64,000 nucleotides of DNA from a virus. Shown here piece after piece: positions 1-64,000 of this stretch. The stretch lies in the IMG/VR virus record IMGVR_UViG_3300045988_108148, one strand, 5' to 3'. The position numbers and the translations under genes were made by a program. The notes below the pieces were generated by a model. It had not been told where the DNA came from and searched no databases. It saw only the letters and a program-made list of their open reading frames with translations. Every line of letters starts with the position of its first letter. Positions within the stretch are counted from its first letter, which is position 1.

Positions 1-917
1 AGGATAAAGAAGAGATTGAAGAAGAGGAGACTGAAGAAGAGATTGAAAAAGAATCTGAGGAGGAAACTGAAGAAGATGAGGTTGAATCTAAACAAGTATC
101 TGCTTTATTTGATGCGATTGCTGAAGAATTAGAATGGGATTTTGATGAAGAAGAGGAAGAAGAAAAACCAAAGACTGTGGAAGAATTGGTTAAGTATTTT
201 AAAGAAGTAATCGAAGAACAATCTACTCCAGAATATGCAAGCGAAGATGTTGCAAAATTAGATGAATTTGTTCGTAATGGTGGTAAGTTAGAAGATTATT
301 TCTCTATTACTCCGGACATTGATGTTGACAATGTTGATATTGAAAATGAAAATGAGCAAAAGATAGTATTGAGAGAGTTACTAGCTAGAAAAGGTTACAG
401 TGACAAACAAATTGCTAAGAAAATCGAAAGATTTGAAGATGCTGGAGTATTAGAGGATGAGGCAAAAGACGCAGTTGAGGAACTTCAAGAGATTGTTGCA
501 AAAGAGAAAGAAGAGCTATTAGAGCAACAAAGAATCAAAAAGGAGGAAATGGTACAGCGCCAACAAAAGTTTTTTGACGACGTTGTCGGTGAAATAAAGT
601 CCTTGGACAATATACGTGGTATTAAGATACCAGCTAAGGACAAGAAAGAATTATTGGCTTATATATTTAAAGCCGACGCTAGTGGAAAAACTCAGTACCA
701 AAAAGACTATTCCAAGAGCGTAAAGAATTTAATAGAGTCAGCTTATTTTACAATGCGAGGTGACACTTTGTTAGATGCTGCCAAAAAACAGGGTACTAGC
801 TCTGCTATTAAAAATCTGAAAAATAGTCTCAGATCAACAGGCGTTAGTAAAGGTACTAAGAGAATTAATACAAGTTCATCTAACTCTATTTTTAGTCGTG
901 CAGTACAACTACTTTAA
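1..917 (+). CDS. 5'-truncated, very acidic coiled-coil protein; possible scaffolding protein
   Basis: The frame of ORF 177..917 stays open back to the window edge (DKEEIEEEETEEE... from nt 3). It has Glu/Lys-rich helical low complexity and sits directly upstream of the capsid candidate. Confidence 0.5.
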   Translation, partial: DKEEIEEEETEEEIEKESEEETEEDEVESKQVSALFDAIAEELEWDFDEEEEEEKPKTVEELVKYFKEVIEEQSTPEYASEDVAKLDEFVRNGGKLEDYFSITPDIDVDNVDIENENEQKIVLRELLARKGYSDKQIAKKIERFEDAGVLEDEAKDAVEELQEIVAKEKEELLEQQRIKKEEMVQRQQKFFDDVVGEIKSLDNIRGIKIPAKDKKELLAYIFKADASGKTQYQKDYSKSVKNLIESAYFTMRGDTLLDAAKKQGTSSAIKNLKNSLRSTGVSKGTKRINTSSSNSIFSRAVQLL

Positions 918-942
918 TTAAAAATAAATTACTAACATTTAT

Positions 943-2430
943 ATGGATAACGGAATTTTAAATAATTTACAGATCGGTAGAGGTAAATGGTTCTCAGATC
1001 TTGTTGATGAGAATATGATTTCAAATGCAATGCTTACTAGACCGTATGAAGTAACCCGTGTTATTTCTTATGTATTCGGTTCTAAAGATGATGGTTATAG
1101 CACTTCTTTGGATGCGATTACTGGTGGTCTTGGCAATGTAATGACAATTGACCAAAGAGACTACGAATGGTCTGTAATGATTGATAGCGATAGAGCTGTG
1201 ACAATTCGCTCTGCAAAATGGCAGGGAACAGAAATCACTGCTGCAAATACTAGCACAGTTATGGCAGGTTTGGGTAACACACCTATCATGTTGTGGTTAG
1301 AGGACAAATGGTTTGGTCCTGGTGCAATTTTGGAATTTGATAATAGAGAGTATCAAGTACGTGTTTCTGGTGCTCCTTATCAAGATGGTAATGAATGGGT
1401 TTATACTTGTTTCATTGCAGATGGTCAATCTAACTCTTATATTCCTGGTGAATATTTGTTAGCCGGTCGTCAAGTATCTCGTTTAGCTTCTGCTTACGAA
1501 GAGTACAGTGAAGAGGGTGATATCCTGAATTATAATACTCATTTCAAGATGAGAAACTTCTTGTTTACGACTCGCTTGGATTATGATATTACAGGTACAG
1601 CTTATTCTACAGTACTTTGGATTGCTTTGAAAGATCCTAAAACTGGTAAGACTTCTTACTTGTGGTCTGACTATCAGGAATGGAAGGCAATGCGTGAGTG
1701 GTCTAAGAGATGTGAGAGAATGATGGTTTACTCTAAGTCTAATGTAAATAAAGATGGTTCTACTTCATTGTTAGGTACAAATGGCCGTCCGGTTTACATT
1801 CCTGCAGGTTTGTTGCAACAGATCGCTCCGTCTAACAGACGTTACTATACTGAATTGACTCCGGAATTGTTGGAAGACTTCTTGTTTGACTTGTCTTACA
1901 ATATCTTAGGTACTAACGAACGTAAGTTTGTTGCTTTGACTGGTGAAATGGGTATGAGAGAATTTGACCGTGTATTGAAACAAAAAGCAGCTACAATGAA
2001 CTTGATTGATACGAAGTTTATCAGTGGTTCTGGTCAGGCTTTGGTTTTAGGTGGTCAGTTTGTAACATACAAGATGACAAATGGCATCGAGTTGACATTG
2101 AAACATTTCCCGTTGTATGATGATACTACTTATAATCGTTTATTACATCCGGTATCTGGTAAACCACTGGAATCTTATAGAATGACATTCTTGGATCTTG
2201 GTAGACGTGATGGTCAAGCTAATATCGTTAAGGTTGTTCGTAAGGACCGTGAGATGGTTATCTGGAATACTTCAGGTTCTGTAGCTCCGGGAACTGGTTA
2301 CTCTAAGAATAAATCCACAGTAAGATCTAATGCAAAGGACGGTTACTCTGTTCACTTCTTAGGTGAGATGGGTATTATGCTTCGTGACCCCAGGGCATGT
2401 GGAGAGCTGCTGATGGAGGTCGAAGATTAG
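943..2430 (+). CDS. major capsid protein candidate (495 aa)
   Basis: The size and its position after an acidic scaffold-like gene at the head of the structural block fit a capsid protein. No signature motif could be verified by eye. Confidence 0.45.
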   Translation: MDNGILNNLQIGRGKWFSDLVDENMISNAMLTRPYEVTRVISYVFGSKDDGYSTSLDAITGGLGNVMTIDQRDYEWSVMIDSDRAVTIRSAKWQGTEITAANTSTVMAGLGNTPIMLWLEDKWFGPGAILEFDNREYQVRVSGAPYQDGNEWVYTCFIADGQSNSYIPGEYLLAGRQVSRLASAYEEYSEEGDILNYNTHFKMRNFLFTTRLDYDITGTAYSTVLWIALKDPKTGKTSYLWSDYQEWKAMREWSKRCERMMVYSKSNVNKDGSTSLLGTNGRPVYIPAGLLQQIAPSNRRYYTELTPELLEDFLFDLSYNILGTNERKFVALTGEMGMREFDRVLKQKAATMNLIDTKFISGSGQALVLGGQFVTYKMTNGIELTLKHFPLYDDTTYNRLLHPVSGKPLESYRMTFLDLGRRDGQANIVKVVRKDREMVIWNTSGSVAPGTGYSKNKSTVRSNAKDGYSVHFLGEMGIMLRDPRACGELLMEVED

Positions 2431-2496
2431 TTCAAAATAATTGGAACTTATTATGGAAGTTGACGTTTATAATAGTGAGTTTAAAAATTTACTATT

Positions 2497-3123
2497 ATGC
2501 GAACATACGAAGTATATAAGATAACCAACAAAGTAACTAATAAAATTTATATAGGAATAACAAATCAGGGCTCCGGTGCTAGATACAGACATCATTGGTA
2601 TGAAGCTCGCATCGGAGAACCTGCTCCTATTCATAAATCCATGGCAAAATATGGAGAAGATAATTTCACATTAGAAGTCATTGACTTTGCAGAAAATGCC
2701 GAGGAGTTAAAAGAAAAAGAAAAATATTACATAAAATTCTTTAACAGCAAAGATAGAAAAATAGGTTATAATTTAACTGACGGAGGTGATGGAACTTTTG
2801 GTAGAAGACATTCTGATGAAACTAAAGAAAAAATGAGACAAAAAGCTTTAGGTAGAAAAGTTTCTGAGGAAGCAAAGAAAAGAATGTCAGAAACACACAA
2901 ATTAAATTATTCTGATGAACACAGAAAAGCGGTTGCTGAAAGTAATGCCAGACGTACAAAGAAAGTATTAATGTTTGATAAAGATTTGAATGTAATTAAA
3001 GAATTTAACAGTTTAAAAGAAGCTGCAGCAGAAACTAAAATTCATTCTACAACTATTAGAAAATCCATAAGAGGAAATAAAATAAGTTATGATTATGTCT
3101 TTAGATTCAAAGATGCAGTATAA
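2497..3123 (+). CDS. GIY-YIG homing endonuclease (free-standing, I-TevI/Seg-like)
   Basis: N-terminal motifs VYKITN...IYIGIT, ARYRHH, EKEKYYI and GYNLTDGG match the GIY-YIG catalytic core. NUMOD3-like repeats (GRRHSDETKEKM, GRKVSEEAKKRM) and a C-terminal HTH-like segment (FNSLKEAAAETKIHSTTIRKSI) follow. Confidence 0.85.
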   Translation: MRTYEVYKITNKVTNKIYIGITNQGSGARYRHHWYEARIGEPAPIHKSMAKYGEDNFTLEVIDFAENAEELKEKEKYYIKFFNSKDRKIGYNLTDGGDGTFGRRHSDETKEKMRQKALGRKVSEEAKKRMSETHKLNYSDEHRKAVAESNARRTKKVLMFDKDLNVIKEFNSLKEAAAETKIHSTTIRKSIRGNKISYDYVFRFKDAV

Positions 3124-3135
3124 CAACAAAATACT

Positions 3136-3888
3136 ATGGATATTATATTAAAATTCGCCCGTACAAATCCATGGGCTGGAATAGCTAAGTATAAGAATTG
3201 TAAAGATTATATCAGTACTTACTGGACAAGATCTGGTAATAGATATACTGGTTTAACCCCAGAAGATGCTAGACGTTTGGAGAAAGAAATGGGATATGAA
3301 GAAGGACATTTATCTCCACAAAGTGGATTCTGGAAAACATATGCAATTGGTTTAGGCGCAAGAGATAAAGTTTTACATACTGAAAGACCTGAAGATGAAC
3401 TTGCATATTTATTTTTAAAAGGACACAAAAGAGTAGCGAATGGAATCAATAATCTTAAGCCTACTCATGATTATGTTCTTGTAAATAAAGAAATTGAGGC
3501 TGAAGAAGCTAACAAAAGAAATAAAGCTAAACGTGAGGCATTCTCTGAATTTAATAAGATGTCAATTGAGGAAATGCGCAAATGTTTACGCTTATATGGT
3601 CACAAGACTGATAATATCAGTAATGAGCTAGTTGAAAGTAGTTTATTTGATCTCATTGAAAACAATCCTGATAAGTTCTTCTTGATTTGGGTAAACAACA
3701 AAGTAAGAGATACTCAATACATTATTGAAGCAGCTATTTCAAAGAATGTAATTCGTAAATCTAAAAATATCTATTACTATGGTACTGATATCATTGGTAG
3801 AAGTTTAGAAGATGCTATTGCTTCATTAAATGATAAAAAGAATCAGGATATCAAAATGACTATACTTCAAGAAATCGAATCTAAGTAA
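3136..3888 (+). CDS. hypothetical protein (250 aa)
   Basis: Long ORF with an ATG start 13 nt after the preceding stop, co-oriented with its neighbours. No recognisable motif. Confidence 0.55.
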   Translation: MDIILKFARTNPWAGIAKYKNCKDYISTYWTRSGNRYTGLTPEDARRLEKEMGYEEGHLSPQSGFWKTYAIGLGARDKVLHTERPEDELAYLFLKGHKRVANGINNLKPTHDYVLVNKEIEAEEANKRNKAKREAFSEFNKMSIEEMRKCLRLYGHKTDNISNELVESSLFDLIENNPDKFFLIWVNNKVRDTQYIIEAAISKNVIRKSKNIYYYGTDIIGRSLEDAIASLNDKKNQDIKMTILQEIESK

Positions 3889-3896
3889 AAGTAAAC

Positions 3897-4607
3897 ATGA
3901 CAGTATTAGAAGCACATATAGCGTTTAAGATTGAAGCAGATAAAAATGCCGTTAATATTGGTATATCTGGTTGTCCATCTTTTTTACCTGAGGAAATTGA
4001 TTATTGGTTATATACAGCGTATCTAAGTAAGATAGCTACTAAAGCTACTGGTAACAATACTCTTAGAATACCATTTGAAGGTAATGTAAAAAGAGTAGCA
4101 GACTTAGAAGGTTTAGTAAAAACTGATAAGGGATTGTCTTTACTAAGTGAATCTATAAGTAATAGACTTACTATGAATAATTTCAAATCTAGTATTACTT
4201 ATGGTGATGATACTCAAGATAAGCGTATGTACTTCTTAGAAGGAATTTTACATTTTGGTAGTAATAAAATAGCTACAGTAAAACTTATTAGTCACGAACA
4301 AGCTACTAGATTCTTAGAAACTTATAATAATAAACCTTGGATTGAAGAACCTGTAGCAATACTGGAAGATAATAAGTTAATAGTATTTATAGATAGGGAT
4401 CTTATGGTAGGTCCCTATACTATAGATATTACTTATCTAGCATACCCAAGAAAGATTAATAATCAAGATATTACGTCTACTCTGGATGAAATCCCAGAGT
4501 ATATGCAATATGAAGTAGTTAAATTAGCTGCTGACATGGCAATTGAGAATATTGAATCTCCAAGAACTCAAACACATCCACAGTACGTAGCACAATTATC
4601 AGAGTAA
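3897..4607 (+). CDS. virion-module protein, paralog 1 of a tandem triplet
   Basis: It shares motifs with the next two genes: N-terminal AFxxExD and EIDYWL, central KRVADLEGLV, and C-terminal ITYLAYPRKI and IPEYMQYEVVKLAADMAIE. Confidence 0.6.
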   Translation: MTVLEAHIAFKIEADKNAVNIGISGCPSFLPEEIDYWLYTAYLSKIATKATGNNTLRIPFEGNVKRVADLEGLVKTDKGLSLLSESISNRLTMNNFKSSITYGDDTQDKRMYFLEGILHFGSNKIATVKLISHEQATRFLETYNNKPWIEEPVAILEDNKLIVFIDRDLMVGPYTIDITYLAYPRKINNQDITSTLDEIPEYMQYEVVKLAADMAIENIESPRTQTHPQYVAQLSE

Positions 4608-4608
4608 T

Positions 4609-5307
4609 ATGAGTAGTAAGGAAATGCAAATGGAATTCGAAAGACGAATTCAACTTATTAGCCCAGATCTTATTATAGATGAGAAACCTAACTCTGATCT
4701 TATATTTTCAATACTAAATGAAGCTCAAGATAGGTATGTAATGATGAATTATGTTGGTGATGATCAAATGGAAACTGAAACTAACATACATACTAGAAAT
4801 ACAGACTCTATTAAGAGTTTATTAGTAGAAAAAGAGTTAACCGCAACAGGTACTACTCTTAATGGTTTCACAAGATACAGATTACCATATGTACCTACTG
4901 AAGAATATTTCTTATATGTACATTCTTTTAGTAAAGTAAAAGGTACATATAAACAATACAAAGATTTTGTTAGAGTAGATAATCAATTAGTTAAGTATAG
5001 GGATCTTGGTAAGTTTATTAAAACTGCATACAATACACCTATCATTAGGCAACCTGCTGTTGCATTAGTATCAGATCCTACTACTAAATATAACTATATA
5101 GAAGTAGCAGTAGATGCATATACTACATTAGGTAATGTTACATTAACTTACTATAGAAAACCATTAAGATTTAATACTACTGATGGAGCTAGTAAATGTG
5201 AACTACCAGAATCAATTCATAGTGAAATTGTAGATTTAGCAGTTAATATGTTTATTACTGAAGGTAAATATAGATTACAAGTAAAACAACCAAATAATCA
5301 ACAATAA
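4609..5307 (+). CDS. virion-module protein, paralog 2 of a tandem triplet
   Basis: Same length class (232 aa) with shared C-terminal motifs LTYYRKPLRF and LPESIHSEIVDLAVNMFITE. Its start lies 1 nt after the previous stop. Confidence 0.6.
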   Translation: MSSKEMQMEFERRIQLISPDLIIDEKPNSDLIFSILNEAQDRYVMMNYVGDDQMETETNIHTRNTDSIKSLLVEKELTATGTTLNGFTRYRLPYVPTEEYFLYVHSFSKVKGTYKQYKDFVRVDNQLVKYRDLGKFIKTAYNTPIIRQPAVALVSDPTTKYNYIEVAVDAYTTLGNVTLTYYRKPLRFNTTDGASKCELPESIHSEIVDLAVNMFITEGKYRLQVKQPNNQQ

Positions 5308-6008
5308 TGAAGTATATTGAATTACAAACAGCATTTGAATTAGAAATAGATCAATTAGATGACAATCTAACAAAACCTACTACTTCAGATATTGAGTATT
5401 GGTTAATGGCTGGATTAGATAAATTTATCAAAACTAGATATTCTGGTATTAATTTCAAGCAAACTGGATTTGAACAAGACCAAAAAAGAATTGATGATCT
5501 TCGTACATTAGTTACTAGAAAATCTTATCAATTTACTACATATCCAGAAGAGTATACAGTTACTCTACCAGATGATTATATGTTTACTGTAGGAGAAACT
5601 GCTGTAATATTTAGTTATGATCATTGTTGGCCTGTGGGTCCAAGTGGTCAACCAAGAACTAAAAATACAGATGTGTTAGAAGCCACAGTAGAAAATATAG
5701 ATAGACAAAGACAAAACACTTTGTCAGAATATAGATTACATGGTAGATCTGCTAGACCATTAAGATTGTATGAAGGAAACGAAATCCATTTATATACAGA
5801 TGGTAATTATAATATAAGAAATTATATTCTCACTTACTTGAGAACTCCTAAAAGGATTAGTCTTACTGATGCTCCATTTGATGAGTATACAGATATGCCA
5901 GCTGCAACTCATAATGAGATAGTTAAGTTAGCGGTAGAGTTGTATTTGGAAAATAAGGCTAATCCAAGATATCAATCGTATATGAACGAAGTTAGTACAA
6001 TGGAATGA
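5307..6008 (+). CDS. virion-module protein, paralog 3 of a tandem triplet
   Basis: Motifs TAFELEIDQ, SDIEYWL, KRIDDLRTLV, LTYLRTPKRI and MPAATHNEIVKLAVELYLE align with paralogs 1 and 2. Its ATG overlaps the previous stop. Confidence 0.6.
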   Translation: MKYIELQTAFELEIDQLDDNLTKPTTSDIEYWLMAGLDKFIKTRYSGINFKQTGFEQDQKRIDDLRTLVTRKSYQFTTYPEEYTVTLPDDYMFTVGETAVIFSYDHCWPVGPSGQPRTKNTDVLEATVENIDRQRQNTLSEYRLHGRSARPLRLYEGNEIHLYTDGNYNIRNYILTYLRTPKRISLTDAPFDEYTDMPAATHNEIVKLAVELYLENKANPRYQSYMNEVSTME

Positions 6009-6122
6009 TTATACGAAATAGTTTAGTTTGACGAGGAAATCTGAAACACGAAAGTAGAAGAACTAATCAAAATGTTAAGCTAGACGTCTAATTAAAGTTT
6101 AACAAAAATAAAAATAAAAATT

Positions 6123-7100
6123 ATGCTTAATCATGTGAATACGGTACTTATTGGTACTGATGCACCTACATCTTATACGACAGTAGATGCATTGACAGAA
6201 GGTCAGATTGCATTATTTGATCAAAATAGAGCAATTGTAAAAGATGCAGCTGGAGCTAAAGCTGCTAGTTCATTGTACATTGGCGTTTGTGAAGGCAAAG
6301 AAGATGTTTATAATGGAGAAGGAACAAAATCAACTAAATCAGTTATTCGTTTTTCAATGCCTATCATGAAGGGTTCTAAACCTAACATGGTATTTAGTAA
6401 ATATGTAGCTGCAGCTGAAGATAAAATTGTAATCACAGCTACTAATGTTACTCCGGAAGTTGGTCATCGTTATGTATTACGTTTAGTGTACAATGACATC
6501 TATGAGGCACCTGGGCAATTTACTCATACTTATGAAGTAATTGCAAAGAGTACTAATGCAACTGATTTGATTACAGCTTTCAAAAACAAAATCAACAAAC
6601 ACAAAGAAGCCAGAGTAGTAGCAACTAGTGATGCTGCTGTTCTTACATTGAATGCTAAGGAAATGCCGTATAACGAAGGTATTATGTTAGACTCAAATTA
6701 TTCTCAGGTTTCTGTGGAAGCATTTATGGGGAAAACTATTCCTTCCGGTTTGTTGAGTAATGTAATGTATCCTATTGCCAATTTAACGATTGCTAAAACT
6801 CAAGGTACTCCAGGTAAGGGTAATCCGAAAATTGTTCGTGATCGTGAAAATGCAGCTCTTGGTTACAGAGGTATCACACACCGTGCAAATGGTATATATC
6901 CGTGCATTGCTCCTGAGTTGAAAGCCGATTTAAGTGCTACTTACGATACATTGTCTATCGAATGGGATAATAAATATCTTAGTGATGATAATCAATATAT
7001 TAAAACAACTCCATTAGCTTGTGAATTGTATGTAAATGCTGGTGAACTTGATGACTCTGCATTTATGACAGCTTTAAAAGCTTTTGTAGAAGTTGCTTAA
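6123..7100 (+). CDS. virion structural protein candidate (325 aa), probably its own transcription unit
   Basis: It is preceded by a 114-nt intergenic gap and followed by a strong intrinsic terminator. Ala/Thr/Val-rich beta-type composition. Confidence 0.5.
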   Translation: MLNHVNTVLIGTDAPTSYTTVDALTEGQIALFDQNRAIVKDAAGAKAASSLYIGVCEGKEDVYNGEGTKSTKSVIRFSMPIMKGSKPNMVFSKYVAAAEDKIVITATNVTPEVGHRYVLRLVYNDIYEAPGQFTHTYEVIAKSTNATDLITAFKNKINKHKEARVVATSDAAVLTLNAKEMPYNEGIMLDSNYSQVSVEAFMGKTIPSGLLSNVMYPIANLTIAKTQGTPGKGNPKIVRDRENAALGYRGITHRANGIYPCIAPELKADLSATYDTLSIEWDNKYLSDDNQYIKTTPLACELYVNAGELDDSAFMTALKAFVEVA

Positions 7101-7121
7101 TCAAAAAATATAATTCAAACC

Positions 7122-7164
7122 AAAAAGGGGATTGGGAGTAATATCCCTTTCCCCTTTTATTTTA
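7122..7164 (+). terminator. rho-independent terminator
   Basis: The arm aaaaGGGGattGGGA, loop gtaata and arm TCCCtttCCCCtttt form a hairpin, followed by a T-run (ttttatttt). Confidence 0.7.
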
Positions 7165-7176
7165 TATACGATTGAT

Positions 7177-7443
7177 ATGGAAATGAATGAATCATTGTAT
7201 TATGCAGAAATAAAACTGCTAACTACGTATTGCCACAACTGCCTAGATAACAAAATGAAGGATAAAATAATGATGTTTCTGTTTAAGAAAACACTTTATG
7301 ATAATGCTACTACTTTGAATCTTGCAGATGATGCAGAACAGTATTATAATGAAATGCTGAATTTACTTGATATGAGAACGTGTAATTGTACTATTGATAA
7401 CTGTAAAAATTGTAAAGATGGATATTGCGAATTATGTAAGTAA
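7177..7443 (+). CDS. small Cys-rich (zinc-ribbon-like) protein
   Basis: The start is moved to ATG 7177 because the 7132 start of the ORF track lies inside the terminator hairpin. Motifs CHNC ... CNC..DNCKNCKDGYCELC. Confidence 0.45.
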   Translation: MEMNESLYYAEIKLLTTYCHNCLDNKMKDKIMMFLFKKTLYDNATTLNLADDAEQYYNEMLNLLDMRTCNCTIDNCKNCKDGYCELCK

Positions 7444-7717
7444 AGTTGGTGAATTAGTTAATCAGTCTACTAAGTACAATACAAAACTGGATAGAACTTC
7501 TATTACTAATTTAGTATTATTGTTACATTTAGACAAATTATCTAGTTGGGCCAGTACTAAATTGGGTGATGAAGATTTTCCCATTACTCAGGAGGATGTA
7601 GATAAAATTATAGGATATATACATTGTTTAAAAAAACAAATTAATTTCTATCCAGAAAAAGATATCGACAATGATTGTATATTGACAGAAATTGAAGAAC
7701 ACATAATCCAAGAGTAA
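7418..7717 (+). CDS. hypothetical small protein
   Basis: ORF 7394..7717; the first ATG in frame is at 7418. It overlaps the previous gene end and abuts the fibre gene. Confidence 0.4.
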   Translation: MDIANYVSKVGELVNQSTKYNTKLDRTSITNLVLLLHLDKLSSWASTKLGDEDFPITQEDVDKIIGYIHCLKKQINFYPEKDIDNDCILTEIEEHIIQE

Positions 7718-7718
7718 T

Positions 7719-10700
7719 ATGAATAAAAAGATATCACAATTTGAACTAACAACTAAACTGCAAGAGCAAGACCTCATTACCCTTGTACAAGATGGTAGTA
7801 ATAAAAATATTACTAGTGGAAGTTTTACTACATCACTATCAGGTACATTTGCTACTAATGAGAGAGTAGATGCTGTAGAAGAAGATGTTGAGATACTAGA
7901 TACTAAAGTAAATGATAACTATAAAGATCTTAGTAATAAGATAGTAGAAGGAGATACTAGTGTAACTACTAATCTTAATAGTGCTATCACTAGTTACTAT
8001 GATGTATTGAATAATAAGATCATTACTTTAGATACTAAGCATGACACCGATATGTCAGAGATTGGTGGTACTATGCAAGAATGGATAGATGATATTGATA
8101 ATAGATCTACATTACAACAATTACAGGATGCTCTCAATAGACTTACTGTAGCTGAGAATACTATTACAGCATTATCTGAACTTATTGCAAATGGTGGAGG
8201 TAGTGGATCTGCTCCAGGCTATCACACCCAAAGTACTGCTACGATATTTCCTTTATCTGGTTATTATAAAGCAAATGATGCATCTCCATTAACTACTACA
8301 GATACATTAAATCAAGCTTTATCTAAACTTGAAAATCAAGTAGAAGCAGTAGCTAGCAGTTCTGGTTCTTTACCTGTTATAAAAAGAGGGGAAAGTACTC
8401 CACCAAGTGACTATTTTTTATATACCTCTGCAAAAGTAGCAGAAGATTATATTAATAAACACGGCGATGAGGTTGATGGAAGAATAGATTATATAACTGG
8501 TTGGCAAGGTGGTAAAACATTTAGACAAGGTTGGGATGGAGTTGGAGCTAGCTTATATCCTCTTGGATCTAAGTGGAATTTAGAACTGGACAATTTATTT
8601 GTAAGAGGCAACATGACAGTTAATGAACTTACAGTAAATGAAATCAAAGCTGTTGGTGGAGATATTCTCGTTACTGTTGCTGACATGAAGTGTGTCAAAG
8701 TAGAAGAATTAGCAGACTCTTATAAATGTTATTTTGATACAGAAGATGGAACTAAACATAATCAATTTATAGCTAATGATTTAGCAATATGTCAAAAATT
8801 TGATGGACACAATGTAAAGAGATACTGGCGTAAAGTTAATGCTACAGGAACAGACTGTATTTATTTATCTAAAGATGTATGTGAACCTGGTAGTGGAAAA
8901 CCAGAAGCAGATGATGAAATATTGCAATTAGGCCATATGTACGAATCTGATCCAGACTACAATTTACAAATGGATGAGAGACGTAATGCAATCTTTATTA
9001 GTGCTAAAGGTGAAAATGCTCCTAGAATATCATTCTATAAAAATATAGATACATTTTCATTAGCAGATGAAGATGGTCTTACTAGAGAAAGAGTAGTTAT
9101 TGGTGGAAATGAAACTAAATTTATAGGAACTATATCACAAACATCAGGAAATGATATAGTCAGAGTACCTGTATATAAAGGTGTATGGGTAGCCGGGAAT
9201 ACTTATTTTTATTATGATCAAGTAACTCATAAAGGTAGTTTATGGATTTGTATGAATCCTAATGGTACTAAGGACGAACCTAGTGAAACAGATGACGAGT
9301 GGCAGAAACAAGTAGCAAAAGGAGATGATGGTAAGTCTGGAGATGATGTTGCTAAATGGGTAGAAATAGTAGGAGACAGATTGTTTTTATTCCAAACTCC
9401 TGACTTTTCAGGTGTTCCAGAACCTACTAGCATTCACTTAACTGCAAATGTTTATGGCATAGAAGCACCGGTGTATGAGTGGACATATCAAGATGGTTCT
9501 GGTACAATTATATCACATCAAAGTTCGATTGATTTTCCATATACATCAATGCCTACAAGCTCTCGTACTTTAACGTTAAGGTGTACTGTAACACATTCAG
9601 ATGGAACTAAATATTATGACGATGTACAATTAGCAAAATTATCAAATGGTGCTGAGGGTTTAGATGCCTATTATATTGATTTAACTAACGGTACTGTTGC
9701 AATACCTTTTGCATCTGATGGTGTGACGCCATTAGTAGATTTAAGTACTATTAGTACTGCAGTATATGCATATAGAGGTATTAATCAAGTTGCAATTAAG
9801 ACGATAACCACTAATACTTCACAAGGTATAGCAACTGTATCTATTAATGCTAATACAATAACACTTACCTCAATATCTACAGCAAGTGCGGCAATAGATT
9901 TAAATGTTACATTAGAAGATGGTGTCAGTGTAACTAAAACATGGTATATTAATAAGACTTCTAATGGAGAAAATGGATTTAATGGTGAAGATGCTACATA
10001 TGTGACTATGTCAGGAGATCAATTTTTTCATTATAAATCTGGTGCTTTGATACCAGATCCAACTACTATTACTTTAACTACAGATGCATTTAATTTATTA
10101 TCTCCTACTTTTCAATGGTATTGGGCAATAGCAGGTACATACGATTGGCAGTTGCTACAAAATGAAACAAAAAATACATTAGTAGTTTCATATAATGGTG
10201 TTTATTTTACTAGTACAGGAAAAGATGAAATAACTTTCAAATGTGAAGTTAGTGGTTCTGGAACAGTATACTCAGACTTTATGACTATTAATAATGTAAG
10301 AGACGGTGAAAATGTATACAGAGGTATACTTACTAACGAAAATGCATCTGTTCCTGCTGATTCTGCTGGTGTAGTGTCTAGTTATAATACTGCTACTACT
10401 CAAGCAAGGTTAAAATATGGTTCACAAGAAATAACTGATTTTAAACTAATAACTACATTACAAACCGGTACTGGTACACTATCTTATACACAAAGTACAC
10501 AAACTATTAAATGTACTCAACTTGGTACTGATTACGCATTATGGAGAGTTGATTTTGTTACTCCAGCAACAGGTGGTACGGTTGTAGATTCAGTTGATTT
10601 TGTACTAACAAAAGCTAAATCTGGTACAGATGGTAATCCTGGTACAAGTCCAATACCTATATATTGTAATACTACTGGAAATAAACCTTCTAGACCAACA

Positions 10701-11912
10701 TTCACATCTAGGCCAACTGCTTCTGGGTCAAATAGTGGAGGTAATACATGGTATCCAGATGCTACATATAGTGCATCAGCTACTACTTGGATAAGTACCG
10801 GTAGTTATGATACAGTAACTAAACAGATTGTATATGATGAAAGTATTGGTGGTTATTGGACAGATCCTATAAAATTCTCTGGAAAAGATGGTGAGAAAGG
10901 TGATAAAGGAGACAAAGGTGATAAAGGAAATACTGGAGCACCTGGTTCAGATGGATGGAATGGTCCATCTTTAAGTTATCGTGGAGACTTTGATTATAAT
11001 AAATATTATGCATGGACAGTAAATCCAGATGTAAGAGACACCGTTAAATATAACGGAAAATATTACATGGTCGCAGATTCTAGAAGAAATTGGGGTTCGT
11101 TTCATAATGTTTATCCTACTAATGAAAGTTATTGGACAGTATTTGGAGCTAGTTTTGAATCTGTCGCAACTGGATTGTTATTTGCAGAAAAAGCAACTAT
11201 AGCTGGAATGGATTTTTATAATAATTGTATTCAAGCTCAAACTGGTAGATTTTTTATAGATGGGCGTTCAGCTTCTGATCTTGCTGGTTTGCCAATTATG
11301 TCATTTGGTGAAAATGCTTCTAAAGATGGAGTTCCGAGTTCTACTGCTGCAATAAAAATCTATGGTGGGGGTACTATTACTGTTGGTAATGGAACGGTAT
11401 CATCAAATGCTGGAATAACTGGACAAAATTATCCAACTGGAAATCCAGTTAGATTTTGGGCTGGAAATACTTTTGAAAGTAGAGAAAATGCTCCATTTAT
11501 TGTATATCAAAACGGTAGTATAAAAGCAACTAATGCAAATTTAACTGGAAGTTTTCAAACAACAAGCAGTGGTAATAAAGTAGTTATTAGTAATAGTAAC
11601 TCTATTTCTATGTACAACTCTGGTGGTCAACTTACATTATCAACTGGATTTTCTAGTTATGCATCAGGTTATGATATTGGTAATTTATCTTTTTACGCTA
11701 GAAATACATCAGGAAATGTATTAGGGCAAATTACAATGAATGCAGTGGGTATAACTATTGGAGGTGCTTCGAACGTTTTCCGTTTAGGTTTGTATTCTGC
11801 TGGATATATGAGAATGAATCATACTTCCATGCCTAATGATGGTACTTTATCTTCGTATCCATCGGGTACTATTTATAGAACATCTGATAATTACTTAAAA
11901 ATAAAACCATAA
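7719..11912 (+). CDS. tail fibre/spike protein (1397 aa) with collagen-like segment
   Basis: The N-terminal ISQFELTTKLQEQDLITLVQDGSNKNIT motif is typical of podovirus fibre attachment domains. It also has a long beta-rich Thr/Ser/Gly composition and a G-X-Y run. Confidence 0.7.
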   Translation: MNKKISQFELTTKLQEQDLITLVQDGSNKNITSGSFTTSLSGTFATNERVDAVEEDVEILDTKVNDNYKDLSNKIVEGDTSVTTNLNSAITSYYDVLNNKIITLDTKHDTDMSEIGGTMQEWIDDIDNRSTLQQLQDALNRLTVAENTITALSELIANGGGSGSAPGYHTQSTATIFPLSGYYKANDASPLTTTDTLNQALSKLENQVEAVASSSGSLPVIKRGESTPPSDYFLYTSAKVAEDYINKHGDEVDGRIDYITGWQGGKTFRQGWDGVGASLYPLGSKWNLELDNLFVRGNMTVNELTVNEIKAVGGDILVTVADMKCVKVEELADSYKCYFDTEDGTKHNQFIANDLAICQKFDGHNVKRYWRKVNATGTDCIYLSKDVCEPGSGKPEADDEILQLGHMYESDPDYNLQMDERRNAIFISAKGENAPRISFYKNIDTFSLADEDGLTRERVVIGGNETKFIGTISQTSGNDIVRVPVYKGVWVAGNTYFYYDQVTHKGSLWICMNPNGTKDEPSETDDEWQKQVAKGDDGKSGDDVAKWVEIVGDRLFLFQTPDFSGVPEPTSIHLTANVYGIEAPVYEWTYQDGSGTIISHQSSIDFPYTSMPTSSRTLTLRCTVTHSDGTKYYDDVQLAKLSNGAEGLDAYYIDLTNGTVAIPFASDGVTPLVDLSTISTAVYAYRGINQVAIKTITTNTSQGIATVSINANTITLTSISTASAAIDLNVTLEDGVSVTKTWYINKTSNGENGFNGEDATYVTMSGDQFFHYKSGALIPDPTTITLTTDAFNLLSPTFQWYWAIAGTYDWQLLQNETKNTLVVSYNGVYFTSTGKDEITFKCEVSGSGTVYSDFMTINNVRDGENVYRGILTNENASVPADSAGVVSSYNTATTQARLKYGSQEITDFKLITTLQTGTGTLSYTQSTQTIKCTQLGTDYALWRVDFVTPATGGTVVDSVDFVLTKAKSGTDGNPGTSPIPIYCNTTGNKPSRPTFTSRPTASGSNSGGNTWYPDATYSASATTWISTGSYDTVTKQIVYDESIGGYWTDPIKFSGKDGEKGDKGDKGDKGNTGAPGSDGWNGPSLSYRGDFDYNKYYAWTVNPDVRDTVKYNGKYYMVADSRRNWGSFHNVYPTNESYWTVFGASFESVATGLLFAEKATIAGMDFYNNCIQAQTGRFFIDGRSASDLAGLPIMSFGENASKDGVPSSTAAIKIYGGGTITVGNGTVSSNAGITGQNYPTGNPVRFWAGNTFESRENAPFIVYQNGSIKATNANLTGSFQTTSSGNKVVISNSNSISMYNSGGQLTLSTGFSSYASGYDIGNLSFYARNTSGNVLGQITMNAVGITIGGASNVFRLGLYSAGYMRMNHTSMPNDGTLSSYPSGTIYRTSDNYLKIKP
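10881..10967 (+). repeat. collagen-like G-X-Y repeat (GKD GEK GDK GDK GDK GNT GAP GSD GWN) inside fibre gene
   Basis: Read directly from the translation and from the ggtgataaagga/gacaaaggt DNA periodicity. Confidence 0.85.
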
Positions 11913-11913
11913 T

Positions 11914-12252
11914 ATGAAATTATCTTTAGTAGATAGAGTTATAATAATAAATTCTATATTGCCAACCACTGGCACAATTGAACAAATTAGAACAATTCTA
12001 TCAATAAAAAACAAAATAAAATTAACAGAGCAAGAAAATGCATCTTTAAAAATAACAGTACCATATAATAATATTATCCAAATTGATAATATTACAGATA
12101 CAATGTTGTTAAGAGATACAGTATATAGTTTTTCTGTAGCTGAAATAGAATTATTAAAGTTGTTCTCTAATTCCATTAATTCAAATGGATGGGTAACTGA
12201 ATCTAGTTTAAGTACAGTAGAATATTTAATCAATTATACAATTGAAGAATAA
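11914..12252 (+). CDS. small protein between fibre genes (possible fibre chaperone/adaptor)
   Basis: The ATG lies 2 nt after the upstream stop, and its stop overlaps the next ATG (taATGa). A mirror ORF on the minus strand was rejected. Confidence 0.5.
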   Translation: MKLSLVDRVIIINSILPTTGTIEQIRTILSIKNKIKLTEQENASLKITVPYNNIIQIDNITDTMLLRDTVYSFSVAEIELLKLFSNSINSNGWVTESSLSTVEYLINYTIEE

Positions 12253-15200
12253 TGATTAAGAATAATGTATATTATGAGTGGTTTGCAAGTATAACCGTAC
12301 CCAATCCAGATCAGGTTGGGTACTGGGTTGACTTGGGAGCAGATTCAAAAGGTAGAATAATTAAAGTTTACAATCGTGATATAGAAAAATGGATTGTACT
12401 CTTTGATGTAAGTAAAGATGACTATGTACCACCATTTATTGGTTCTAATGGCAACTGGTGGGTAGACAATAGAGATACTGGGGTAAAAGCTACTGCAGAG
12501 ACTCCATATATAGGTGAGAATGATCATTGGTTTACTTATGATCCTATCAACAAAGTATATGTAGATACAGGTATAGAAGCTCGTGGTCTTAGTGCTTACG
12601 ATATTGCAGTTAAATTAGGTTTCAAAGGTAGTGAACAAGATTGGATTGATAGTTTAAGTAAAGCATCTGAAGATGCTGCTGTTGCTGCACTAGATGCAGC
12701 TAACAAAGCAAATGAAGCTGCAGATAAAGCTAATCAAGCTGTAACAGATATTGAAGGTATAGTTGATGATGCTATCGCTGCTACTGATAAAGCTGAAGAA
12801 ATTGCTAGTAATCCACCAAAGATCGTAGATAATGATTGGTGGATTTATGACTACGATACTAAACAATATGTTAATACTGGTATAGCTGCTATTGGTGATG
12901 CTTTCACTTACAAGAAGGAATATCCTTCAGTAGAAGCAATGGAAGCTGATTGGGGTACTGCTGATGTAAAGTTAGGTGAGTATGTACTTATTAATACTAA
13001 TAATGTAGAAGATCCTGATGATGCTAAAGTTTACTTAAAGACTCAAGAAGGCTGGAAGTTTATTGTTGACTTATCTGGTATGCAAGGTATTCAAGGTTGG
13101 TCAGCATATGAACTTGCAGTAAAACATGGTTTTGTAGGTACTGAAGAAGAGTGGGTTCAATCATTAAAACAACCTGCATTAGATGCAGCAGCAGAAGCAT
13201 TAGAAGCTAAAGCTCAAGTAGAAGCTACTGAAAAAGCTGTTAAAGAAGCAGAAGCATTACGTGTTACTGCGGAACAAGGTAGAGTCAATGCTGAAAATAC
13301 CAGAGTAAGCAATGAGAATACACGCATCTCTAATGAAGATAACAGGAAAGCAGAAGAGTCTAAAAGGGTAACTGCTGAGAATGCTCGTATTGCTGCTGAA
13401 ACTTCTAGAAAAGAAGCAGAGTCTAGTAGGGTTAATGCAGAGTCAGATCGTGTAGAAGCTGAAGGTGCAAGAGCAGCAGCAGAGCAATTAAGGGCAAATT
13501 CTGAAAGTGAACGTAACACTAAGGAAAAAGAACGTATAGCTAATGAAGCAATTAGAGTTGCATCTGAAAGTGAAAGAGTAACTGCTGAGACTTCTAGAAA
13601 GGAGGAAGAAGCTAAGCGTGTAGAAGCAGAAACAGCTCGTGATACAGCAGAACAGGAAAGGGAATCAAATGAAGCCACTAGACAGGCAAATGAGGCGATT
13701 AGAGAGACTCAAGAGGCTGCAAGGGAAAAGAATACAGCTGATGCTATAACTGCCGTAAATGAGGCTAAAACAGCTGCACAACAAGCTACTACAAATGCAA
13801 CTACTGCTGCTAATAATGCTAACACTCAAGCAGCGAGAGCTAAAGAATATGCAGACAATCCTCCCAAAGTAGGAGAAGATGGTTATTGGTATCTTTGGGA
13901 TGAAGTTGATGATGTATATGTAAATACCGGTTGGCCATCTTCAGGTATTATTTTAAAAGGTAGACTTAACAGTCCAGAGGAACTAGGTGATATAGTAGAT
14001 CCGCAACTTAGTGATTCTTATATTGTTGGTACAGACTTATACTTTTGGAATGGTACAGAGTGGGTTAACATGGGTAGATTCCAAGGACCTCAAGGAGAAC
14101 CCGGTAAAGATGCTGAACTTAGTAAAGCAGCTATTGAAGCTGTATTAGTAGGTGAAGTAACTACTCATACTCATGATACTAGGTATTATACTAAGGATCA
14201 AACTGATGCTAATATAAAGGTAGTAGCAGATGATCTTGCTAACAACTACTATAATAAATCCCAAGTAGATAGTAAATTTACTTCTGTGTACATCTTTAAG
14301 GGATCTGTAGATAGTGTAGAAGATTTACCTACTGAAGGTAATGTGATTGGTGATGTATGGAATGTTCGTAAGAACGATACTAACTATGCATGGACAAGTG
14401 AAGGTTGGGATGCATTAGGAGGTACTGCTGAATTATCTTCATTAACTGCTAATGGTTTGATGTCCAAAGAAGATTTTGCAAAGTTACAAGGTATTGAAGC
14501 AGGTGCACAAGTCAATAAGATTGAAACCATTACTAAAAGAGTACTTTTGAATGTTGTAGATAAAAATGTAACTATACCAGAAGATATCGCAATTAGTCCA
14601 GATGAACCTACCAACAATGAAATCATCTGGATGGATACTGATGAAGATTATGACTTTACATTTGATGGGTATAGTAAAGTAGATGCTGATGCAAGATTTG
14701 TTCATCAAGTAGAGGGAAAAGATTTATCTACTAATGACTACAGTAATGCTGACAAAAATAAAGTAGATAATCTTAATAGTTACGTAACTAGTGGTAGTTT
14801 TGTACAAGATGCAAATAATGCTGCTATTACGTTGAATATTAAAGATCCTGTTACAGATAATAATTCCAATCAAGTACTCACTATTAACAAAGCTACCAGT
14901 ACTACTGCAGGTGTAATGTCTGCTGCTGATAAGACTAAGCTTGATGGGTTGAGTAATTACGATGATTCTACAATTACTCAGGACATTACCAACATAAAAG
15001 CAAACAAACTTGAGACAATTGAAGTAACTGGTACAGGTAATGTAATTACTACAGCTACTAAGAATGGTACTAAGATTGCATTTGCTAAAGGTATTACTGC
15101 AATGACTCAAGATGCTAGCGATGCCAGATATGTCAAAAAGGCAGGAGATACCATGACAGGTGCTCTTAATATAACGGCTGCTGGATACAATACTGAAGTT

Positions 15201-17033
15201 TCTTTAGATGGATTAAAATTAGAGACTTCTAAAACCAGTGCTAATGCAAAAGGTTTATTTTTTAGAAACTTTGATAAAACTGGTTATATTGGTGGAATTG
15301 GAATGTTTTCTACTGGAAACGGATCTATATATAGAGCTTATAATGCTTATGTAGGATGGGATAATAGTCCTTGGGATAGTGCTAATAATCTTACTGTATC
15401 TAAAGATGCATTTACTTATAAGAATAATAAAATATGGCATGCTGGTAATGATGGTTCAGGTAGTGGTTTGGATGCTGATTTGTTAGATGGATACCATGCT
15501 GGATATAAAAATGGTGATCTTGCATTATATATTAATCTTCCAAAAATAACTGATTTAATAAGTCAGGGTTTATTAAGATCAGATTATGAGACAGTTGGCT
15601 ATCCGACAGAGGATTTTTTGATTGCATTATGTAAATGGGCAATAAACAATTATATTGGTGAAACTTCCCATGTATTGCTACAAGGAGAGATTACTCCTGC
15701 TGTCTCGGGGTGGTGTGTTTTGGGTCTTTATGCTAATGATGGAAAAGATAACGCAACAGGATTACCAAAATATTGTTCAGGTCAAGTAAACTTAATTAAT
15801 AAAAGCTCCATATTATTCGGTTCTTATAATGGAACCTGGTATTATAAAACATTAGTAGATACTTCTAATCTAGAAGATACTCTAGCATACTGGTATGAAA
15901 ATGATGAAAACAATTCATCCACAACATGTGCAACAGGTGGTAATAGAAATGTAATTGAATCATTAAGAAGTAAGTTTAAGAGATGCATCGCTATGCCTAG
16001 TGGTGATGATGCTGCATTAATTAGTTATTGTAATGAAGAGGATAGTTCTAAATGGCCAGATAGTACAAACATTACAATTATGAACAACCATCAAAATAGA
16101 ATGGTTTATTTTCCAAAATACTATCACAAAACTATAGAGAGAAGCCCTGGCATTTGGAGAACCTATATATCTGAACAGCAAATAGATAGTAATTACATTG
16201 AAGAACCTGAAATGTTATTAGCTTCATTTGAAGGAGCGATAAACATAGAAGGTATGTTGATAAGTACAGCTTCACAGACAAGTGCAGCTTCAAAAACAAT
16301 GGCTGAGTTTGTTACAGCAGCTAAAACACATGGATCTTTATGGGGTATTGGTGATTATAGATCTCATGCAACTATAGCTAGAATGTTTTGTGCTTACTAT
16401 AAGACTACTAACATTAGTACAAGTAATAGTGCTATTCCATGTTCTGGAGGTACTAAGAGATATGACTACGGTAAGACTGGTGGGACAATAGCTCTTGGTA
16501 ATAAAGACGGTAAAGCTGCAGTTGTAGAAGATACAGGATATTACTCAACTAACTTCTTAGGACTTGAAGACTGCTATTACAGTAAGTGGGAGTTTGTACA
16601 AGGAATAAACATTTTAAAAGGTAAATACGTTGTATATGACGGAGGTTCATTCCCAGATAAGGATGTAGCAGAGCTTGAAGCAGCAGGTGCTACTAATATC
16701 AGAGTTGTGGGATATGAACCTAATCCAGCTGCAACAGCAGCATATAATGGATGGACTAAAGCCGTAGCTCAAGGCAAATATGGTGATGTAGTTCCTACAG
16801 CACATGGTGGATCTGAAACTACTTACTATTCCGATTATAGCTGGTTTAATCCAACAGGAAATAGAATCTTTCTACGGTCGGGTCGTTCGGCTAATGGTTC
16901 TCGGTGCGGGGTCTTCGTGGCTAGTGCTGGTAATGCTTCCTCGCTGTCGTGGGCGAATCTCGGTGCAAGATTAGCCTTTTATGGTAAGATCGTTGTAGTT
17001 GATTCAGATACATTTAAGAAAATGCAGGCATAG
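12252..17033 (+). CDS. tail fibre / receptor-binding protein (1593 aa), DGR target with C-type-lectin-like variable C-terminus
   Basis: Fibre motifs are SAYDIAVKLGFKGSEQDWIDSL, SAYELAVKHGFVGTEEEWVQSL and repeated G..WW.Y/D motifs. It also has a long coiled coil and LSTNDYSNADKNKVDNL-type repeats. The C-terminus ...RSANGSRCGVFVASAGNASSLSWANLGARLAFYG carries the VR. Confidence 0.85.
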   Translation: MIKNNVYYEWFASITVPNPDQVGYWVDLGADSKGRIIKVYNRDIEKWIVLFDVSKDDYVPPFIGSNGNWWVDNRDTGVKATAETPYIGENDHWFTYDPINKVYVDTGIEARGLSAYDIAVKLGFKGSEQDWIDSLSKASEDAAVAALDAANKANEAADKANQAVTDIEGIVDDAIAATDKAEEIASNPPKIVDNDWWIYDYDTKQYVNTGIAAIGDAFTYKKEYPSVEAMEADWGTADVKLGEYVLINTNNVEDPDDAKVYLKTQEGWKFIVDLSGMQGIQGWSAYELAVKHGFVGTEEEWVQSLKQPALDAAAEALEAKAQVEATEKAVKEAEALRVTAEQGRVNAENTRVSNENTRISNEDNRKAEESKRVTAENARIAAETSRKEAESSRVNAESDRVEAEGARAAAEQLRANSESERNTKEKERIANEAIRVASESERVTAETSRKEEEAKRVEAETARDTAEQERESNEATRQANEAIRETQEAAREKNTADAITAVNEAKTAAQQATTNATTAANNANTQAARAKEYADNPPKVGEDGYWYLWDEVDDVYVNTGWPSSGIILKGRLNSPEELGDIVDPQLSDSYIVGTDLYFWNGTEWVNMGRFQGPQGEPGKDAELSKAAIEAVLVGEVTTHTHDTRYYTKDQTDANIKVVADDLANNYYNKSQVDSKFTSVYIFKGSVDSVEDLPTEGNVIGDVWNVRKNDTNYAWTSEGWDALGGTAELSSLTANGLMSKEDFAKLQGIEAGAQVNKIETITKRVLLNVVDKNVTIPEDIAISPDEPTNNEIIWMDTDEDYDFTFDGYSKVDADARFVHQVEGKDLSTNDYSNADKNKVDNLNSYVTSGSFVQDANNAAITLNIKDPVTDNNSNQVLTINKATSTTAGVMSAADKTKLDGLSNYDDSTITQDITNIKANKLETIEVTGTGNVITTATKNGTKIAFAKGITAMTQDASDARYVKKAGDTMTGALNITAAGYNTEVSLDGLKLETSKTSANAKGLFFRNFDKTGYIGGIGMFSTGNGSIYRAYNAYVGWDNSPWDSANNLTVSKDAFTYKNNKIWHAGNDGSGSGLDADLLDGYHAGYKNGDLALYINLPKITDLISQGLLRSDYETVGYPTEDFLIALCKWAINNYIGETSHVLLQGEITPAVSGWCVLGLYANDGKDNATGLPKYCSGQVNLINKSSILFGSYNGTWYYKTLVDTSNLEDTLAYWYENDENNSSTTCATGGNRNVIESLRSKFKRCIAMPSGDDAALISYCNEEDSSKWPDSTNITIMNNHQNRMVYFPKYYHKTIERSPGIWRTYISEQQIDSNYIEEPEMLLASFEGAINIEGMLISTASQTSAASKTMAEFVTAAKTHGSLWGIGDYRSHATIARMFCAYYKTTNISTSNSAIPCSGGTKRYDYGKTGGTIALGNKDGKAAVVEDTGYYSTNFLGLEDCYYSKWEFVQGINILKGKYVVYDGGSFPDKDVAELEAAGATNIRVVGYEPNPAATAAYNGWTKAVAQGKYGDVVPTAHGGSETTYYSDYSWFNPTGNRIFLRSGRSANGSRCGVFVASAGNASSLSWANLGARLAFYGKIVVVDSDTFKKMQA
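13250..13735 (+). repeat. about 11-residue-periodic (hendecad-like) Ala/Glu/Arg coiled-coil repeat region of the fibre shaft
   Basis: Repeating units RVTAEQGRVNAENTRVSNENTRISNEDNRKAEESKRVTAENARIAAETSRKEAESSRVNAESDRVEAEGAR... Confidence 0.8.
16869..16968 (+). repeat. DGR variable repeat (VR); the secure core is 16875..16968
   Basis: Ungapped match to 17140..17239 (offset 271 nt). Of 29 mismatches per 100 nt, 28 lie opposite TR adenines. A local GC spike is caused by A->G/C replacement. Confidence 0.9.
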
Positions 17034-17139
17034 TCCTGAGTAATATAGATAATTAAATATTAATAACAAGGGCGGGATCTAAAAGAATTACTATGAGATG
17101 ACTTTATAGTAAGACTGCTGTCACATTATTTCATACTTG

Positions 17140-17239
17140 AAAAAACAGTCAGGTAATTCAGATAATGGTTCTCGATGCAGAGTCTTCATAGCTAATGCTA
17201 ATAATGCATCCTCGAATTCATAGACGAATATCAGTGAAA
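17140..17239 (+). repeat. DGR template repeat (TR), non-coding
   Basis: It contains 38 adenines in 100 nt and 7 AAT codons in the VR frame. An in-frame TAG shows it is not translated. It lies in a 349-nt ORF-free gap upstream of the RT. Confidence 0.9.
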
Positions 17240-17382
17240 TTTTGGAACTAACAGATACTTTCAGATAATTACAAAAATGTTTGTTGAACTTAGATCAGCC
17301 TTACCTCTAGGTAAAAGATAACAGGTGCTTTGAAGAGACCCTAGTAGTATTGTGCGAACGGGTCTTACCACCAAAATAGCTT

Positions 17383-18423
17383 ATGAAAAGAATAGGCAAT
17401 TTATTTAACAGGATAATATCATATGAAAATCTGGTCCGGGCTGAAAAGAAGGCTAGGCTAGGTAAAACTAAAAGATACGGCGTTAAGAAATTTGACAGGA
17501 ATCCACATGAAAATCTGGTCCGGTTACAAAAGGCATTAATAGAAGATACTTATCGTACTTCGGAATACTGCGTATATACAATCATCGCCGATCGTGGTAA
17601 CAAAGAAAGAGAAATATATAGGCTACCGTATTATCCAGACAGAATAGTCCATCATGCTATAATGAATGTTATAGAACCTTACCTTGTTAGTAGATTTACT
17701 GCAGATACCTTTAACTGTTTAAAAGGAAGAGGTATTCATTATGGAGTAAAGAGATTAAAAAGAGATTTAAAAGCTGATAAAGAAGGCACAAAATATTGTT
17801 TAAAATTAGATATTAAAAAGTTCTTTCCTTCTATAGATCAAGATGTGTTATATTCACAATTTGAAAAGGTATTTAAGGATAAGAAACTATTAAGATTATT
17901 ACATCATGTAGTTTATTCTACACCAAAAGGTTTTCCAATTGGAAATTACATATCTCAATTTGCAGCAAATTTGAATTTGACTTGGTTCGATAGGTGGATT
18001 AAACAAGTATTAAAAATAAAATATTATTACAGGTATTGTGATGATATTGTTATATTACACCCAGATAAAGATTACTTAAGATATTGCTTACAAGAGATTG
18101 AAAAATATCTAGCTGATAACTTGAAATTAAAAATAAAACGTAATTGGCAGATATTTCCTGTAGAAGTAAGAGGTATAGATTTTATTGGTTATGTATTTTA
18201 CCACGGTCATACTTTACTCAGGAAAGATATCAAAAAGAAGTTTATTCATAAATTAAGTTATAAAAGTAATAATAAGAGGCTAGCATCACTAGCAGCTTAT
18301 TGGGGATGGTGTAAATATGGAAGCTGTCATAATTTATGGTATCGCTTTACGAGATCTTATAATTTTAAAGATTATAGACAAAAATTATTAAGTGATGATG
18401 GAATTAAAAAAAGTACAGGGTGA
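17383..18423 (+). CDS. DGR reverse transcriptase
   Basis: RT motifs are LDIKKFFPSID, the DGR-diagnostic PIGNYISQFAANL and the catalytic YCDD (RYCDDIVIL). The size (346 aa) and position 143 nt after the TR also fit. Confidence 0.9.
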   Translation: MKRIGNLFNRIISYENLVRAEKKARLGKTKRYGVKKFDRNPHENLVRLQKALIEDTYRTSEYCVYTIIADRGNKEREIYRLPYYPDRIVHHAIMNVIEPYLVSRFTADTFNCLKGRGIHYGVKRLKRDLKADKEGTKYCLKLDIKKFFPSIDQDVLYSQFEKVFKDKKLLRLLHHVVYSTPKGFPIGNYISQFAANLNLTWFDRWIKQVLKIKYYYRYCDDIVILHPDKDYLRYCLQEIEKYLADNLKLKIKRNWQIFPVEVRGIDFIGYVFYHGHTLLRKDIKKKFIHKLSYKSNNKRLASLAAYWGWCKYGSCHNLWYRFTRSYNFKDYRQKLLSDDGIKKSTG

Positions 18424-18742
18424 TAATATACCTAAAGTAATAGAATACCTAGGAATGAATGAATGGGCAGTTAGATGGGATATTGAAGAAGTTAATTCTG
18501 AAGATATACATGGTTATGCTTATTATGAATTAAAATTCAATGAAGAACCAACCTACGATTCTTTTGTAAGTAAAATCATTAGAACAAAGTATAGTGCAGA
18601 TGAGGAAGCAGCATTAAAATCTAATATGGTTGAACAATTCATGAATGGAGAAATAATGCGTAGTCGTTTTGAAGAATGGCAAGCATTCCAAAATTGTAGA
18701 GACAATGCCAAATCTGTTGGTAGACAAATATTTAATATCTAA
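18392..18742 (+). CDS. small acidic protein downstream of RT (start ambiguous: GTG 18392, ATG 18395 or ATG 18455); possible fibre-assembly accessory
   Basis: The ORF overlaps the RT 3' end. The motif IIRTKYSADEEAALKSN...FEEWQAF resembles tail-fibre-assembly-associated domains. Net acidic charge. Confidence 0.45.
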   Translation: MMMELKKVQGDNIPKVIEYLGMNEWAVRWDIEEVNSEDIHGYAYYELKFNEEPTYDSFVSKIIRTKYSADEEAALKSNMVEQFMNGEIMRSRFEEWQAFQNCRDNAKSVGRQIFNI

Positions 18743-18744
18743 TT

Positions 18745-20508
18745 ATGGTAATTAAAGTAAAAAATAATGGGGAATGGGTTAAGATACCATACCTGAGCTC
18801 GGATAACAATCCAATAATTCCAGAAGCTCCATTAGACGGTAAACAATATGCTAGACAAAGTGGTGAGTGGACAGTAGTCAACATACCAGAAGTAGATTTT
18901 ACTGAAATAAATAAAAAAATATCTCAAAACACTGCTGCTATTGCTGCTAATACTACAGCTATCCAAAGTAAAGTAGATAAGGTAGATGGATTTGGACTTA
19001 GTTCTAACGACTACACCTCTCAGGAGAAAACTAAGTTAGCAGGTTTAAGCAATTACACGTTGCCTACAGCTTCAGACACAGTTAAAGGTGGTATTAAAGT
19101 TGGTACAGGTTTAACCATGAATGGGGAAGTACTTAGTGCAACTGGTGGTGGTATGGCAGATTCAGTTGAATGGGATAATGTATTAAGTAAACCAGAATTT
19201 GCTACAGTTGCTACAAGTGGTGCATATAATGACTTAACTGGTAGACCAAGTTTAGCTACAGTTGCCACTTCTGGTAGTTATGCAGACCTTAGTAATAAAC
19301 CAACTATACCTACTGTGGATGTAACAAAGTCTTATGTAGATACACAATTAGCTACTAAAGCTAATGTAAGTAATGTATATACAAAAGCTGAAGTAGATAG
19401 TAAAGTTAGTAGTGTTTATAGAGTAAAAGGGTCTGTTGCTAGTTACGCTAACTTACCTACTGTGGATGTAACAATAGGCGATGTTTATAATGTTAATGAT
19501 ACTGGTGCAAACTATGTGGCTACATCTACTACACCAACATGGGATAAACTCAGTGAAACTGTAGATTTATCTGGTTATGCAACTACTGCTGCAATGAACT
19601 CAGCATTAGGTAACAAGGTTGATAAAGTATCAGGGAAATCCCTTAGTACAAATGATTATACTACAGCTGAAAAAAATAAGTTAGCTGGTATTGCAGCTAG
19701 TGCAAATAATTACAGTTTGCCTGCAGCTACTTCATCTGTGTTAGGAGGTGTTAAAACTAGTACTGGTATTACTAACTCATCTGGTACAATTAGTGTAACA
19801 TATGGTACTGCAGCTGGAACTGCTTGTCAAGGAAATGATTCGAGACTAAGTAATTCTCGTCCAGCATCTGATGTTAGTGCTTGGGCTAAAGCTAGTACAA
19901 AACCAACTTATGCTTGGACTGAAATTACAAGTAAACCTAGCTGGATTGGTTCATCTAAGCCCACCTATACAGCATCTGAAGTTGGTGCGTTAGCTAGTGG
20001 AGGTACTGCAGTAAATGCATCGAAAGTTGCCAATTCATTTATATTTAAAGTAGCAGGAGGAAGTACAGAAGGTACAAATTTGTATACCTTTAATGGATCT
20101 GCAGCTAAAACAATTAATGTAGTAGCTGGTAGTAATGTAACCCTTACTCCTACTGCAGGACAATTAAGTATATCTGCTAAAGATACCACATATGCAGTTG
20201 CTACCACATCCGCTAACGGTCTAATGAGTTCTGCAATGGTAACCAAATTAAATGGTGTAGCCACTAATGCTAATAATTATTCATTACCAACAGCAACCAG
20301 TTCTGTATTGGGTGGAGTAAAAACTGGAAGTAACATTACAAATTCTTCTGGAACTATTTCTTTAAGCAGTGGTAATGTAACTAGCGCACTAGGCTACACA
20401 CCTGTTAAAAATGAATCTGGTGTAGCAAGCATTAGGGTTATGACTCAATCTGCATATGATGCATTATCAAGTAAATCAGCAACAACGTTATATATAATTA
20501 CAGGTTAA
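18745..20508 (+). CDS. tail fibre protein (587 aa) with internal modular repeats
   Basis: It has three LS.NDYT..EK.KLAG - NY(T/S)LP.A(S/T)..V.GG(I/V)K modules and ATVATSG.Y.DL repeats. Thr/Ser/Gly-rich. Confidence 0.75.
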   Translation: MVIKVKNNGEWVKIPYLSSDNNPIIPEAPLDGKQYARQSGEWTVVNIPEVDFTEINKKISQNTAAIAANTTAIQSKVDKVDGFGLSSNDYTSQEKTKLAGLSNYTLPTASDTVKGGIKVGTGLTMNGEVLSATGGGMADSVEWDNVLSKPEFATVATSGAYNDLTGRPSLATVATSGSYADLSNKPTIPTVDVTKSYVDTQLATKANVSNVYTKAEVDSKVSSVYRVKGSVASYANLPTVDVTIGDVYNVNDTGANYVATSTTPTWDKLSETVDLSGYATTAAMNSALGNKVDKVSGKSLSTNDYTTAEKNKLAGIAASANNYSLPAATSSVLGGVKTSTGITNSSGTISVTYGTAAGTACQGNDSRLSNSRPASDVSAWAKASTKPTYAWTEITSKPSWIGSSKPTYTASEVGALASGGTAVNASKVANSFIFKVAGGSTEGTNLYTFNGSAAKTINVVAGSNVTLTPTAGQLSISAKDTTYAVATTSANGLMSSAMVTKLNGVATNANNYSLPTATSSVLGGVKTGSNITNSSGTISLSSGNVTSALGYTPVKNESGVASIRVMTQSAYDALSSKSATTLYIITG

Positions 20509-20509
20509 T

Positions 20510-21187
20510 ATGATAAAGTTAGGAAGTACAGATATAACAAATGTAATGTTGGGAACAACTAAGGTGGACGCAATATTTCTTGGCAATACGAAAGTGTATC
20601 CAAATCCACCTGTAGTAGAAGGAGTATATGTATATCACGTGGATAAGAAATTTTATACTTTTCCTGAATTTCAAAAATTATCCAATACTGCTATATCACA
20701 AGTTCTTGGATTTGCTATTATAGATAATCAAGGTTCGTTTTTATTGCCACCTAGAGTAAATCTATCTAATGGCTACAGGTGGTGTCCTGAAAATTTTGAT
20801 ACTTTCCTAGTACCAGATGTTGGAATTGGTGTTGATGATATTAATGGTAGACAAAATACAGAAATAATGCACGATACCTTTCAAAATGTTGCTGGATCAA
20901 ATGAGTATGCTGCTGGATATGCATATCGTTTTACTCCTGTACCGATTGGTACTAATTGGTATTTACCATCTATTGGTGAACTTATTATAATTTACATGTA
21001 TATGTCAGAATTGAATGATTGGGTATTTGATACATTTGGCTTTTCTTATTTTGGTTATAAAGCTCTTTGGTCTTCCACACAACAAGATGCTACTACAGCT
21101 TGGCAATTAGATATTTCTGGTAGTGCATACAATACAGTAGCAAAGAGAACCCTCAACGCAGCACTCCCAGTAATTAAATTAGGTTAA
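20510..21187 (+). CDS. DUF1566/Lcl-C-like (C-type-lectin-fold) small fibre-associated protein
   Basis: The motifs WYLPSIGEL ... ALWSSTQQDATTAWQLDISGSAY match the DUF1566 pattern (W.LP...EL ... WSST ... AW). It lies immediately after a fibre gene. Confidence 0.5.
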   Translation: MIKLGSTDITNVMLGTTKVDAIFLGNTKVYPNPPVVEGVYVYHVDKKFYTFPEFQKLSNTAISQVLGFAIIDNQGSFLLPPRVNLSNGYRWCPENFDTFLVPDVGIGVDDINGRQNTEIMHDTFQNVAGSNEYAAGYAYRFTPVPIGTNWYLPSIGELIIIYMYMSELNDWVFDTFGFSYFGYKALWSSTQQDATTAWQLDISGSAYNTVAKRTLNAALPVIKLG

Positions 21188-21282
21188 CAATAACCGCTAT
21201 TACTTAGGATAGTGTCAATTTGTAAATAAAGAACTTTTAAACCTTATTGACGTTTACTAAATAAACTGTCAAAAGATATCAG

Positions 21283-21321
21283 AACGCTAGCTAATCTTGT
21301 ATTGGTTAGCGTTTTGTTTTT
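21283..21321 (+). terminator. rho-independent terminator
   Basis: Stem aacgcta / tagcgtt with a 17-nt loop, followed by ttgttttt. Confidence 0.55.
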
Positions 21322-21347
21322 CAATCATCCTCTTTCAAATTGTTGTA

Positions 21348-21893
21348 ATGTTACAAAGACTAAATAATATTATATTAACGGCTCAAAGTGTAGCTACAGT
21401 GAATTACTTTAAAGAATTAGTTAATGATGGACCAATTAAATTTATTGCCTGTTTACTTTCTGGCATAATGGGTTGGTTATCTACATTCTTTGCTCCCATA
21501 TATGCAGTAATAATTGTAGTATGTGTATTTATATTATTAGACGCAATTCTTGGTACGAAGGTATCAATTACTCATGGTGGTAAGTTTGAGTCTAGAAGAT
21601 TGTGGTCTACTTTAAAGAAATTCGGAAATTGTGCAATGATAATTTCTTGTTGTCATCTTATGGACACGGAGATATTAAAGTCGATAGACATGCATTTGGT
21701 AGAAGGATTTTCAGGAATTGTTTGTGGAGTTGAGTTGTGGTCAATGATCGAAAATCTCCAAGCAATTGACCCCACTGGACCATGGAAGATCTTCAGTAAG
21801 TTCATACGGAGCAAAGGAGAAAAGTATTTGGATATTACAATAGAAAAAGATGATTTACCAAAGATAAAGAAACTTGTAAAAAAGATAAAATGA
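21348..21893 (+). CDS. holin-like membrane protein (Phage_holin_4_1-like)
   Basis: The start is moved to ATG 21348 because the ORF-track start at 21297 lies within the terminator. It has several TM helices plus the motifs ILLDAILGTKVSI..GKFESRRLWSTLKKF and ELWSMIENLQAI. Confidence 0.55.
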   Translation: MLQRLNNIILTAQSVATVNYFKELVNDGPIKFIACLLSGIMGWLSTFFAPIYAVIIVVCVFILLDAILGTKVSITHGGKFESRRLWSTLKKFGNCAMIISCCHLMDTEILKSIDMHLVEGFSGIVCGVELWSMIENLQAIDPTGPWKIFSKFIRSKGEKYLDITIEKDDLPKIKKLVKKIK

Positions 21894-22498
21894 TATTTTC
21901 CAAAGTAAAGATAGCTATTGCTGTTATTTTTAGTTTACTATTGTTTAATAATGTCAGACTTGCTAAGAAAGTAAATGACTTAGATAAACAAGTAGGAATT
22001 GCAATGAATAATGCTCAAGTGTGGGCAGATATTGCAAATCAAAATAGAAATGAGGCAAGATTATTGGAATTAACAGTAAATGATTTTAAAAATTCTAATG
22101 ACAGTCTAATAAAGGTCGCCAGGGATCAACAGAAGAAGCTAAATATCAAAGATAAGCAACTACGTCAAGTAGCATCCACTGAGACCGTAATTAGAGATAC
22201 CACAGTAAGAATAATCCCTTCAAAAGAAAAGGATTTCTGTGTAGAGCTAAAACCAAATCAATTGACAACCATCACGGTGGCTAGAAAAGATAGCGTGTTC
22301 ACACATACTATGGAAATACTAAATCATCAAGATTTATTTGTATACGAAGATAAAGTCTATAGAAGACGTTATAAGAATTGGTTTCAAAGATTAATTCACT
22401 TCGATTTTAAAAAAGATAAAATCAGTAAATATCAAATTATAAACTCTAATGATTTAATTCAAGTATTAGATACTAGAGTAATACATATATCAGAATAA
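21890..22498 (+). CDS. N-terminally membrane-anchored coiled-coil protein (spanin-like position)
   Basis: ATGA overlap with the holin-like gene. N-terminal TM IAIAVIFSLLLF. The function is only a positional inference. Confidence 0.3.
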   Translation: MIFSKVKIAIAVIFSLLLFNNVRLAKKVNDLDKQVGIAMNNAQVWADIANQNRNEARLLELTVNDFKNSNDSLIKVARDQQKKLNIKDKQLRQVASTETVIRDTTVRIIPSKEKDFCVELKPNQLTTITVARKDSVFTHTMEILNHQDLFVYEDKVYRRRYKNWFQRLIHFDFKKDKISKYQIINSNDLIQVLDTRVIHISE

Positions 22499-22545
22499 TT
22501 GCAATACATTTCAATTTAGTGTTAATCAATAAATAAATTGAAACT

Positions 22546-23307
22546 ATGCATTTGAACAAATTATTAGAACAAATTAAACGCCATCAATCCCCTACAGAAG
22601 CTATAGATAAGTTGGCAACAGCTTTAGAGAAGCATGAAGGTAGCCTGTTGGAGAAAGGCTTCACTATTTTAAAGTCAGAATTGGCTGCAAATATGTATGA
22701 AGCTATAAATGGCCCTCATTTTGATGAGGAACATGCTCATTACGCAGTAGAGGGTATGGAAAATGAGGATGGTACAAAAGGACCTCACTGGACGGTTGAA
22801 GAGACAACGTCCGTTGCCAATCAAATGGGCATAAACTTAAAATCAGAGAAACATAACAAGTGGGACTGGTTTGTTGCTATGAATATGATATATTCAGACT
22901 TTTATAAAGCAGTAGTAGCAATGACTGGTAGCGCAAATACCAAATATTTCGCAGAATTAGCTAAAGCTTGGCTTTGTGACAAAGACATTTCAGAAGGCAA
23001 GATGTGGCACTACTATGTGTACATTATGTGTGACGACGAAGAAAACGATTATAAAGCATACGAACGTATGCACAGAGATCGTGAAGAAGAATATGGTCGT
23101 TATGCAAGACGTTCTGGTAGAATGGAATACGCAAATAAAGAAAACGATTACCGATATCCTTACTCTAAATATTATGACGAGTATGAAAGACCTGGTCGTA
23201 ATAGATATTATGAGTTAGATTATGATCGTGAAGATCGTGAAAAAGAAATGCGTGACCGTGATAAAGAATCCAGAGATAGACGTAACACATCTGTTAGATA
23301 TTTCTAA
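22546..23307 (+). CDS. hypothetical protein with NEDGTKGPHW domain and Arg/Asp/Glu/Tyr-rich tail
   Basis: The motif MENEDGTKGPHWTVEETTSV...AMNMIYSDFYK is recognisable as a recurrent phage family of unknown function. The C-terminal 90 aa are low-complexity RD/RE/Y. Confidence 0.55.
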   Translation: MHLNKLLEQIKRHQSPTEAIDKLATALEKHEGSLLEKGFTILKSELAANMYEAINGPHFDEEHAHYAVEGMENEDGTKGPHWTVEETTSVANQMGINLKSEKHNKWDWFVAMNMIYSDFYKAVVAMTGSANTKYFAELAKAWLCDKDISEGKMWHYYVYIMCDDEENDYKAYERMHRDREEEYGRYARRSGRMEYANKENDYRYPYSKYYDEYERPGRNRYYELDYDREDREKEMRDRDKESRDRRNTSVRYF

Positions 23308-23347
23308 TTATCAAATTATATATAAATCAATTAAATTATAAATCATT

Positions 23348-24292
23348 ATGTTAGAAAACGAAAGAATTATTGTACAAGACCGTGGTGGTATTGATGCTGG
23401 TATCGCTGCGTTAATGCAGAATGCTAATAAAGGTTTTGACCCCGCTGCTTTAATGGCCATGATGAACAATGGTAATGGCATGTTCGGTGGTAACGGTGGT
23501 TGGTGGTGGATCTTCATCATCGTGCTCTTCTGGATGTGGGGCGGATGGGGTGGAAATGGCTTCGGTCGTGGAAACCAAGCAGAAACAAATTCGGATTTCG
23601 CTCGTTTAGCTGCTATGGGTAATCAAAACAACAATACAGACTTATTGATGCAAGCAATCAATGGTAATAAAGATGCAATCAATACATTATCTACTAATCT
23701 GAACTGCGACGTTAAGTCAATTGACAACGCTTTGTGTTCTATCCAGAATGCAATTGGTAAAGTTGGCGGTGAAGTAGGTTTCTCTGCAGAAAGAGTAATT
23801 AATGCAGTTAACGCAGGTGACTGCAATGTTATCAAAGCTATTAGTGACTGTTGCTGCACAACTCAACGTTCAATTGATTCAGTTAATTTGAATCTGACTC
23901 AGATGAATGCTGATAACAGATTGTCTATCTGTCAGCAAACTAATACTTTGCAGAACGCTATTACTTCAGGTTTCAATACCTTGTCTAGTGAAAATGCTAC
24001 AAGATTCAACATTCTTGGTGCTAAGATAGATGCTCAGACTCAAATGATAAATGACAAGTTCTGTCAATTAGAGATGAGAGAAATGCAGAATAAGATCGAC
24101 ACATTACGTGACGAAAAGAATGCATTGCAATCTTCTGCATTGCTACAACAACAGACTTCTAATATCGTTAGTCAAATTAGACCTTGTCCGGTTCCTGCTT
24201 ACTTAACATGTAATCCTTATGGATGCAATGGTGGGTTGAATGGATACGGTTATGGTTATCCTTATGGATACGGCGATAGCTGTTGCGCTTAA
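23348..24292 (+). CDS. membrane protein with Gly/Trp-rich TM segment, Cys-containing helical region and YG-repeat Cys tail
   Basis: GGNGGWWWIFIIVLFWMWGGWGGNGFG; central Q/N-rich helices with C..C and CCC; C-terminus CNPYGCNGGLNGYGYGYPYGYGDSCCA. Confidence 0.55.
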   Translation: MLENERIIVQDRGGIDAGIAALMQNANKGFDPAALMAMMNNGNGMFGGNGGWWWIFIIVLFWMWGGWGGNGFGRGNQAETNSDFARLAAMGNQNNNTDLLMQAINGNKDAINTLSTNLNCDVKSIDNALCSIQNAIGKVGGEVGFSAERVINAVNAGDCNVIKAISDCCCTTQRSIDSVNLNLTQMNADNRLSICQQTNTLQNAITSGFNTLSSENATRFNILGAKIDAQTQMINDKFCQLEMREMQNKIDTLRDEKNALQSSALLQQQTSNIVSQIRPCPVPAYLTCNPYGCNGGLNGYGYGYPYGYGDSCCA

Positions 24293-24297
24293 TAAGA

Positions 24298-24304
24298 AAG
24301 GAGG
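24298..24304 (+). promoter_or_regulatory. Shine-Dalgarno-like AAGGAGG 5 nt upstream of ATG 24310
   Basis: Read directly from the sequence. It is unusual because the other starts I checked in the window lack SD-like sequence. Confidence 0.5.
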
Positions 24305-24309
24305 CGATT

Positions 24310-24708
24310 ATGTATCCTTTCGTATTTAATCCATTTGGTAGAAATAACACCGTAAATATTTTAGATCTAGTAATACCTAAAGTAAAAACTATAGCAATAG
24401 GTGAATCCACTGAAAATGTAGTATTAGGTATCTGCCCTAAAGTATGGTGTAGATTACCCAAAGAAGGTGTAATTGTTTTGGAAGTTAGACACACAGCAGA
24501 AGCTTCAGGAGCTAGTCTACCTGTATTTATCTCGGTTTCTGGTTCTGTAAGTACTGCTTCAAATACTCGCAATATACCTTTAGTAAATGCTTCAAGTGAG
24601 CCAATTACTGGTTCACAAGTTAGTGCTGGGAACAGATACATCGCATATTTTAATAAATGTGACAATGTAATACAGTTGATGAATTATACTCCTGCACCAG
24701 CTGCCTAA
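24310..24708 (+). CDS. hypothetical protein (133 aa from ATG 24310)
   Basis: ORF 24283..24708; ATG 24310 is preceded by AAGGAGG. No motif recognised. Confidence 0.5.
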   Translation: MYPFVFNPFGRNNTVNILDLVIPKVKTIAIGESTENVVLGICPKVWCRLPKEGVIVLEVRHTAEASGASLPVFISVSGSVSTASNTRNIPLVNASSEPITGSQVSAGNRYIAYFNKCDNVIQLMNYTPAPAA

Positions 24709-24722
24709 ATATTAATCAAGAT

Positions 24723-24762
24723 ATATGGGCAGCTATGAGAGTTGCCCATATTCTTTAAATTT
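24723..24762 (+). terminator. rho-independent terminator
   Basis: A 9-bp stem atatgggca / tgcccatat with an 11-nt loop, followed by tctttaaattt. Confidence 0.55.
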
Positions 24763-24770
24763 ATAAAGAT

Positions 24771-25364
24771 ATGACATTCTCTCAGTTAACGTCGGGTACT
24801 AGAATACACGTACTCGAAATAACAGGTACTTTTAAAAAGAACACAACGTACAGTTTAGGAACGGTAGTCAGTGTATCAAAACCCTATGACGAACCAGTGC
24901 CACCGACACAATTTCCGATGCCTATGCAAAATAGACGTAAGCTCGTGGATCTAGTGATTTCGTGTGATGGTGAACAAAGAAAACTGTCAGTATCTGAAGA
25001 TAAAACAATGATGACCGATTCATCCATCGGTCTTACTATAGCCACAGAAAAATCACAAATTGTTAACATGGTTAGACAATCTCTTGATGATTGTAGAATT
25101 AAGAAAGAAAGCTTAAGTAAGATTGATGAGGAGATGAGGAGATGTGAAGACATCTTAAAAATACTTAATGTAAATTCGGACATAACAACCAATGTGACAA
25201 AAGATTTCAAAGAACTTGATGACTTAAAAGCTGAAGTGAAAGAGCTTAAACAACTTTTACAAAACGTATCTGCTGTTCGTCCGGAAGTAATAAAAAATAC
25301 TCCACCTAATTCTACTGAAGACAAAAAAGTAGAACCAGAAGGAGAAATAAAAAAAGAAATCTAA
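24771..25364 (+). CDS. hypothetical protein (197 aa), C-terminal coiled coil
   Basis: Long ORF bracketed by two terminators. No motif recognised. Confidence 0.5.
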   Translation: MTFSQLTSGTRIHVLEITGTFKKNTTYSLGTVVSVSKPYDEPVPPTQFPMPMQNRRKLVDLVISCDGEQRKLSVSEDKTMMTDSSIGLTIATEKSQIVNMVRQSLDDCRIKKESLSKIDEEMRRCEDILKILNVNSDITTNVTKDFKELDDLKAEVKELKQLLQNVSAVRPEVIKNTPPNSTEDKKVEPEGEIKKEI

Positions 25365-25369
25365 AACAC

Positions 25370-25403
25370 AAAGGTTGGCTATTTAGTCAACCTTTTTTAT
25401 TTT
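25370..25403 (+). terminator. rho-independent terminator
   Basis: An 8-bp stem aaaggttg / caaccttt with a 10-nt loop, followed by tttatttt. Confidence 0.7.
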
Positions 25404-25410
25404 AAATAAT

Positions 25411-25824
25411 ATGAGCACATTATACAATAACAAATATGATATCCTAGCTAGTACAATCCAACCTAATCCTGCTTCTGTTAAATATTGGGCAGATTTATCA
25501 TCTAACCCAAATGGTGGTGATTTGAAATATTTTAATGGTAATACATGGGTGCTGGTTAATAACAAAGCCACTGAAGACATCAGTACGTTAAAACAAGATG
25601 TTGAAGATTTAAAAACTAATAAAGTTGACAAAGTAGAAGATAAACAGTTATCGACTGAAGACTATACTACTGCAGAAAAAAACAAGTTAAAAGGATTGTC
25701 TAATTACAATGATGCCGAAGTAAGAGAATTAATCTCAGCTTTAGCTCTTAGAGTGGGAACATTAGAAACTGACTATGAAGCATTAGAAGCTAGAGTTGCT
25801 GCATTAGAAACGCCAGCTGCATAA
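25411..25824 (+). CDS. short fibre-like protein (137 aa) sharing N-terminal and repeat modules with the large fibres
   Basis: PNPASVKYWADLSSNPNGGDLKYFNGNTWVLV parallels PNPDQVGYWVDLGADSKGRIIKVYNRDIEKWIVL of the 1593-aa fibre. It also has LSTEDYTTAEKNKLKGLSNY and a C-terminal coiled coil. Confidence 0.6.
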   Translation: MSTLYNNKYDILASTIQPNPASVKYWADLSSNPNGGDLKYFNGNTWVLVNNKATEDISTLKQDVEDLKTNKVDKVEDKQLSTEDYTTAEKNKLKGLSNYNDAEVRELISALALRVGTLETDYEALEARVAALETPAA

Positions 25825-25825
25825 A

Positions 25826-26257
25826 ATGGAATTAAAATTAAATAGAATCTTTCTAGGTAGTTCTGCAACCATTGGAGAATTGTATGTTGATGGGGAACAC
25901 ATAGCAGACACTCTTGAAGATAGAGTGAGACCAGAAGGAGAAAAAGTTTATGGTAAAACTGCAATATCCGAAGGTACTTATGAAGTTAAATTAACTTATT
26001 CACCAAGATTCAAGAAAATATTACCAGAAATACTTAACGTACCTAATTTTAGTGGGATTAGAATTCATAGTTTAAATAAAGCTGAAGAGAGTGAAGGATG
26101 TATTGGGGTTGGTGAATGGAATGGCAAAGACACGAATTGGATTTCTAATTCTAGGAAAACATTTAATAAATTGTTTGCATTACTAGAAGAAGCAAACAAC
26201 AATAAAGAAAAAATCACAATAACTATAAATAACTCATGGAAAGCTGTAAAGAACTAA
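25826..26257 (+). CDS. DUF5675-like protein; candidate cell-wall-acting (lysis) enzyme
   Basis: The pattern TIGELYVDG...TLED...ISEGTYEVKLTYSPRFKK..PEILNVPNFSGIRIHS.N....SEGCIGVG matches my recollection of the DUF5675 family. Any function is inferred. Confidence 0.4.
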   Translation: MELKLNRIFLGSSATIGELYVDGEHIADTLEDRVRPEGEKVYGKTAISEGTYEVKLTYSPRFKKILPEILNVPNFSGIRIHSLNKAEESEGCIGVGEWNGKDTNWISNSRKTFNKLFALLEEANNNKEKITITINNSWKAVKN

Positions 26258-26976
26258 GAGAAAATAACCCATATCTTTTTAATTCTTGGAGAGCTATTCT
26301 CTATACAGAGAAAGGAAGGAAAGCAGGAGTTGTTAATGACTGGAGAAAATTTCCTGTCTTCTATGAAGATGTGCATAAAAGTTATAAAAAAGGTCTCAGA
26401 TTGAGTAGGAAAGATAAAAATAAACCGTTTGGACCGGATAACTTTGAATGGGTAACTAACTTAGAACTTGCACAAACAAATACACACACAATAAGACTTA
26501 CTTACAATGGAGAAACTAAAACTTTGCGTGAGTGGTCAGAAGAATACGGAATGTCTTATAATGGTTTGTTAATAAGATATTTAAAGAATAAGAATTACAC
26601 AATTGAAGAAATCTTGTTTGGAAAGAAATACAAATCTAAAGGAAAGCCTAGAGAATACAATTTGTATACAAGAGCTTCTAAATTACTATCTGCATACAAA
26701 CTAAAAGATTGGAAAGCTGATAGAGAATTTAATTTAGATAGAGACTGGTTTGTAAAAAATATTCTTAAATCTCAATGTATATACTGCGGAAGCAAAGAAA
26801 AACTAGGTTGCGATAGAATAGATAATTCCAAAGGTCACACTTACGACAATGTAGTGCCATGTTGCTACGTTTGTAATTGTGCTAGAAATAACAATTTTTC
26901 ATTTGATGAAATGAAGATTCTAGGTAAGACAATTAAAAAAATAATGGAGGACAGACTAAGTGGAAATGGTAATTAA
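26236..26976 (+). CDS. HNH homing endonuclease
   Basis: C-terminal HNH/zinc motif CIYCGSKEKLGCDRIDNSKGHTYDNVVPCCYVCNCARNN. The N-terminal TLREWSEEYGMSYNGLLIRY region is a DNA-binding-type module. It overlaps the upstream gene by 22 nt. Confidence 0.8.
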   Translation: MESCKELRENNPYLFNSWRAILYTEKGRKAGVVNDWRKFPVFYEDVHKSYKKGLRLSRKDKNKPFGPDNFEWVTNLELAQTNTHTIRLTYNGETKTLREWSEEYGMSYNGLLIRYLKNKNYTIEEILFGKKYKSKGKPREYNLYTRASKLLSAYKLKDWKADREFNLDRDWFVKNILKSQCIYCGSKEKLGCDRIDNSKGHTYDNVVPCCYVCNCARNNNFSFDEMKILGKTIKKIMEDRLSGNGN

Positions 26977-27044
26977 TACTAAAAGACATTCGGAGCTTAT
27001 GAACATATTAGATAGTTCGGAATGGGTTAATAAAGAAGATTATT

Positions 27045-27689
27045 ATGACATTTAATTCACTAAACGCAATTATAGACGACATTTATAACATCTTAAGAGA
27101 TAATAATGTGTCAGAAAGTGAAAATCTAAGTCGTATACAGGTAGAACAATGGATTCATCAATACAGAGCTTATCTAATCAAACAAGATTTGGATAAAGGT
27201 AGAGATATAAATGAGTCGTATGTTCAAACAATAGGACCATTGCATATTTCTAAAGTACGCAATTGCCCTACGGATGGATACAATTATAAATCTGACGAGG
27301 AATTACCAAAGTTTATAGATTTACATTTTGGATCTGGGTTAATTTGTGTAAAAGATTTAGATGGTAATTTGATTCAAGTTGGAACTGAAACCAAAGCAAA
27401 GTATCAAATTAATAGAAAATATACATGCAATGATTATATTGCATATCTTAAAGGAAATCATTTGTACATAGTGGGACCAGAACATCTAGAGTATGTAAAA
27501 ATAGATGGGATTCTAGAAGATCCAACGTCAATTGGTGAATGTTTTGATAGGGATGATACACCATATCCTGTTCCTGCAAATATGATACCTACGATTAAAG
27601 ATATGATCTTTAGTAAAGAATTAAATTTGATGTTACAAATGCCAAATGATACTACTAACAATAGTACAAATGATGTAAAAGTTCAATAA
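27045..27689 (+). CDS. hypothetical virion-module protein (214 aa)
   Basis: Long ORF translationally coupled to the next gene (stop overlaps the ATG). Confidence 0.5.
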   Translation: MTFNSLNAIIDDIYNILRDNNVSESENLSRIQVEQWIHQYRAYLIKQDLDKGRDINESYVQTIGPLHISKVRNCPTDGYNYKSDEELPKFIDLHFGSGLICVKDLDGNLIQVGTETKAKYQINRKYTCNDYIAYLKGNHLYIVGPEHLEYVKIDGILEDPTSIGECFDRDDTPYPVPANMIPTIKDMIFSKELNLMLQMPNDTTNNSTNDVKVQ

Positions 27690-28132
27690 TGGAGACGAAA
27701 GCTTATACAGGACACAATTTTTATGATTCATACTCTGAGTATGTGGAAGATAATCCACTATATCAAGTTGAATATAGAGTATTTAGAGACATAATAAACG
27801 ATTACTTTAAATATCTTAGAGATGAGTTAATAGAAAACGGAAAAGAGGTTAAGTTACCTTGTAGAATGGGAACCATTCAAATAGTAAAACACAAACCTAA
27901 AGAGTATACTGGGAAGAGTCTTCGAATTGATTATGCTGAGAGTAAGAAAGCTGGTAAAATTATTTATCATTTAAATGAACATTCCAATTTCTATAAATAT
28001 AGAGTATATTGGAATAAACAAAATATGATAACCCCAAATAAAACTAAATATCAATTAGTAATGACGAGGGATAATAAAAGGCATCTTGCTCAGATTATCA
28101 AAAATCATATTAGAGATTATAGAGAATTATGA
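27689..28132 (+). CDS. HU/IHF-like fold protein (crAss-type conserved IHF-like gene position)
   Basis: FRDIINDYFKYLRDELIENGKEVKLPCRMGTIQIVKHKPK resembles the HU/IHF pattern (G..V.LP..G...I). It sits inside the tail module, as in crAss-like phages. Confidence 0.35.
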   Translation: METKAYTGHNFYDSYSEYVEDNPLYQVEYRVFRDIINDYFKYLRDELIENGKEVKLPCRMGTIQIVKHKPKEYTGKSLRIDYAESKKAGKIIYHLNEHSNFYKYRVYWNKQNMITPNKTKYQLVMTRDNKRHLAQIIKNHIRDYREL

Positions 28133-29112
28133 TTACAAAATTAACTTCAATTAAAACGGTAATTGCTAAGATAATTGCTGATCTAGATTTGAAAGAAGAT
28201 GACATGAGAATAAGTGACATCAGATCTTGGTGTGGAGAAGCAATTGAAAAGATTGGTGCTGTTACACAATTTATTCCAAAAGTATCTGGTCAAGATGGTA
28301 CTCCAATTACTAAATTGTGTGGGTATCAAGCATCATTACCATGTGATCTTCATCAATTGCATCAAGTTGCATACTCTTTTAATTGTGATGGACCTTGGTT
28401 TCCTATGAGGAAAGCTACAGGTTCATTTGCTGTTTGGGGACATGGCAAATGCTGTTGCAACTGTGACTGTTATGATGAACTTGGACACAAAAAGGAATGT
28501 AGGCACAACAATTGTTGTGAACATTGCGATCCAAATATGATTGTACAAGAAGATACAATGGTAAATTTAGTAGTAGATATGATTGGTAATATTGATAAAA
28601 CAGAGGCTTTAGAATTGTTAAACACTAATCAAAATTTACGTACAATCATTTCAAATCTTATAAATGAACGAACATACAATGATGGATTTAATACTGCAAA
28701 TCCTAGTGGAGGGCTACAATATAGTATTAAACCTGGATTTATAATGTGTAATGTTCCATCAGGTTACTTAAAACTATCCTATAGTGCAATACCTACTGAT
28801 GAAGATGGATATACTTTAATACCAGATTTAACTTCCTATACTGAAGCTATATACTGGTATGTTACAATGAAACTGAAATACCCTGAGTATTTGAATGGTA
28901 AATTAAATAGAGAAGTATACTATGATATTAAAAGATCTTGGAATTTTTATAGAAACCAAGCATATGCTGAAGCATTAATGCCAAATGAAGATGGCATGGA
29001 GTCTATTAAAAATAACTGGAATAAAATTGTTCCAGAATTTAGAGATCATAATACTTTTTATTCACATACTGGGGAAAGACAAATAATTTATAACGCAAAT
29101 GAACGCTACTAG
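28129..29112 (+). CDS. virion-module protein with dense Cys cluster
   Basis: A 327-aa ORF with ATGA coupling. It contains the insert GHGKCCCNCDCYDELGHKKECRHNNCCEHCDPN. Confidence 0.55.
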   Translation: MITKLTSIKTVIAKIIADLDLKEDDMRISDIRSWCGEAIEKIGAVTQFIPKVSGQDGTPITKLCGYQASLPCDLHQLHQVAYSFNCDGPWFPMRKATGSFAVWGHGKCCCNCDCYDELGHKKECRHNNCCEHCDPNMIVQEDTMVNLVVDMIGNIDKTEALELLNTNQNLRTIISNLINERTYNDGFNTANPSGGLQYSIKPGFIMCNVPSGYLKLSYSAIPTDEDGYTLIPDLTSYTEAIYWYVTMKLKYPEYLNGKLNREVYYDIKRSWNFYRNQAYAEALMPNEDGMESIKNNWNKIVPEFRDHNTFYSHTGERQIIYNANERY

Positions 29113-32100
29113 ACAAACAAACACATTTGCTGGTGGACTTAACATGGATGTAGACTATTCTGTGTTAAAAGACAACCAGTACATATATGCAGAGAACATT
29201 CGGATATTGACGAATGAAGGATCTTCTTTTGCAGCAATGCAGAATATAGAAGGGTTCTTAGCGTGTAGACCTTCTTCAAATTTGTCTGGTGAAACTATTA
29301 TACACGTTACCACAGTAAGAGATTGGGCGATTGTTTTTACTAAGGTTAATGGTACAAATAACAACAATGTCTATAGAATTGATTTTTCTAGATCCCAAGA
29401 GGAACCAATTGTAACAAAAGTAGTAACTAATAGACCTTTAGATATAGAAGTATCATCTAGTAATGTAGCTGCAATTAGCAGTGTATGTAGATGGGAGTCT
29501 GTAGATAATGTCAAAGTATATTGGGCAGATGGGCATGCTCAAATCAAAGTAATTAACGTAGATGATAGCCATATAAAAAGTAATGAGAATATTACTTCAG
29601 ATAATATAGTAATGTTACCAAAAGCTACATTAGCACCATTTGAATTTAATGGATTTGGGACAGGTAGTTTAGAATCTGGAATGATACAATATTGCTATCA
29701 ATTGTTTAAAGTGAGAGGTACAGAATCTGCAATATCCCCACTTACTCCTCTTTATCATTTAAGTGACGGAGATCAGAAAACAAATTATAATGCTGTAAAA
29801 GGAAGTTCTAAAGGACAGAATACTGGTAAGTCTATAAAGTTGCAAGTAAGAAATAATAGCACTGGATTTGATAGACTTAGAATAATCTCTTTATTCTACA
29901 AGGCAAAGAATGAAGTACCTGTAATATCTATAGTAGATGATATAGTTATTGGCACTGGTTCTGTAATAAACTATGAAGATAAAGGTGGTAGTTTAGTATC
30001 AGAATTAAGTATTGATGAATTTAATTCATTAGCTAATTATACGTTTATACCTGAAGTAATAGAATCTAAAGATAACAGATTATTTGCTGCTAATCTTACT
30101 GAGGAAACATGGGATGTAGAATATGATGCTAGAGCATTTAGAGCTAATTCTTCTGGTAATGTATTATTGTTATCTAACTCTGGTTCTTCGTTAAACTTTG
30201 CTCTATCAGCATTAACTACTACAAACATACCTAAAGACCACGATTGTATATGCCCATTTAATGTAGATGGTAGTGCATACAAGTATACTACTTCTCCAAC
30301 AGGAGGATACATACAGGGTGGTAAAGGCAAGAATGTATCATATAGGTTTATTACTACAGATTTACTAGAAGATGCATCTACTACATCTAGAGGAATGATA
30401 AACGAAGAATTTACATTCAATGCTTCTTCAAGATCACTTACTAGTTTAGGTATTAACTATGAAGGTAATGATAAATCAAATACAATAAGTTTATCATCTG
30501 GTAACAAAATACCAAACTATTCTAATGCCGAAATAGAGTCCAAAGTAAAAGGATATATGAGGGATGAGATTTATAGATTTGGTATAGTATTGTATAATAA
30601 GCAAGGTTTGGCATCACCGGTACATTGGATAGGTGATATAAGAATGCCATCTAATAAAGATTCTGGTTATAAGTTTTTTACTTCCAATGAGGCTAGTGAT
30701 TATGGATCTAATTTATCAGTTGTTACTAAACCTCTTGGTATTGAATTTGAAGTAAAGAATTTACCATCAGACGTAGTAAGATATGAGATAGTTAGATGCG
30801 AAAGAACTCTATCTGATAGAACTATATTAGCTCAAGGAGTAGTAAGTTGCATTACAAATTATGATAGAGATTCTAATATCTTAACACCATTCCCATATCT
30901 AGCTTATTCAAATAAGCATGGTTACTATGCAAAGACTCACAACAATGGAGATTTCCAATATACCTTTAACTTGTCAGATACACAATCTAACAATTATTTC
31001 ATGTTTGTATCTCCAGAGATAGCAATTAACAGAGAAAATGCAGATGCATTAATTGATAAGTTTCAAACAGTTGAAAAGGTAGGGATTATGACATCTCCTA
31101 TTACTGCAGATGGTGATTGGGGAATAACGAATGGATCTCTAAAAGTATTAGCAAATGCCAAATCTATAAAGTATGATGGTACTACAATAAAACCAACCAA
31201 AACATTAGGAGGTCAGTCTAGTAATGGTTATGTTGCTAATGGAGCAATAGTAATAAATAATGATGATTTCTATTCAGCGTTACTTGCTAAATACTATGGT
31301 TTATATGTTGAAAATGGTGTTCAATCTGCTGCAGTAGAGAGTGCAAAATATGCAGGGCCAAGCAGTCCTTGGTTAACAAATGGTGATCAACCTTGGTATA
31401 ATGCCGAAGCAATTACTATTGGTGATAAAGTATATTATAACTGGGTATGGGATAATATTAGAACCGCAGGAGATGGTGAAGTAGATAAGACTGATGCAAA
31501 CAATGTTAGAAAATATGGTCCTCATGGAATATGTTCCATATTTAAGAGCAACAACATGATTGCTAACATACCATTAGCTGTAAGTACTTCTAGTTACAGA
31601 TATGTTAATTCAGTTGCTTTGTGTAACATGAAGCAAAGTGTAAATGCATATGGTGGTAATTCTTACTCTGCTGTACAGAATTCTGTGTATATTACTACAG
31701 GGGCTAGTGCCGAATCTAGTATTTCCACAGTACTATGTTATGGTGGAGATACTTATCTAAACATATTTGATTATAATAACTGTATGTTTAGTTATAATAC
31801 AGATGATTATTATAACAATAAAGCCAATAGATTATTCTTAGGTGCTCTTATACCATGTGAATCAAGTGTAAACCTAGCATTAACTCATGCTGATTCATCT
31901 ATAAATAGAACTTATCAAGCCGGTAATGGATATGCTAATCATTTTGTAGAAGATGATATAATTACTGTTGGTGATTTATATACTCAGAATACTCCATCAT
32001 ATGCATACAATGATGCCTATTCTGCTCAACCTAATGCAAAGAAGTTTGTATCTGAATCTATTTATAACATAGATAATCTATTAACAGATACTCGTATCAT

Positions 32101-33112
32101 ATCTTCAGAACTAAAGACAAATAATGAAGTTACTGATTCATGGACGAAATTTAAAGTAGCTAACTATATTGATGTGGATACTAAATTTGGTCCAATTAAT
32201 GATATGAAGCTGTTTAAAAACAATCTAGTATTCTGGCAAACCGACGCTTTTGGCACAGTTGCAGTGAACGAACGTTCTATTATAACTGATAATAATCCCG
32301 GTACTCTTACTCTAGGTACTGGTGGTATACTAGATAGATATGACTACTTTACTACAATGAATGGTGAAAGTCCAAACCAGTTGAGAGCAAATACTCAATC
32401 AGATAGTACTGTATACTGGTACGATAGTAAACGTAATGAGATATGTGGGTTTAATGGTCAATTACAAACAGTATCTAAATTAAAAGGAGTTCAATCTTAT
32501 TTGAATGAGAATAAAGACTTGTTTAAAAAAGATCCTATTGCAGTTTATGATAAGAAATATAATGAAGTTCTGTTTACTCTAGGAGATAAAACATTAGCGT
32601 TTAATGAACAATTAGGAGTATTTACTTCATTCTATAACTATAATCCAGACTATTACGCAGAATTTAGTGATAAACTATATTTATTTAAATCATTGAAACT
32701 GTTTAAATATAATGGTGGTGAACAAGCTGATTTAGATTCTGACAAAGCAAAGGTATCTGAAATAGAATTTGTAGTTAACAAAGATTATCCACAAACCAAA
32801 ACATTTGATAATGTTGAATATAGTGGTGATTTTACTACGGATACTAACTTTGATTTGATATTATTTACTACAAAAAGACAAACTAGTGAAACATTGACTA
32901 GTGAAGATATTGATTACAGAGAGGATACTTATAAATTTGCAATCCCTCGTAATTCTTTGAAGCTTAATGAAGTAGAACAACTGGCTAACAAATCATACAA
33001 AGATAGGATGAAAGGAAAATATCTTATCTGTAATTATAAGTATGATTGTAATGGTGGTAATGAATTTAAAGTACCATATATTAGCACAGCTTATAGATAC
33101 TCAATGATATAA
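29099..33112 (+). CDS. large tail structural protein (1337 aa; nozzle/muzzle-type by size and position)
   Basis: Long beta-rich ORF located after the IHF-like and adaptor-size genes and before the ejection proteins. No motif verified. Confidence 0.5.
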   Translation: MNATRQTNTFAGGLNMDVDYSVLKDNQYIYAENIRILTNEGSSFAAMQNIEGFLACRPSSNLSGETIIHVTTVRDWAIVFTKVNGTNNNNVYRIDFSRSQEEPIVTKVVTNRPLDIEVSSSNVAAISSVCRWESVDNVKVYWADGHAQIKVINVDDSHIKSNENITSDNIVMLPKATLAPFEFNGFGTGSLESGMIQYCYQLFKVRGTESAISPLTPLYHLSDGDQKTNYNAVKGSSKGQNTGKSIKLQVRNNSTGFDRLRIISLFYKAKNEVPVISIVDDIVIGTGSVINYEDKGGSLVSELSIDEFNSLANYTFIPEVIESKDNRLFAANLTEETWDVEYDARAFRANSSGNVLLLSNSGSSLNFALSALTTTNIPKDHDCICPFNVDGSAYKYTTSPTGGYIQGGKGKNVSYRFITTDLLEDASTTSRGMINEEFTFNASSRSLTSLGINYEGNDKSNTISLSSGNKIPNYSNAEIESKVKGYMRDEIYRFGIVLYNKQGLASPVHWIGDIRMPSNKDSGYKFFTSNEASDYGSNLSVVTKPLGIEFEVKNLPSDVVRYEIVRCERTLSDRTILAQGVVSCITNYDRDSNILTPFPYLAYSNKHGYYAKTHNNGDFQYTFNLSDTQSNNYFMFVSPEIAINRENADALIDKFQTVEKVGIMTSPITADGDWGITNGSLKVLANAKSIKYDGTTIKPTKTLGGQSSNGYVANGAIVINNDDFYSALLAKYYGLYVENGVQSAAVESAKYAGPSSPWLTNGDQPWYNAEAITIGDKVYYNWVWDNIRTAGDGEVDKTDANNVRKYGPHGICSIFKSNNMIANIPLAVSTSSYRYVNSVALCNMKQSVNAYGGNSYSAVQNSVYITTGASAESSISTVLCYGGDTYLNIFDYNNCMFSYNTDDYYNNKANRLFLGALIPCESSVNLALTHADSSINRTYQAGNGYANHFVEDDIITVGDLYTQNTPSYAYNDAYSAQPNAKKFVSESIYNIDNLLTDTRIISSELKTNNEVTDSWTKFKVANYIDVDTKFGPINDMKLFKNNLVFWQTDAFGTVAVNERSIITDNNPGTLTLGTGGILDRYDYFTTMNGESPNQLRANTQSDSTVYWYDSKRNEICGFNGQLQTVSKLKGVQSYLNENKDLFKKDPIAVYDKKYNEVLFTLGDKTLAFNEQLGVFTSFYNYNPDYYAEFSDKLYLFKSLKLFKYNGGEQADLDSDKAKVSEIEFVVNKDYPQTKTFDNVEYSGDFTTDTNFDLILFTTKRQTSETLTSEDIDYREDTYKFAIPRNSLKLNEVEQLANKSYKDRMKGKYLICNYKYDCNGGNEFKVPYISTAYRYSMI

Positions 33113-33113
33113 T

Positions 33114-35075
33114 ATGAAAAAGAAAAACAATAAAAAGACTATACCAGCATATGCGTTTGGCATGGATCAGTTGTCAAACTACCTTGGTGGAGCTAATGTA
33201 TTTGGCTCTGCCATTTCTGGTTTATCAGAAGAAGGTTCAACAGGTGATGTTGCAGGTAGTACTATTGGCAGTGCAGCTTCGTTAGCCGGTGCTGGTCTCA
33301 CTGTAGGTGGTCCTATTGGCGCCGCTGTTGGTGGTGGATTAGGATTGGTAAGTGGACTTATTGGTTCAATTAAACGCAAAAAGCAAATGCAAGCATTACG
33401 ACGCAGAAAGGAAACCCTCAACAAGACCAAAATAGGTATGAATGCTGCAGCTGAAACTGAAGGGGAATATTGGGATAATAATGATCTTGCATATACATTT
33501 GAGAATGGTGGAATACTCCCAGACTTAGCGTACTTGGACAATAACGAAGTGGTCAGAGATGACTCTGGTAATATTGTTCAGGTTCCAAACACACAACCTG
33601 GCACAGATAATCATCTAGTGGACGCATCTACTTTAGAATCTGTATTATCTGACAAGATTAAAAGACCAGGTACAAATCGTACATTTGCTAAGGAAGGACA
33701 AATATTATCTAAAATGACAAAACCTAGCAAAGGCAAAGATATATTTGCTGAAAATACAAACAGATTAAATAAAATAAATGCTAACAAAGCTTATAATAAA
33801 TTGTTAGCAGAACAAGAAGCCGTTAAAGCTGCAAAGGGTGTTAAACCCAAAGTAAAAGGAATACCTGCATATGAGGACGGTACCAATAATAGAAAGTTAC
33901 GTTGGGGCATTTGGAATGTAGAAGATGTCAATTTACCTGATCTTAACGTACTGGATAGATTGTTTACCAGAGATGCAAAAGATATAAGTGATCCTGATGC
34001 TACTGTTACTAAAGGTAGAGCTGGTATTTATGATGTTAAACCAGTAAGATACAACCGTAATGCTGCACATAATACTGCATTACAAATGGGTTCTCCTACA
34101 ACTGGAACATGGTTTGCACCATTACAAACTACCGTAGCTACACCACAACAAGTAGATGCAATCACATATGCAAACGATGAACCAATCGCTGTTGATATAC
34201 CTCTTTTACCGATTGAATCTGAACCAACTTTAACAAACACGTACACAAATGCATCGAATAAACAAGTTACAAAAACCCCTAGTACTACTGGTTCTGTAAC
34301 CACCAAACAGACAACCAAACCTAACATTACTAAAACTACTACTCAAAGATTATCTGAACCAGCAATACCACTAGTAAACACTAGTATGGCAATAGATTGG
34401 GAGGATGTTGTTACTCCAGTAAATATACCAACGTCTGCAGATGAAGCTACTAAGAAACGTGCACTTGGTAAACCAAAAAGTGGGTATTCACCAGATTGGT
34501 TATCGTTGGCTCCTACGGTGTATAATACTTTACAATCATTAAGAGGACCAGAAGAAGAACCATTAGTATTAAACCCATATGCTGGTGCAGTTAGAAGTAC
34601 AATGGCTAGACGTAGAATGAACATTGAACCAGCTAGACTAGCTAACAGTAGATCAAGGGCCATTTCAAATTATAACTTAGCAAATATTAATGCTAATACT
34701 GGTGCTAATTTAGCAGCAAGAACTCAAGCTGCTGTTGATGAGTATGCTTCTAATGCAAACATGTACGCCACTAAACAAAATGCTGACAATGCTTACTTAG
34801 GAGAATACGCAAATACTCTTAATAATTTAGGACAACAATTTGTACAAAGTGAAAATATGTACAACGATCTTAATGCTAGAAACAGAGCTGCTGCTAGAAA
34901 CTTTGGAGCAACTGCAACTAGTCAACTTGGTAAATGGTCTCAAGTAAATAGACAAATGCAAAATCAATACAATAGGGATCAAATGACACTACCATTCTTA
35001 GCTGATTTCTTAAGTCAAGGATTTACTAAAGAACAAGTGGATAATTTATTAACAAGAACTAGAAATAGAGTTTAA
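33114..35075 (+). CDS. internal virion/ejection protein candidate with N-terminal glycine-zipper segment
   Basis: The Gly/Ala-rich hydrophobic region GSAASLAGAGLTVGGPIGAAVGGGLGLVSGLIGSI is followed by a KRKK motif. The C-terminus is Q/N-rich. Confidence 0.5.
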   Translation: MKKKNNKKTIPAYAFGMDQLSNYLGGANVFGSAISGLSEEGSTGDVAGSTIGSAASLAGAGLTVGGPIGAAVGGGLGLVSGLIGSIKRKKQMQALRRRKETLNKTKIGMNAAAETEGEYWDNNDLAYTFENGGILPDLAYLDNNEVVRDDSGNIVQVPNTQPGTDNHLVDASTLESVLSDKIKRPGTNRTFAKEGQILSKMTKPSKGKDIFAENTNRLNKINANKAYNKLLAEQEAVKAAKGVKPKVKGIPAYEDGTNNRKLRWGIWNVEDVNLPDLNVLDRLFTRDAKDISDPDATVTKGRAGIYDVKPVRYNRNAAHNTALQMGSPTTGTWFAPLQTTVATPQQVDAITYANDEPIAVDIPLLPIESEPTLTNTYTNASNKQVTKTPSTTGSVTTKQTTKPNITKTTTQRLSEPAIPLVNTSMAIDWEDVVTPVNIPTSADEATKKRALGKPKSGYSPDWLSLAPTVYNTLQSLRGPEEEPLVLNPYAGAVRSTMARRRMNIEPARLANSRSRAISNYNLANINANTGANLAARTQAAVDEYASNANMYATKQNADNAYLGEYANTLNNLGQQFVQSENMYNDLNARNRAAARNFGATATSQLGKWSQVNRQMQNQYNRDQMTLPFLADFLSQGFTKEQVDNLLTRTRNRV

Positions 35076-35076
35076 T

Positions 35077-36990
35077 ATGGTAAATAGATATGATAATCCT
35101 GCACAAGCAGAATTCATAAATACATACGTTCCAATTCCATTTGAACAATTGTATACACTTGGGAAGCAGGCAAAAGAAAACGTAGATCAAGCATTAAAAG
35201 ATTATTCAACAGCTTTGGATAAATGGGCTGAATTTCAATCTCCATCCGCTGCTGACACAAAAGCATACTATGATGAAACTTATGGTAGAGCTTTGCCTGT
35301 GGCTGAAGAATTGTCTAAAAACTTAGACATGATAAAAACTGCAGAAGGTAGATCTAAGATATATTCAGCAATAAACAATGTAGACAGAGCTAAATTAAGT
35401 ATGCTTCGTCAAAGTGCTGAAGGTTTAAGAGAGAGACAAAAAGTAAATCAACGTCTAATGCTAGAAGGTAAATATAATCCCTTGTGGCACGATGTTGATT
35501 TTACTGGTTATAACACACTTACTTCAGGTATTTATAATGATGTATCTCCACTAGGTTATCAATCAATAAAAGATCTTACAGATAAATATGTAAATAATCT
35601 TAAAGATAGCTATTTGGGTAGATCCAACGGTTTTATTCATACTGGTGTAACTGGGGATCAAATTAAAAAAATATTGGATGAAAATAGAAGTGGTATACTA
35701 TCTACTCCTGAGGCTCAAATGCATATGCAAGTGTACTTAAAACAGAACCCTGGAGCAACCGCTGAAGATGCTGCAAATGCTTTTATGGAAAGAGCATATA
35801 TAGATAATCAAGAATACATTAGAAATAATATTACAGTAGACCCATATGCAATGCAAGCTTTGAAAGAACAACAAGCTTTAAGAGTTGCAGCTACACGAAA
35901 AGGAAAAAATGGTGAACAACCAACTGATTATCCAGATGCTTATACTAAATTGTATAATGACGCAGTAGTTCAAGAAAAGCGTCAAATGCAAAATAATCCA
36001 AATCTAACTAGAACAAGATCATTTATAGAAGGTCAAGCATCTATGATACAGACTTTGACAGACGCTGCTAATGCTCTAGAATTAGGTGCTATTACTCCAG
36101 AAGAATACAACACTATGTATAAGGCATACCAAGAATCTGCATCAAAGAACTACAGTAATGAAGCTATGGCAAATGCTTATGCAGAGGATGTTAGGGATAT
36201 GTTTGCTAAACAATCTGATATATTCCCAGCTGTTGGAGTAAAACAAGAAAAGTTACCATTGTACTATGATACTGCGTCCAGGGTGTTGAACGAACTTACT
36301 TATCCTACTTCAGGATTAGTTATGAACCGTTACAATAAAATAAAATCTTCTAAAGAAGTAGAAATTAACAGTAATGATGCTATAACTAATGGATTTACTA
36401 TTCCAGATACTAATGGGTTAATATTGTCCACAGACTTTGTAAACAAAGTAATGAAGGTTCCTTCTATGAAATACACTGTTCAGGATAATTCAAGACTTAA
36501 TAGAAACTTTGCAGAAGACCTAAAATCTGGAGTATTCCAAGATGTTATAAAGGTGCCTAGAAACAAAATAATGGTAGGTGAATCCAATGGTCAACCACAA
36601 TTATTTCAAAGGGTTAGTGTTAAGATACCTATTCAGTCTATAAGAAATGCTAACTATGATGTTGACAGTTTTAAAGAAATGGTTAATAAAACTATGGGTT
36701 TAACATCTGAAGTTGGTTTAAGTGTTAAGCCAATAAAAGGTGAAAGTGTGGAAGATGCGTGGGGTCACTCTGACACTAGAGGTGGGGCAGCTCTTACTGG
36801 AGAATACTTTACATTTGATGCAATGGAACCAATTGATCCACATGGTATGACAAGAATGACTTTTGATCAAGAAGTCAATAAAGAACATGGTGGGTCTAAA
36901 CTACAAAATGATTTATATGATAGTTCATATAACGAATCATATTCTTCTGATATCGAACTTTATCAAACTATGCTTAATCTGTTACAATAA
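35077..36990 (+). CDS. internal virion (cargo) protein candidate (637 aa)
   Basis: Long ORF tightly coupled between the ejection-protein candidate and the giant ORF. No motif recognised. Confidence 0.45.
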   Translation: MVNRYDNPAQAEFINTYVPIPFEQLYTLGKQAKENVDQALKDYSTALDKWAEFQSPSAADTKAYYDETYGRALPVAEELSKNLDMIKTAEGRSKIYSAINNVDRAKLSMLRQSAEGLRERQKVNQRLMLEGKYNPLWHDVDFTGYNTLTSGIYNDVSPLGYQSIKDLTDKYVNNLKDSYLGRSNGFIHTGVTGDQIKKILDENRSGILSTPEAQMHMQVYLKQNPGATAEDAANAFMERAYIDNQEYIRNNITVDPYAMQALKEQQALRVAATRKGKNGEQPTDYPDAYTKLYNDAVVQEKRQMQNNPNLTRTRSFIEGQASMIQTLTDAANALELGAITPEEYNTMYKAYQESASKNYSNEAMANAYAEDVRDMFAKQSDIFPAVGVKQEKLPLYYDTASRVLNELTYPTSGLVMNRYNKIKSSKEVEINSNDAITNGFTIPDTNGLILSTDFVNKVMKVPSMKYTVQDNSRLNRNFAEDLKSGVFQDVIKVPRNKIMVGESNGQPQLFQRVSVKIPIQSIRNANYDVDSFKEMVNKTMGLTSEVGLSVKPIKGESVEDAWGHSDTRGGAALTGEYFTFDAMEPIDPHGMTRMTFDQEVNKEHGGSKLQNDLYDSSYNESYSSDIELYQTMLNLLQ

Positions 36991-36993
36991 TAT

Positions 36994-39900
36994 ATGGAAA
37001 CATCTATATTAGACAAATACAATGCTGGTTTAATTCCTTCTAAAACCAATGCCACTACTGCCGCTATACGGCAAGTAAATGCACAGCATTCCCCTTTAAC
37101 AAAAATTAAAACAGGGTACGATCGTGAATTGGAACAAACTCCAATTGATGATTATGAAGAAATGTATCTATTGGACAAAGAAAATCCAGAGGAAACTCTT
37201 AAAGATAAGAGCTACTTAAAAGATGCATGGACCACTTTTATGAATAGTAGAGATCAAATCAATCTAATGTCGGAAAGAGCTAAATTAGCTAAGGATATAA
37301 ATCCCGTATTAGATGATATTGATTATGAATTGAATTTTCTTAGTGATAAGCAAAAGCTTAAAAATCTTGAAAATACTATTCCTACTTTGGATGAGAATTC
37401 TGAAGAATACAAAAATGCAATATCTGAATATTTTCAACTTCAAAGAACATTAGCAGATAGACAAGAGCAATACGATAGCATCTTGTCTAAATATGGTGAA
37501 AAAGAGGGTGATAACATTGATGCGAGAATTGAATATCTAAGTAATTCTAGAAAATCGTGGGAAGAAGAAAGATCTAAAGTAAATGAAGAAATAAATAATA
37601 TATACTCTAACTTACGAGAAAGATCTGAAAATTATACACCGTCTTCTGAATTTAGAATAAAAGAACAAAGAGCTCAAGACAAACCTTGGTATTCCCCAGA
37701 TTATTTCTTATACGCTGGTCCAGGTTTAACAGGTTCTTCTATGGCAACTGTTAATGGTTATATTGCAGATGCTTTAGCTACTGGAGCTTTATGGTTAGGT
37801 AGACACTATGCTACTACTGGAGCATTGAACGCTGTCCCTGGAATTGGTGCTGCATCTAATCTAATTGGGTGGGGTAGTGCAATTGCAGCTACTGCAGCTA
37901 GTGTTGCTGGTAATATATACAGTAGACATAGAGAATCTTTAGCTCAAGTATATGGTGCGTATAGATCTAGAATTGAAGATAGTTTAAAGGAACAAGGTAT
38001 TGACATTAAACAATATGCTGAAATTGGTAGAAACCAGTTAAAACAACAAGACCCCAATATAGATGTTTCTAAGATCTCTGATGATGAGATAATAGATAGA
38101 GTTATATCTGGAGAGATAAACATAAATGATGCAACTCTAGCAAATGCTAAAAGATCTTTAAAAGATGGATTAGAAAGAGTTTATGATAACAACATGGCAT
38201 TATCTGCTATGGATGTTGCTCAATCTGCTTTAGTATTTGCACCTCTTGGTAAAGCTATGGGTAAAATAATAACAGCTCCAATTAAAACTGCTTTAAACCC
38301 ATTGTTAAAAACAGGTACGAAATTAAGCGAAGCTGCAGCAAGTAAATATAACAAACTTATAGACGCTTATACTGGGTTTAATGCTAGACTTGCATACAAT
38401 TCCCCAGTAAAAAATGCTAGTTTACAAGCTGCTAAAGCACTTGGTAGATTAGGTTTCTCTGCTACTGGAGAAGCATTTGAAGAAGCTAACCAAGACATAT
38501 TTGATTATGATTATATTTCTGGTAAGTATGATAAAAAGTCTAGCAGTGTCTTTCAATCCTTAATGGGGTTAGCTGATGCCAACTATCGTACTGCAAAGAT
38601 ATTATCTGGAATAGATACTGAATCTGAATTAGCAAATGATCCACAATTTTGGAATGATGTAAAAGGTGGTTTTGCATTAGGTTTATACATGGGTGGACCT
38701 ACAATTGCTTATCATTCTGGGTTAAAGACTTACAAAGACATGACTGCCAACTCTTTTGTAAGAGACGTAGTTGCAGATCACATTGGTAAAAAAGATGCAA
38801 TGATCAAAGCTATGTCCTACTCTGAGATGGCAAACAAAAAATTAAACTATCAACAAAATGTACTTGATGTACTTGAAAACTACAAGTACAATCTACCAGA
38901 AGGTATCACTGAACAAGATTTAAATGATGAGATAGCTACTGCAAATAATATCTTTAGTTTATCTAAATCTAAAGTAAATCAGAACATTGGTAAAACTATT
39001 GGTTATAATCCTGGGACTACTGAATATAATACTTTAATTGGGTTGCAACACTTGGCAACAATAGATGCACAAGAAGCACTTGACAATGCCAATCAAGCAC
39101 AAGAGGCAGACAATGCTTTCTATACTACTTTGGAAAATGATCAAATGTTAAATCATTATTCTCCAGAAGAGAAGCTTACTGCTGTTGCATTAACTAAGTT
39201 AAACATTCAAAAGCAAGCATTAGAACAATTAAAAACAGCACTCGAATCTAAGCCAGAAGAAAATCAACAAAAGTTTGGTATAACGAATGAGTCAAATGCT
39301 GTTGGTAAATCTATTTCAAAAGAAATACCTAATATATTAAAAGACATAGATGCTAAACTAAATCAATTATCAGAAGGTACTAGATTCAGTTCAAACTTCA
39401 TAGCCACTCCAAATTTGGTTAACAAAGGTATTGATAGTTATGTCAACACAATGATTGCAAATCATGACCTTTTGGTAGCTGAGCATAAGATGAACGAAAT
39501 ATTCGGCAATACTTTGGAAGATGGCAAACTTATAAACTTCAACAACGCTTCTAATGAATCAAAAAAGAATATAGGTAAAAAGATAAAAGAAAGAATTGAT
39601 AATTATATAAACAATTCAGATGAAGCATCAAAGATAGTAGAAGAAAATGCAAAGGATGTTGTTGAAGCAGAATCTGCAAAAGAAATGTCTAGAGAAGCAG
39701 CTAATCAAAGTGATGATCAACAACCTATTACTAACAACGAAACTCAAGTAGATAATCAAGTAGCTACTGAAGTAGAGCAAGAAAAGGCAACGTCTCCAAA
39801 AACTCCTATTATGGATGACAGGGCTACTTCTGACATTGATACTAAAATACCAGTAGTAGAGAAGGAAATAAAAGAAGATGAAGAATTTCCTACTAAAGGA

Positions 39901-42900
39901 TTAGAAGAGTTAAGTAAGGAGTTTGAAGAAACCTTAGCCAAAGTAAAAGAAAAAAAACAAGAAGATACTGAAAGGAAACCTAAACCTGAGCCTAAACCAG
40001 TTGTTGAAACTCAAGAAGACGAAGAGGATGAAATAGAATTTGAGCGAGCTGATGAAAAAGCTCTGATAGATCTTGCAAATTCTGAAGCTGTTTCAGACGA
40101 GGATGATAAAAAAGTATCTGAAACTTATGAAACTTCTAATCCTGAAGTAACTGAAGAATCTCAAGTAAAATGGGCCCGTAAGAAGATTGCTACAGAATCT
40201 AAAATGAACAGAAGAGCAGATATGGACTCTGAGACTAGAGATTTGGATGAATCTTTAGAAATTGAGGAAATGGTACAAGATAAAGTATCTCATACACTGT
40301 TCTTTAATCCTGATGCTACAACGCCTATTTATCCTGGTACCAAGCCAGGCAAGGAATTAGCAGAGAGAATAAAAGATCCAAACTTTTTTAATGATAGTTT
40401 CTGTGAGTTTGTTATAAATAAAGATTATACAGAAAAGGGGCATAAACCATATAAAGAAAATGATCCTAGTACATATGATTCTGCATCTATAATAATGTTA
40501 ATTCATCATGGCACTGGCGATTATGCAATGGCTTTGAAAACTCCTTCTGGAGCTAGAACTTTCTTAGCAGCAAAATTAGCTAGCATACCTAAAGAAAGGC
40601 TTACAGAAGAGGATATTAATCTTATTAATAATGCTAATGATTTATCTATAGCAGATTTACGTAGATTTAGAAATGCAGTAATTTCTACAATAGAGTCTGC
40701 GACAAATGATGAAGCTGTAGTACCTAGCACAATAGTTAGAACTAAAGGAATACCTAATGTTGTTAGAAAAGATGGTAGAGCTGTATTCAGACCAATACAC
40801 GAAGTAAAAGGCTTACAGATACCAACAGAAATTACTGAGATTACTCCAGAAAATGTAACATTTGGTATAAGTGATGGTATTGTAAAAGATTCTGATATAA
40901 TAGGAGCCAATGGTGAAATGTTGCCAGGTAAAGGTGGTAGTGGACAATTGTTTATTTATCCACCAAAATCTAGTACTTTATCAAATCAAATGTTGCCATT
41001 ACAATTAACTCTTCAAAGATTTGACAGGAAGCAAGCTGAGTTTTTAGCTGACTTGTTAATCAATTATGGCACTAATACTAACTCTGAATATAGAGATACA
41101 GGAGTTATTGCTGGAGAATTAATTGACTTTATGGTTAGATTTGGAGATGCTACCAAAGTAACCACTGCAGATAAAACATTTGATTGGTTAAAAGAAAAGC
41201 AATTGTATATTGATGATAAATCCAATCTAATAGTTGGTGAAAAAACATTCAATATAGGCAATTTATCTACTCAGGATAAAAAAGACATAGTTGAAGCTTT
41301 AATGGGATTCCATTGGCGTGTAGCTAGAAAGAATTTCTTCAGCCCAATAAAAGAAGCATTACCTTCTGTATATGATTATTTTAACAATAATTCTGTTGAT
41401 TTGCTTGATATCATTCCAGGTATATCTCTTACTAAGGATGATTTCATTTCTTCTACCCCAGTTTATACTATGGGTGTGTTAGAAAAAGCTGGTATAATAA
41501 GAAGTGACTTAGATGATCAACTATTTAAAGATTCTTTCGCATATGCTGAAGATGTTCAAAAGATACCAAGAAAGATCAATAATCCTGAAGTAAAAGAAGC
41601 TGTTGAAAATAAAGCCAGTTCGTTACCAAATATTCCTAGCACCCCAGAACCACAGACAGAGGTTACTGAAGATGTTACGACTTCTGAAGTTACAACTCAA
41701 GATGATTCTTACATAAAGGAAATAACTAATGATGGAGAAATAGATCCTTTGAGTTTGGGAATTGATGAAGATTTTGATGTACCTTTTCGTAAAGTTGCAG
41801 GAAATATATCAGAAGTAGTAACTCCAGAAGAAATTCAATGGTTTAGAAATAAATTAGGATTACCAGAAGATTCTTTACATATCGTTGAAGATGCTATTGC
41901 ACTTGGTGGTAATGAGTATGCTATGGGTCTTGTTAGAAAAGATTCTACCATACTGTGGAAAGGTGCAGAACGTGGTACATTGTATCATGAAGCATTCCAT
42001 AGAGTATCATTATTAACTATTTCTCCAAAGGAAAGAAAGAAAATTTATGAATTCTATAGAAATAGAACTGGTTTTGTTGGAAGTGATAAACAAGTAGAGG
42101 AAGCTTTAGCAGAAGACTTTAGGCAGTATATGCTAAATAAAGTAGATCCTGAATTAAATCTTCTTAAAAGAGCTTGGAAAGCTATTAAGAATTTCATAAG
42201 TAAATGGGTTTGGAGAACCGATACTAGTATTGATAATATTTTTAATAGAATCGATTCTGGTTATTACAATAGATCTAAACAAGATTCGGCTGCTGTAAAT
42301 GAATTTCTTGCTGCATATAAAGGTGCAGGTGCTCCATTTAAAATAAGAAACCACAAATTTAAAAACATTACTAACACACAATTCAAAGAAACTGTAAATT
42401 CACTTGTAGGTGCTTTATTTACATTAAATAACATAAGACTACGTGATGATTTGCAAAATCTTAATTATGGAGTGTTAAAAGCTGCATTAAAACCAGAAAT
42501 AACAGCAAAGTTAGTTGAAAAAGGAACTATTACTAAGGAGCAAGGGGAAGTTAGAAATGAAATATACAATACATTTGATACTGTATTTAAACCAGAAATT
42601 ATAAATAAATTAAATGAGTATCAAATAAGAGCAGTGGATAAGCAGGAAAATATTGATGCAGAGATTGATGAGAAAGCAGTTGGTAATGATGTAGGTGATC
42701 AGATGGCTAACTACATTCAAGAACAATTGGCTGTTTCAGTTAAAGATAATGCTCTTGCATCTATAAAGATTTTCATTGCAACAATGCCTAGGACAGAATT
42801 TGTCATGAAACAAAAAACAAATCCTGATGGCACTGTGACTCAAGTACAAGGTGTTGCTGCAATAAAGAGTCCTGTTACAGGCTTACCTCTAATGGTTGAC

Positions 42901-45900
42901 TTTGATAAATCTTGGAATACAATTATTAATGAAATTCACTCTGAAAATACATTCAAAGGAATGATGGACAAGAGTGCAAAACTTGCTAAAGTAACACCAT
43001 TATTTAAAACTTTGTATAATGAGTTATACAAGATTACAAATGAATATGTACAAAAGAAAGGTATTCAAGAGGACGAAGTTCAAAAAATAGCAAGAGAGAA
43101 TTTACAAACTCAGTTTAGAAACACATTCCGTAAAGCTAGACACAAGTTAGTTGGTATTTTATCAGAAAAAGTTGAAGATGAAAACGGTAATGAACAAACT
43201 AACTTGTATGTTAAAGATGAAAATGCAAATAAAGTATCTAAAAATATATTAGAGGGTTGGAATTACAATTTAATAACAAACAGTGGTGTATTAGATACTT
43301 CTGATAACTTATTTAAAGCAAAAGTTAGTGAGTCTGAAGAATTCGTAGCTAGAGAAATCAACAATGAATTCAATAAAATAATAAAGATTGTAGAAAAATA
43401 CAAAACTACACCTAACAAGAAACTAGTAAATGGTCAAACTTATAAAGAGTATGTACCAGAGAAGTTAATTACTATTAAGAATAAGATAGTTGATTTACTT
43501 AATAAAGTTGGAGTAGAAATTGATTTAGAATCATTAAACTCCTTCCTTACTAAGGAATATTATAATTCAGATTCTACTGAGTCATTAGTTTCAATGTTAT
43601 CAGATAGATCCAATAAAGGTATATATTTCTTCTTTAATTCTAAAGTAAAGGACTTAGCAAAGATTCAAGAAAGTGGCGTAGTTCCTGGTCAATATAATAG
43701 AAGTATTACAAAATATTATGATGACTCTAAATTCTTAGGAAGACTTGCTGAAACATATGCAATGTTGCATCCTTCTTCTGATGAATTATCAGTATTATCT
43801 ACTGATGGTAAATTGTTGTATCCTATATCAGAACACAATTATTTGTCTGACATGGTTCAAAGATTGGATAATGACCCAGCAACAGTAGAAGCACTTACCA
43901 AAGTATTATACAATACTGGTAATAATACCAATCCTAATTACTTCAAGGGTTCTGTATTGTTAACAAATTTATATAATAATGCAGATGCTAAAGGTAAAAT
44001 AGGATTTGAAACTCTTGTTTATTTTAAAGAACAAGGTAGTGCAGATAAAGGACGTAAGTACACAGAAATATCCCCTCTTGAAGACTATATTGCTAAGATG
44101 ACATTCACTAGAGCAGGTAGAATTATCTTACCTACTATGGGTGATTCTCAAACATATAATACATTATATGGTACTGCAATAAACAACTTTAAAAATCCAT
44201 TTGACGTAAGTAATGGTGAAATAAAATTCGATGCTCAAATTCTTAAAAGATTTATTAATTACTTTGAAACTGAATTAGATACCATTGAATTTAATTACAA
44301 GAATGAAAATAATTTAACTGAGGAACAAAAAGTAAAGAACTATGATACAGGAAATAGAAATGGTTATAGATTCAGATACTTCAATGGATTCTTTAAATTG
44401 AAAGAAAGACCTACGTTAAATGGTATTGAATTTGAAAAAGATTTTTCGAACTTTAACGAAGCATTAGACCTAGCAGAAGATCTTGGTGGTAATGAATATG
44501 GAACTTCTATTATTTCTCAAATAAGAAATAATTGGAATAAGTTCAGTAATGCTGAAAAAGCAAATCTAATGAATAACTACCTGTGGGATGCATTTAAAGA
44601 TGAGTTAAATTATGCACAAGAATTAGGTATAATTAAATGGGATGGTAATAAAATAGCTAGTGTAACGAGTTTAGCATTGCCCCAGAAGGCATTAGAAGAA
44701 GCATCATCACATTATAAAAAATCTGCAACAGTTTCTAATTATAGCGAAAATCTTGGTGCTGCTGAAATGATTGGTAATTATTTTGCTAATACCATTTCTT
44801 CAGTAATTGAATTTGAGAAACTTTTTATAAAAGATCCAGCCTACTACAAAAATCCTGTAGATAAAATTAAACGTTTACGTGAGGTATTATCCACTGGTGT
44901 TACTCCAAGAATAGACTACGAAGAAGGAAATACAATGGCAGATCTCACTGAAGTGAACGTAGGTACACTATCAGATAATGTTATCGTAAGTAGACAAGCT
45001 GATCAAATTGCAGAGTATGCTAAAAGATCTGCGGCTATACGCTTGCTTCAGGAAATGCACAATATGACATTAGATGAGGCAATTAGAACTTACGATAGTT
45101 CTGAAGCTTTACCTCAGGATGTAGAAGATGCAGCTAATCTTATAGTAAGAGATAAATTTAATGGTTATCTTAATCCAAAAGGTAAAGTAAACCAAACTGA
45201 TGCCACAGTACTAATATCTCCAGAGTTTTATAAAGAACTAGTACGTAGAGTAGATGGATGGACACCGCAAGTAGCAAAAGCATTTGACTTACTTAATGAT
45301 CCAAATGCAGATCTTGAAGCAGATATGGATACGTATGCAGAAGCATTGGCGGTTACATTGAAACCTTTGAAATTCATGTATTTTGGTGATCATTACGATG
45401 TAGGTGCTAAAAGGGATATACCAATATTTGATAAGATGGCTATGTTCCCTGTACATCGTATCTTCTCTACTGGGGACATGGGTAAAGTATTGGAAGTTAT
45501 GCAATCACGTAATATCCATATGCTTGCTTTTGATTCCGCAGTAAAAGTAGGACAAAGGGCTAAAGAAGTTAAATCAAGAATCTATAAAGATAAGACTAAT
45601 AAAGAAATAGACATGGACAGTCTGATGTCAATGCCTACTCACAAACAATCTTTGGCTAACTTTAGACGTCAGTTAATTACTGATCCTCACCATGCAGAAA
45701 GACAAATGTTTGTATCTCAAGCACAAAAAGCTGCCATGGGTAATATCAGAAGTGCATGGAAATATACTACACCAGATGGTAAAGTATATAATGGTGATGA
45801 GTTGATTAATAATTTTAACGGTGCTCACAATGCCATTACTGAAGCTGGTAGAAGAGAGATAGAAAGAGATTTTGGTATTACTCCAGATAAACCTCAAGTA

Positions 45901-48900
45901 AGTGTACAAAGATTTGCTGAAATTATGCAACGCAAAGCTTTAAGTTCAAACATGAATGACAATGTTATTAATGGTTTGGATGTTGAAAATGGTGAAACTG
46001 TTGCACCAATTTCTGGTTTATCTGATAACTCTTGGATAGAAAGTGGTCTTATATCAATGTTGAATAAGTCAATTGTTGATACTAACTTACCAGGTGGTAT
46101 GTTTATTCAAATGTCTTCAATATTGTACAATAGAATTGCTGTAACTTCAGACGCACAAAATGAAAGAAAGCTAAGATTTGCAAACACTGATGGTACTATG
46201 GATTGTGTTATTTCAATTAACTTATTGAAACACATAATTCCTGATTACGATAAAAAGACTTTCAGTGAAGCTAAAAAGTGGTTGATAGATCATGATATTG
46301 TTGGTCCGAATTCTAAAGCTCTTGCAATGGGTTATCGTATCCCTGCTCAAGGTCAAGCATCAACTGCAGCTCTTAAAGTGGTAGATTTGTATCCTGAACA
46401 AATTGGTGATACTATTACATTACCTGATGAATTTACATCTCTTACTGGTTCTGACTTCGATATTGATAAATTGTTCGTTGCTAGATATAACTATGATAAA
46501 AACGGTAATAGAATCAAATTTGAGACTAAAGAAGATTACACTAACAGACTCAGAGAAGCTGGCTTAGATGATGAAACCATAGTTCGTAAAGTCTACGAAA
46601 GATATAATGGTAAAACTGATTTTGAAGCTAATTCAAAGGAAGCAAATGAAAATATGCTTCTTGATATGTATATATCAGTTATTTCTAACCCACTGAACTT
46701 TGCAGAAGCTAGACAACCACTAGATACAGTAACCGATTACTTAAAAGATACTATTCTTAAAGAAGTAGATACAATAACTGGTCAAGGTAAACGTACAAGC
46801 AAATCCCAACTGTATTATGCCACTCCAGCATTCCAGAGTAGAACTAAGGCAGAGTTGAATGGTGGTAAATTTGGTATTGGTCCATTTGCATTAGCAAATG
46901 CTCATCAAGTTCTTACTCAATTGGTCAAATTAAGATTTAAACCAAATAAAATTTTAAGAGACTATGGTATAAGCAATTTGTATGGTATCCAGAGTAATGA
47001 TAGAAATAAGATTAATATCCTTGACTGGTTATCAGCATTAATCAATGCTCATGTGGACGTTGCAAAAGATCCATACATCATTCGATTGAATGTAAGGAAG
47101 TTAACATTTAATATGACTAACTTCTTGATAAGATCTGGTAAAGGTGAAAGTACATTCTATTTCTTACCTCAACAAATATTAAAAGACTTTGCAATAGAAT
47201 ACGATAAATACTCTGGCTTTTATAATGTAGATACACAAAACAAAAATCCTGAAAGTCTAGCATATAGAACTATTTGGAATACATATTTTGAGAAAGCAAA
47301 ATCTTTATCTAAAGGTAAATATGATCAGCTTTTAGACTTTTTGAATGATAAAGGTGTAGGTGTTAAACAAAGAGAAAAGATGTTCGATGTCAATTACTTA
47401 AAGAAGCAATTGAAAAAAGAAGAAACATTTGATTGGTACTACAATCAGTTGCTCATTATGAAGACTTATCAAGAACTTAATCCGTTCTCAAGATCTTTGT
47501 CTGAATTAACTACATTGTCTCAAATTGATACTAAGCGCTTTGGTAATAATTTTGGTTTACAAAGTGCATTCTTGGATAAATGGAAACAATTCATGGTAGA
47601 GCAACAAGTATTTGAAGATCCTATAAAGGTATTCTCAAATACATTCTTAGGTAAGAAAATGCAAGATGCATTAATATTCCCTAGAATTGCCTTCCAAAAC
47701 ACAATGATTAGACTTACTCCAGAATTTGAAAACTTAAGAACATTAATAGAATTCTATACTAAAGGTTATGCAATTAGTGATGATACATACATTAATAATA
47801 TTACCAGAAGTATGGAAGCTACGTATAAAGCTGGTTTCTTTAATAAGTATTTAGCTGAAAATGGAATAAAGCTCAGTAGTTTGTTAGGTGGTCCAAATAG
47901 TATCTCTAAGAGATTGGATAGAATTAAATCTGATGTAAGAAGTGGCAAATATCCAGATTTATTAAGTAGTGATGGTTCATTTGAAAATGTACTTATTAAT
48001 AACATCTTTAGTAGACCAAAGGAAGATACAACTGAATTAAATGGTCCTGATTTTATTGCTTACAAACCAAACAAGAGTGGTGATAATAACTTAGAAAATG
48101 AGATCATTAGAGCTTGGGAGGAATTGTGGGATAGTGATTATCAGGAAATAAGAGATTTTGCAAAAGATCTTGCATTGTATGCTTTCTATACTTCTGGTGA
48201 TGCATTTGGTAAGAATAATATCTTTAGATATGTACCTAATTCAATCAGAGAGGAAATAGGTTATTTTGATTACATTAGAGATTTAGAACGAAATCCTGAT
48301 GATGCAGTTAAAGATATTAAAGTATTCCAAGTAATAAAAGACTTGTGGTGGAACGACCACGTAGTTCCTACTATTGATTATTACGTATTAGATTCTAGTA
48401 GAGAAACTATTGAAGAAGAAGGTAGACCTGTATACAGGGCGTTACCTCACGAAGATAGTGGTTTTACTGTAGTAAACAAGAAAGGAGTAGAAGTACAAAT
48501 TCCTGGCATCATATATGATAAAAAGTCTCAATCTATAATTTCATTCAATCAAAATGGTCAACCTATATATCCACCATTTAAAAAAGTAAAATTAGATAGA
48601 AATAATGATCCTAGAACTACGTTCCTGTATGAGTACATAGGCATTAATGAAGATGATGCCCCAGTGTACAGATTGATTAACAAGAAGGGAATGAGTTATA
48701 GAGGAAACATATTAATTGAGAGTGGTAGAAATAGATCTGTTCTTAAATACAACAATGTTGTACCAAAGGGTTATGAAATTATGCCAGAAGAACAAATAAC
48801 TTGGGTTACTGATCTTACTCCGGTAAAAGCTAGCTTACAAGCAAAGGCATTTAATCAAGCTGGTGAATTTAATACAGACATGCTTGCTAATATACAGCAA

Positions 48901-51900
48901 ACGGTTAAAACTCAACAAGCAACTGAACCATTATCTTATCAAGAATGGGTTAAAGACTATCAAACTCAAAAAGGTGAAGCTGATGCAGAAGCGGCATATC
49001 AACAATATCTGGATAACTTTGAGTACAGTAGATCACAAGAAACACAAGATATAAATAACTCTGCAAATACTGATAATGATCCTGCTAATTTTAATGATGC
49101 TTCATCAAGTAAAGCAATAATAAGTAGTAATGCAACAATTCTCACAAACGAAGAATTAAGGAAACTTAAACCTTTTGTAGGGAATAACCCTAGAATTGGA
49201 GTAGCTTCTGAATATACTGATCCCGCATTCTTTAGTAAACAGATAATAAGGGTTTTAAATGGTGAAGAAGTGATATCAGATAAATTTGGTAGAACTTTTT
49301 CTGGAACGGATTTCAATGCTTTATATATAATTACAAAGCACGATGGTCTTCCAATTGAGAACTTGTTGAAACACAAAATACCTAAAATAATTCATTTTAG
49401 TATAACTGGATTGGGTGGTACAAAATATGAGCCAGGAGTAATGAAACCTAATGATTTACTTGATAGAATTCAAGCTATGTTAAAATTAGGACTTGACCCA
49501 GAATCTGTTACAATACGAATAGATCCTATAGTTCCTGGTGTAACTTCCACAAAAATGATAGAGAATATTGTAAAGCGTGCTTCAGAAATGGGCATTAAAA
49601 CAATACGTTTCTCTATAATGGATCAATACAAGACTACCAAAAAGTACATGGAGGAATTAGGATACGATTATTCTAAGTTCTATGATGGTGTATCTATGCA
49701 CGCTAGAGATGACGTACGTGAACAAATAGAGACATTTATGGACTCTCTTATAGATAAATATGGAGTTACGATGTCTACTTGTGCAGAACCTCTTTCATCG
49801 AATAGTAGAATTAAACGTGATGCATGTTTGTCCGTAAATGCTGTAAACAACATGTTAGGCACAAATGTACCTCAATCTGCTGGTACAGGTAAACGAAAAC
49901 TATGTTCTTGTTTTGGTGGTAAAACTGACTTATTGAAATATGATAATGTGTGTGCATCTAGCTGTGCTTACTGTTATGCTCATCATAATAATGATAACAT
50001 TCTTAAATATTATAATGAAGATGGTTCATTAAAAGATATACCTCTTACCAGAGTGTCTAAAATTGATGAACAGTCTCCAGTACAACTAAATGCATCTGAA
50101 CAACCCACTACACCTGCAGTAGAACAACCAGCAATTACTGACACTACTAAAGGATTTTCTCTAGAACCGTTTATAAATAAAATATTTCCAGATTGGAAAT
50201 CAAAACTTCCAAATTTGCCAGAGGAATTAGCTGCTGAATTCATGTCATGGAGTATTGTACCTGGGATAGATGAGTGGTCAATAAAAGATAGAATTGAGAA
50301 ATATAAAGATTTTGAAATCGAAGAAGAAACACGGGAAGCAATAAAACGTGGGGATAAAGAAGGAATTGTTCAAGGTATTGCAAACACAATTTCTTATGAA
50401 TTGGCTAAGGATGGAATCACAGAAAGAGATCTATTTATAAATTTATTTGGTCAAAGTTATGTAGATAAGGTAGACAGATATGTTGCTGAAATCAAAGCCG
50501 AAGTTCAGAAAGAAAAAGATACTACTAAGGAATTCTTAGATTATGCTAATCAATTTGGTTTTACTGATGAAGCTGCTTCACTTGCAAAAGACTTACCAAA
50601 AGCAGTTGAAGAAGCTAAGAAAGTAGAAGAAGAGTACGTATTTACATTTAATGATGGGTTTAAGATCAATTTACCATTCTCATTAAATGATCAACAGAAA
50701 TCAGCTCTATATGAATTAGAGAAGTTTATTGAAGATGGTGGAACTGAAATTACTTTATCTGGTTATGCTGGTACAGGTAAATCTACTATCATTGGTATAT
50801 TTAGTAAGTGGTTGAATAATAGAATTGGTAGAGGCAACATTGTATATACTGCTCCTACTCATAGAGCAAATGTTATAACTAAACAAAATAATCTTAATGC
50901 TAATGTATATACGCTTTCTGCTCTATTTGGGTTTACTCCAGATACAGATATAGCAATGGAACAAGGTTCATTGGATTTAAGAGAACTGGAGTTTAGAGCC
51001 AAGAATCAAATGAAATACGAACCAGGTCAATTAATTATCATTGATGAAGCTTCAATGGTACAAGATGGCTTGTATGAATATATTCAAGAAATTGTAGCTA
51101 AACATAACGGTAGTGTAATATATGTTGGGGATTCTGCACAATTGAGACCTGTAAAATCAGATCATATTTCTAAAGTGTTTACATCTGATGGAGTACCTCA
51201 AATAACTTTAACCAAAGTAGAAAGAACTGGTGATAATCCTATTTTAAAAGAAGCCACCAGACTTAGACGAGGTGAAGGATTGAGTTACCAAACTGATATA
51301 AATGATAAAGGTCAAGGAGTATTGTACACTTCGGATGATGCAATTATAGATAAAAACCTGAAACAGATTGTTACTTCTGAAGAGTTCAATGCTGATCCTT
51401 TACATTTTAGAGTATTGACTGCTACAAATGCTGCAGCATCTACATATAATTCAAAGATTAGATCTTTGAGATATGGAAAATTTGCTAAACCATTTGTAAA
51501 AGGTGATATTATAATGGGGTATTCAAACAAACTCAGAAAACCCGATGGATCTTATAGATTAATAAACTCTGGAGATTATATAGTTCAAAGTGTAAAGGAT
51601 ACCAACATTAAATTCAAAACCGATAAAGGGGATATAGAATTTAAAGCATTCAATTTATCAATTAGACCGACTGGTGGTACTATTATGGATGACTTTCAAC
51701 TTACTGTAATTGACAAAAATGAACCAGATTCTAAGCTATTTGAAGTAGTAGAATATAAAGATAGATTGTGGAAAATGGCTAAAGAAGCTAAACAAAATGG
51801 GCAAATATCTAAATATAGAGATTTAGTTCAAATGGCGTACAATGTTGACAATGAACTGAATATTACCAAGAATTTGGAAGATAACCAAGGCAGGTTAAAA

Positions 51901-52263
51901 ATTAGAAAAGCAATTGATTATGGATATGCACAAACTGTTTGGAAATCACAAGGTAGTACGTACAGTAAAGTTTTAATACTCTCCAATGAAATTGATACGT
52001 TTGGTTATGGTAAAGATGTAATGCAATTAAGAAATGAGTTGAGATATGTAGCTGTGTCACGTGCTAAAAACTTTGTTATAATAAATTCAGAAGCAGAGAA
52101 TAAGAAGAAAGTTTCTATGCGAAATGAAATAGCCGAAGAAGATTTATTAGACGATATAGAATTTGAACCAGCTACAGAAGAACAAGCAATAAATGCATCT
52201 TTGCAGGATTCAATTGATGAGTTAACAGCAAATGGTAAACAACGTAGAAAAGAATGTGAATAA
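36994..52263 (+). CDS. giant multidomain virion protein (5089 aa) containing crAss-type two-barrel RNA polymerase, zincin motif, DUF1848-like Fe-S domain and SF1B helicase
   Basis: An uninterrupted 15.27-kb ORF. The motifs are listed as sub-features below. Confidence 0.85.
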   Translation: METSILDKYNAGLIPSKTNATTAAIRQVNAQHSPLTKIKTGYDRELEQTPIDDYEEMYLLDKENPEETLKDKSYLKDAWTTFMNSRDQINLMSERAKLAKDINPVLDDIDYELNFLSDKQKLKNLENTIPTLDENSEEYKNAISEYFQLQRTLADRQEQYDSILSKYGEKEGDNIDARIEYLSNSRKSWEEERSKVNEEINNIYSNLRERSENYTPSSEFRIKEQRAQDKPWYSPDYFLYAGPGLTGSSMATVNGYIADALATGALWLGRHYATTGALNAVPGIGAASNLIGWGSAIAATAASVAGNIYSRHRESLAQVYGAYRSRIEDSLKEQGIDIKQYAEIGRNQLKQQDPNIDVSKISDDEIIDRVISGEININDATLANAKRSLKDGLERVYDNNMALSAMDVAQSALVFAPLGKAMGKIITAPIKTALNPLLKTGTKLSEAAASKYNKLIDAYTGFNARLAYNSPVKNASLQAAKALGRLGFSATGEAFEEANQDIFDYDYISGKYDKKSSSVFQSLMGLADANYRTAKILSGIDTESELANDPQFWNDVKGGFALGLYMGGPTIAYHSGLKTYKDMTANSFVRDVVADHIGKKDAMIKAMSYSEMANKKLNYQQNVLDVLENYKYNLPEGITEQDLNDEIATANNIFSLSKSKVNQNIGKTIGYNPGTTEYNTLIGLQHLATIDAQEALDNANQAQEADNAFYTTLENDQMLNHYSPEEKLTAVALTKLNIQKQALEQLKTALESKPEENQQKFGITNESNAVGKSISKEIPNILKDIDAKLNQLSEGTRFSSNFIATPNLVNKGIDSYVNTMIANHDLLVAEHKMNEIFGNTLEDGKLINFNNASNESKKNIGKKIKERIDNYINNSDEASKIVEENAKDVVEAESAKEMSREAANQSDDQQPITNNETQVDNQVATEVEQEKATSPKTPIMDDRATSDIDTKIPVVEKEIKEDEEFPTKGLEELSKEFEETLAKVKEKKQEDTERKPKPEPKPVVETQEDEEDEIEFERADEKALIDLANSEAVSDEDDKKVSETYETSNPEVTEESQVKWARKKIATESKMNRRADMDSETRDLDESLEIEEMVQDKVSHTLFFNPDATTPIYPGTKPGKELAERIKDPNFFNDSFCEFVINKDYTEKGHKPYKENDPSTYDSASIIMLIHHGTGDYAMALKTPSGARTFLAAKLASIPKERLTEEDINLINNANDLSIADLRRFRNAVISTIESATNDEAVVPSTIVRTKGIPNVVRKDGRAVFRPIHEVKGLQIPTEITEITPENVTFGISDGIVKDSDIIGANGEMLPGKGGSGQLFIYPPKSSTLSNQMLPLQLTLQRFDRKQAEFLADLLINYGTNTNSEYRDTGVIAGELIDFMVRFGDATKVTTADKTFDWLKEKQLYIDDKSNLIVGEKTFNIGNLSTQDKKDIVEALMGFHWRVARKNFFSPIKEALPSVYDYFNNNSVDLLDIIPGISLTKDDFISSTPVYTMGVLEKAGIIRSDLDDQLFKDSFAYAEDVQKIPRKINNPEVKEAVENKASSLPNIPSTPEPQTEVTEDVTTSEVTTQDDSYIKEITNDGEIDPLSLGIDEDFDVPFRKVAGNISEVVTPEEIQWFRNKLGLPEDSLHIVEDAIALGGNEYAMGLVRKDSTILWKGAERGTLYHEAFHRVSLLTISPKERKKIYEFYRNRTGFVGSDKQVEEALAEDFRQYMLNKVDPELNLLKRAWKAIKNFISKWVWRTDTSIDNIFNRIDSGYYNRSKQDSAAVNEFLAAYKGAGAPFKIRNHKFKNITNTQFKETVNSLVGALFTLNNIRLRDDLQNLNYGVLKAALKPEITAKLVEKGTITKEQGEVRNEIYNTFDTVFKPEIINKLNEYQIRAVDKQENIDAEIDEKAVGNDVGDQMANYIQEQLAVSVKDNALASIKIFIATMPRTEFVMKQKTNPDGTVTQVQGVAAIKSPVTGLPLMVDFDKSWNTIINEIHSENTFKGMMDKSAKLAKVTPLFKTLYNELYKITNEYVQKKGIQEDEVQKIARENLQTQFRNTFRKARHKLVGILSEKVEDENGNEQTNLYVKDENANKVSKNILEGWNYNLITNSGVLDTSDNLFKAKVSESEEFVAREINNEFNKIIKIVEKYKTTPNKKLVNGQTYKEYVPEKLITIKNKIVDLLNKVGVEIDLESLNSFLTKEYYNSDSTESLVSMLSDRSNKGIYFFFNSKVKDLAKIQESGVVPGQYNRSITKYYDDSKFLGRLAETYAMLHPSSDELSVLSTDGKLLYPISEHNYLSDMVQRLDNDPATVEALTKVLYNTGNNTNPNYFKGSVLLTNLYNNADAKGKIGFETLVYFKEQGSADKGRKYTEISPLEDYIAKMTFTRAGRIILPTMGDSQTYNTLYGTAINNFKNPFDVSNGEIKFDAQILKRFINYFETELDTIEFNYKNENNLTEEQKVKNYDTGNRNGYRFRYFNGFFKLKERPTLNGIEFEKDFSNFNEALDLAEDLGGNEYGTSIISQIRNNWNKFSNAEKANLMNNYLWDAFKDELNYAQELGIIKWDGNKIASVTSLALPQKALEEASSHYKKSATVSNYSENLGAAEMIGNYFANTISSVIEFEKLFIKDPAYYKNPVDKIKRLREVLSTGVTPRIDYEEGNTMADLTEVNVGTLSDNVIVSRQADQIAEYAKRSAAIRLLQEMHNMTLDEAIRTYDSSEALPQDVEDAANLIVRDKFNGYLNPKGKVNQTDATVLISPEFYKELVRRVDGWTPQVAKAFDLLNDPNADLEADMDTYAEALAVTLKPLKFMYFGDHYDVGAKRDIPIFDKMAMFPVHRIFSTGDMGKVLEVMQSRNIHMLAFDSAVKVGQRAKEVKSRIYKDKTNKEIDMDSLMSMPTHKQSLANFRRQLITDPHHAERQMFVSQAQKAAMGNIRSAWKYTTPDGKVYNGDELINNFNGAHNAITEAGRREIERDFGITPDKPQVSVQRFAEIMQRKALSSNMNDNVINGLDVENGETVAPISGLSDNSWIESGLISMLNKSIVDTNLPGGMFIQMSSILYNRIAVTSDAQNERKLRFANTDGTMDCVISINLLKHIIPDYDKKTFSEAKKWLIDHDIVGPNSKALAMGYRIPAQGQASTAALKVVDLYPEQIGDTITLPDEFTSLTGSDFDIDKLFVARYNYDKNGNRIKFETKEDYTNRLREAGLDDETIVRKVYERYNGKTDFEANSKEANENMLLDMYISVISNPLNFAEARQPLDTVTDYLKDTILKEVDTITGQGKRTSKSQLYYATPAFQSRTKAELNGGKFGIGPFALANAHQVLTQLVKLRFKPNKILRDYGISNLYGIQSNDRNKINILDWLSALINAHVDVAKDPYIIRLNVRKLTFNMTNFLIRSGKGESTFYFLPQQILKDFAIEYDKYSGFYNVDTQNKNPESLAYRTIWNTYFEKAKSLSKGKYDQLLDFLNDKGVGVKQREKMFDVNYLKKQLKKEETFDWYYNQLLIMKTYQELNPFSRSLSELTTLSQIDTKRFGNNFGLQSAFLDKWKQFMVEQQVFEDPIKVFSNTFLGKKMQDALIFPRIAFQNTMIRLTPEFENLRTLIEFYTKGYAISDDTYINNITRSMEATYKAGFFNKYLAENGIKLSSLLGGPNSISKRLDRIKSDVRSGKYPDLLSSDGSFENVLINNIFSRPKEDTTELNGPDFIAYKPNKSGDNNLENEIIRAWEELWDSDYQEIRDFAKDLALYAFYTSGDAFGKNNIFRYVPNSIREEIGYFDYIRDLERNPDDAVKDIKVFQVIKDLWWNDHVVPTIDYYVLDSSRETIEEEGRPVYRALPHEDSGFTVVNKKGVEVQIPGIIYDKKSQSIISFNQNGQPIYPPFKKVKLDRNNDPRTTFLYEYIGINEDDAPVYRLINKKGMSYRGNILIESGRNRSVLKYNNVVPKGYEIMPEEQITWVTDLTPVKASLQAKAFNQAGEFNTDMLANIQQTVKTQQATEPLSYQEWVKDYQTQKGEADAEAAYQQYLDNFEYSRSQETQDINNSANTDNDPANFNDASSSKAIISSNATILTNEELRKLKPFVGNNPRIGVASEYTDPAFFSKQIIRVLNGEEVISDKFGRTFSGTDFNALYIITKHDGLPIENLLKHKIPKIIHFSITGLGGTKYEPGVMKPNDLLDRIQAMLKLGLDPESVTIRIDPIVPGVTSTKMIENIVKRASEMGIKTIRFSIMDQYKTTKKYMEELGYDYSKFYDGVSMHARDDVREQIETFMDSLIDKYGVTMSTCAEPLSSNSRIKRDACLSVNAVNNMLGTNVPQSAGTGKRKLCSCFGGKTDLLKYDNVCASSCAYCYAHHNNDNILKYYNEDGSLKDIPLTRVSKIDEQSPVQLNASEQPTTPAVEQPAITDTTKGFSLEPFINKIFPDWKSKLPNLPEELAAEFMSWSIVPGIDEWSIKDRIEKYKDFEIEEETREAIKRGDKEGIVQGIANTISYELAKDGITERDLFINLFGQSYVDKVDRYVAEIKAEVQKEKDTTKEFLDYANQFGFTDEAASLAKDLPKAVEEAKKVEEEYVFTFNDGFKINLPFSLNDQQKSALYELEKFIEDGGTEITLSGYAGTGKSTIIGIFSKWLNNRIGRGNIVYTAPTHRANVITKQNNLNANVYTLSALFGFTPDTDIAMEQGSLDLRELEFRAKNQMKYEPGQLIIIDEASMVQDGLYEYIQEIVAKHNGSVIYVGDSAQLRPVKSDHISKVFTSDGVPQITLTKVERTGDNPILKEATRLRRGEGLSYQTDINDKGQGVLYTSDDAIIDKNLKQIVTSEEFNADPLHFRVLTATNAAASTYNSKIRSLRYGKFAKPFVKGDIIMGYSNKLRKPDGSYRLINSGDYIVQSVKDTNIKFKTDKGDIEFKAFNLSIRPTGGTIMDDFQLTVIDKNEPDSKLFEVVEYKDRLWKMAKEAKQNGQISKYRDLVQMAYNVDNELNITKNLEDNQGRLKIRKAIDYGYAQTVWKSQGSTYSKVLILSNEIDTFGYGKDVMQLRNELRYVAVSRAKNFVIINSEAENKKKVSMRNEIAEEDLLDDIEFEPATEEQAINASLQDSIDELTANGKQRRKECE
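37714..37923 (+). other. glycine-zipper/hydrophobic membrane-active segment of giant protein
   Basis: AGPGLTGSSMATVNGYIADALATGALWLGRHYATTGALNAVPGIGAASNLIGWGSAIAATAASVAGNIYS. Confidence 0.6.
41986..42000 (+). other. HEXXH zincin metallopeptidase motif (HEAFH, aa 1665-1669)
   Basis: Context GAERGTLYHEAFHRVSLL with downstream EEALAEDFRQY as a possible third ligand or Glu helix. Confidence 0.55.
46453..46467 (+). other. DxDxD catalytic motif (DFDID, aa 3154-3158) of double-psi beta-barrel RNA polymerase
   Basis: The context MGYRIPAQGQASTAALKVVDLYPEQIGDTITLPDEFTSLTGSDFDIDKLFV parallels the NRAPTLH...NADFDGD region of beta-prime. This motif type is known from crAss-like virion RNAPs. Confidence 0.8.
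49189..49990 (+). other. DUF1848-like Fe-S (radical-SAM/SPL-related) domain, aa about 4066-4332
   Basis: The ordered motifs are VASEYTDPAFF, IITKHDG, IHFSITGLGG, RIDPIVPGV, IRFSIMDQYK, STCAEP and GKRKLCSCFGGKTDLLKYDNVCASSCAYCYAHHN. They match the DUF1848 pattern (ASRRTDIPAF...FWTK...RYDPI...ETCAE...CGC...C..C.YCYAN). Confidence 0.65.
50670..52090 (+). other. SF1B (RecD/Dda/Pif1-like) helicase domain, aa about 4560-5035
   Basis: Motif I GYAGTGKST, Ia VYTAPTHRAN, II LIIIDEASMV, III VIYVGDSAQLRPV, V YAQTVWKSQGSTYSKV, VI LRYVAVSRAKNFVII. Confidence 0.85.
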
Positions 52264-52265
52264 TT

Positions 52266-55200
52266 ATGCAGTGTTTAAATGTTAAAAATAAAGAGGTTGC
52301 AGCTTTACTAAAGCAATATACAAAGATATTGGGTAATGAAAATGCTGCATATTATGTGTTATCAGAAAACAATGGTTATGGTTTAGATAAGGCTCCCAAT
52401 GGGGAGCCATCTAAGCTATTTTCAGATTTAGTTAATCATTTTAATGGTAATAAGAAAGAAGCTATACGAACAAAGTCATTAATATATTCTGCACAATTTA
52501 GACAGATAAGAAACATTGTATTAAATAATGATGGAGAAGTATCTATAGATGTGTTATTAAATAATTCAGATAAAATAAATAACCCATCATACGTTCCAAA
52601 AAAAATACATGAAACGTATAATAAACTTATTCAAGCTTTGTCAAGGCGAATAAAAGATATTCAATATGCAAAATATAGTGACAGTAAGAAAGTAGATGAA
52701 CTAAGAGCATTGGAATTTAAATTAAATCAATTGGAAAACGATCAAGCTACTTTTGAATTTGTAGATTATATGGCAAGTGACGTAATATCCGCATTAAATG
52801 AAGTAAAGGCTTTACAAACCAAAGTAAATGAAAACCAAAAGTACAATAACCCGCTAGATCTAACTTCTGCAGAATTAGATATGATAAAGAAAGGTTATAT
52901 TGGCTTTTATGGTAACATTGCTACTAATATCCAGAACATGTTGGATGATGAATCTACGTTTGACTATTTAAATGATCCTCAATTAGTTGAGGATACAAAA
53001 CAAAACTTAAAAAGGACTGTAGGTGACTACTATGAATTAGTAAGAAACTATAACAATTTAGCAGACATTGTTGCTAAAGATAATTTTATTAGAGAAGCAA
53101 CTAAAGCCGGTTCATTTACTATAGATCATCTTAAAAAAATATTAGATGAAGGTGATGTGGATATAAATCTATGGGATCAGTGGGCAGGTAATACACAATA
53201 TTCTAATAGTGAGTTAGTACGTATAATTCTTAACAAGATAGTTAATACTAAAAATAATGTTGCTGAAAAAGAACTAGAAGTAGGTAAAGAGCTTGTAGAA
53301 ATACTATCACATGTAAATAAATCTAAGTTAGCTTATATGCATGAAAAAAATAAAGATGGTCATAAAACAGGCTTTATAACAAGAGACTTAAATTACGGTC
53401 AACACTATCAAGATTACTTGGAACATCAAAAAAAGTTAGCCGAAAAGTTAGGATTTGGAGATAAGGATATTGCTGAAGTACCTAGTTTATTGAATCCAGA
53501 GCAACTAAAGAAATGGAATAAAGCAAATAATGATTGGGAAGCTAAGCATACAATTCGTAAGTTTACTCCAGAGTATTACGAGCTAACTAACAGTCTTAGT
53601 GAAGAAGCAAGATCTCGTAGAGATTCCATAAATATGGAAATAAACCTATTGTTAAGTACTACCGTTGATAAGAACGGAGATTACCACAGAGAAGATTTAT
53701 CCGATGAAGATTATCTAAAATTACAAGAGTTAGAAACTAGACGTAGAAATTTAGCTAATCCATATTATCCAGATGGTTCAGTAAAAGTTGGATTAGATAA
53801 AGAAATAGCAATAGAAATGAGAGAGTATAATGAAAAATTAAGAGAGAAATTACATTATACTCCAAATATGGAAAAATTTAACAAAGCTCTACAAAATGCA
53901 AAAAAGAACTTAAGTCCAGAAAAATTTGCTAAGTGGGAACAACGCAATACAGTTGATCAAATAATTGAAGAATTCTGGGACGATATTAAAACTCTTTCAT
54001 CAAACGCAAATAAATCTGATGATCAAACACTATATGAAACGGCTAGAAAGAACATGTTAAGACTTTACACCAGAGAAGATGGTAAAGTAGATGTTGATAG
54101 CATGCCTGACCAAGTAAAGTCGTGGATTAATACTTATGATGAATTGATTTCTGAGGAAAGTTTGAAAACTCGTGATAAATCAAAGAAATCCAAAGTAATG
54201 GACATAGCTGAATGGGAAGTAAACCCTAGATTCTATGAAGAATTAGAAAGAGTTGAAAAATTAGGTCAAGCTGAATATAATGCGTGGGTTTCTATAAATG
54301 CTAGATATGACTATGAAGGAAATCTTGTACCAGCTTCCTTTTGGAAGAAATTAGTTCCGAAGAAAGAGTTAAGATCTAAATACATGCGCAAAGTACCTAA
54401 CAGATCCTGGTCTGAAATCGATAAAGAATCACCTTTCTACGATAAAAGATTTACTAAATATGCAGATCGTGGAGAAACAAGAATTCCAAATCCTGAATTG
54501 TATGACAACAGTGCAAATTATCGTAAAATAACTTCTGATTCAAACTTAAAGAAGCTTTATGATAAACTTGTTGATGTAATGGAATTATCAAATTCTAAGA
54601 TTCAATTCTTAAAGTATGAAAACAAATATAGACTACCACAAATAGAAGGTGGGGCATGGACACAAATCCGAAGTAAGGACAATATTTTAAAGGGGTTAGC
54701 GTATGCAATAGAAGATACTTACACTGTAAAGGATGATGATACTGCATATATGTTGGAAAATGCTAAACGATCAGATGGGTCACTTGTTAAACTTATACCT
54801 ACTAGGTATATTAAGATGTTATCAAATCCAGACGCTTTAACAAACGATATAGTAGGATCTGTCATTGCTTATTACAAAATGGCAGAAAATTATGAACAAA
54901 TGAGTGAAATTGCCCCAGAATTAGAAGTAGCTCTTGATTTTGTTAGTCGTACAGATTTTACCGATAAGAAGGGTGGTAGAATACAAGGTTTGGAAAGTAA
55001 GACATATGATAAATTAAAATCTGTACTAGATCAATTGGTATATGGTATGGAAAAGAATGCATTAGAATTAGATGTTCCTTTACCAAAAGGCAAACATGTG
55101 ACAGTAAGTGTTGGTAAGTTAGCTGCTAATTTAGCTGCATACACTAGAATACAAGGCATAGCTCAAAATATGAATGTGATTCTTACTGGTCTTATTACAA

Positions 55201-56426
55201 ACAAAATACAAAATAGACTCGAAGCAATCTCTGGTATATACTTTGGAAATAAGGAACTTGCACAAGCAACAAAATTAATTATACCGTCATATGCGAATGC
55301 AATAAAGAACATAGGTCATTCAAACAACAAAGACAAGGTTCTATGTTATATGGAGTATTTAGGTGTAGTAAGAGAAAATGCTCAAACCTTTAGTAAACTT
55401 AATCAATCTAGATTTTTAAGAGCATTAAATCAACACTTCTGGTATTTTGGACATGAAATGTCAGATTATGTAACAAAAGGTAAAATGGCATTGGCAATTG
55501 GTCTATACTATAAATATGATCCTGAATCTGGTAAATTCTTAAATAAGAACGAATTCCTAAGAAGATTTAAGAGCAAAAAGGAAGGCAATGCCAAATGGAA
55601 TACTTTAGGTATAACTTTTTATGATGCATTTGAAGTTAAAAACAACAAACTAGTAATAAAACCAGAGTACGCTAAATCTCTCGATGAAGCTACTATAAAC
55701 AAAGTTAGAAATACGGCAAAACAGGTAGGTACCAGAATTGACACGCAATTAACAGATTTGGATAGAAGTAAATTACATGCAACTGTGATTGGACAATTGT
55801 TGCTTATCTTCCGTAACTTTATTTTGGTTAACTTACAAACTAAGTTCTTAACTAAACGTCAATTTAACTATTCTACAGGCATGTGGAGCGAAGCTCAAGT
55901 ACCAGCTGCAGTTAAATATGTATATAGACATTACTTTAATCAGAACAAAATAGATCAATTAAAGGAACTATATCAAAATCATTATGATGAATTGGACGAT
56001 TTCGAAAAAGGATGTCTTAAAAGAGTTACTTATGAAGTTTTATTTTCCACAGTAGGTTTCATGATCATTTCTTCTCTTATCAGAGCAATGGCAGATGATG
56101 ACAAACGTAATTGGTGGAAACAAGAAGCAGCGTATCTTACTCTAAGAGCTTCATTAGAGACACGTGGTAACATATTACCTATTGAAGTAATTAACTTACT
56201 TAATACTCCTACTGCTGCATGGTCTACTTTACAATATTGGGGTGACTTAACTACAATGATGTTGAATGATCCCACACAAGAGATAAAAAAAGGTCCATAC
56301 AAGGGTATGAACCGATTCCAACGATCCTTAATTAAGGCTACTCCTTTAAGAAGTATATGGGAAGCACAAGATCCAAGATCAAAAATGGAGTATTACGATA
56401 ACATGATTTCAATATTTAACTTTTAA
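52266..56426 (+). CDS. large internal virion/ejection protein candidate (1386 aa) with C-terminal TM helices
   Basis: The ATG lies 2 nt after the giant ORF stop. It is coiled-coil rich, with hydrophobic helices IGQLLLIFRNFILVNL and VLFSTVGFMIISSLI near the C-terminus. It is the last gene of the plus-strand block. Confidence 0.55.
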   Translation: MQCLNVKNKEVAALLKQYTKILGNENAAYYVLSENNGYGLDKAPNGEPSKLFSDLVNHFNGNKKEAIRTKSLIYSAQFRQIRNIVLNNDGEVSIDVLLNNSDKINNPSYVPKKIHETYNKLIQALSRRIKDIQYAKYSDSKKVDELRALEFKLNQLENDQATFEFVDYMASDVISALNEVKALQTKVNENQKYNNPLDLTSAELDMIKKGYIGFYGNIATNIQNMLDDESTFDYLNDPQLVEDTKQNLKRTVGDYYELVRNYNNLADIVAKDNFIREATKAGSFTIDHLKKILDEGDVDINLWDQWAGNTQYSNSELVRIILNKIVNTKNNVAEKELEVGKELVEILSHVNKSKLAYMHEKNKDGHKTGFITRDLNYGQHYQDYLEHQKKLAEKLGFGDKDIAEVPSLLNPEQLKKWNKANNDWEAKHTIRKFTPEYYELTNSLSEEARSRRDSINMEINLLLSTTVDKNGDYHREDLSDEDYLKLQELETRRRNLANPYYPDGSVKVGLDKEIAIEMREYNEKLREKLHYTPNMEKFNKALQNAKKNLSPEKFAKWEQRNTVDQIIEEFWDDIKTLSSNANKSDDQTLYETARKNMLRLYTREDGKVDVDSMPDQVKSWINTYDELISEESLKTRDKSKKSKVMDIAEWEVNPRFYEELERVEKLGQAEYNAWVSINARYDYEGNLVPASFWKKLVPKKELRSKYMRKVPNRSWSEIDKESPFYDKRFTKYADRGETRIPNPELYDNSANYRKITSDSNLKKLYDKLVDVMELSNSKIQFLKYENKYRLPQIEGGAWTQIRSKDNILKGLAYAIEDTYTVKDDDTAYMLENAKRSDGSLVKLIPTRYIKMLSNPDALTNDIVGSVIAYYKMAENYEQMSEIAPELEVALDFVSRTDFTDKKGGRIQGLESKTYDKLKSVLDQLVYGMEKNALELDVPLPKGKHVTVSVGKLAANLAAYTRIQGIAQNMNVILTGLITNKIQNRLEAISGIYFGNKELAQATKLIIPSYANAIKNIGHSNNKDKVLCYMEYLGVVRENAQTFSKLNQSRFLRALNQHFWYFGHEMSDYVTKGKMALAIGLYYKYDPESGKFLNKNEFLRRFKSKKEGNAKWNTLGITFYDAFEVKNNKLVIKPEYAKSLDEATINKVRNTAKQVGTRIDTQLTDLDRSKLHATVIGQLLLIFRNFILVNLQTKFLTKRQFNYSTGMWSEAQVPAAVKYVYRHYFNQNKIDQLKELYQNHYDELDDFEKGCLKRVTYEVLFSTVGFMIISSLIRAMADDDKRNWWKQEAAYLTLRASLETRGNILPIEVINLLNTPTAAWSTLQYWGDLTTMMLNDPTQEIKKGPYKGMNRFQRSLIKATPLRSIWEAQDPRSKMEYYDNMISIFNF

Positions 56427-56449
56427 AGCCACAAAAATTTTAACGGCCA

Positions 56450-56956
56450 TTACAATAAAGCCCCTTCAGTTTTTACTGTTGGGGCTTTTCTGTATTTTAA
56501 ATCTTGTAGTGGTATATTTTCACCTGTTGGTTTTACTACTTTTGCTAGAGGATTAAATAGATACTCATGAACTTTGCTATCGACATTAACATTCCAAAAA
56601 TTTAATATTTTTAATTTAGCTTGATAACCCAAACGTTCATATAAACCAAGATTTATCTTGTTTACTATGGAATGAATTGAATAAGCTTTATTAAAAACAT
56701 ATACTCTGTAATTAATACCATAAATAGTTAATGTATAATCGCAATAATATAGTTTGTGCTTTCTTAATCTCTCTATTAAGTAAGATTTAGTATTATGAAA
56801 TACTAAAAAAATATGATTTGAAAGTAATGGATTATTCATATCACTTGTGTACATATTTACAAACTCATTACTTTTCAAATCATATTTAGTAAAGGTATCA
56901 TAAAATATTTGAGGAAGTGAAAATATACTATGCTTTGTATACTTATTAATAATCAT
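56450..56956 (-). CDS. hypothetical protein (168 aa)
   Basis: Long ORF whose start overlaps the upstream nuclease gene stop (ATGA-type coupling). Confidence 0.5.
   Translation of the reverse strand: MIINKYTKHSIFSLPQIFYDTFTKYDLKSNEFVNMYTSDMNNPLLSNHIFLVFHNTKSYLIERLRKHKLYYCDYTLTIYGINYRVYVFNKAYSIHSIVNKINLGLYERLGYQAKLKILNFWNVNVDSKVHEYLFNPLAKVVKPTGENIPLQDLKYRKAPTVKTEGALL
56457..56499 (+). terminator. hairpin terminator at the convergent module junction (overlaps the 3' coding end of the minus-strand gene)
   Basis: An 8-bp stem aaagcccc / ggggcttt with a 16-nt loop, followed by tctgtatttta. It lies 31 nt after the plus-strand stop. Confidence 0.45.
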
Positions 56957-57948
56957 AGTAGTTCTGCTCCATCTCCTTCATAATATTCTTTTACATGATC
57001 CCATAAGTCATTATCTCTATGCCAAGCAATACGTTTGATAGCATCTTCAATAACACACACTTTGGCTTCAATGTATTGATTTTCAATATTAAAAACCTTT
57101 ACTTCATAACCGTCATGACTTTGAACAGCTATTATATATGTTTCTCGTGTATATTCTTCTAAATCTAGTTTTAATTCATTTTTAAAATACCAATAAATTG
57201 CAAACCAGTAATAAGCTAATTGTCTACAATAGTCAAATTCTTCTATAGAATGTCTGAAATTATACACATCAGCTGTAGTTTTAATATCAACGAGTACTAC
57301 TTTCTTATTTGTATGATCAATCATTACTCTATCGAGTAAAGATTTACAAGGAAAATCTCCTAATTTAGAAGCATTTGGAAATTCCCAATTTATATGAAAT
57401 TCATTGTGAACTTCAAATGTTTTCGGATAAGCAAATAAAATCTCATTTGCTTTTTTATGCTCTTGCATATTTTGCTTTATGGTCTTTAGAAGAGCCAAAT
57501 CAGCAAAAGAAATAACTTTCTTACTATCTTTATTTCTAAAGTATTCAATGTAGTTTTTGTATAATTCTACTAGTTCTTTTGCTTCTTGAATTCTTTTATT
57601 AATGGGTTTATTATTACTATAAGCTGCATTATAACTCATTAATAATATATCTTCTTCAGTAGCAAAAGGATCGGTTAATCTTGCAGTAGAATAAAACTCT
57701 AGAAGATCTTTTTGTTGTTTTACTTTAGGTACTGCAAAGTCTAAAATAATATAATCATTCCAGAATTCTTCTGGTTGAAGGATATATTCATGAATCATAG
57801 TTCCTTTATCTAAGAAACTTGCTTTTAATCCTTCAATTTTTCCATCTAGCATATCTTTTAGATATCGGGGTCCCTTTTTAAGGAACCATCCGATATTTGA
57901 ATTAGATATTCTAGACATATCCTCATAATAAGGTATGCTTATATCCAT
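56953..57948 (-). CDS. PD-(D/E)XK (RecB/Cas4-like) nuclease
   Basis: Motifs GTMIHEYIL, DRVMIDHTNKKVVLVDIKTT (D...D.K) and RQLAYYW (QxxxY). Confidence 0.6.
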   Translation of the reverse strand: MDISIPYYEDMSRISNSNIGWFLKKGPRYLKDMLDGKIEGLKASFLDKGTMIHEYILQPEEFWNDYIILDFAVPKVKQQKDLLEFYSTARLTDPFATEEDILLMSYNAAYSNNKPINKRIQEAKELVELYKNYIEYFRNKDSKKVISFADLALLKTIKQNMQEHKKANEILFAYPKTFEVHNEFHINWEFPNASKLGDFPCKSLLDRVMIDHTNKKVVLVDIKTTADVYNFRHSIEEFDYCRQLAYYWFAIYWYFKNELKLDLEEYTRETYIIAVQSHDGYEVKVFNIENQYIEAKVCVIEDAIKRIAWHRDNDLWDHVKEYYEGDGAELL

Positions 57949-57950
57949 AA

Positions 57951-58145
57951 TTACTCTTCTAACTTACTTAAACGATCTGCTTCTACTAGTTCATTAACGA
58001 ATGCAATGTCATTAAGTTCGTCTGCTTCAAAGTAAATATCTTGTTCAGTCTGAGACATTACTTCATTATTCATATTTTGCTCGTCTAATTGTAAGTTAAC
58101 TAATTCGTAATTCTTCATAATCGTAAATTTTAAGTTATAGTTCAA
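57951..58145 (-). CDS. small acidic protein
   Basis: A 64-aa ORF tightly packed between neighbours. Strongly acidic. Confidence 0.4.
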   Translation of the reverse strand: MNYNLKFTIMKNYELVNLQLDEQNMNNEVMSQTEQDIYFEADELNDIAFVNELVEADRLSKLEE

Positions 58146-58845
58146 ATGTTAATGGTTTAAAATAAATCGAATAAGATTCATCGAGTATACTTACGTTTGC
58201 TACACGTACATTAGTCCATTCTGTATCTTCTTGAAATACATAATCGTATACAGGACATGCTGTAATATTATGATTTCCAGTATGAACATGCCCACATAGA
58301 GCATACTTTGGCTTTTTTCGTTTAATCTCGTCAGTTAGTGCAGCACAACAATACTGTATTTCAGTTCCATTGTCATGAGTAGTTCCTACTTCTGCAAGAT
58401 TAGATGCTTCGTGAGTCATTAATATGTCTAAGTCTTTTGGTATCTTCTCATATTTCTTAGCTAATTCAGCATGATTAGCCATAAACGCCCATGGTCCACA
58501 TTGTTTACACCAAGGTGTTCCATAGATTTTATACCATTTGTCGTCAGTACTATTATATACTTTCGTTTCTCCATCAATCAATATAGTTAATTTATTAAAT
58601 AAGTAAGTATTTGATTGAGTAATCATTTTTTCAAACCAAAAATCATGATTACCTGGAGTAAGTATAATAGTAGGGCAATCTATCTTCATTATCCATTCCT
58701 GAAATTCATTAAATATCCATTTTGTCATTTGAATATAGTCTCTTTGAATCTCTAATGGAGATATATCACCACATATCAATAGTAGGTCACATGGTTCTAT
58801 ATCAATAAGATTACCATGTAAATCACTGATTGCTGTTACTTTCAT
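58135..58845 (-). CDS. calcineurin-like metallophosphoesterase
   Basis: Motifs ISDLHGN, ICGDISP, PGNHDFW, MTHEAS, CGHVHTGNH. Confidence 0.8.
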   Translation of the reverse strand: MKVTAISDLHGNLIDIEPCDLLLICGDISPLEIQRDYIQMTKWIFNEFQEWIMKIDCPTIILTPGNHDFWFEKMITQSNTYLFNKLTILIDGETKVYNSTDDKWYKIYGTPWCKQCGPWAFMANHAELAKKYEKIPKDLDILMTHEASNLAEVGTTHDNGTEIQYCCAALTDEIKRKKPKYALCGHVHTGNHNITACPVYDYVFQEDTEWTNVRVANVSILDESYSIYFKPLTFEL

Positions 58846-59134
58846 TTTCTAATCCTAAAATAAAGTTATCATAAGTTGTTTTATATTCTTGTAACAGATT
58901 ATAATATTTTGTAATATCCTGTTTCAATTCATGATATCTCTTAAATAGATTCTTATCATAATAAGTATAAAATAAACTTACTGTATAACTATTTTTACTT
59001 TTGGATATATTATCATTATTAAAAAAGTTCTCAAGTTCCATTTCTTTCTCTAAAATCTTATTTTCGAGTTCTGAAATAGCTAACTTATAATTACTCTTAA
59101 ATAACTTAATTGTATTTTCAGATATGTTCTTCAT
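58823..59134 (-). CDS. hypothetical protein (103 aa)
   Basis: Co-oriented ORF overlapping both neighbours. Confidence 0.4.
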   Translation of the reverse strand: MKNISENTIKLFKSNYKLAISELENKILEKEMELENFFNNDNISKSKNSYTVSLFYTYYDKNLFKRYHELKQDITKYYNLLQEYKTTYDNFILGLENESNSNQ

Positions 59135-59441
59135 TATCTTTATTTGGTTTTAGTTTTTGTACTTTATCTTCGTGCTCTTTTAGCATTTTATTACATTTAT
59201 CTCTTAAATATTTTACAAAACATAGACATTCATTTCCTTCAAATTGTTTAAAGAACTGATCTGCTGCGTCTTTGTAAATTTTTGTACAATACGATTTCTC
59301 TCTATAACCTTCATTATCTAGTAATACTATATCTTCAAAGTCATCACTATCTTTTGAAAATATGTGAAGAAGAATTGCAGTTCTAGGAGATATTTGTATA
59401 AACTTTCTCTTATAGTTCTTGAATTCGTCTAATACATTCAT
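59118..59441 (-). CDS. hypothetical protein (107 aa)
   Basis: Co-oriented ORF overlapping both neighbours. Confidence 0.4.
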   Translation of the reverse strand: MNVLDEFKNYKRKFIQISPRTAILLHIFSKDSDDFEDIVLLDNEGYREKSYCTKIYKDAADQFFKQFEGNECLCFVKYLRDKCNKMLKEHEDKVQKLKPNKDNEEHI

Positions 59442-59817
59442 CAGTTTCTTTATGATTGTGTACTACAAATAACTTATACTTCTCAGCTAATCCTTTATTT
59501 AAAAGATACCACATGAACCATTTCCATTTATATGGCCATACATCATTAGGTTTTCCTTTAGCTTCGATAATAAAATTATCTCCAACAAAGTCTGGAGTAT
59601 AAGTCATCGCTCGGATCTTTTTACCACAAAAAGTAAATGCTGGTATTAATTCAAACTTAATAGGCTCATATTCTGCTTTGAGATTATGAGCCTTTAATTG
59701 TTTATAAACATATGTTTCAAGTATACTTTTAAATTTAATACCATCATATACATTAGGGGTAGCGTTCTTAACTTTCTGATTTGTCGTTTTCTTTCTTTTT
59801 GTTTTTCTTTGCTTCAT
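59410..59817 (-). CDS. small restriction-endonuclease-fold nuclease (DUF1064-like)
   Basis: The motifs DGIKFKSILETYVYKQL ... MTYTPDFVGDNFIIEAKGKPND..YKWKWF match the ..PDF....E.KG pattern. The start is probably Met16 of the ORF track (59817). Confidence 0.5.
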   Translation of the reverse strand: MKQRKTKRKKTTNQKVKNATPNVYDGIKFKSILETYVYKQLKAHNLKAEYEPIKFELIPAFTFCGKKIRAMTYTPDFVGDNFIIEAKGKPNDVWPYKWKWFMWYLLNKGLAEKYKLFVVHNHKETDECIRRIQEL

Positions 59818-59923
59818 AACGATCAATATATGTACAAAGTAAACTTCCACAAAGATTTCCAATAAAACTAATCAGAATTAATTGTAACCACGTTAAGTCT
59901 GGTGTACTATTTAACCATTCCAT
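59768..59923 (-). CDS. candidate unannotated 51-aa single-pass membrane protein
   Basis: My own translation gives MEWLNSTPDLTWLQLILISFIGNLCGSLLCTYIDRYEAKKNKKKENDKSES. Its ATG overlaps the stop region of the upstream phosphoesterase gene. It is below the ORF-track size cut-off. Confidence 0.3.
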   Translation of the reverse strand: MEWLNSTPDLTWLQLILISFIGNLCGSLLCTYIDRYEAKKNKKKENDKSES

Positions 59924-60512
59924 GTTCATTGTCTTTTTCTATTTTTGTAAGATGATTTGCAAGTTTTTCTAAAGATATTAGATCATAATTAGCTAGATTT
60001 CCATCTATACCTACATCTACTCTTAATTCTTTAGAATCTGTATTTATTTGATCTACTTTTCCATGACAATGACCGTGTATCATAATAGATCCTTTATCTT
60101 TGTGTTCCCAACTTAACATCGGAAAATGGCACATTATTACTTCTAGATCTTTATGTAAGAAATTATATACAGATTTCTTAAATTTAATATTCTTGATCTG
60201 AGTAATATGATTGAAATAGCATTTTAAATGATCTGGTACTTTATCATGATTACCAAGTATTAGTACTTTGTTACCATTTAGTCTTTGAAATAGTTTTCTT
60301 TTATCTTCTACTTCACCAAATGCAAGATCACCTAAAATATATACAGTATCTTTCTTGTTTACTCTAGAATTCCATAACTGTATCATAGCTTCTTTAGCTT
60401 TTTCAACAGTACTTCCAAATATCTCTTTTCGCTTAGGATGAAATTCTAATATACGGTCGTGAAAGAAATGTAGATCTGAAGTAAACCATATCATAATGTT
60501 TCTTTTAACCAA
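59907..60512 (-). CDS. calcineurin-like metallophosphoesterase (second copy, different subfamily)
   Basis: Motifs FTSDLHFFHD, YILGDLAFG, ILGNHDK, HGHCHG. Confidence 0.8.
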   Translation of the reverse strand: MVKRNIMIWFTSDLHFFHDRILEFHPKRKEIFGSTVEKAKEAMIQLWNSRVNKKDTVYILGDLAFGEVEDKRKLFQRLNGNKVLILGNHDKVPDHLKCYFNHITQIKNIKFKKSVYNFLHKDLEVIMCHFPMLSWEHKDKGSIMIHGHCHGKVDQINTDSKELRVDVGIDGNLANYDLISLEKLANHLTKIEKDNEHGMVK

Positions 60513-61456
60513 TTTTTAATTACTTCAAAGCCATTTAGTTTCACCGCATCAGATATATCTTTAGCTTTCCATTTTTTATGAATTAGAAAGCCATTTAAAC
60601 CTGTTTTAAGGCTAATTTTACGCATATTTTTAACTCCAGAAATATCCCTATCGAAACATATTAAAATGCGCTTAAATCGAAGTTTAAGTGCATCTATAAC
60701 ATCTGGAGTAAGAAATGTACTTTCTGAAGCTGGTGATATAGCAGTATAACCCATTTCATATAAACACATAACATCTTTCATAGATTTAGTAATAATTAGT
60801 AAATCACCTTTTTTAGGTAATTGTTCATATCCCTGAATATCATATGGGGTTAAATTATTACGCCATTTAGTATATTTATCTGCTAAAGGTCTATAAATCT
60901 TAAATCTATCATATACTTTATATGCATACATAGGATTATTTTCCTTATACACTCCCTTTACTACACCATCACATAAATAATATTTTATACTACTTACACC
61001 AAATTTCTTTAAAGTCTTTAGAGAAATTCCAAATTGTGACCAATATTGTTTATCTATATCTGTCCAGTCTTGTCTAACTACTCCGATAACTGTTTCAGTA
61101 GATTTCTCTACTTCTTTATTACTATGCAATACCGTATTATTAGTAATTTGCATATCCTTTACTATTTGATTTAGTAGATCATTATAATTAGTTATACCAG
61201 TATATAACTCTACGAATTTAATTACATCTCCGCATTCTCCATTACCATGATCTTTAAATAGTAATTTTCCAGTCTTCTTACTTCGGAATATTCCAAATGA
61301 GGGATTCTTATCCTTTCTAAATGGACTATTATAGATAAATCCAACCTTAAATTGTCCTAGATATCTAGCATAAATATCATATTCTGTGACTTTTGATAAG
61401 ATATAATCCAAAGTAATAGGATTATCTTGTTTTTTAATTCTTTTAGAGTCATACAT
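60491..61456 (-). CDS. DNA primase (DnaG/TOPRIM-type with degenerate zinc-binding N-domain)
   Basis: SPFRKDKNPSFGIF....FKDHGNGECGDVIKFV parallels CPFH.EKTPSF..CFGCG..GD.I.F. The TOPRIM-like motifs are LLIITKSMKDV...SPASES...ICFDRDISG. The start is set to Met28 (61456) because the upstream extension is GC-rich and structured. Confidence 0.6.
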   Translation of the reverse strand: MYDSKRIKKQDNPITLDYILSKVTEYDIYARYLGQFKVGFIYNSPFRKDKNPSFGIFRSKKTGKLLFKDHGNGECGDVIKFVELYTGITNYNDLLNQIVKDMQITNNTVLHSNKEVEKSTETVIGVVRQDWTDIDKQYWSQFGISLKTLKKFGVSSIKYYLCDGVVKGVYKENNPMYAYKVYDRFKIYRPLADKYTKWRNNLTPYDIQGYEQLPKKGDLLIITKSMKDVMCLYEMGYTAISPASESTFLTPDVIDALKLRFKRILICFDRDISGVKNMRKISLKTGLNGFLIHKKWKAKDISDAVKLNGFEVIKNWLKETL

Positions 61457-61660
61457 ATGATATAAATTTGAATAAGTGCAATGTGGGGTAACGATCCCCA
61501 CGAATCTAACCATTAGACATTGCTCCACCTTTAACAATACCCCCTGTGTGGTCAGTGCCAGCCTACGATCTGGTTCTCCTGGTGCGCTATCATTGAAGTA
61601 TTTATCAATATGCTAAGCGTGAGAAGTCTTCGTTCTATTGCGCAAATAGAATTTATATTT

Positions 61661-62299
61661 TTAAAATGGCAATCCGTTAGGATCGGCATTGTTTGTATTA
61701 TCTAAAGTTCCATCTACTACGGTAAATGAATCATTAGATAATAGTGGATTTGGATTCGATTGTTCAAAATCAGCAATTACTGGTTTCTCAAATTGATCAA
61801 TATTCAACTTGACAATAACAGACTCATTCTTATCAACAATCGTCATCGGTTCAATAAATCTATATTTTGCATACTTCGGTAGAGTAGTATAACCACTATT
61901 ATTATATACTACTTTAATACGAAGCAATGTAGACTTATCTGCATTGTTAAGCTTTTCAGCTACCCAAGTAATAAACTCCTTAAAGCTTTCGCCATTAAAG
62001 ACTCTATCTTCAGGATTTGGATAATAACATTCAAGAATCTGGTCAATTCTTGCAAACTGATTATCACATTTTCTTTGCAAATCTTCATCAGACATATTGT
62101 CTGATTTAGACGGTTCCCACTCTGTATGAGTCATAAATTTACCATCTTTTGCAACGAATTTAAACTCAATAAAATTATTACCATTGAGAGACTTATCTAC
62201 TCTAATTGATTCTAATACTACATTGTCATGGATACCAGCTGCTAAATATGCAATATCTTTTTTCTGGATAGCTTGTGCTCTTTGTGAACTATAAATCAT
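61661..62299 (-). CDS. single-stranded DNA-binding protein candidate
   Basis: The C-terminal tip ...NNADPNGLPF resembles the acidic D..PF SSB tail. It sits between the ATPase and primase genes. Confidence 0.4.
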   Translation of the reverse strand: MIYSSQRAQAIQKKDIAYLAAGIHDNVVLESIRVDKSLNGNNFIEFKFVAKDGKFMTHTEWEPSKSDNMSDEDLQRKCDNQFARIDQILECYYPNPEDRVFNGESFKEFITWVAEKLNNADKSTLLRIKVVYNNSGYTTLPKYAKYRFIEPMTIVDKNESVIVKLNIDQFEKPVIADFEQSNPNPLLSNDSFTVVDGTLDNTNNADPNGLPF

Positions 62300-62316
62300 C
62301 TTCTTCTATGTTTTGG

Positions 62317-63060
62317 TTATTCTTGGTCTGGCAAATAAATTTTATCCCAATATACTGAGATTTTTCCTTCGTCATCACTTTCTGCGATAACAATATTTTG
62401 ACCTCTTAGGTGTGGAGCTCTCGCTTCAATAGTAATGTTCTCCCCACCTTTAAAGGATGCAATGGTTTGGTTCTTCTTTCTAGAAATATATGCAATAGCA
62501 TCAGCTTCTCCACATATGATATTACTTAACTTTCCAGCTAAGTCTAATTCCATTTCTGAAAGTTCTTCACCATCTTTGTTTACAAGTTTATCCTTAGTAT
62601 GACCTATCAGGATAAAATTTTCGCAAAGTTCTCTAAACATATCTAATACTTTACGTACAGCTTGTCTTACATAAAACCAGCCACCGCCTTGCGGCAGTAA
62701 TCGTACATCTCCCTTATAACTCTTCCCCATCGGAGTTTGATTATATAAAGTGAGAGCATATGATAACGTAATTTCTTCCAAACGTGTTGCGTTATCGATC
62801 GTGATATATTTGTAGAAATATCCATTACATTCTTTATTCTTTTGTCTAATGGCATTAGCTATTTCACCTAAATCATTAATATTTCTAGCTTGTACTGCTA
62901 AGCAATCAATAAATTCAGATCCACCCTCTAGATCGATAATTAAATTATTTTCTAAATGAGCTGCTAATGTTGTTTTACCAGATTTCGGTTTACCAAAAAA
63001 GATAAGAAATCTTGGATTTCTCACCTTTGCTTTAATTTTCTCAGTAGGTAATACTATCAT
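62317..63060 (-). CDS. AAA_24 / Sak4-like RecA-fold ATPase
   Basis: Walker A FGKPKSGKTTLA about 20 aa from the N-terminus, LIIDLEGG, and Walker B-like YITIDNATRLEE. Confidence 0.65.
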   Translation of the reverse strand: MIVLPTEKIKAKVRNPRFLIFFGKPKSGKTTLAAHLENNLIIDLEGGSEFIDCLAVQARNINDLGEIANAIRQKNKECNGYFYKYITIDNATRLEEITLSYALTLYNQTPMGKSYKGDVRLLPQGGGWFYVRQAVRKVLDMFRELCENFILIGHTKDKLVNKDGEELSEMELDLAGKLSNIICGEADAIAYISRKKNQTIASFKGGENITIEARAPHLRGQNIVIAESDDEGKISVYWDKIYLPDQE

Positions 63061-63158
63061 AATGTTAGTCTATCTACTTCTCAGAAAAATTTGAAAGAAT
63101 TTGATATAGTTTTTGAAAAGTTTTGTAAAAATTCTGAAAAGATTTGTTATAAGTTAAA

Positions 63159-63653
63159 TTACGCTGCGATCTCTAATGAGTTAATATTCATTGAGATATT
63201 ATAAAGAATAATACGATCCTTCTTAGGAATATCATTAAAGAATGACGAACTTGTAAACTTCGGGATCAATCGAGAACCTACTTGAATATAATTACCATGG
63301 ATCTTAACTGGAATATCTCCAATCTTAAAATCATAGGAGGGATTCTCTGTATAGTAAATATAATCAAACAAGCGAGAAGCCGCTTTGTTCCATTCCAGAT
63401 TCAATGCTTCCGGAGTAATATCCAAAATTGTATAATTCTCATACGGAGCATTATCCAATGTCAGAATTGTGTACTTGTTATCATTCTTGTTAGCCCACGG
63501 GAAAATAGATTTAATCTTATCCAAAATGCTAATCGTATAATCACTCTTCTTAGAAGAAGTAGTTGTCGTAAAATACTTACTCAAATCAATCGTATAGTCA
63601 AGATTTGTGTTATTCTTTGCCGTGTTGTTTACTGTATTATATTTGTATGTCAT
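63159..63653 (-). CDS. hypothetical protein (164 aa)
   Basis: Co-oriented long ORF. No motif recognised. Confidence 0.45.
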   Translation of the reverse strand: MTYKYNTVNNTAKNNTNLDYTIDLSKYFTTTTSSKKSDYTISILDKIKSIFPWANKNDNKYTILTLDNAPYENYTILDITPEALNLEWNKAASRLFDYIYYTENPSYDFKIGDIPVKIHGNYIQVGSRLIPKFTSSSFFNDIPKKDRIILYNISMNINSLEIAA

Positions 63654-63692
63654 AATTCGCCTTTATTTAACCAAGATTAATAAAAATCCTAT

Positions 63693-64000
63693 CTATAACT
63701 CAATTAGGTTGTTATATTTCAGGTCATTCTCAAATTCAAGTATTGCCAATTCTCCTTCTCTTACTTTAAGAAAATGGAGATATACTTTATTTTGTACAGG
63801 TAGTCGTTGAGGACCATAAGCGGTGATACCTAAAGTTTCAGGTCGAGATAAAACCGCTATAACATCACTTCCTTGAAATACAGAATCAGATGATGATAAA
63901 TCGCTTCGCATCGGATAGTGACTCGATGGATTATTAATTCTATCAATATTTTCTATATTACGATTCATCTGAGATAATTGTATGATACTTGTCATACCAA
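63693..64000 (-). CDS. DnaB-like replicative helicase, C-terminal fragment (gene continues beyond the window)
   Basis: IIQLSQMNRNIE...PMRSDLSSSDSVFQGSDVIAVLSRPE matches the DnaB C-terminal pattern (LSQLNR...P..SDLRESG.IEQDADVV..L.R). The frame is open to the window edge. Confidence 0.7.
   Translation of the reverse strand, partial: GMTSIIQLSQMNRNIENIDRINNPSSHYPMRSDLSSSDSVFQGSDVIAVLSRPETLGITAYGPQRLPVQNKVYLHFLKVREGELAILEFENDLKYNNLIEL

Follow-up and report, generated by a model that had tools for sequence, protein, structure and literature searches.

Does the 3' end of a long phage tail fibre gene, followed by a partial copy of itself and a reverse transcriptase (RT) gene, form a diversity-generating retroelement (DGR), and is that DGR still at work on the fibre? 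The locus lies in a 64,000-nt stretch of viral DNA (IMG/VR record IMGVR_UViG_3300045988_108148; hereafter, the window), in which all features reported below are on the plus strand. A sequence-only reading had described it as a complete DGR directed at the C terminus of a 1593-aa tail fibre in a crAss-like phage. The assignment of the phage holds: cr10_1 and cr50_1 (Crassvirales, Suoliviridae, Boorivirinae) show 94-97% identity to its genome, and the window contains an ORF of 5089 aa as well as a CrAss_Ring_2 protein. It is a Suoliviridae (delta) crAss-like phage of the gut. DGRs of crAss-like phages have been in print since 2020 (PMC7290462); for Suoliviridae, their occurrence is stated in a subsequent paper (PMC11054128). 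Others credit the DGRs of delta crAss-like phages to Yutin et al. 2021 (PMC7886860); the main text of that study mentions neither DGRs nor RT, and nothing relevant was found in the literature on Boorivirinae, cr10_1, or cr50_1. A DGR on a crAss-like fibre is thus of a kind already published, to which the present locus adds a well-documented member.

Aligned over the 100 nt originally proposed, the variable repeat, VR (16869-16968), and the template repeat, TR (17140-17239), stand at a constant offset of 271 and differ at 29 positions. By script count, 28 of these mismatches lie opposite TR adenines (16 A>G, 6 A>C, and 6 A>T); the lone exception is a T>G (VR G16946 versus TR T17217), and 10 of the 38 TR adenines in this span are unchanged in VR. 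Every figure given for the pair in the sequence-only reading, and with it the adenine specificity, was recomputed identically. In a repeat search, no direct repeat of the region was larger than this pair, at 95 nt. Within this 95-nt TR, VR agrees at 61 of 62 non-A positions; the runner-up site in the whole 64 kb reaches 33/62, both strands considered, and this search turned up no further VR for the TR. With 24 mismatches and 33 adenines in 95 nt, the hypergeometric probability of at least 23 mismatches falling on A is 3e-13. The pairing is far beyond chance. VR is in frame with the ORF at 12252-17033, where it takes up codons ~1542-1572 of 1593 and is translated as FLRSGRSANGSRCGVFVASAGNASSLSWANLGARLAFYG. 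Reading TR in the VR frame yielded the seven AAT codons that had been claimed, together with an in-frame TAG, to which a nearly fixed TGG (Trp) corresponds in VR. Two features by which DGRs are recognized, a VR inside the C-terminal part of the target gene and AAY-type codons in TR, which place adenines at codon positions 1 and 2, are therefore both present.

The RT gene (17383-18423) encodes an intact protein of 346 aa and starts 143 nt past position 17239. Its product matches RVT_1 (Pfam, E 2e-16) and phrog_1423 (E 3.5e-107), and its best PDB relative is bRT of phage BPP-1 (8ub7, E 7.6e-44), with residues 2-326 aligned to residues 3-323 of 328. In this alignment, PIGNYISQ, an instance of the DGR motif 4 [ILV]GxxxSQ, falls on PIGSLTSQ of bRT and YCDD, the catalytic YxDD, on YMDD, so that the motifs, the distance from TR, and the relationship to bRT all agree with the DGR-type RT that had been proposed. 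Group II RTs are much poorer matches (2.5e-15), and the protein scores below the NCBIfam cut-offs of all group II, retron, and Drt models (bits against cut-off, 103/300 for group_II_RT_mat, 67/200 for Drt3a, and 63/235 for retron_St85). With scores below every cut-off and bRT as the closest relative, an RT of a group II intron, a retron, or a Drt/Abi defence system was rejected.

A population view was obtained from 42 closely related assembled phage genomes (41 distinct), RefSeq genomes included; these are assemblies, not reads. Entropy at the 34 VR positions opposite a TR adenine was 1.11 bit, against 0.065 bit at the 61 non-A positions (Mann-Whitney p 4e-10), and at least three alleles were seen at 25/34 A positions versus 1/61 non-A positions. 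TR itself showed 0.048 bit per site, and flanks, TR, spacer, and RT were all conserved at ~0.04-0.05 bit per site. Comparison of each genome's VR with its own TR gave, when pooled, 918 A>N and 31 non-A differences. The sequence-only reading had staked its case on variation being restricted to positions opposite TR adenines; across the 42 assembled genomes, VR variation is confined to these. There are 41 distinct VRs among the 42 genomes. Divergence of VR has reached saturation (15.6 per 95 nt) and does not correlate with divergence outside VR (rho 0.02); the two most similar genomes that are not identical differ at 7 of 1560 sites outside VR (0.45%) and at 13 of 95 inside. TR stays within 3 positions of its consensus in 41/42 genomes, and the pattern of unidirectional transfer, a conserved TR beside a varying VR, is thus seen between genomes. 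One related contig, L035, carries 16 A>N changes in the middle of TR, which could be a VR/TR mis-join. Among the 25 relatives with upstream sequence long enough for a VR/TR scan, 24 have VR/TR pairs with mismatches mostly or wholly at TR adenines, with RT identity reaching down to 50%.

These genomes also refine the limits of the repeats: the pair as first delineated stands, but both of its exact ends were a few nucleotides too long. Positions 16869-16873 (TTTCT opposite AAAAA) hardly vary or do not vary at all among the 42 genomes, and for this reason probably lie outside the repeat. The 3' end of TR lacks 7 nt (TCACAGT) that are present in the relatives L048, L084, and L087, so homology stops near 16965/17236, which probably puts the A>C at 16966 outside the repeat, too. 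Repeat comparison combined with variation among the 42 genomes places the VR core at 16874-16965, and the non-coding, A-rich TR occupies 17145-17236; this core of about 92-95 nt holds 23-24 mismatches, 22-23 of them at A. Hypervariability across the genomes spans 16884-16959, with 16959 as the final variable site, and VR/TR homology 3' of this site amounts to only ~6 nt. The VR 3' end that follows (TCGGTGCAA, 16960-16968) is identical in 42/42 genomes and holds fixed differences from TR at 16962 (G versus A) and 16966 (C versus A). In BPP-1, the IMH at the VR 3' end consists of a GC-rich element plus a downstream hairpin, and its counterpart at TR is IMH*. A search downstream of VR for a GC-rich IMH and hairpin of the BPP-1 kind found only a weak 4-bp hairpin spanning the stop codon. 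The invariant segment 16960-16968 may be an IMH-like boundary of information transfer, and the VR and TR 3' ends of relatives repeat the fixed G-against-A pattern. Selection for the conserved Gly of the G(A/S)RL(A/C)F motif would also explain the fixed G at 16962.

In its order, target-VR-TR-RT without Avd, and in its variation, the cassette has the appearance of a functional Avd-less "target gene-VR-TR-RT" DGR of a Suoliviridae (delta) crAss-like phage, and we consider this very probable on evidence of activity that is between-genome in kind. The same origin of that evidence leaves room, albeit little, for a fossil DGR, which diversified the fibre in the past and is now inactive in the present genome, with the VR/TR pattern as its frozen record. 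In other crAss-like groups, cassettes have often decayed (PMC7290462, PMC11054128), and neither Avd nor a clear IMH was found here. However, the lineage keeps an intact RT ORF at 95-99% conservation, TR is as strongly conserved as its 0.048 bit indicates, and VR divergence is saturated even at 0.45% background divergence. The lineage-specific 7-nt deletion at the TR 3' end, which shortens VR/TR homology and might be taken as a sign of decay, is common to 42/42 genomes, and yet these carry 41 distinct VRs, which means that diversification went on after the deletion. We therefore regard a fossil as improbable. A tandem duplication of the gene's 3' end, with later divergence or positive selection and an unrelated RT (retron, group II intron, or defence) nearby, is effectively refuted. 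Diversifying selection is common on fibre tips, but neither selection nor drift can restrict 918 of 949 differences to adenines of the second copy or hold that copy invariant; this second copy, TR, is moreover non-coding, with an in-frame stop, and the RT, despite weak similarities to NCBIfam group II, Drt, and retron models, lies under every cut-off of those families and nearest to bRT. Assembly artefacts or chimeras, with VR and TR sharing k-mers in metagenome assemblies, might account for the TR of L035 but hardly for the VR diversity, since 41/42 TRs are at most 3 differences from consensus, the VRs stem from many independent samples and assemblers, RefSeq genomes among them, and a chimera would put TR sequence into VR and lower the number of mismatches instead of yielding all four bases at A.

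The target of the very probably functional DGR (12252-17033, 1593 aa, with VR within its last ~50 codons) is a putative tail fibre or tail protein. Its residues 1252-1576 match phrog_5302 "tail protein" (E 5e-43), and phrog_3904 "tail fiber protein" matches it as well; a Pfam search of the 1593-aa protein gave no match. With VR in frame, these PHROG matches uphold the proposed position of VR at the C-terminal tip of a tail fibre. The C-terminal 353 residues (15972-17030) were modelled with AlphaFold2 from 44 homologues (pLDDT 72.4, pTM 0.77), and low model confidence falls exactly on VR (model residues 301-329). In a Foldseek search of the PDB, the only matches with E<0.001 were chains of TaqVP (5vf4), the variable protein of a Thermus aquaticus DGR (E 5.8e-5, prob 1.0, TM 0.41); BPP-1 Mtd was not matched in the fold search. 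At the sequence level, neither the single sequence nor a 44-sequence profile of the tip matched solved lectin-fold proteins in the PDB. The likeness to TaqVP, a bacterial protein and not a phage fibre domain, goes with 14-16% sequence identity and a TM of about 0.4. In DGRs, the variable residues are displayed on a C-type-lectin or Ig fold. The C-type-lectin-like tip that had been suggested thus finds support in the fold match of a medium-confidence model but none from sequence matches, and we consider a DGR-variable-protein-like receptor-binding domain of C-type-lectin fold to be moderately supported. TaqVP was also the top match for the DGR target of an epsilon crAss-like phage (PMC11054128). 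VR ends in GARLAF in the window and in GSRLAF or GSRLCF in relatives.

The spacer between TR and RT holds a putative structured RNA element (17297-17386) that resembles the Rfam families RT-18 and RT-17. The scores, 29.8 bits for RT-18 against a gathering score of 41.3 and 26.3 bits for RT-17 against one of 40.4, are sub-threshold; each match is full length and stops where the RT gene begins. In seven relatives with RTs ~50-55% identical to that of the window, RT-17 is above its gathering score, likewise between TR and the RT start. Three stems are discernible, namely P1 (17302-17305/17310-17313), P2 (17324-17327/17369-17372), and P3 (17335-17341/17360-17366), the last of which encloses a conserved UAGUAG...CGAA. 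P1 shows covariation from GC to AU in 9/25 sequences, and compensatory changes in P3 occur in L087 and L048. RNAalifold, applied to a MAFFT alignment of 25 spacers, recovered P1 alone, and the thermodynamic z-score of the RNA comprising TR plus spacer was uninformative (-0.4). P3 is given here without quantification, as in several sequences the GGUA belonging to P1 misled our ad hoc stem-finder. The element is presumed to be the portion of the DGR RNA that serves RT binding and priming.

Avd (accessory variability determinant) is a basic four-helix bundle present in ~74% of DGRs, and thus not universal; it is essential in BPP-1, the sole DGR studied in depth. No Pfam match to Avd was obtained among the cassette ORFs or 26 small ORFs of the window. 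Describing the DGR as "complete" was consequently apt for an Avd-less set of target, TR, and RT, but not with respect to Avd. Avd-less DGRs are a recognized class (Architecture A, Lineage 3; PMC5758913). Overlapping the RT stop is a small acidic ORF (18392-18742, likely start ATG 18395; 116 aa, pI 4.75), which is conserved beside RTs of the clade of the window RT. Its model (pLDDT 89.6) has a beta-sheet plus three helices, and a fold-library search with this model returned uncharacterised phage proteins only. Being acidic, built of a beta-sheet and three helices, and without a PDB match in sequence or fold, it was rejected as an Avd. It belongs to a family of 464 proteins without a Pfam domain, with members of 115-134 aa. 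In 42-43 of 47 loci (~90%), found through the small ORF itself with a subgroup alignment of its family, a DGR RT ends -4 to +47 nt from the small-ORF start. The pairing of RT and small ORF spans unrelated backbones, from crAss-like podophages to temperate prophages with integrases.

Two roles come into question for this ORF, that of a DGR accessory and that of a fibre partner. CH1, an accessory described as small, acidic (pI 4.7), motif-free, and confined to avd-less DGRs of a Bacteroides-associated lineage, has 160-169 aa (PMC5758913); our ORF differs from it in size and resembles it by description only, as an acidic protein of an avd-less Bacteroidales-phage DGR. As a tentative idea that we hold to be rather unlikely, the small ORF could be the missing cofactor of Avd-less Bacteroidota-phage DGRs, of the same family as CH1 or related to it, and act with RT and an RT-17-type RNA in place of Avd. 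A role as partner or chaperone of the diversified fibre is equally allowed, since in three RT-less loci the small ORF directly follows a homologue of the target and in cr50_1 a weak paralogue follows another tail gene.

The closest counterparts of the locus are in cr10_1 (NC_055875, Canhaevirus hiberniae) and cr50_1 (NC_055868, Cohcovirus hiberniae), which share it at 93.7% DNA identity over 12252-20508, with RTs 95-97% identical, the same TR, and the same small ORF; outside the DGR locus, the window is closer to cr50_1 (96.5%). Their VRs differ from that of the window at TR-A positions. In both records, the RT alone is annotated, VR and TR are unmarked, and the target is a "hypothetical protein". 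The DGRs that Morozova et al. 2020 (PMC7290462) described in crAssphage LMMB and other Intestiviridae of genus I likewise have the order target gene-VR-TR-RT without avd and VR at a tail fibre C terminus, and their RT is 44% identical over 93% of the query. They differ in family (Intestiviridae, versus Suoliviridae/Boorivirinae in the window), in target (a 486-aa tail-collar fibre, versus the 1593-aa fibre), and in IMH and IMH*, which are reported as identical there, whereas the window has very short 3' homology and the 7-nt TR deletion. With the BPP-1 DGR (Mtd/Avd/TR/bRT), the locus shares adenine-specific TR-to-VR transfer into a C-terminal tail fibre tip, as well as the IGxxxSQ and YxDD motifs of RT. 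BPP-1, in contrast, needs a basic Avd pentamer, of which none was found in the window, has a GC-rich IMH plus hairpin, neither of which is evident here, and has a spacer RNA of the RT-10 type instead of an RT-17/RT-18-like one. The Avd-less TR-RT core is common to the window and Architecture A1/Lineage 3/CLec3 of Wu et al. 2018 (PMC5758913), in which some target proteins are very long. G(A/S)RL(A/C)F at the end of VR resembles, by eye, the CLec3 VR end "SRLC/A" as quoted in PMC7290462. By its order, absent Avd, and this by-eye likeness of the VR end, the cassette appears to fit Lineage 3/Architecture A1/CLec3.

In the mechanism that we propose, one transcript would carry both the non-coding TR (about 17145-17236) and the spacer that follows it, which would fold into the RT-17/RT-18-like structure, recruit the RT encoded at 17383-18423, and provide the site of priming. 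RT would then make cDNA of the TR RNA, misincorporating opposite template adenines as in the mechanism known for the family, and this cDNA would take the place of VR (about 16874-16965) in the 3' end of the fibre gene, with TR left unchanged. As the TR adenines lie mainly in the seven AAT codons, about 16 tip residues could be re-drawn per round, which amounts to ~8e11 possible proteins over the span that is seen to vary, and scaffold residues specified by non-A positions would be kept. The expected outcome, assuming that the tip binds the receptor, is fast retargeting of host-receptor recognition.

CrAss-like phages are among the most abundant human gut viruses, and their hosts are mostly unknown. 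A working fibre-tip DGR, as proposed here, would mean that the receptor specificity of these Suoliviridae phages changes faster than their genomes diverge, with 41 different tips in 42 near-identical genomes, which may bear on host prediction, on strain tracking by the fibre or DGR locus, and on long-term phage persistence. The lineage would also illustrate how, in nature, a DGR without Avd remains active although VR and TR share minimal homology at their 3' ends, and with it come a candidate RNA element of the RT-17/RT-18 type and a candidate protein partner.

The variable repeat (VR, 16869-16968) in the gene of the 1593-aa tail fibre and the template repeat (TR, 17140-17239) align at an offset of 271 nt. 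A scripted alignment returned 29 mismatches in 100 nt, 28 of them opposite TR adenines (16 A>G, 6 A>C, and 6 A>T), the sole exception being a T>G at VR 16946; 10 of the 38 TR adenines are without change in the VR. These values reproduce exactly the manual count of the sequence-only reading, as do the seven AAT codons of the TR read in the VR frame and the start of the reverse transcriptase (RT) ORF at 17383, 143 nt past a TR ending at 17239. The VR is read in the frame of ORF 12252-17033 and encodes the peptide quoted in that reading, and an in-frame TAG in the TR has TGG as its VR counterpart. A repeat search of the region returned 16874-16968/17145-17239 as its longest direct repeat (95 nt, 75% identity). 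Within it, the VR has the TR base at 61/62 non-adenine positions, while the best other match to these positions in the whole window, on both strands, is 33/62. The probability that at least 23 of 24 mismatches fall on adenines is 3e-13 (95 positions, 33 adenines).

The pairing of the two repeats thus stands, but their originally proposed ends probably lie a few nucleotides too far out on both sides. In 42 related genomes (the window and 41 close relatives), positions 16869-16873 (TTTCT, opposite AAAAA) show no or almost no variation and are probably outside the repeat; they score as A-to-N mismatches because a run of A precedes the TR. At the 3' end, the TR of the more distant related loci L048 (2840-2860), L084 (4850-4875), and L087 (4850-4875) reads ...AATATCAGTTCACAGTgaaattttgg, whereas that of the window lineage (window 17230-17245) reads ...AATATCAGTgaaattttgg, a 7-nt deletion (TCACAGT). 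The VR segment matching this deletion has also diverged (GCAAGA versus TCGCGG), and homology therefore stops at about 16965/17236. This leaves a core repeat of about 92 to 95 nt with 23 to 24 mismatches, 22 to 23 of them at adenines; beyond the last variable site in the 3' direction, VR and TR of the window lineage remain homologous over only about 6 nt. All 42 genomes carry the TR deletion, and VR turnover went on nevertheless. The conclusion that this is a diversity-generating retroelement (DGR) is unaffected by these corrections.

An RT scan of IMG/VR identified about 50 loci with an RT identity of >90%, of which 41 align gap-free to window 16769-17382 and, together with the window, represent 42 genomes with 41 distinct sequences. 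These assembled genomes were used as an approximation to the test set envisaged in the sequence-only reading, and its expectation that variation is confined to positions opposite TR adenines was borne out. Entropy per site was 1.11 bit at the 34 VR positions opposite TR adenines versus 0.065 bit at the 61 positions opposite other bases (Mann-Whitney p 4e-10), and 0.048 bit in the flanks, 0.048 bit in the TR, and 0.040 bit in the spacer. Three to four alleles occurred at 25/34 adenine positions versus 1/61 non-adenine positions of the VR. Comparison of each VR with its own TR gave, when pooled, 623 A>G, 188 A>C, 107 A>T, and 31 non-A differences. Mean pairwise VR divergence amounted to 15.6 per 95 nt, with no correlation to divergence over 1560 nt of sequence beyond the VR (rho 0.02); the two most similar genomes that are not identical differed at 7/1560 sites outside the VR and at 13/95 inside. 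Because VR divergence is saturated and uncorrelated with the background, the VR must have been re-randomised faster than the genomes diverge, a process that, judging from these sequences, has gone on since the shared 7-nt TR deletion. Opposite some TR adenines the VR base is fixed, as in the TGG (Trp) codon that stands opposite TAG and in the G at each of 16876, 16880, 16908, and 16962; scaffold residues would behave in this way, as would positions beyond the limits of the transferred tract. Between 16884 and 16959, the span in which variation is actually seen, the TR could specify about 8e11 protein variants, with about 16 residues variable.

Two further observations concern the repeats of the relatives. 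Among the rare non-A VR/TR differences in the 41 related genomes (window 16890-16958), 14/25 were T>G, mostly at a T that immediately follows an adenine and so occupies codon position 3 of an AAT; either RT errors that depend on sequence context or selection favouring Lys codons could account for this excess. In the related locus L035, the central TR part (2777-2826, corresponding to window 17160-17208) carries 16 A>N substitutions, with 18 A left. This TR is canonical at both ends and its altered centre is unlike the VR of the same locus, so that either a VR-like variant has overwritten this TR or the contig is a chimeric assembly.

The RT (346 aa, 17383-18423) matches RVT_1 and phrog_1423 (E 3.5e-107). 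Its assignment to the DGR type was upheld: the best solved relative is the DGR RT of Bordetella phage BPP-1 (8ub7; E 7.6e-44, end-to-end alignment), with PIGNYISQ aligned to PIGSLTSQ and YCDD to YMDD of the BPP-1 protein, while group II RTs reached only 2.5e-15 in the same PDB comparison. A group II, retron, or Drt identity was rejected, since the protein scored below the curated cut-offs of all such models. The 5' part of the gene contains a 29-nt direct repeat (17420-17448/17504-17532, 83% identity) encoding a repeated ENLVR peptide. In the spacer between TR and RT, the Rfam models RT-18 (29.8 bits) and RT-17 (26.3 bits) both align over their full length, though below threshold, at 17297-17386, up to the start codon of the RT gene. 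In seven relatives with RTs about 50 to 55% identical, RT-17 was detected above the gathering score in the same place, 18 to 40 nt after the TR. The stem P1 of this RNA is a hairpin with covariation (GC to AU in 9/25 sequences), and changes in the stem P3 (GAGACCC/GGGUCUU) are compensatory both in L087 (GGGACCU/AGGUCCU) and in L048. In BPP-1, Weinberg et al. placed RT-10 between TR and RT, and they speculated that further RT motifs may serve other DGRs (PMC5737381), an idea with which the RT-17 loci found here agree.

In PHROG, the target ORF has matches among the tail-protein and tail-fibre families. A model of its last 353 residues, built with 44 homologues, reached pLDDT 72 and pTM 0.77, with low confidence precisely over the VR. 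Its only significant PDB fold matches were chains of TaqVP, the Thermus aquaticus DGR variable protein (E 5.8e-5, prob 1.0, TM 0.41), and sequence and profile searches of the PDB returned no solved relatives of the tip. Many related phages carry a homologue of the DGR-targeted domain (15972-17030; P0001-P0104) on a far shorter protein of about 350 to 620 aa, although some of these lengths may be truncated gene calls; one example, P0015 (474 aa), is found on 19 contigs. In the window lineage, the variable tip thus looks like a module that has been joined to the long fibre.

The earlier attribution to a crAss-like phage is confirmed by a CrAss_Ring_2 tail ring protein, encoded along with a 5089-aa ORF, and by nucleotide identity. 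Over the 8.3 kb around the DGR, identity is 93.7% to cr10_1, a RefSeq phage of the Suoliviridae (Crassvirales, Boorivirinae; Canhaevirus hiberniae), and 90% to cr50_1. For the DGR region 12252-20508 cr10_1 is the closest relative (93.7%), cr50_1 covering the fibre gene only, whereas in window 30-54 kb cr50_1 is the closer of the two, at 96.5%, cr10_1 matching only 19% of this span, at 86%. On these identities, the window is mosaic. In the cr10_1 and cr50_1 records the RT is annotated, but VR and TR are not, and the target is a "hypothetical protein." Elsewhere in the window, a 225-aa ORF two genes past the RT (20510-21187) has a sub-threshold match to Lcl_C/DUF1566 over residues 148-217 (21.6 bits versus a gathering score of 34.9). 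This lectin-like domain class is DGR-diversified elsewhere; no VR for the present TR was found in this ORF. ORF 2497-3123, with GIY-YIG and NUMOD1 domains, is probably a homing endonuclease inserted among structural genes, and a perfect 21-nt repeat (19307-19327/19454-19474, copies 147 nt apart) lies in the gene of a 587-aa tail protein.

The first account of DGRs in crAss-like phages, from 2020, concerned genus I Intestiviridae; these cassettes had the order target-VR-TR-RT, lacked avd, and were placed in Lineage 3/CLec3 (PMC7290462). Later descriptions covered the epsilon and zeta groups (PMC11054128, PMC12386605). According to the paper on the epsilon group (PMC11054128), cassettes had already turned up in Suoliviridae; our literature search yielded no description of the Boorivirinae cassette itself. 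Homologues 44 to 50% identical to the window RT occur in many crAss-like RefSeq genomes and crAssphage LMMB, and the RT is 35% identical to those of Bacteroides phage p00 and LoVEphage relatives. Judged by its sequence, the locus is genuine, evidently active, and a well-documented DGR of a known kind.

Standard mutagenic retrohoming best explains the sequence anatomy and the population signature observed here. By analogy with the DGR family, TR and spacer would be transcribed and the structured spacer RNA would be bound by the RT; cDNA synthesis would proceed with misincorporation specific to adenines, and the cDNA would, again as in other family members, replace the VR. Pfam searches detected no Avd in the cassette ORFs or in 26 small ORFs of the window. 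According to Wu et al., Lineage 3 lacks avd and must work by a variant mechanism (PMC5758913). To this Avd-less picture the window lineage adds the approximately 6-nt VR/TR homology 3' of the last variable site.

Overlapping the RT stop is a small acidic ORF (18392-18742; 116 aa, pI 4.75) that is kept wherever this RT lineage occurs. A profile search retrieved 464 proteins of 115 to 134 aa from Bacteroidales, Ignavibacteria, and phage contigs, none with a Pfam domain. In context look-ups started from the small ORF itself (with four diverse family members as seeds, plus a scan across 185,579 species genomes), a DGR RT ended -4 to +47 nt from its start in 42 to 43 of the 47 loci with enough upstream DNA. 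This adjacency (about 90%) holds in crAss-like phages as well as in temperate, integrase-bearing Bacteroidales prophages whose downstream genes are quite different (loci L084-L136). The protein was modelled with pLDDT 89.6 as a small beta-sheet with three helices. This fold is not an Avd-like bundle; it had no match in the PDB, by which measure it is new, and BFVD matches were confined to uncharacterised phage proteins. Possibly, the small ORF is akin to CH1, an uncharacterised accessory reported by Wu et al. 2018 that is likewise small and acidic (pI 4.7), restricted to avd-less DGRs, and Bacteroides-associated; at 160 to 169 aa, however, CH1 is longer than the 115- to 134-aa family, the two being compared by description only. 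In three loci without RT or TR (L112:1552-3384, L126:904-2667, and L135:1555-3372), the small ORF lies directly 3' of a target homologue that ends in ...GSRLCFIP, and thus it accompanies not just the RT but also the target gene. A weak paralogue comes after another tail gene in cr50_1. Both findings count against a dedicated RT cofactor, and a fibre partner or chaperone is thus at least as likely. This small acidic ORF in Avd-less DGRs of Bacteroidota phages is the chief lead to emerge from the locus.

What the first reader, a model, noticed from the sequence alone, without database searches (positions are those of the whole stretch)
36994..52263. A 5089-aa single ORF fuses the virion RNA polymerase with protease, Fe-S and helicase modules
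One uninterrupted ORF combines five elements. (i) N-terminal coiled coils and a glycine-zipper hydrophobic segment (nt 37714-37923). (ii) An acidic/Lys-Pro low-complexity linker (about nt 39840-40130). (iii) An HEAFH zincin motif (aa 1665). (iv) A two-barrel RNAP with DFDID (aa 3154) in a beta-prime-like context. (v) A DUF1848-like Fe-S domain (aa about 4066-4332) and a complete SF1B helicase (aa about 4560-5035). As I recall them, crAss-type virion RNAP proteins are roughly 2000-2500 aa, so this gene would carry about 1800 extra N-terminal and about 1100 extra C-terminal residues. It sits among genes for proteins expected to be packaged and ejected. That suggests a transcription, DNA-unwinding and Fe-S enzyme toolkit injected with the genome.
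Basis: partly seen in the sequence, partly recalled or inferred. Interest (0 to 1): 0.85.

Follow-up and report, generated by a model that had tools for sequence, protein, structure and literature searches.

The report
crAss RNA polymerase with swappable enzyme tail
The 5089-residue gene is real and is the normal giant virion RNA polymerase gene of one family of crAss-like gut phages; its tail carries accessory enzymes, here an iron-sulfur enzyme and a helicase, that closely related phages swap for other modules.

Summary

Profile and structure searches support three modules:
- the RNA polymerase (RNAP), homologous to phi14:2 gp66, with an identical catalytic loop TGSDFDIDK;
- DUF1848;
- a complete SF1B helicase.

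The "zincin" rests only on a conserved HEAxH...E motif.

The gene is not an outlier. The window is about 96% identical to crAss-like phage cr50_1 (Suoliviridae). In that family the RNAP genes run 4300-5800 aa. In 123 giant relatives the median length is 4467 aa and the maximum is 6953 aa. The literature already notes "huge polyproteins".

The new point is that DUF1848 is not a fixed part of the gene. It sits in a cassette slot between the RNAP and the helicase. Relatives with 93-99% identical flanks carry A1S_2505, cpYpsA+NADAR, DUF1848+NADAR or DUF1848+ART-like there. Across about 25 crAss-type contigs, at least 8 module types follow the RNAP in about 15 different orders in the same ORF. Junctions show about 15 nt of microhomology. 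All modules are under strong purifying selection (DUF1848 dN/dS 0.02).

My best reading is a virion-packaged "polyvalent" cargo protein whose tail delivers strain-variable, probably counter-defence, enzymes. This is a new variant of a known kind.

The parts
36994..52263 (+). Whole 5089-aa ORF: the Suoliviridae-type virion RNA polymerase polyprotein
   Evidence: About 96% nt identity to cr50_1 gene KNV26_gp059.
37312..37578 (+). aa 107-195: amphipathic, coiled-coil-like segment with the strongest heptad-type periodicity of the protein
   Evidence: This was a crude Fourier test only.
37699..38283 (+). aa 236-430: Gly/Ala-rich 'glycine-zipper-like' segment (aa 236-312) plus a second hydrophobic segment (aa 401-430). 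These are the only hydrophobic stretches of the protein. A membrane or ejection role is inferred.
   Evidence: aa 225-685 is the best conserved N-terminal stretch among Suoliviridae.
39631..40293 (+). aa 880-1100: acidic low-complexity spacer with a Lys-Pro repeat (ERKPKPEPKP)
   Evidence: D+E 30%.
41815..42363 (+). aa 1608-1790: conserved HEAxH...EExLAExF region, a putative gluzincin-like metallopeptidase. HEAFH lies at nt 41986-42000.
   Evidence: - H1665, E1666, H1669, E1703 and A1706 are invariant in 8 divergent sequences.
- 1185 cluster representatives share the region.
- There is no Pfam, PDB or hhalign support.
42877..48843 (+). aa 1962-3950: two-barrel RNA polymerase homologous to phi14:2 gp66. 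The catalytic DFDID lies at nt 46453-46467.
49047..50125 (+). aa ~4018-4377: DUF1848 cassette. It is a Fe-S, radical-SAM-like TIM-barrel-type domain with seven conserved Cys at aa 4263-4327, including CxxxCxxC. It is strain-variable: absent from cr50_1 and L005.
50140..50529 (+). aa 4383-4512: 126-aa helical module of unknown function ('linkX'), bracketed by a ~15-nt imperfect direct repeat GAYACTACTAARG (peptide DTTK). It is absent from cr50_1 and L012.
50656..52113 (+). aa 4555-5040: complete SF1B (Dda/RecD2-like) helicase
52114..52263 (+). aa 5041-5089: acidic C-terminal tail ending in a basic stretch with a single conserved Cys (..GKQRRKECE), then the stop codon
   Evidence: 90 of 123 relatives have a Cys in the last 10 residues.
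52266..56426 (+). Downstream 1386-aa gene: homolog of phi14:2 gp65 (RNAP-associated virion protein). It starts MQCLN and has no HExxH.

Best explanation
**What it is**

The ORF encodes the Suoliviridae (crAss 'delta' group) form of the virion-packaged RNA polymerase, built as one giant 'polyvalent' cargo protein.

From N- to C-terminus it contains:
1. an amphipathic, Gly/Ala-rich hydrophobic region, inferred to help membrane passage or ejection;
2. an acidic disordered spacer;
3. a conserved HEAxH...E metallopeptidase-like region, inferred to act in self-processing or encapsidation;
4. the two-barrel RNAP homologous to phi14:2 gp66 (shown by homology);
5. a C-terminal array of accessory enzyme modules;
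6. a conserved basic, single-Cys end.

In this phage the array is DUF1848 (seven conserved Cys, radical-SAM-like, nearest solved fold spore photoproduct lyase), then a 126-aa unknown module, then an SF1B helicase.

**Shown**
- The array is a recombining cassette system.
  - Near-identical genomes carry different modules in the same slot.
  - At least 8 module types occur in about 15 different orders behind the RNAP across the family.
  - Junctions share short linker repeats.
- Every module is under purifying selection.

**Inferred**
- gp66-type RNAPs are packaged and ejected (shown by others for phi14:2 and crAss001). So the tail modules would be delivered as protein at the very start of infection.
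- There they most likely protect or repair the incoming DNA and neutralise host defences. NADAR is a validated anti-DarT enzyme. ART-PolyVal and SLOG are conflict-associated domains. DUF1848 also occurs as an accessory of a defence-associated reverse transcriptase.
- The helicase may instead, or also, help early transcription or replication.
For: - **Real gene, independent assemblies:**
- **RNAP homology and catalytic loop:**
- **Family norm of giant size:**
- **Cassette slot within one species-level lineage** (flanks 93-99% identical):
  - window, L003: DUF1848-linkX-HEL
  - L012: DUF1848-NADAR-HEL
  - L004: DUF1848-ART-like-linkX-HEL
  - L005: cpYpsA-NADAR-linkX-HEL
  - cr50_1: A1S_2505-HEL
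- **Family-wide combinatorial arrays in the same ORF as the RNAP:**
- **Microhomology at junctions:**
- **Purifying selection:** dN/dS is 0.023 for DUF1848, 0.09-0.14 for the helicase and 0.04-0.055 for the RNAP. dS is about twice as high in the tail modules as in the RNAP.
- **DUF1848 features:** conserved Cys, confident model, nearest fold SPL at TM 0.38-0.40, weak radical-SAM NCBIfam hits, PADLOC DRT accessory.
- **Packaging of RNAP-associated proteins:** PMC10172136 and 10.1101/2020.03.07.982082.
- **Polyvalent-protein concept, with N4 vRNAP fused to a metallopeptidase (MPTase) and ART:** PMC5512222.
- **NADAR as phage counter-defence:** PMC11825919, PMC11543638.
Against: - There is no direct evidence that the tail modules are packaged, ejected or active in the new host.
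- Cargo must pass a channel of less than 50 A partly unfolded (PMC10172136). An Fe-S cluster would then be lost and need rebuilding. The rest of the polyprotein is almost Cys-free, so DUF1848 is an odd passenger.
- DUF1848 has no known function. Its link to the radical SAM superfamily is weak: TM about 0.4 and sub-threshold HMM hits.
- The zincin fold is unproven here. N4 vRNAP, which has an MPTase domain, is packaged unprocessed (PMC5512222). So cleavage is not a given.
- The helicase is kept in all six same-species variants and is the only SF1B helicase in cr50_1. That fits a core role rather than a variable effector role.
Confidence: 0.6

Rival explanations
1. Fixed transcription toolkit. 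The helicase, and perhaps DUF1848, work with the RNAP on the incoming genome. They would unwind DNA to give the single-stranded or melted template the polymerase needs.
For: - The helicase is complete.
- It is retained in all six same-species variants.
- It is the only Dda-like helicase detected in cr50_1 and cr118_1.
- The related eukaryotic polymerase QDE-1 needs a helicase and RPA on DNA templates (10.1101/2020.03.07.982082).
Against: - DUF1848 is missing from cr50_1 and L005.
- Several Suoliviridae giants have no helicase in the tail: cr109_1, cr10_1, cr125_1, cr130_1.
- The helicase lies before or after other modules in no fixed order.
- phi14:2 gp66 is an active RNAP without such a fusion.
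Confidence: 0.2
2. The tail modules act late in the producing cell and are not delivered. For example, they might treat phage DNA before packaging or help assembly, and may be clipped off by the metallopeptidase.
For: - The gene is in the late or structural block.
- An Fe-S domain is hard to reconcile with ejection in an unfolded state (PMC10172136).
- P1 DdrB-type polyvalent proteins are cleaved before encapsidation (PMC5512222).
Against: - A conserved C-terminal basic/Cys end follows whatever module comes last. That suggests the tail stays part of the functional protein.
- The precedent of the polyvalent-protein family is delivery with the DNA.
- There are no data either way for crAss phages.
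Confidence: 0.15
3. The DUF1848 segment is a selfish insertion (intein-like or homing element) or decaying junk with no function for the phage.
For: It is an in-frame insertion or replacement relative to cr50_1. Delta-group crAss phages are rich in inteins and introns (PMC7886860).
Against: - dN/dS is 0.023.
- Seven invariant Cys are present.
- The cassette does not end in His-Asn followed by Cys/Ser/Thr, and no Hint or endonuclease domain was detected.
- The same domain recurs in more than 25 crAss tails.
Confidence: 0.03
4. Assembly chimera or sequencing artefact that joins separate genes.
For: None found. Some related contigs are fragmented by frameshifts (L004, L005) or by a 100-N gap (L003).
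Against: - cr50_1, cr118_1, L012 and L022 have uninterrupted giant ORFs.
- L003 and L012 reproduce both DUF1848 junctions in frame.
- The chance expectation for the ORF is log10 P of about -190.
Confidence: 0.01

Closest known systems
phi14:2 gp67-gp66-gp65 and PhiCrAss001 gp47/gp49/gp50 (crAss-like virion RNAP and associated cargo proteins)
   Same: - aa ~1960-3950 are homologous to gp66, with an identical catalytic loop.
- The downstream gene is homologous to gp65.
- The position is the same: at the end of the structural block, next to the opposite-strand replication genes.
- Total coding length is comparable: 6475 aa here against 5398 aa in phi14:2.
   Different: - Here the upstream part and the RNAP are one ORF.
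- The HExxH motif lies upstream of the RNAP, not in the gp65 homolog.
- No sequence similarity to gp67 was detectable.
- About 1100 aa of accessory modules follow the RNAP.
Polyvalent proteins of phages and conjugative elements (Iyer et al. 2017, PMC5512222), including N4 gp50 vRNAP
   Same: - It is a giant multidomain protein encoded with virion genes.
- It carries a polymerase for early transcription, an HExxH region and variable effector domains (ART-PolyVal occurs in relatives).
- It shows extensive mosaicism.
   Different: - The polymerase is a two-barrel enzyme, not T7-like.
- The module pool (DUF1848, NADAR, SLOG/cpYpsA, DUF7831, A1S_2505, SF1B helicase) is largely absent from that catalogue.
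- The HExxH region does not match the MPTase-PolyVal profile.
Thermus phage P23-45 tape-measure-fused virion RNAP (10.1101/2022.12.01.518664)
   Same: A two-barrel virion RNAP embedded in a ~5000-aa ejected protein.
   Different: The fusion partner there is a tail tape measure. No variable enzyme array is reported.
Orphan NADAR counter-defence genes of T4-like phages (PMC11825919)
   Same: NADAR modules occupy the same slot as DUF1848 in sister genomes (L005, L012).
   Different: In T4-like phages NADAR is a free-standing expressed gene. Here it would be delivered pre-made as part of the RNAP protein. The window itself has no NADAR.
Spore photoproduct lyase and COG1533-type radical SAM 'DNA repair photolyases'
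   Same: This is the best solved structural neighbour of the DUF1848 model. DUF1848 has a CxxxCxxC cluster and gives weak HMM hits to the PA0069 and Rv2578c radical SAM families.
   Different: - TM is only 0.38-0.40.
- The Cys motif is C-terminal rather than N-terminal.
- Four extra conserved Cys are present.
- There is no Radical_SAM Pfam match.
- The substrate is unknown.

Membership tests
crAss-like two-barrel virion RNAP (phi14:2 gp66 family) | Significant sequence homology to gp66 across the catalytic core | tested here: met
   PDB 6VR4 gives E 1e-34 in 3 stretches. blastp gives E 4e-44 over ~1400 aa. tblastn hits 142 crAss-type records.
crAss-like two-barrel virion RNAP (phi14:2 gp66 family) | Catalytic DFDxD loop aligned with that of gp66 | tested here: met
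   TGSDFDIDK is identical and aligned with gp66 residues 1358-1366.
crAss-like two-barrel virion RNAP (phi14:2 gp66 family) | Position in the 'transcription block', next to a gp65 homolog and the virion genes | tested here: met
crAss-like two-barrel virion RNAP (phi14:2 gp66 family) | Presence in virions and RNA synthesis activity | not testable with these tools
   Shown only for phi14:2 and crAss001 homologs (10.1101/2020.03.07.982082; PMC10172136).
SF1B helicase (Dda/RecD2-like) | Profile match and helicase motifs I, Ia, II, III, V, VI | tested here: met
   - AAA_30 E 3.5e-24, UvrD_C_2, PHROG 325 E 8e-71, RecD2 E 4e-25.
- Motifs: GYAGTGKS 4590, TAPT 4619, DEASM 4684, GDSAQLRP 4712, YVAVSRA 5018.
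- Motif V (WKSQGST) was read from the sequence.
DUF1848 (PF08902) | Pfam match above the gathering score, with the C-terminal Cys cluster | tested here: met
   79.6 bits against a cut-off of 30.5. Seven nearly invariant Cys including CxxxCxxC.
Radical SAM superfamily | CxxxCxxC motif | tested here: met
   C4320, C4324 and C4327.
Radical SAM superfamily | Profile or fold match to a radical SAM core | tested here: inconclusive
   - There is no Radical_SAM Pfam hit.
- NCBIfam PA0069 and Rv2578c hits are far below their cut-offs.
- Foldseek's best TM is 0.38-0.40, to spore photoproduct lyase, among generic TIM barrels.
Zincin / MPTase-PolyVal metallopeptidase | HExxH plus a downstream Glu ligand, conserved | tested here: met
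   H1665, E1666, H1669 and E1703 are invariant in 8 divergent sequences. The spacing to DFDxD is conserved, with a median of 1482 aa.
Zincin / MPTase-PolyVal metallopeptidase | Profile or fold similarity to a known zincin family | tested here: not met
   - No Pfam hit for the window (E up to 1), or for the 8 family members scanned singly (E up to 5).
- No PDB profile hit.
- hhalign against the phi14:2 gp65 HExxH region gives probability 0.8%.
- The AF2 model is too poor to search, at pLDDT 55.
Polyvalent proteins (Iyer et al. 2017) | Several unrelated enzymatic domains in one polypeptide, encoded with virion or late genes, with mosaic architectures | tested here: met
Polyvalent proteins (Iyer et al. 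2017) | Delivered into the host with the DNA | not testable with these tools
   Inferred from the packaging of gp66-type RNAPs.
Intein | C-terminal His-Asn followed by Cys/Ser/Thr, plus a Hint domain | tested here: not met
   The cassette ends ..PAITDTT|K. No Hint or endonuclease Pfam hit was found.

The most novel reading that the evidence does not exclude
The C-terminus of the crAss-type virion RNA polymerase may be a recombination-driven, strain-specific 'payload rack'. It would inject ready-made counter-defence enzymes ahead of any phage gene expression. On this reading DUF1848 would be a previously unrecognised Fe-S enzyme that repairs or unmasks phage DNA attacked by host defences. The same domain also serves on the host side in a DRT system.
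Probability: 0.4. Interest if true: 0.75.

Novelty: new variant of a known kind. Interest (0 to 1): 0.55.

Why it matters
- **Ecology.** Crassvirales are the most abundant phages of the human gut. What decides their strain-level host range is largely unknown. A slot in the injected RNA polymerase that swaps enzymes between near-identical phages is a concrete candidate for such a determinant. The enzymes include NADAR, ART, SLOG, DUF1848 and a helicase.
- **DUF1848.** The finding gives an orphan domain a testable context: protein-level delivery at the first moment of infection.
- **Annotation.** These genes are labelled 'DNA helicase', 'exonuclease V', 'DprA-like' or 'nuclear pore complex protein-like' in reference records. 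Those names describe one tail module, or nothing real, rather than the RNA polymerase.

Tried and rejected
- **Pfam and PHROGs on the N-terminal 2600 aa.** Nothing useful came back.
- **Zincin fold.**
  - The AF2 model from a 6-sequence alignment was too poor (pLDDT 55), so I did not search with it.
  - The PDB profile search gave only spurious short hits.
  - A Pfam scan of 8 family members gave nothing relevant.
  - hhalign to the gp65 HExxH region was not significant.
- **N-terminal region against gp67, gp65 and the gp66 N-terminus.** hhalign found no similarity. The correspondence to g067 is positional only.
- **Relic of the Cys-Cys gene boundary inside the giant ORF.** None was found.
- **Cellular origin of the DUF1848 cassette.** Only distant archaeal homologs (24-27% identity) turned up. 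The three close 'genome' hits are mis-binned crAss contigs.
- **Intein, homing element and chimera explanations.** Rejected; see the rival explanations.
- **Literature.** I found no paper linking Crassvirales to polyvalent proteins, NADAR or DUF1848. Fig. 3 of PMC7886860 shows 'recognized conserved domains' of these proteins. I could not view it, so some tail domains may already have been drawn there.
- **Pfam on neighbouring ORFs.** No hits.
Full report
**1.

The ORF listing gives one ORF at 36994..52263 (+), 5089 aa, by far the longest in the window; the next longest is 1593 aa. Translation shows no internal stop, with HEAFH at aa 1665 and DFDID at aa 3154. At the window's composition the chance of 5089 open codons is about 10^-190.

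The descriptive elements check out as follows.
- The only hydrophobic stretches of the whole protein are aa 290-308 and 401-430.
- aa 236-312 are Gly/Ala-rich, with small-xxx-small motifs at 26% of positions against 4% overall.
- aa 880-1100 are 30% acidic and contain ERKPKPEPKP.
- A crude Fourier test puts the strongest heptad-type periodicity at aa 107-195.

**2. Which module assignments survive testing**

| Module | Result |
|---|---|
| RNAP | Supported. PDB 6VR4 (phi14:2 gp66) matches with E 1e-34. blastp gives E 4e-44 over about 1400 aa. The catalytic loop TGSDFDIDK is identical and aligned. |
| DUF1848 | Supported. Pfam 79.6 bits against a cut-off of 30.5. PADLOC RTasDUF1848 E 6e-28. |
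| SF1B helicase | Supported. AAA_30, AAA_19, UvrD_C_2, PHROG Dda-like E 8e-71, RecD2 E 4e-25. All helicase motifs present. |
| Zincin | Motif level only. |

On the zincin: H1665, E1666, H1669, E1703 and A1706 are invariant across divergent relatives, and the distance to DFDxD is conserved (median 1482 aa). No Pfam, PDB or hhalign similarity to any zincin was found, including the gp65 region that the literature calls zincin-like. The AF2 model was unusable.

The pattern HExxH-(33 aa)-EExLAExF resembles the anthrax lethal factor type. That resemblance comes from my memory and is not a test.

**3. Identity of the genome and the family norm**

The gene is about 96% identical in DNA to uncultured phage cr50_1 (Crassvirales; Suoliviridae; Cohcovirus hiberniae). 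There the orthologous CDS is 4774 aa and labelled 'DNA helicase'.

| Suoliviridae phage | RNAP gene length (aa) |
|---|---|
| cr109_1 | 4328 |
| cr10_1 | 4460 |
| cr125_1 | 4502 |
| cr50_1 | 4774 |
| cr118_1 | 4946 |
| cr130_1 | 5801 |

Several of these genomes read TAG as sense.

An exhaustive profile search with the HEAxH region found 1185 cluster representatives. Of the top 149, 123 are 2500 aa or longer. Their median is 4467 aa, the interquartile range is 3958-5103 aa and the maximum is 6953 aa. The window's protein sits near the 75th percentile.

[quoted passage not shown] It also states that the genes reach ~6000 aa (PMC10136315).

In phi14:2 the block is split into g067 (1797 aa), g066 (RNAP, 2180 aa) and g065 (1421 aa). 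The window's downstream ORF is a gp65 homolog. The N-terminal ~1750 aa take the place of g067, but no similarity was detectable.

**4. What is new: a cassette slot**

tblastn of the C-terminal 1050 aa showed that cr50_1 matches only from aa 4503 onward. No phage record of 50,697 matched the DUF1848 segment. blastn places the difference at window 49031-50499, which is 1469 nt against 524 nt in cr50_1.

Other assemblies of the same lineage have flanks 93-99% identical but different contents.

| Assembly | Modules between the RNAP and the C-terminal end |
|---|---|
| window, L003 | DUF1848 - linkX - helicase |
| L012 | DUF1848 - NADAR - helicase |
| L004 | DUF1848 - ART-PolyVal-like (weak, E 2e-5) - linkX - helicase |
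| L005 | cpYpsA - NADAR - linkX - helicase |
| cr50_1 | A1S_2505-family domain (E 3e-33) - helicase |

All variants share ..AYQQYLDNFEYS(R/K) on the left of the slot.

On the right, the linkX module is bracketed by an imperfect ~15-nt repeat, GAYACTACTAARG (peptide DTTK). L012's junction is exactly the recombinant of the two copies.

**5. The slot is family-wide**

Homologs of the cassette in the protein collection are tails with shuffled partners: DprA, NADAR, SLOG, DUF7831, cpYpsA and helicase. A scan of IMG/VR and GTDB contigs gave 26 loci.
- In 22 of them DUF1848 lies downstream of RNAP segments.
- In 21 of those, one ORF runs from the start of the fetched locus through the DUF1848 domain. 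TAG must be read as sense in 19 of these ORFs.
- The arrays use HEL, NADAR, SLOG, DUF7831, A1S_2505 and ART in about 15 different orders, with up to six modules.
- L020 shows the DUF1848-SLOG-DOWN tail, but it is cut by the contig end 55 nt before the domain.
- L030 and L036 have the modules at the N-terminus of a giant ORF.
- L033 and L034 are stand-alone DUF1848 genes.

Tails of reference genomes and of further giants add cpYpsA, DUF7831, ART-PolyVal and more helicases.

**6. The modules are functional**

dN/dS against close relatives is shown below.

| Segment | dN/dS |
|---|---|
| DUF1848 | 0.023 |
| RNAP | 0.04-0.055 |
| N-terminus | 0.05 |
| Helicase | 0.09-0.14 |

Synonymous divergence is about twice as high in DUF1848 and the helicase as in the RNAP. 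That fits import by recombination.

DUF1848 has seven nearly invariant Cys. Its model is confident, with pLDDT 81 and pTM 0.82. The best solved neighbour by TM-score is spore photoproduct lyase at 0.38-0.40, among generic TIM barrels. The best viral hit is a piece of the cr272_1 giant protein.

**7. Mechanism**

- **Shown by others.** gp66-type RNAPs are in virions and transcribe early genes. RNAP-associated proteins are capsid cargo that must partly unfold to exit (10.1101/2020.03.07.982082; PMC10172136).
- **Inferred here.** The tail modules travel with the polymerase and act at the first moment of infection. NADAR reverses DarT DNA ADP-ribosylation and is a proven phage counter-defence (PMC11543638, PMC11825919). 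ART-PolyVal is a polyvalent-protein effector (PMC5512222). DUF1848 also appears as an accessory of a defence-associated RT (10.1101/2021.12.02.470933). Strain-level turnover is the usual signature of arms-race genes.
- **Caveats.**
  - Delivery is untested.
  - An Fe-S domain is awkward cargo for a protein that is otherwise almost Cys-free, with 10 Cys in 5089 aa, 7 of them in DUF1848.
  - The helicase is constant within the lineage and is the only SF1B helicase in cr50_1. It may therefore have a core role.
  - N4 vRNAP shows that an HExxH domain need not mean processing (PMC5512222).

**8. Verdict**

- The giant fusion itself is already known for this family.
- The combinatorial, recombining enzyme tail, with DUF1848 as one cassette, is a new variant of the polyvalent-protein theme. 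I could not find it described in the literature I could search.

Noticed in passing
window 52240-52300; also L011 (phi14:2) gene boundaries: The giant ORF ends ..GKQRRKECE, and the next gene starts 2 nt later with MQCLN. phi14:2 shows the same Cys-at-end, Cys-at-start pattern at both boundaries: gp67 ..NTIC | gp66 MACK, and gp66 ..KQECK | gp65 MSCK. 90 of 123 giant relatives have a Cys in their last 10 residues, although Cys makes up only ~0.13% of these proteins. This may be an inter-subunit metal or disulfide link, or a packaging signal.
   Followed up: partly
window 36994-52263: Cysteine is extremely depleted. There are 10 Cys in 5089 aa, 7 of them in DUF1848. cr50_1's 4774-aa ortholog has 3.
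   Followed up: partly
window 26243-27044 (ORF 26236-26976): An ~800-nt insertion relative to cr50_1, between virion genes, encodes a 246-aa HNH endonuclease / endonuclease VII-like protein (PHROG 3377, E 1e-21). It is probably a homing endonuclease.
   Followed up: partly
window 23310-24317 (ORF 23348-24292): A second window-specific insertion relative to cr50_1 encodes a 314-aa protein with no Pfam match.
   Followed up: partly
window 61524-63455: The replication-side genes here are only 73-77% identical to cr50_1, while the rest of the window is 94-97% identical. This suggests a mosaic, recombinant genome.
   Followed up: no
L006, L008-L010, L013-L021, L023-L029, L031, L032, L035, L037: Most related giant ORFs are open only if TAG is read as an amino acid (17-78 in-frame TAGs). 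The window, cr50_1, cr118_1, cr10_1, L012 and L022 use the standard code. L036 is nearly so, with 2 in-frame TAGs.
   Followed up: partly
L030:4112-10496, L036:2731-13086: In two contigs the accessory modules (A1S_2505, SLOG, cpYpsA, DUF1848) sit at the N-terminus of a giant ORF. In L036 an RNAP-like segment lies downstream. The array is therefore not always C-terminal.
   Followed up: no
P0171 (6953 aa): The longest relative carries DUF7831, SLOG and ART-like modules plus a second HExxH (GHEMFH). It then continues into what looks like the downstream gp65-like protein, with hydrophobic C-terminal segments. This may be the full 'three-in-one' fusion.
   Followed up: no
L001 ~24470-24560; P0025, P0026, P0161: A short motif, WS-x-KEGW(S/N), recurs at module borders in several tails. 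In P0025, P0026 and P0161 it is followed by ..F(Y/N)..KV.P and a longer conserved stretch. cr50_1 has only the bare AWSQKEGWS. It may be a small domain and was not identified.
   Followed up: no
L035, L036, L037: Three 26-99 kb contigs filed in GTDB genomes as Bacilli, Anaerovoracaceae and Ruminococcus MAGs carry crAss-type RNAP giants. They are most likely mis-binned phage genomes.
   Followed up: no
GenBank/RefSeq records NC_055868, NC_055872, NC_055892, NC_055900, NC_055901: The RNAP giants are annotated 'DNA helicase', 'exonuclease V', 'DprA-like DNA recombination-mediator protein' or 'nuclear pore complex protein-like protein'. Each name reflects one tail module or a spurious hit and hides the polymerase.
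   Followed up: yes

Follow-up and report, generated by a model that had tools for sequence, protein, structure and literature searches.

We found a genuine, full-length DUF1848 domain with a conserved cysteine cluster inside a crAss-like RNA polymerase (RNAP) polyprotein encoded in the window, that is, the whole stretch of 64,000 nucleotides of the IMG/VR record IMGVR_UViG_3300045988_108148 that was analysed. The domain is a mobile, interchangeable cassette and no fixed part of the RNAP with which it shares the protein, and its substitution pattern points to very strong purifying selection. With roughly even confidence we read it as a complete and functional DUF1848 enzyme, probably of the Fe-S/radical-SAM kind, that would act on nucleic acid as a swappable effector delivered with the virion.

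The DUF1848 domain and the protein that carries it

A preliminary description of this DNA had read a DUF1848-like domain at 49189-49990 from a series of ordered motifs, and all of these (TDPAFF, IHFSITG, RIDPIVPGV, IRFSIMDQYK, STCAEP and CSC...CASSCAYCYAHH) are present on the + strand in a stop-free frame. The assignment is borne out by a match to PF08902 with E=6.3e-23 (82.4 bits against a gathering cut-off of 30.5). The local alignment covers profile positions 62-262 of 262, and longer scanned segments give the same match. As the PADLOC model PDLC03815 (RTasDUF1848) is matched over positions 5-240 of 242 (E=4.4e-28), the domain is complete in the window, and this coverage, together with an N-terminal Glu that is invariant in the alignment A2 described below, shows that the N-terminal (S/T)E-x-x-DP strand is included. 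The limits first proposed for the domain are right to within a few codons. Conservation of the phage cassette reaches about 50052, slightly past 49990, because a phage-specific tail (YYNEDGSLKDIPLTR) follows the domain. This tail motif was found once per locus, after the Cys cluster and confined to that site, in 15 of the 20 IMG/VR loci and in the contigs L002, L004 and L030, the other 5 loci not being caught by the search pattern; the variant YYNLDGTL occurs in P0004, a carrier of the same kind of insertion. The antisense (-) strand of 49189-49990 is stop-rich and holds no ORF, and an Rfam search of 47000-53000 gave no match.

The segment lies, as had been proposed, within a larger protein, a single ORF of 5089 aa whose parts follow in the order zincin HExxH motif, DFDID RNAP, DUF1848, cassette X and SF1 helicase (Table 1). 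The DFDxD motif and the homology to phi14:2 gp66 identify the polymerase as a crAss-like virion RNAP; the phmmer match to 6VR4 spans query positions 1730-2228 of the translated segment 39994-48990 of the window. A Pfam scan gave no match in the HEAFH region and no family for cassette X, and in the helicase the UvrD_C_2 match stays under its Pfam cut-off (19.4 bits vs 27.4).

It had also been said that the assignment would fail if the cysteines were not conserved among homologs, and they are conserved. In the alignment A2, made with 26 free-standing cellular DUF1848 proteins that have 25-32% identity to the phage domain, 19 columns are invariant (7 Cys and, besides, E, K, E, R-D-P, R-S, Y, R, K and Y). 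The residues C4263, C4278, C4304, C4306, C4320, C4324 and C4327 of the polyprotein align with the invariant Cys of the cellular members, the CX3CxYC loop being invariant at C258, C262, Y264 and C265 of the alignment, and all 7 are retained in 20/20 of the IMG/VR phage copies. Of only 10 Cys in the giant ORF, 7 fall within 65 residues, all in the DUF1848 domain (chance 6e-12 for one fixed 65-residue window and about 3e-8 when corrected over all windows); the ortholog in the phage cr50_1 has 3 Cys in 4774 aa.

Table 1. Features of the polyprotein and its cassette region, in window coordinates
Feature	Position	Strand	Basis
Polyprotein with crAss-like virion RNA polymerase, polyvalent-type build	36994..52263	+	Intact ORF of 5089 aa; ORF list and translation
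HEAFH motif, aa 1665-1669, possible zincin-type metalloprotease site	41986..42000	+	Motif scan alone
Virion RNA polymerase core	45181..46677	+	phmmer vs PDB: 6VR4 chain A (phi14:2 gp66), E=1.2e-30
Catalytic DFDID of RNAP, aa 3154-3158	46453-46467	+	Motif scan
Left junction YLDNFEYS, conserved	49006..49029	+	Final residues common to cr50_1 before divergence
Hypervariable cassette region, 484 aa (cr50_1: 169 aa)	49031..50499	+	blastp/blastn vs cr50_1
DUF1848 domain, aa 4066-4332, beta/alpha-barrel enzyme domain	49189..49990	+	Pfam, PADLOC, AF2 model, dN/dS
Four additional invariant Cys: C4263 (TCAE), C4278 (ACLS), C4304 and C4306 (CSC)	49780..49911	+	Alignments A2 and A6; 20 IMG/VR loci
CASSCAYC, aa 4320-4327, CX3CX2C; candidate [4Fe-4S]/SAM site	49951..49974	+	Motif scan; A2
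C-terminal tail of the cassette, phage-clade-specific (NNDNILKYYNEDGSLKDIPLTR)	49987..50052	+	Follows Cys cluster in phage loci
Low-complexity linkers DEQSPVQLNAS and EQPTTPAVEQPAITDTT, recombination junctions	50065..50148	+	Comparisons with cr50_1 and L030
Cassette X, about aa 4386-4502	50149..50499	+	Weak match to phrog_29131 only, E=0.0014
SF1 (RecD/PIF1/UvrD-like) helicase domain	50683..52077	+	Pfam AAA_30, E=7e-25; AAA_19 and PIF1 over cut-offs
Walker A of SF1 helicase	50761-50784	+	Motif scan

Cassette exchange and selective constraint

The closest reference genome, cr50_1 (NC_055868), has 96% nucleotide identity to the window, and its ortholog of the polyprotein, gp059 (4774 aa), is 98% identical over aa 1-4018 and 92% identical over the last 587 aa. 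DUF1848 is absent from this genome, a point that adds to the preliminary description, and its slot is occupied by an unrelated phrog_2072 domain; blastp and blastn against cr50_1 over the hypervariable region gave short linker matches only and none to the DUF1848 part, the linker DEQSPVQLNAS being common to both. In the contig L030 the slot holds DUF1848, an ART-PolyVal-like segment and cassette X, with the extra ART-PolyVal-like segment and a step in dS both mapping to about 50140-50147. The slot of L031 holds DUF1848 and NADAR, the latter between DUF1848 and the helicase. Cassette X is absent from cr50_1 and was not detected in L031. More widely, DUF1848 occurs in about 60 giant proteins (2000-7200 aa) and at very different positions in them, and cassette orders are shuffled in the 20 IMG/VR contigs. 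When 11 giant proteins were scanned, a helicase was found in 3, NADAR in 3, and cpYpsA, DUF7831 and ART-PolyVal in 1 each. The set of cassettes therefore comprises the SF1 helicase, NADAR, the ART-PolyVal-like segment, DUF7831, the phrog_2072 domain and others. The GC content of the cassette (0.31-0.36) is not distinct from that of its flanks (0.28-0.36), so that composition gives no hint of its having come recently from a foreign source. At the cassette borders the only repeats are short imperfect matches, probably due to chance.

On comparing the window with L030, the dN/dS of DUF1848 was found to be 0.006 (38 synonymous and 1 non-synonymous substitutions); the corresponding values are 0.105 over 3146 upstream codons that include the RNAP and 0.13 for the helicase.

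A search of a library of 1.8 billion proteins gave 822 cluster representatives that match the window domain at E <= 0.001. The preliminary description had suggested looking for free-standing homologs in other crAss-like genomes, and in the crAss-like contigs examined the domain is embedded in a giant protein. One short phage homolog, P0001, appeared free-standing but proved to be part of a giant ORF with TAG recoding, and several further short matches in phages look truncated, since their start or end falls inside the domain. The cellular type gave 0 matches in 50,697 GenBank phages and 1 in 72,556 plasmids, and thus the idea that the free-standing form is typically phage- or plasmid-borne gains little support. 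No conserved operon partner of cellular DUF1848 was found in 17 GTDB genome loci, 8 metagenome loci and 1 plasmid. The neighbours include NrdD, PolA with UDG, UvrD/SF1 helicase, HNH, Dam methyltransferase, an endonuclease and NT5C, as well as SIR2/HipA/Fic islands and transposases, and no DUF1848 substrate can be deduced from neighbourhoods so heterogeneous. In favour of a link to nucleic acids, some of these neighbours are nucleic-acid enzymes; the cellular gene overlaps a UvrD gene in the locus L006 and adjoins an SF1 helicase gene in L015, and on the phage side 12 of the 20 IMG/VR loci, P0034 and the window have DUF1848 fused or adjacent to an SF1 helicase.

Fold, candidate chemistry and proposed delivery

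The domain had been linked earlier to the radical-SAM/photoproduct-lyase fold. This link stands in part: the CX3CxYC loop is invariant and weak profile matches recur, whereas the Pfam profile Radical_SAM (PF04055) gives no significant match to the domain (E=0.65) and the better of two structure models matches generic TIM barrels only. The motif CASSCAYC has CX3CX2C spacing with an aromatic residue before the third Cys, and such spacing with the aromatic is a signature of radical SAM enzymes, which are TIM-like barrels. Canonical members carry the cluster motif after strand 1, and in DUF1848 it is the last element of the domain. Of 101 family members, 15 match rSAM_PA0069 weakly (best E=6e-6) and 5 match rSAM_Rv2578c, with no other recurrent family. 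For the window domain the values are E=1e-4 and E=5e-3, both far under the cut-offs (scores of about 21 bits vs family cut-offs of about 360). Similarity to COG1533/spore photoproduct lyase is confined to the central 77-114 residues at 16-24 bits, with no full-length match above the family cut-off; several DUF1848 members are named 'DNA repair photolyase' in the JGI annotation. The isolated CASSCAYC loop gives weak, non-significant matches to radical SAM models (E 0.0015 to 0.6), which fall on N-terminal model segments (PA0069 67-77, LipS2 27-73, CofG 16-41 and KedN5 197-222 of 624). A circularly permuted radical SAM fold was considered by moving the motif to the N-terminus, and the rise of the rSAM_PA0069 score from 21.6 to 24.4 bits is too weak to uphold it. 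Neither the single domain nor the family profile nor the circularly permuted profile has a meaningful sequence relative in the PDB.

Structure prediction, proposed earlier as a check, gave an AF2 model with pLDDT 89.5 and pTM 0.89, in which seven beta-strands alternate with helices. With the first, weaker model (pLDDT 73), Foldseek placed spore photoproduct lyase best (TM 0.41), NifB and SuiB also leading. The better model matches generic TIM barrels only, at TM <= 0.35 (N-acetylneuraminate lyase, dihydropyrimidinase, hydantoinases and triosephosphate isomerase), and spore photoproduct lyase is outside its top 50. Because the better model failed to reproduce the match of the first, fold likeness is not used here for lyase-family membership. 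A search of BFVD gave a few phage radical SAM proteins at TM of about 0.35, with AP endonucleases low in the list. Judged from the invariant CX3CxYC motif and the weak recurrent profile matches, radical-SAM chemistry is plausible for DUF1848: the C-terminal CX3CxYC of its beta/alpha barrel would most likely bind a [4Fe-4S] cluster for chemistry of this type, and the four additional invariant Cys, as putative ligands, would probably make up another metal or Fe-S site.

The carrier had been called a virion protein, and this holds to the extent that its RNAP part is homologous to phi14:2 gp66, an RNAP that is carried in the virion and moved into the host cell (Drobysheva et al., bioRxiv 10.1101/2020.03.07.982082); packaging of the window protein is read across from such homologs. 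Fused polyproteins of this group probably undergo cleavage and include a zincin-like protease domain, and transcription of the phi14:2 RNAP gene falls in the middle and late phases (Drobysheva et al., 10.1101/2020.03.07.982082). In crAss001, RNAP-associated cargo proteins were detected in virions by mass spectrometry, and cargo proteins must unfold in part to exit the virion (PMC10172136). By analogy, the window polyprotein would be delivered into the host cell. With its effector cassettes lined up after the RNAP, this crAss-like cargo polyprotein has the architecture of a polyvalent protein. We propose that its synthesis takes place late in infection, that it enters the capsid as cargo, and that on ejection it would reach the Bacteroidota host in a partly unfolded state, either before the DNA or together with it, and refold there. 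As cargo unfolds partly on exit, an oxygen-labile cluster would be lost and would need rebuilding in the host, a point against this reading; host machinery would load or reload the DUF1848 module with iron-sulfur. The module would then act on nucleic acid in the first minutes of infection, most plausibly on the phage DNA that enters and is handled by the adjoining helicase and RNAP, and a lesion or host-imposed modification would be removed or repaired, or a nucleic-acid-based defence neutralised. The likeliest role of DUF1848 would thus be that of a delivered, nucleic-acid-directed effector in counter-defence or repair.

A delivered cassette may also work without radical chemistry, as a TIM-barrel hydrolase, lyase or nuclease that depends on a metal, much like amidohydrolases or AP endonucleases, with its Cys-rich tail binding zinc or a structural or DNA-sensing Fe-S cluster. 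We regard this as unlikely, though deserving of some weight: the foremost matches of the better model and the appearance of AP endonucleases in the BFVD list fit it, as do the unmatched Pfam Radical_SAM profile and the cluster outside the canonical position, and many invariant polar residues (E, K, H, E, R-D, R-S, D, E, R, K) would suit a polar active site. However, TM values this low to hydrolases indicate a shared barrel only, and a barrel of this type is common to radical SAM enzymes; the exact spacing with its invariant aromatic is theirs, and the sole recurrent profile matches are to two photoproduct-lyase-like radical SAM families. Also unlikely is the more specific possibility that the injected domain is a radical SAM enzyme related to spore photoproduct lyase by circular rearrangement and bearing two Fe-S sites; carried in the RNA polymerase cargo, it would refold, take its clusters from the host and chemically reverse a DNA lesion, or a DNA or nucleotide modification imposed by the host, on the entering genome.

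The place of action may be different as well. Since the producing cell, too, contains the giant gene at a late stage of infection, the domain could act before packaging, so that the late polyprotein or a fragment of it modifies or repairs progeny DNA, its location in the cargo being incidental or the cassette being cleaved off and left unpackaged. The middle and late transcription in phi14:2, the cleavage thought to occur in such polyproteins together with the HExxH motif of the window protein, and the easier Fe-S maturation in the cytoplasm than after unfolding and ejection are in its favour. We consider it improbable all the same, because DUF1848 in the phage loci examined is always in frame in the cargo polyprotein and not a separate late gene, and the NADAR, ART-PolyVal-like and SLOG-type cassettes with which it alternates or co-occurs are known from delivered polyvalent proteins (PMC5512222). 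That the domain is a decaying or neutral passenger, recently acquired and without function in the window phage, is least credible of all. The absence from cr50_1 would agree with it, as would a 1-nt deletion within the DUF1848 of L030, but this change falls within an A5 homopolymer in an assembly of short reads, where an error is the likeliest cause; the catalytic-looking residues and 7 Cys are retained in 20 diverged phage lineages, and the substitution pattern effectively refutes it.

Implications and comparison with known systems

DUF1848 is a widespread family that is now placed in a clear setting, as a constrained and swappable module of a crAss-like RNAP polyprotein, and crAss-like phages are reported to dominate the human gut virome (PMC7886860). 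It alternates or co-occurs with modules linked to ADP-ribosylation, such as NADAR and the ART-PolyVal-like segment. The window, cr50_1, L030 and L031 are four near-identical genomes or contigs that differ essentially in the cassette slot; as strains that differ only in the module, they could be used to find its function, in a natural experiment that relates the module to the hosts infected, the defences evaded or the DNA damage tolerated. Should the Fe-S/SAM chemistry be true, the polyvalent-protein repertoire would be extended to radical enzymes, and it may be asked how an enzyme with an oxygen-labile cluster survives packaging and the unfolding at ejection. If it is indeed an injected radical SAM enzyme, this would be the first function for DUF1848 and, to our knowledge, the first known virion-delivered radical enzyme in phage-host conflict. 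RefSeq calls gp059 of cr50_1 'DNA helicase' only, and the RNAP and variable cassettes are hidden by this name.

The preliminary description knew of no described role for such a domain in this setting. Our literature search likewise gave none: PMC9226505 assigns DUF1848 no function, PF08902 is not mentioned in the literature searched, and the 2021 crAss survey with its supplements does not mention DUF1848. Compared with the PF08902 cellular proteins (about 245-260 aa; bacterial and archaeal), the phage copy is end to end the same domain, having the 19 invariant columns in common and sharing the 7 Cys, GG-x3-EP, R-I-D-P, R-x-S and the C-terminal CX3CxYC. The cellular proteins consist of this one domain and stop a few residues past CYCYW, whereas the phage copy lies inside the polyprotein and is extended by a phage-specific tail (YYNEDGxLKD..TR, about 22 aa); copies from some phage lineages contain about 100 inserted aa. 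With the spore photoproduct lyase/COG1533 families the domain shares weak collinear similarity in the central strands (FSIT...RIDPIxPG), the CX3CxYC motif, the JGI label and, as modelled, a beta/alpha barrel, but its cluster motif is C-terminal where theirs is N-terminal, and it has four extra invariant Cys. It may work in their manner without being a member of their families.

In the bacterial UG25 system, DUF1848 partners a methyltransferase-reverse-transcriptase, in the place that a UvrD helicase takes in the related UG35 (Mestre et al. 2022, PMC9226505), and the defence role of UG25 is rated inconclusive (PMC9226505). The phage domain scores 96.7 bits on the PADLOC RTasDUF1848 model, against about 52 for two ordinary cellular DUF1848 proteins. 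Both settings are ones of genetic conflict with nucleic-acid enzymes, but in UG25 the domain is a separate bacterial gene beside the methyltransferase-RT, and the window copy is phage-side and without RT.

The survey text on polyvalent proteins (Iyer et al. 2017, PMC5512222) holds no DUF1848, radical SAM or Fe-S domain. The likeness to these proteins is in the build, that is, a giant phage protein with a zincin-type motif, a helicase and variable effectors, among which the ART-PolyVal-like segment, NADAR and SLOG-type domains are shared and are shuffled in order between relatives. The window protein, too, combines several unrelated enzymatic domains, and its relatives vary in content, carrying NADAR, an ART-PolyVal-like segment, DUF7831 and cpYpsA in shuffled orders; the scaffold, unlike in the surveyed proteins, is the crAss-like virion RNA polymerase. 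For the phi14:2 gp66 and crAss001 cargo, the texts (10.1101/2020.03.07.982082 and PMC10172136) make no mention of an Fe-S or DUF1848 domain. The window protein resembles this cargo in the DFDID RNAP core (6VR4) and in belonging to the same large cargo gene block, and differs from it in that the protease-like, RNAP, effector-cassette and helicase parts are fused in one ORF.

Conservation of the DUF1848 domain and its place in a giant protein

All the motifs quoted in the preliminary description for window positions 49189-49990 were found in a stop-free translation of the plus strand, the reverse strand of this segment being full of stops, and an intact ORF encloses it (see table). Its assignment to DUF1848 held, as PF08902 is the single strong Pfam match (E=6.3e-23, 82.4 bits vs a gathering score of 30.5), covering profile positions 62-262 of 262. 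The DUF1848 model of PADLOC, which was built from DUF1848 proteins accompanying UG25 reverse transcriptases, was matched over its whole length (positions 5-240 of 242, E=4.4e-28), and since this model is covered end to end the domain is complete. An exhaustive HMMER search with the domain gave 822 matches at E ≤ 0.001 and supplied 26 free-standing DUF1848 proteins (245-266 aa) as the comparison set. On aligning these with our domain, 19 columns were found to be invariant. They include every one of the seven Cys, R-x-D-P in RIDP, R-x-S in RFS, the Lys in ITKH and the Glu in each of SEYTDP and YEPGV; Cys, Lys and Tyr are likewise constant throughout the C-terminal segment C-x-C-x3-K-x9-C-x3-C-x-Y-C. 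The conserved Cys cluster already remarked on in the preliminary description is also kept in the IMG/VR copies (all seven Cys in 20 of 20). The presence of the domain is confirmed far beyond chance, and the Pfam family to which it genuinely belongs is a known one that is still uncharacterised.

The region around the DFDID motif of the giant protein is homologous to the virion RNA polymerase (RNAP) gp66 of phage phi14:2 (PDB 6VR4, E=1.2e-30). In some crAss-like phages the RNAP and its neighbours form one fused polyprotein, described as "likely cleaved", one component of which bears a zincin-like protease (Drobysheva et al., bioRxiv 10.1101/2020.03.07.982082), and the RNAP-associated proteins of crAss001 were found in virions by mass spectrometry and need partial unfolding to pass the tail (PMC10172136). 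Because of the gp66 homology and this virion detection, we have good grounds to infer by homology that the window protein is virion cargo. It may be noted that RefSeq calls the 4774-aa ortholog in cr50_1, the closest reference crAssphage (NC_055868), only "DNA helicase", naming neither the RNAP core nor the variable cassette. The whole 5089-residue window protein has just 10 Cys, seven of them within 65 residues of DUF1848 and 3 in the about 4800 aa outside it; the cr50_1 ortholog, which is without DUF1848, has 3 in 4774 residues. This near-absence of Cys in a giant cargo protein may reflect adaptation to being packaged, unfolded and ejected.

Features of the giant protein, its cassette slot and related DUF1848 loci
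Feature	Sequence	Position	Remarks
Giant ORF	window	36994-52263	5089 aa
HEAFH motif	window protein	aa 1665-1669	
DFDID motif	window protein	aa 3154-3158	inside RNAP-homologous region
DUF1848 domain	window protein	aa 4066-4332	
SF1 helicase	window protein	C-terminal	AAA_30 (E=7e-25), PIF1, sub-threshold UvrD_C_2 match
Phage tail YYNEDG(S/T)LKDxxxTR	window	49987-50052	directly after Cys cluster
Segment X	window	50149-50499	about 117 aa, between DUF1848 and helicase
Cassette slot	window	49031-50499	
Cassette slot	L001 (cr50_1)	21032-21555	
Cassette slot	L030 (Logan contig)	about 10560-11031	
Cassette slot	L031 (IMG/VR contig)	3380-4006	
Inverted repeat, 24 nt	window	48999-49022 and 50451-50474	79% complementary
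Ortholog of giant protein	L001 (cr50_1)	8995-23319	4774 aa
Insertion in DUF1848, ~100 aa	L042-L046, L049 (phage)	2501-3712	also in phage protein P0004
DUF1848 homolog	LR756501.1, LR756503.1	319199-319945	25% identity
663-aa ORF	L011 (Oscillospiraceae)	6894-8885	own ORF call
UvrD gene	L006 (cellular)		overlaps DUF1848 gene
SF1 helicase	L015 (cellular)		neighbour
PolA with UDG domain	L016 (cellular)		neighbour
HNH	L007 (cellular)		neighbour
Dam methyltransferase, NrdD	L005 (cellular)		neighbours
Endonuclease	L008 (cellular)		neighbour

Exchange of the cassette among strains and phages

When the window protein is aligned with its cr50_1 ortholog, identity is 98% across aa 1-4018 and 92% for the final 587 aa, and between the aligned parts, bounded by the common junctions YLDNFEYS and DEQSPVQLNAS, lie 484 aa in the window vs 169 aa in cr50_1, where the slot is occupied by an unrelated phrog_2072 domain (E=1e-36, no Pfam family). 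The near-identical strain L030 (nucleotide identity 93.5% on one side and 97.7% on the other) also has this DUF1848, and after it come ~470 nt of additional sequence, inserted at the linker EQPTTPAVEQPAITDTT; this extra segment is ART-PolyVal-like and under the Pfam cut-off (25.7 bits vs 31.2). The other such strain, L031, carries a domain 99% identical in amino acids to that of the window and then NADAR (Pfam E=6e-17) in place of segment X. Segment X itself matches no Pfam family, has only a weak phrog_29131 match (E=0.0014), is absent from cr50_1 and was not detected in L031. Thus four genomes or contigs with flanks 93-99% identical hold DUF1848 plus X, phrog_2072 alone, DUF1848 plus the ART-PolyVal-like segment plus X, and DUF1848 plus NADAR; DUF1848 is a swappable cassette in a strain-level exchange hot spot between RNAP and helicase. 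Between the window and L030, synonymous divergence falls from about 0.25 on the left to about 0.05 on the right at roughly 50147 (about 50140-50150), and this drop at the low-complexity linker marks a recombination breakpoint. The cassette and its flanks cannot be told apart by GC content. An imperfect inverted repeat that brackets the variable region is probably due to chance in AT-rich DNA. Also, at about 10001 of L030 (~ window 49555) the DUF1848 frame is broken by the loss of a single base from an A5 run, which is probably an error of the short-read assembly and less probably a real frameshift.

Beyond these strains, the exhaustive protein search found ~60 giant proteins of 2000-7200 aa with DUF1848 at positions ranging from residue 117 to 6498. 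Scanning 11 giant proteins gave DUF1848 in all, helicase and NADAR in 3 each, and cpYpsA, DUF7831 and ART-PolyVal in 1 each. In 20 IMG/VR contigs, roughly half of which are 82-133 kb long, the RNAP C-terminus is followed by cassette arrays where DUF1848 stands in permuted order with SF1 helicase, NADAR, DUF7831, ART-PolyVal, phrog_2072 and another, unnamed cassette. The YYNEDG tail occurs a single time per locus and in phage copies only, cellular DUF1848 having none; it could be a cap for the cluster, a processing site or a docking element. One phage lineage has a long insertion within DUF1848 between the RFS and TCAE strands, and a distant homolog lies in two 735-kb "uncultured phage" records of megaphage size, both of them without annotation. 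The crAss-like contigs examined gave no support to the free-standing crAss homologs suggested earlier. Short, seemingly free-standing matches have to be read with caution: the one that was checked (P0001) was rejected, its gene call being an artefact of TAG reassignment: in its contig L002 (1-19000), from a related phage, almost every gene call ends in TAG and then runs on in frame, and this phage reads TAG as a sense codon. The same contig has a LAGLIDADG endonuclease gene inside the giant-gene region.

Chemistry, substrate and possible role

The AlphaFold2 model built with a 101-sequence alignment (pLDDT 89.5, pTM 0.89) has seven strands alternating with helices, the last strand leading into the Cys loop. 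The radical SAM affinity proposed at first is plausible and found support only in part. In its favour, the C-terminal C-x3-C-x-Y-C, with its invariant Tyr, is the classical radical SAM signature, and an NCBIfam scan of 101 family members matched rSAM_PA0069 in 15 (best E=6e-6) and rSAM_Rv2578c in 5, with no other recurrent family; these models, both relatives of spore photoproduct lyase, fall on the central FSIT...RIDPIxPG strands. JGI labels several members "DNA repair photolyase", and a first, lower-confidence structure model gave spore photoproduct lyase, NifB and SuiB on top at TM about 0.4. On the other side, Pfam Radical_SAM did not match the domain (E=0.65), and the better model retrieved only generic TIM barrels among known structures (TM ≤ 0.35). 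A BFVD structure search returned the cr272_1 homolog first (TM 0.78) and a mixed list after it, and PDB sequence searches with DUF1848 found no relative. The cluster loop lies at the C-terminus; shifting it computationally to the N-terminus adds only ~2.5 bits to the rSAM_PA0069 score, and the permuted version found nothing in the PDB. Having weighed the evidence for and against, we hold an Fe-S enzyme of radical-SAM type, perhaps a rearranged spore photoproduct lyase relative, to be the likeliest chemistry, at somewhat better than an even chance and short of established; the domain does not belong to the spore photoproduct lyase family itself. With four further invariant Cys, it may well have a second metal or cluster site. 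A metal-dependent barrel hydrolase or lyase of non-radical mechanism, with Zn or a structural Fe-S tail, is a distinctly less probable reading.

As to the substrate, no conserved partner of DUF1848 was found across the cellular neighbourhoods examined, in which DNA enzymes (see table) and mobile or variable islands recur; SIR2, HipA and Fic are also among the neighbours, and on a Ruminococcus albus megaplasmid the gene lies near recombinases and transposases. In an Oscillospiraceae locus, the 663-aa ORF adjoining a canonical DUF1848 gene has an N-terminal DUF1848-like part without CX3CX2C, fused to a NAGPA phosphodiester glycosidase domain. The methyltransferase-RT system UG25 is partnered by DUF1848 and its relative UG35 by a UvrD helicase, the defence role of UG25 being judged inconclusive (PMC9226505). 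In phages, an SF1 helicase lies in the 2.5-kb flanks at 12 of 20 IMG/VR loci, directly adjacent in nine. Taken together, the cellular neighbours, the UG25/UG35 pairing and the phage helicases point to a nucleic-acid substrate in a conflict setting and to no specific reaction.

Our best overall explanation, to which we give about an even chance, is that the DUF1848 module would be delivered as an effector with Fe-S/SAM chemistry and, early in infection, would work together with the helicase and RNAP on the entering DNA or another nucleic-acid target, in repair, de-modification or counter-defence. A serious problem here is that ejected cargo must unfold (PMC10172136), so the cluster would need to be reassembled inside the host. 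Action in the producing cell instead, on progeny DNA before packaging, seems improbable to us. That the domain is a non-functional passenger is hardly credible and is contradicted by dN/dS: between the window and L030, 38 synonymous differences and a single non-synonymous one fall in it (dN/dS 0.006), as against 0.105 over 3146 upstream codons including the RNAP and 0.13 in the helicase, which makes DUF1848 the most constrained part of the giant protein.

What the preliminary description had observed, a DUF1848-like domain embedded in a putative virion protein, was accurate as such. In the literature searched, we found no description of the combination of DUF1848 with a polyvalent or cargo-polyprotein architecture, of its behaviour as a cassette swapped at strain level, of its extreme constraint, or of the possible injection of an Fe-S radical enzyme. 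The text of the polyvalent-protein paper (Iyer et al. 2017, PMC5512222) mentions neither DUF1848 nor radical SAM domains; the polyvalent proteins it describes have the same architecture as the shuffled cassette arrays seen here, and this architecture is of a known type, that of polyvalent proteins and crAss cargo polyproteins.
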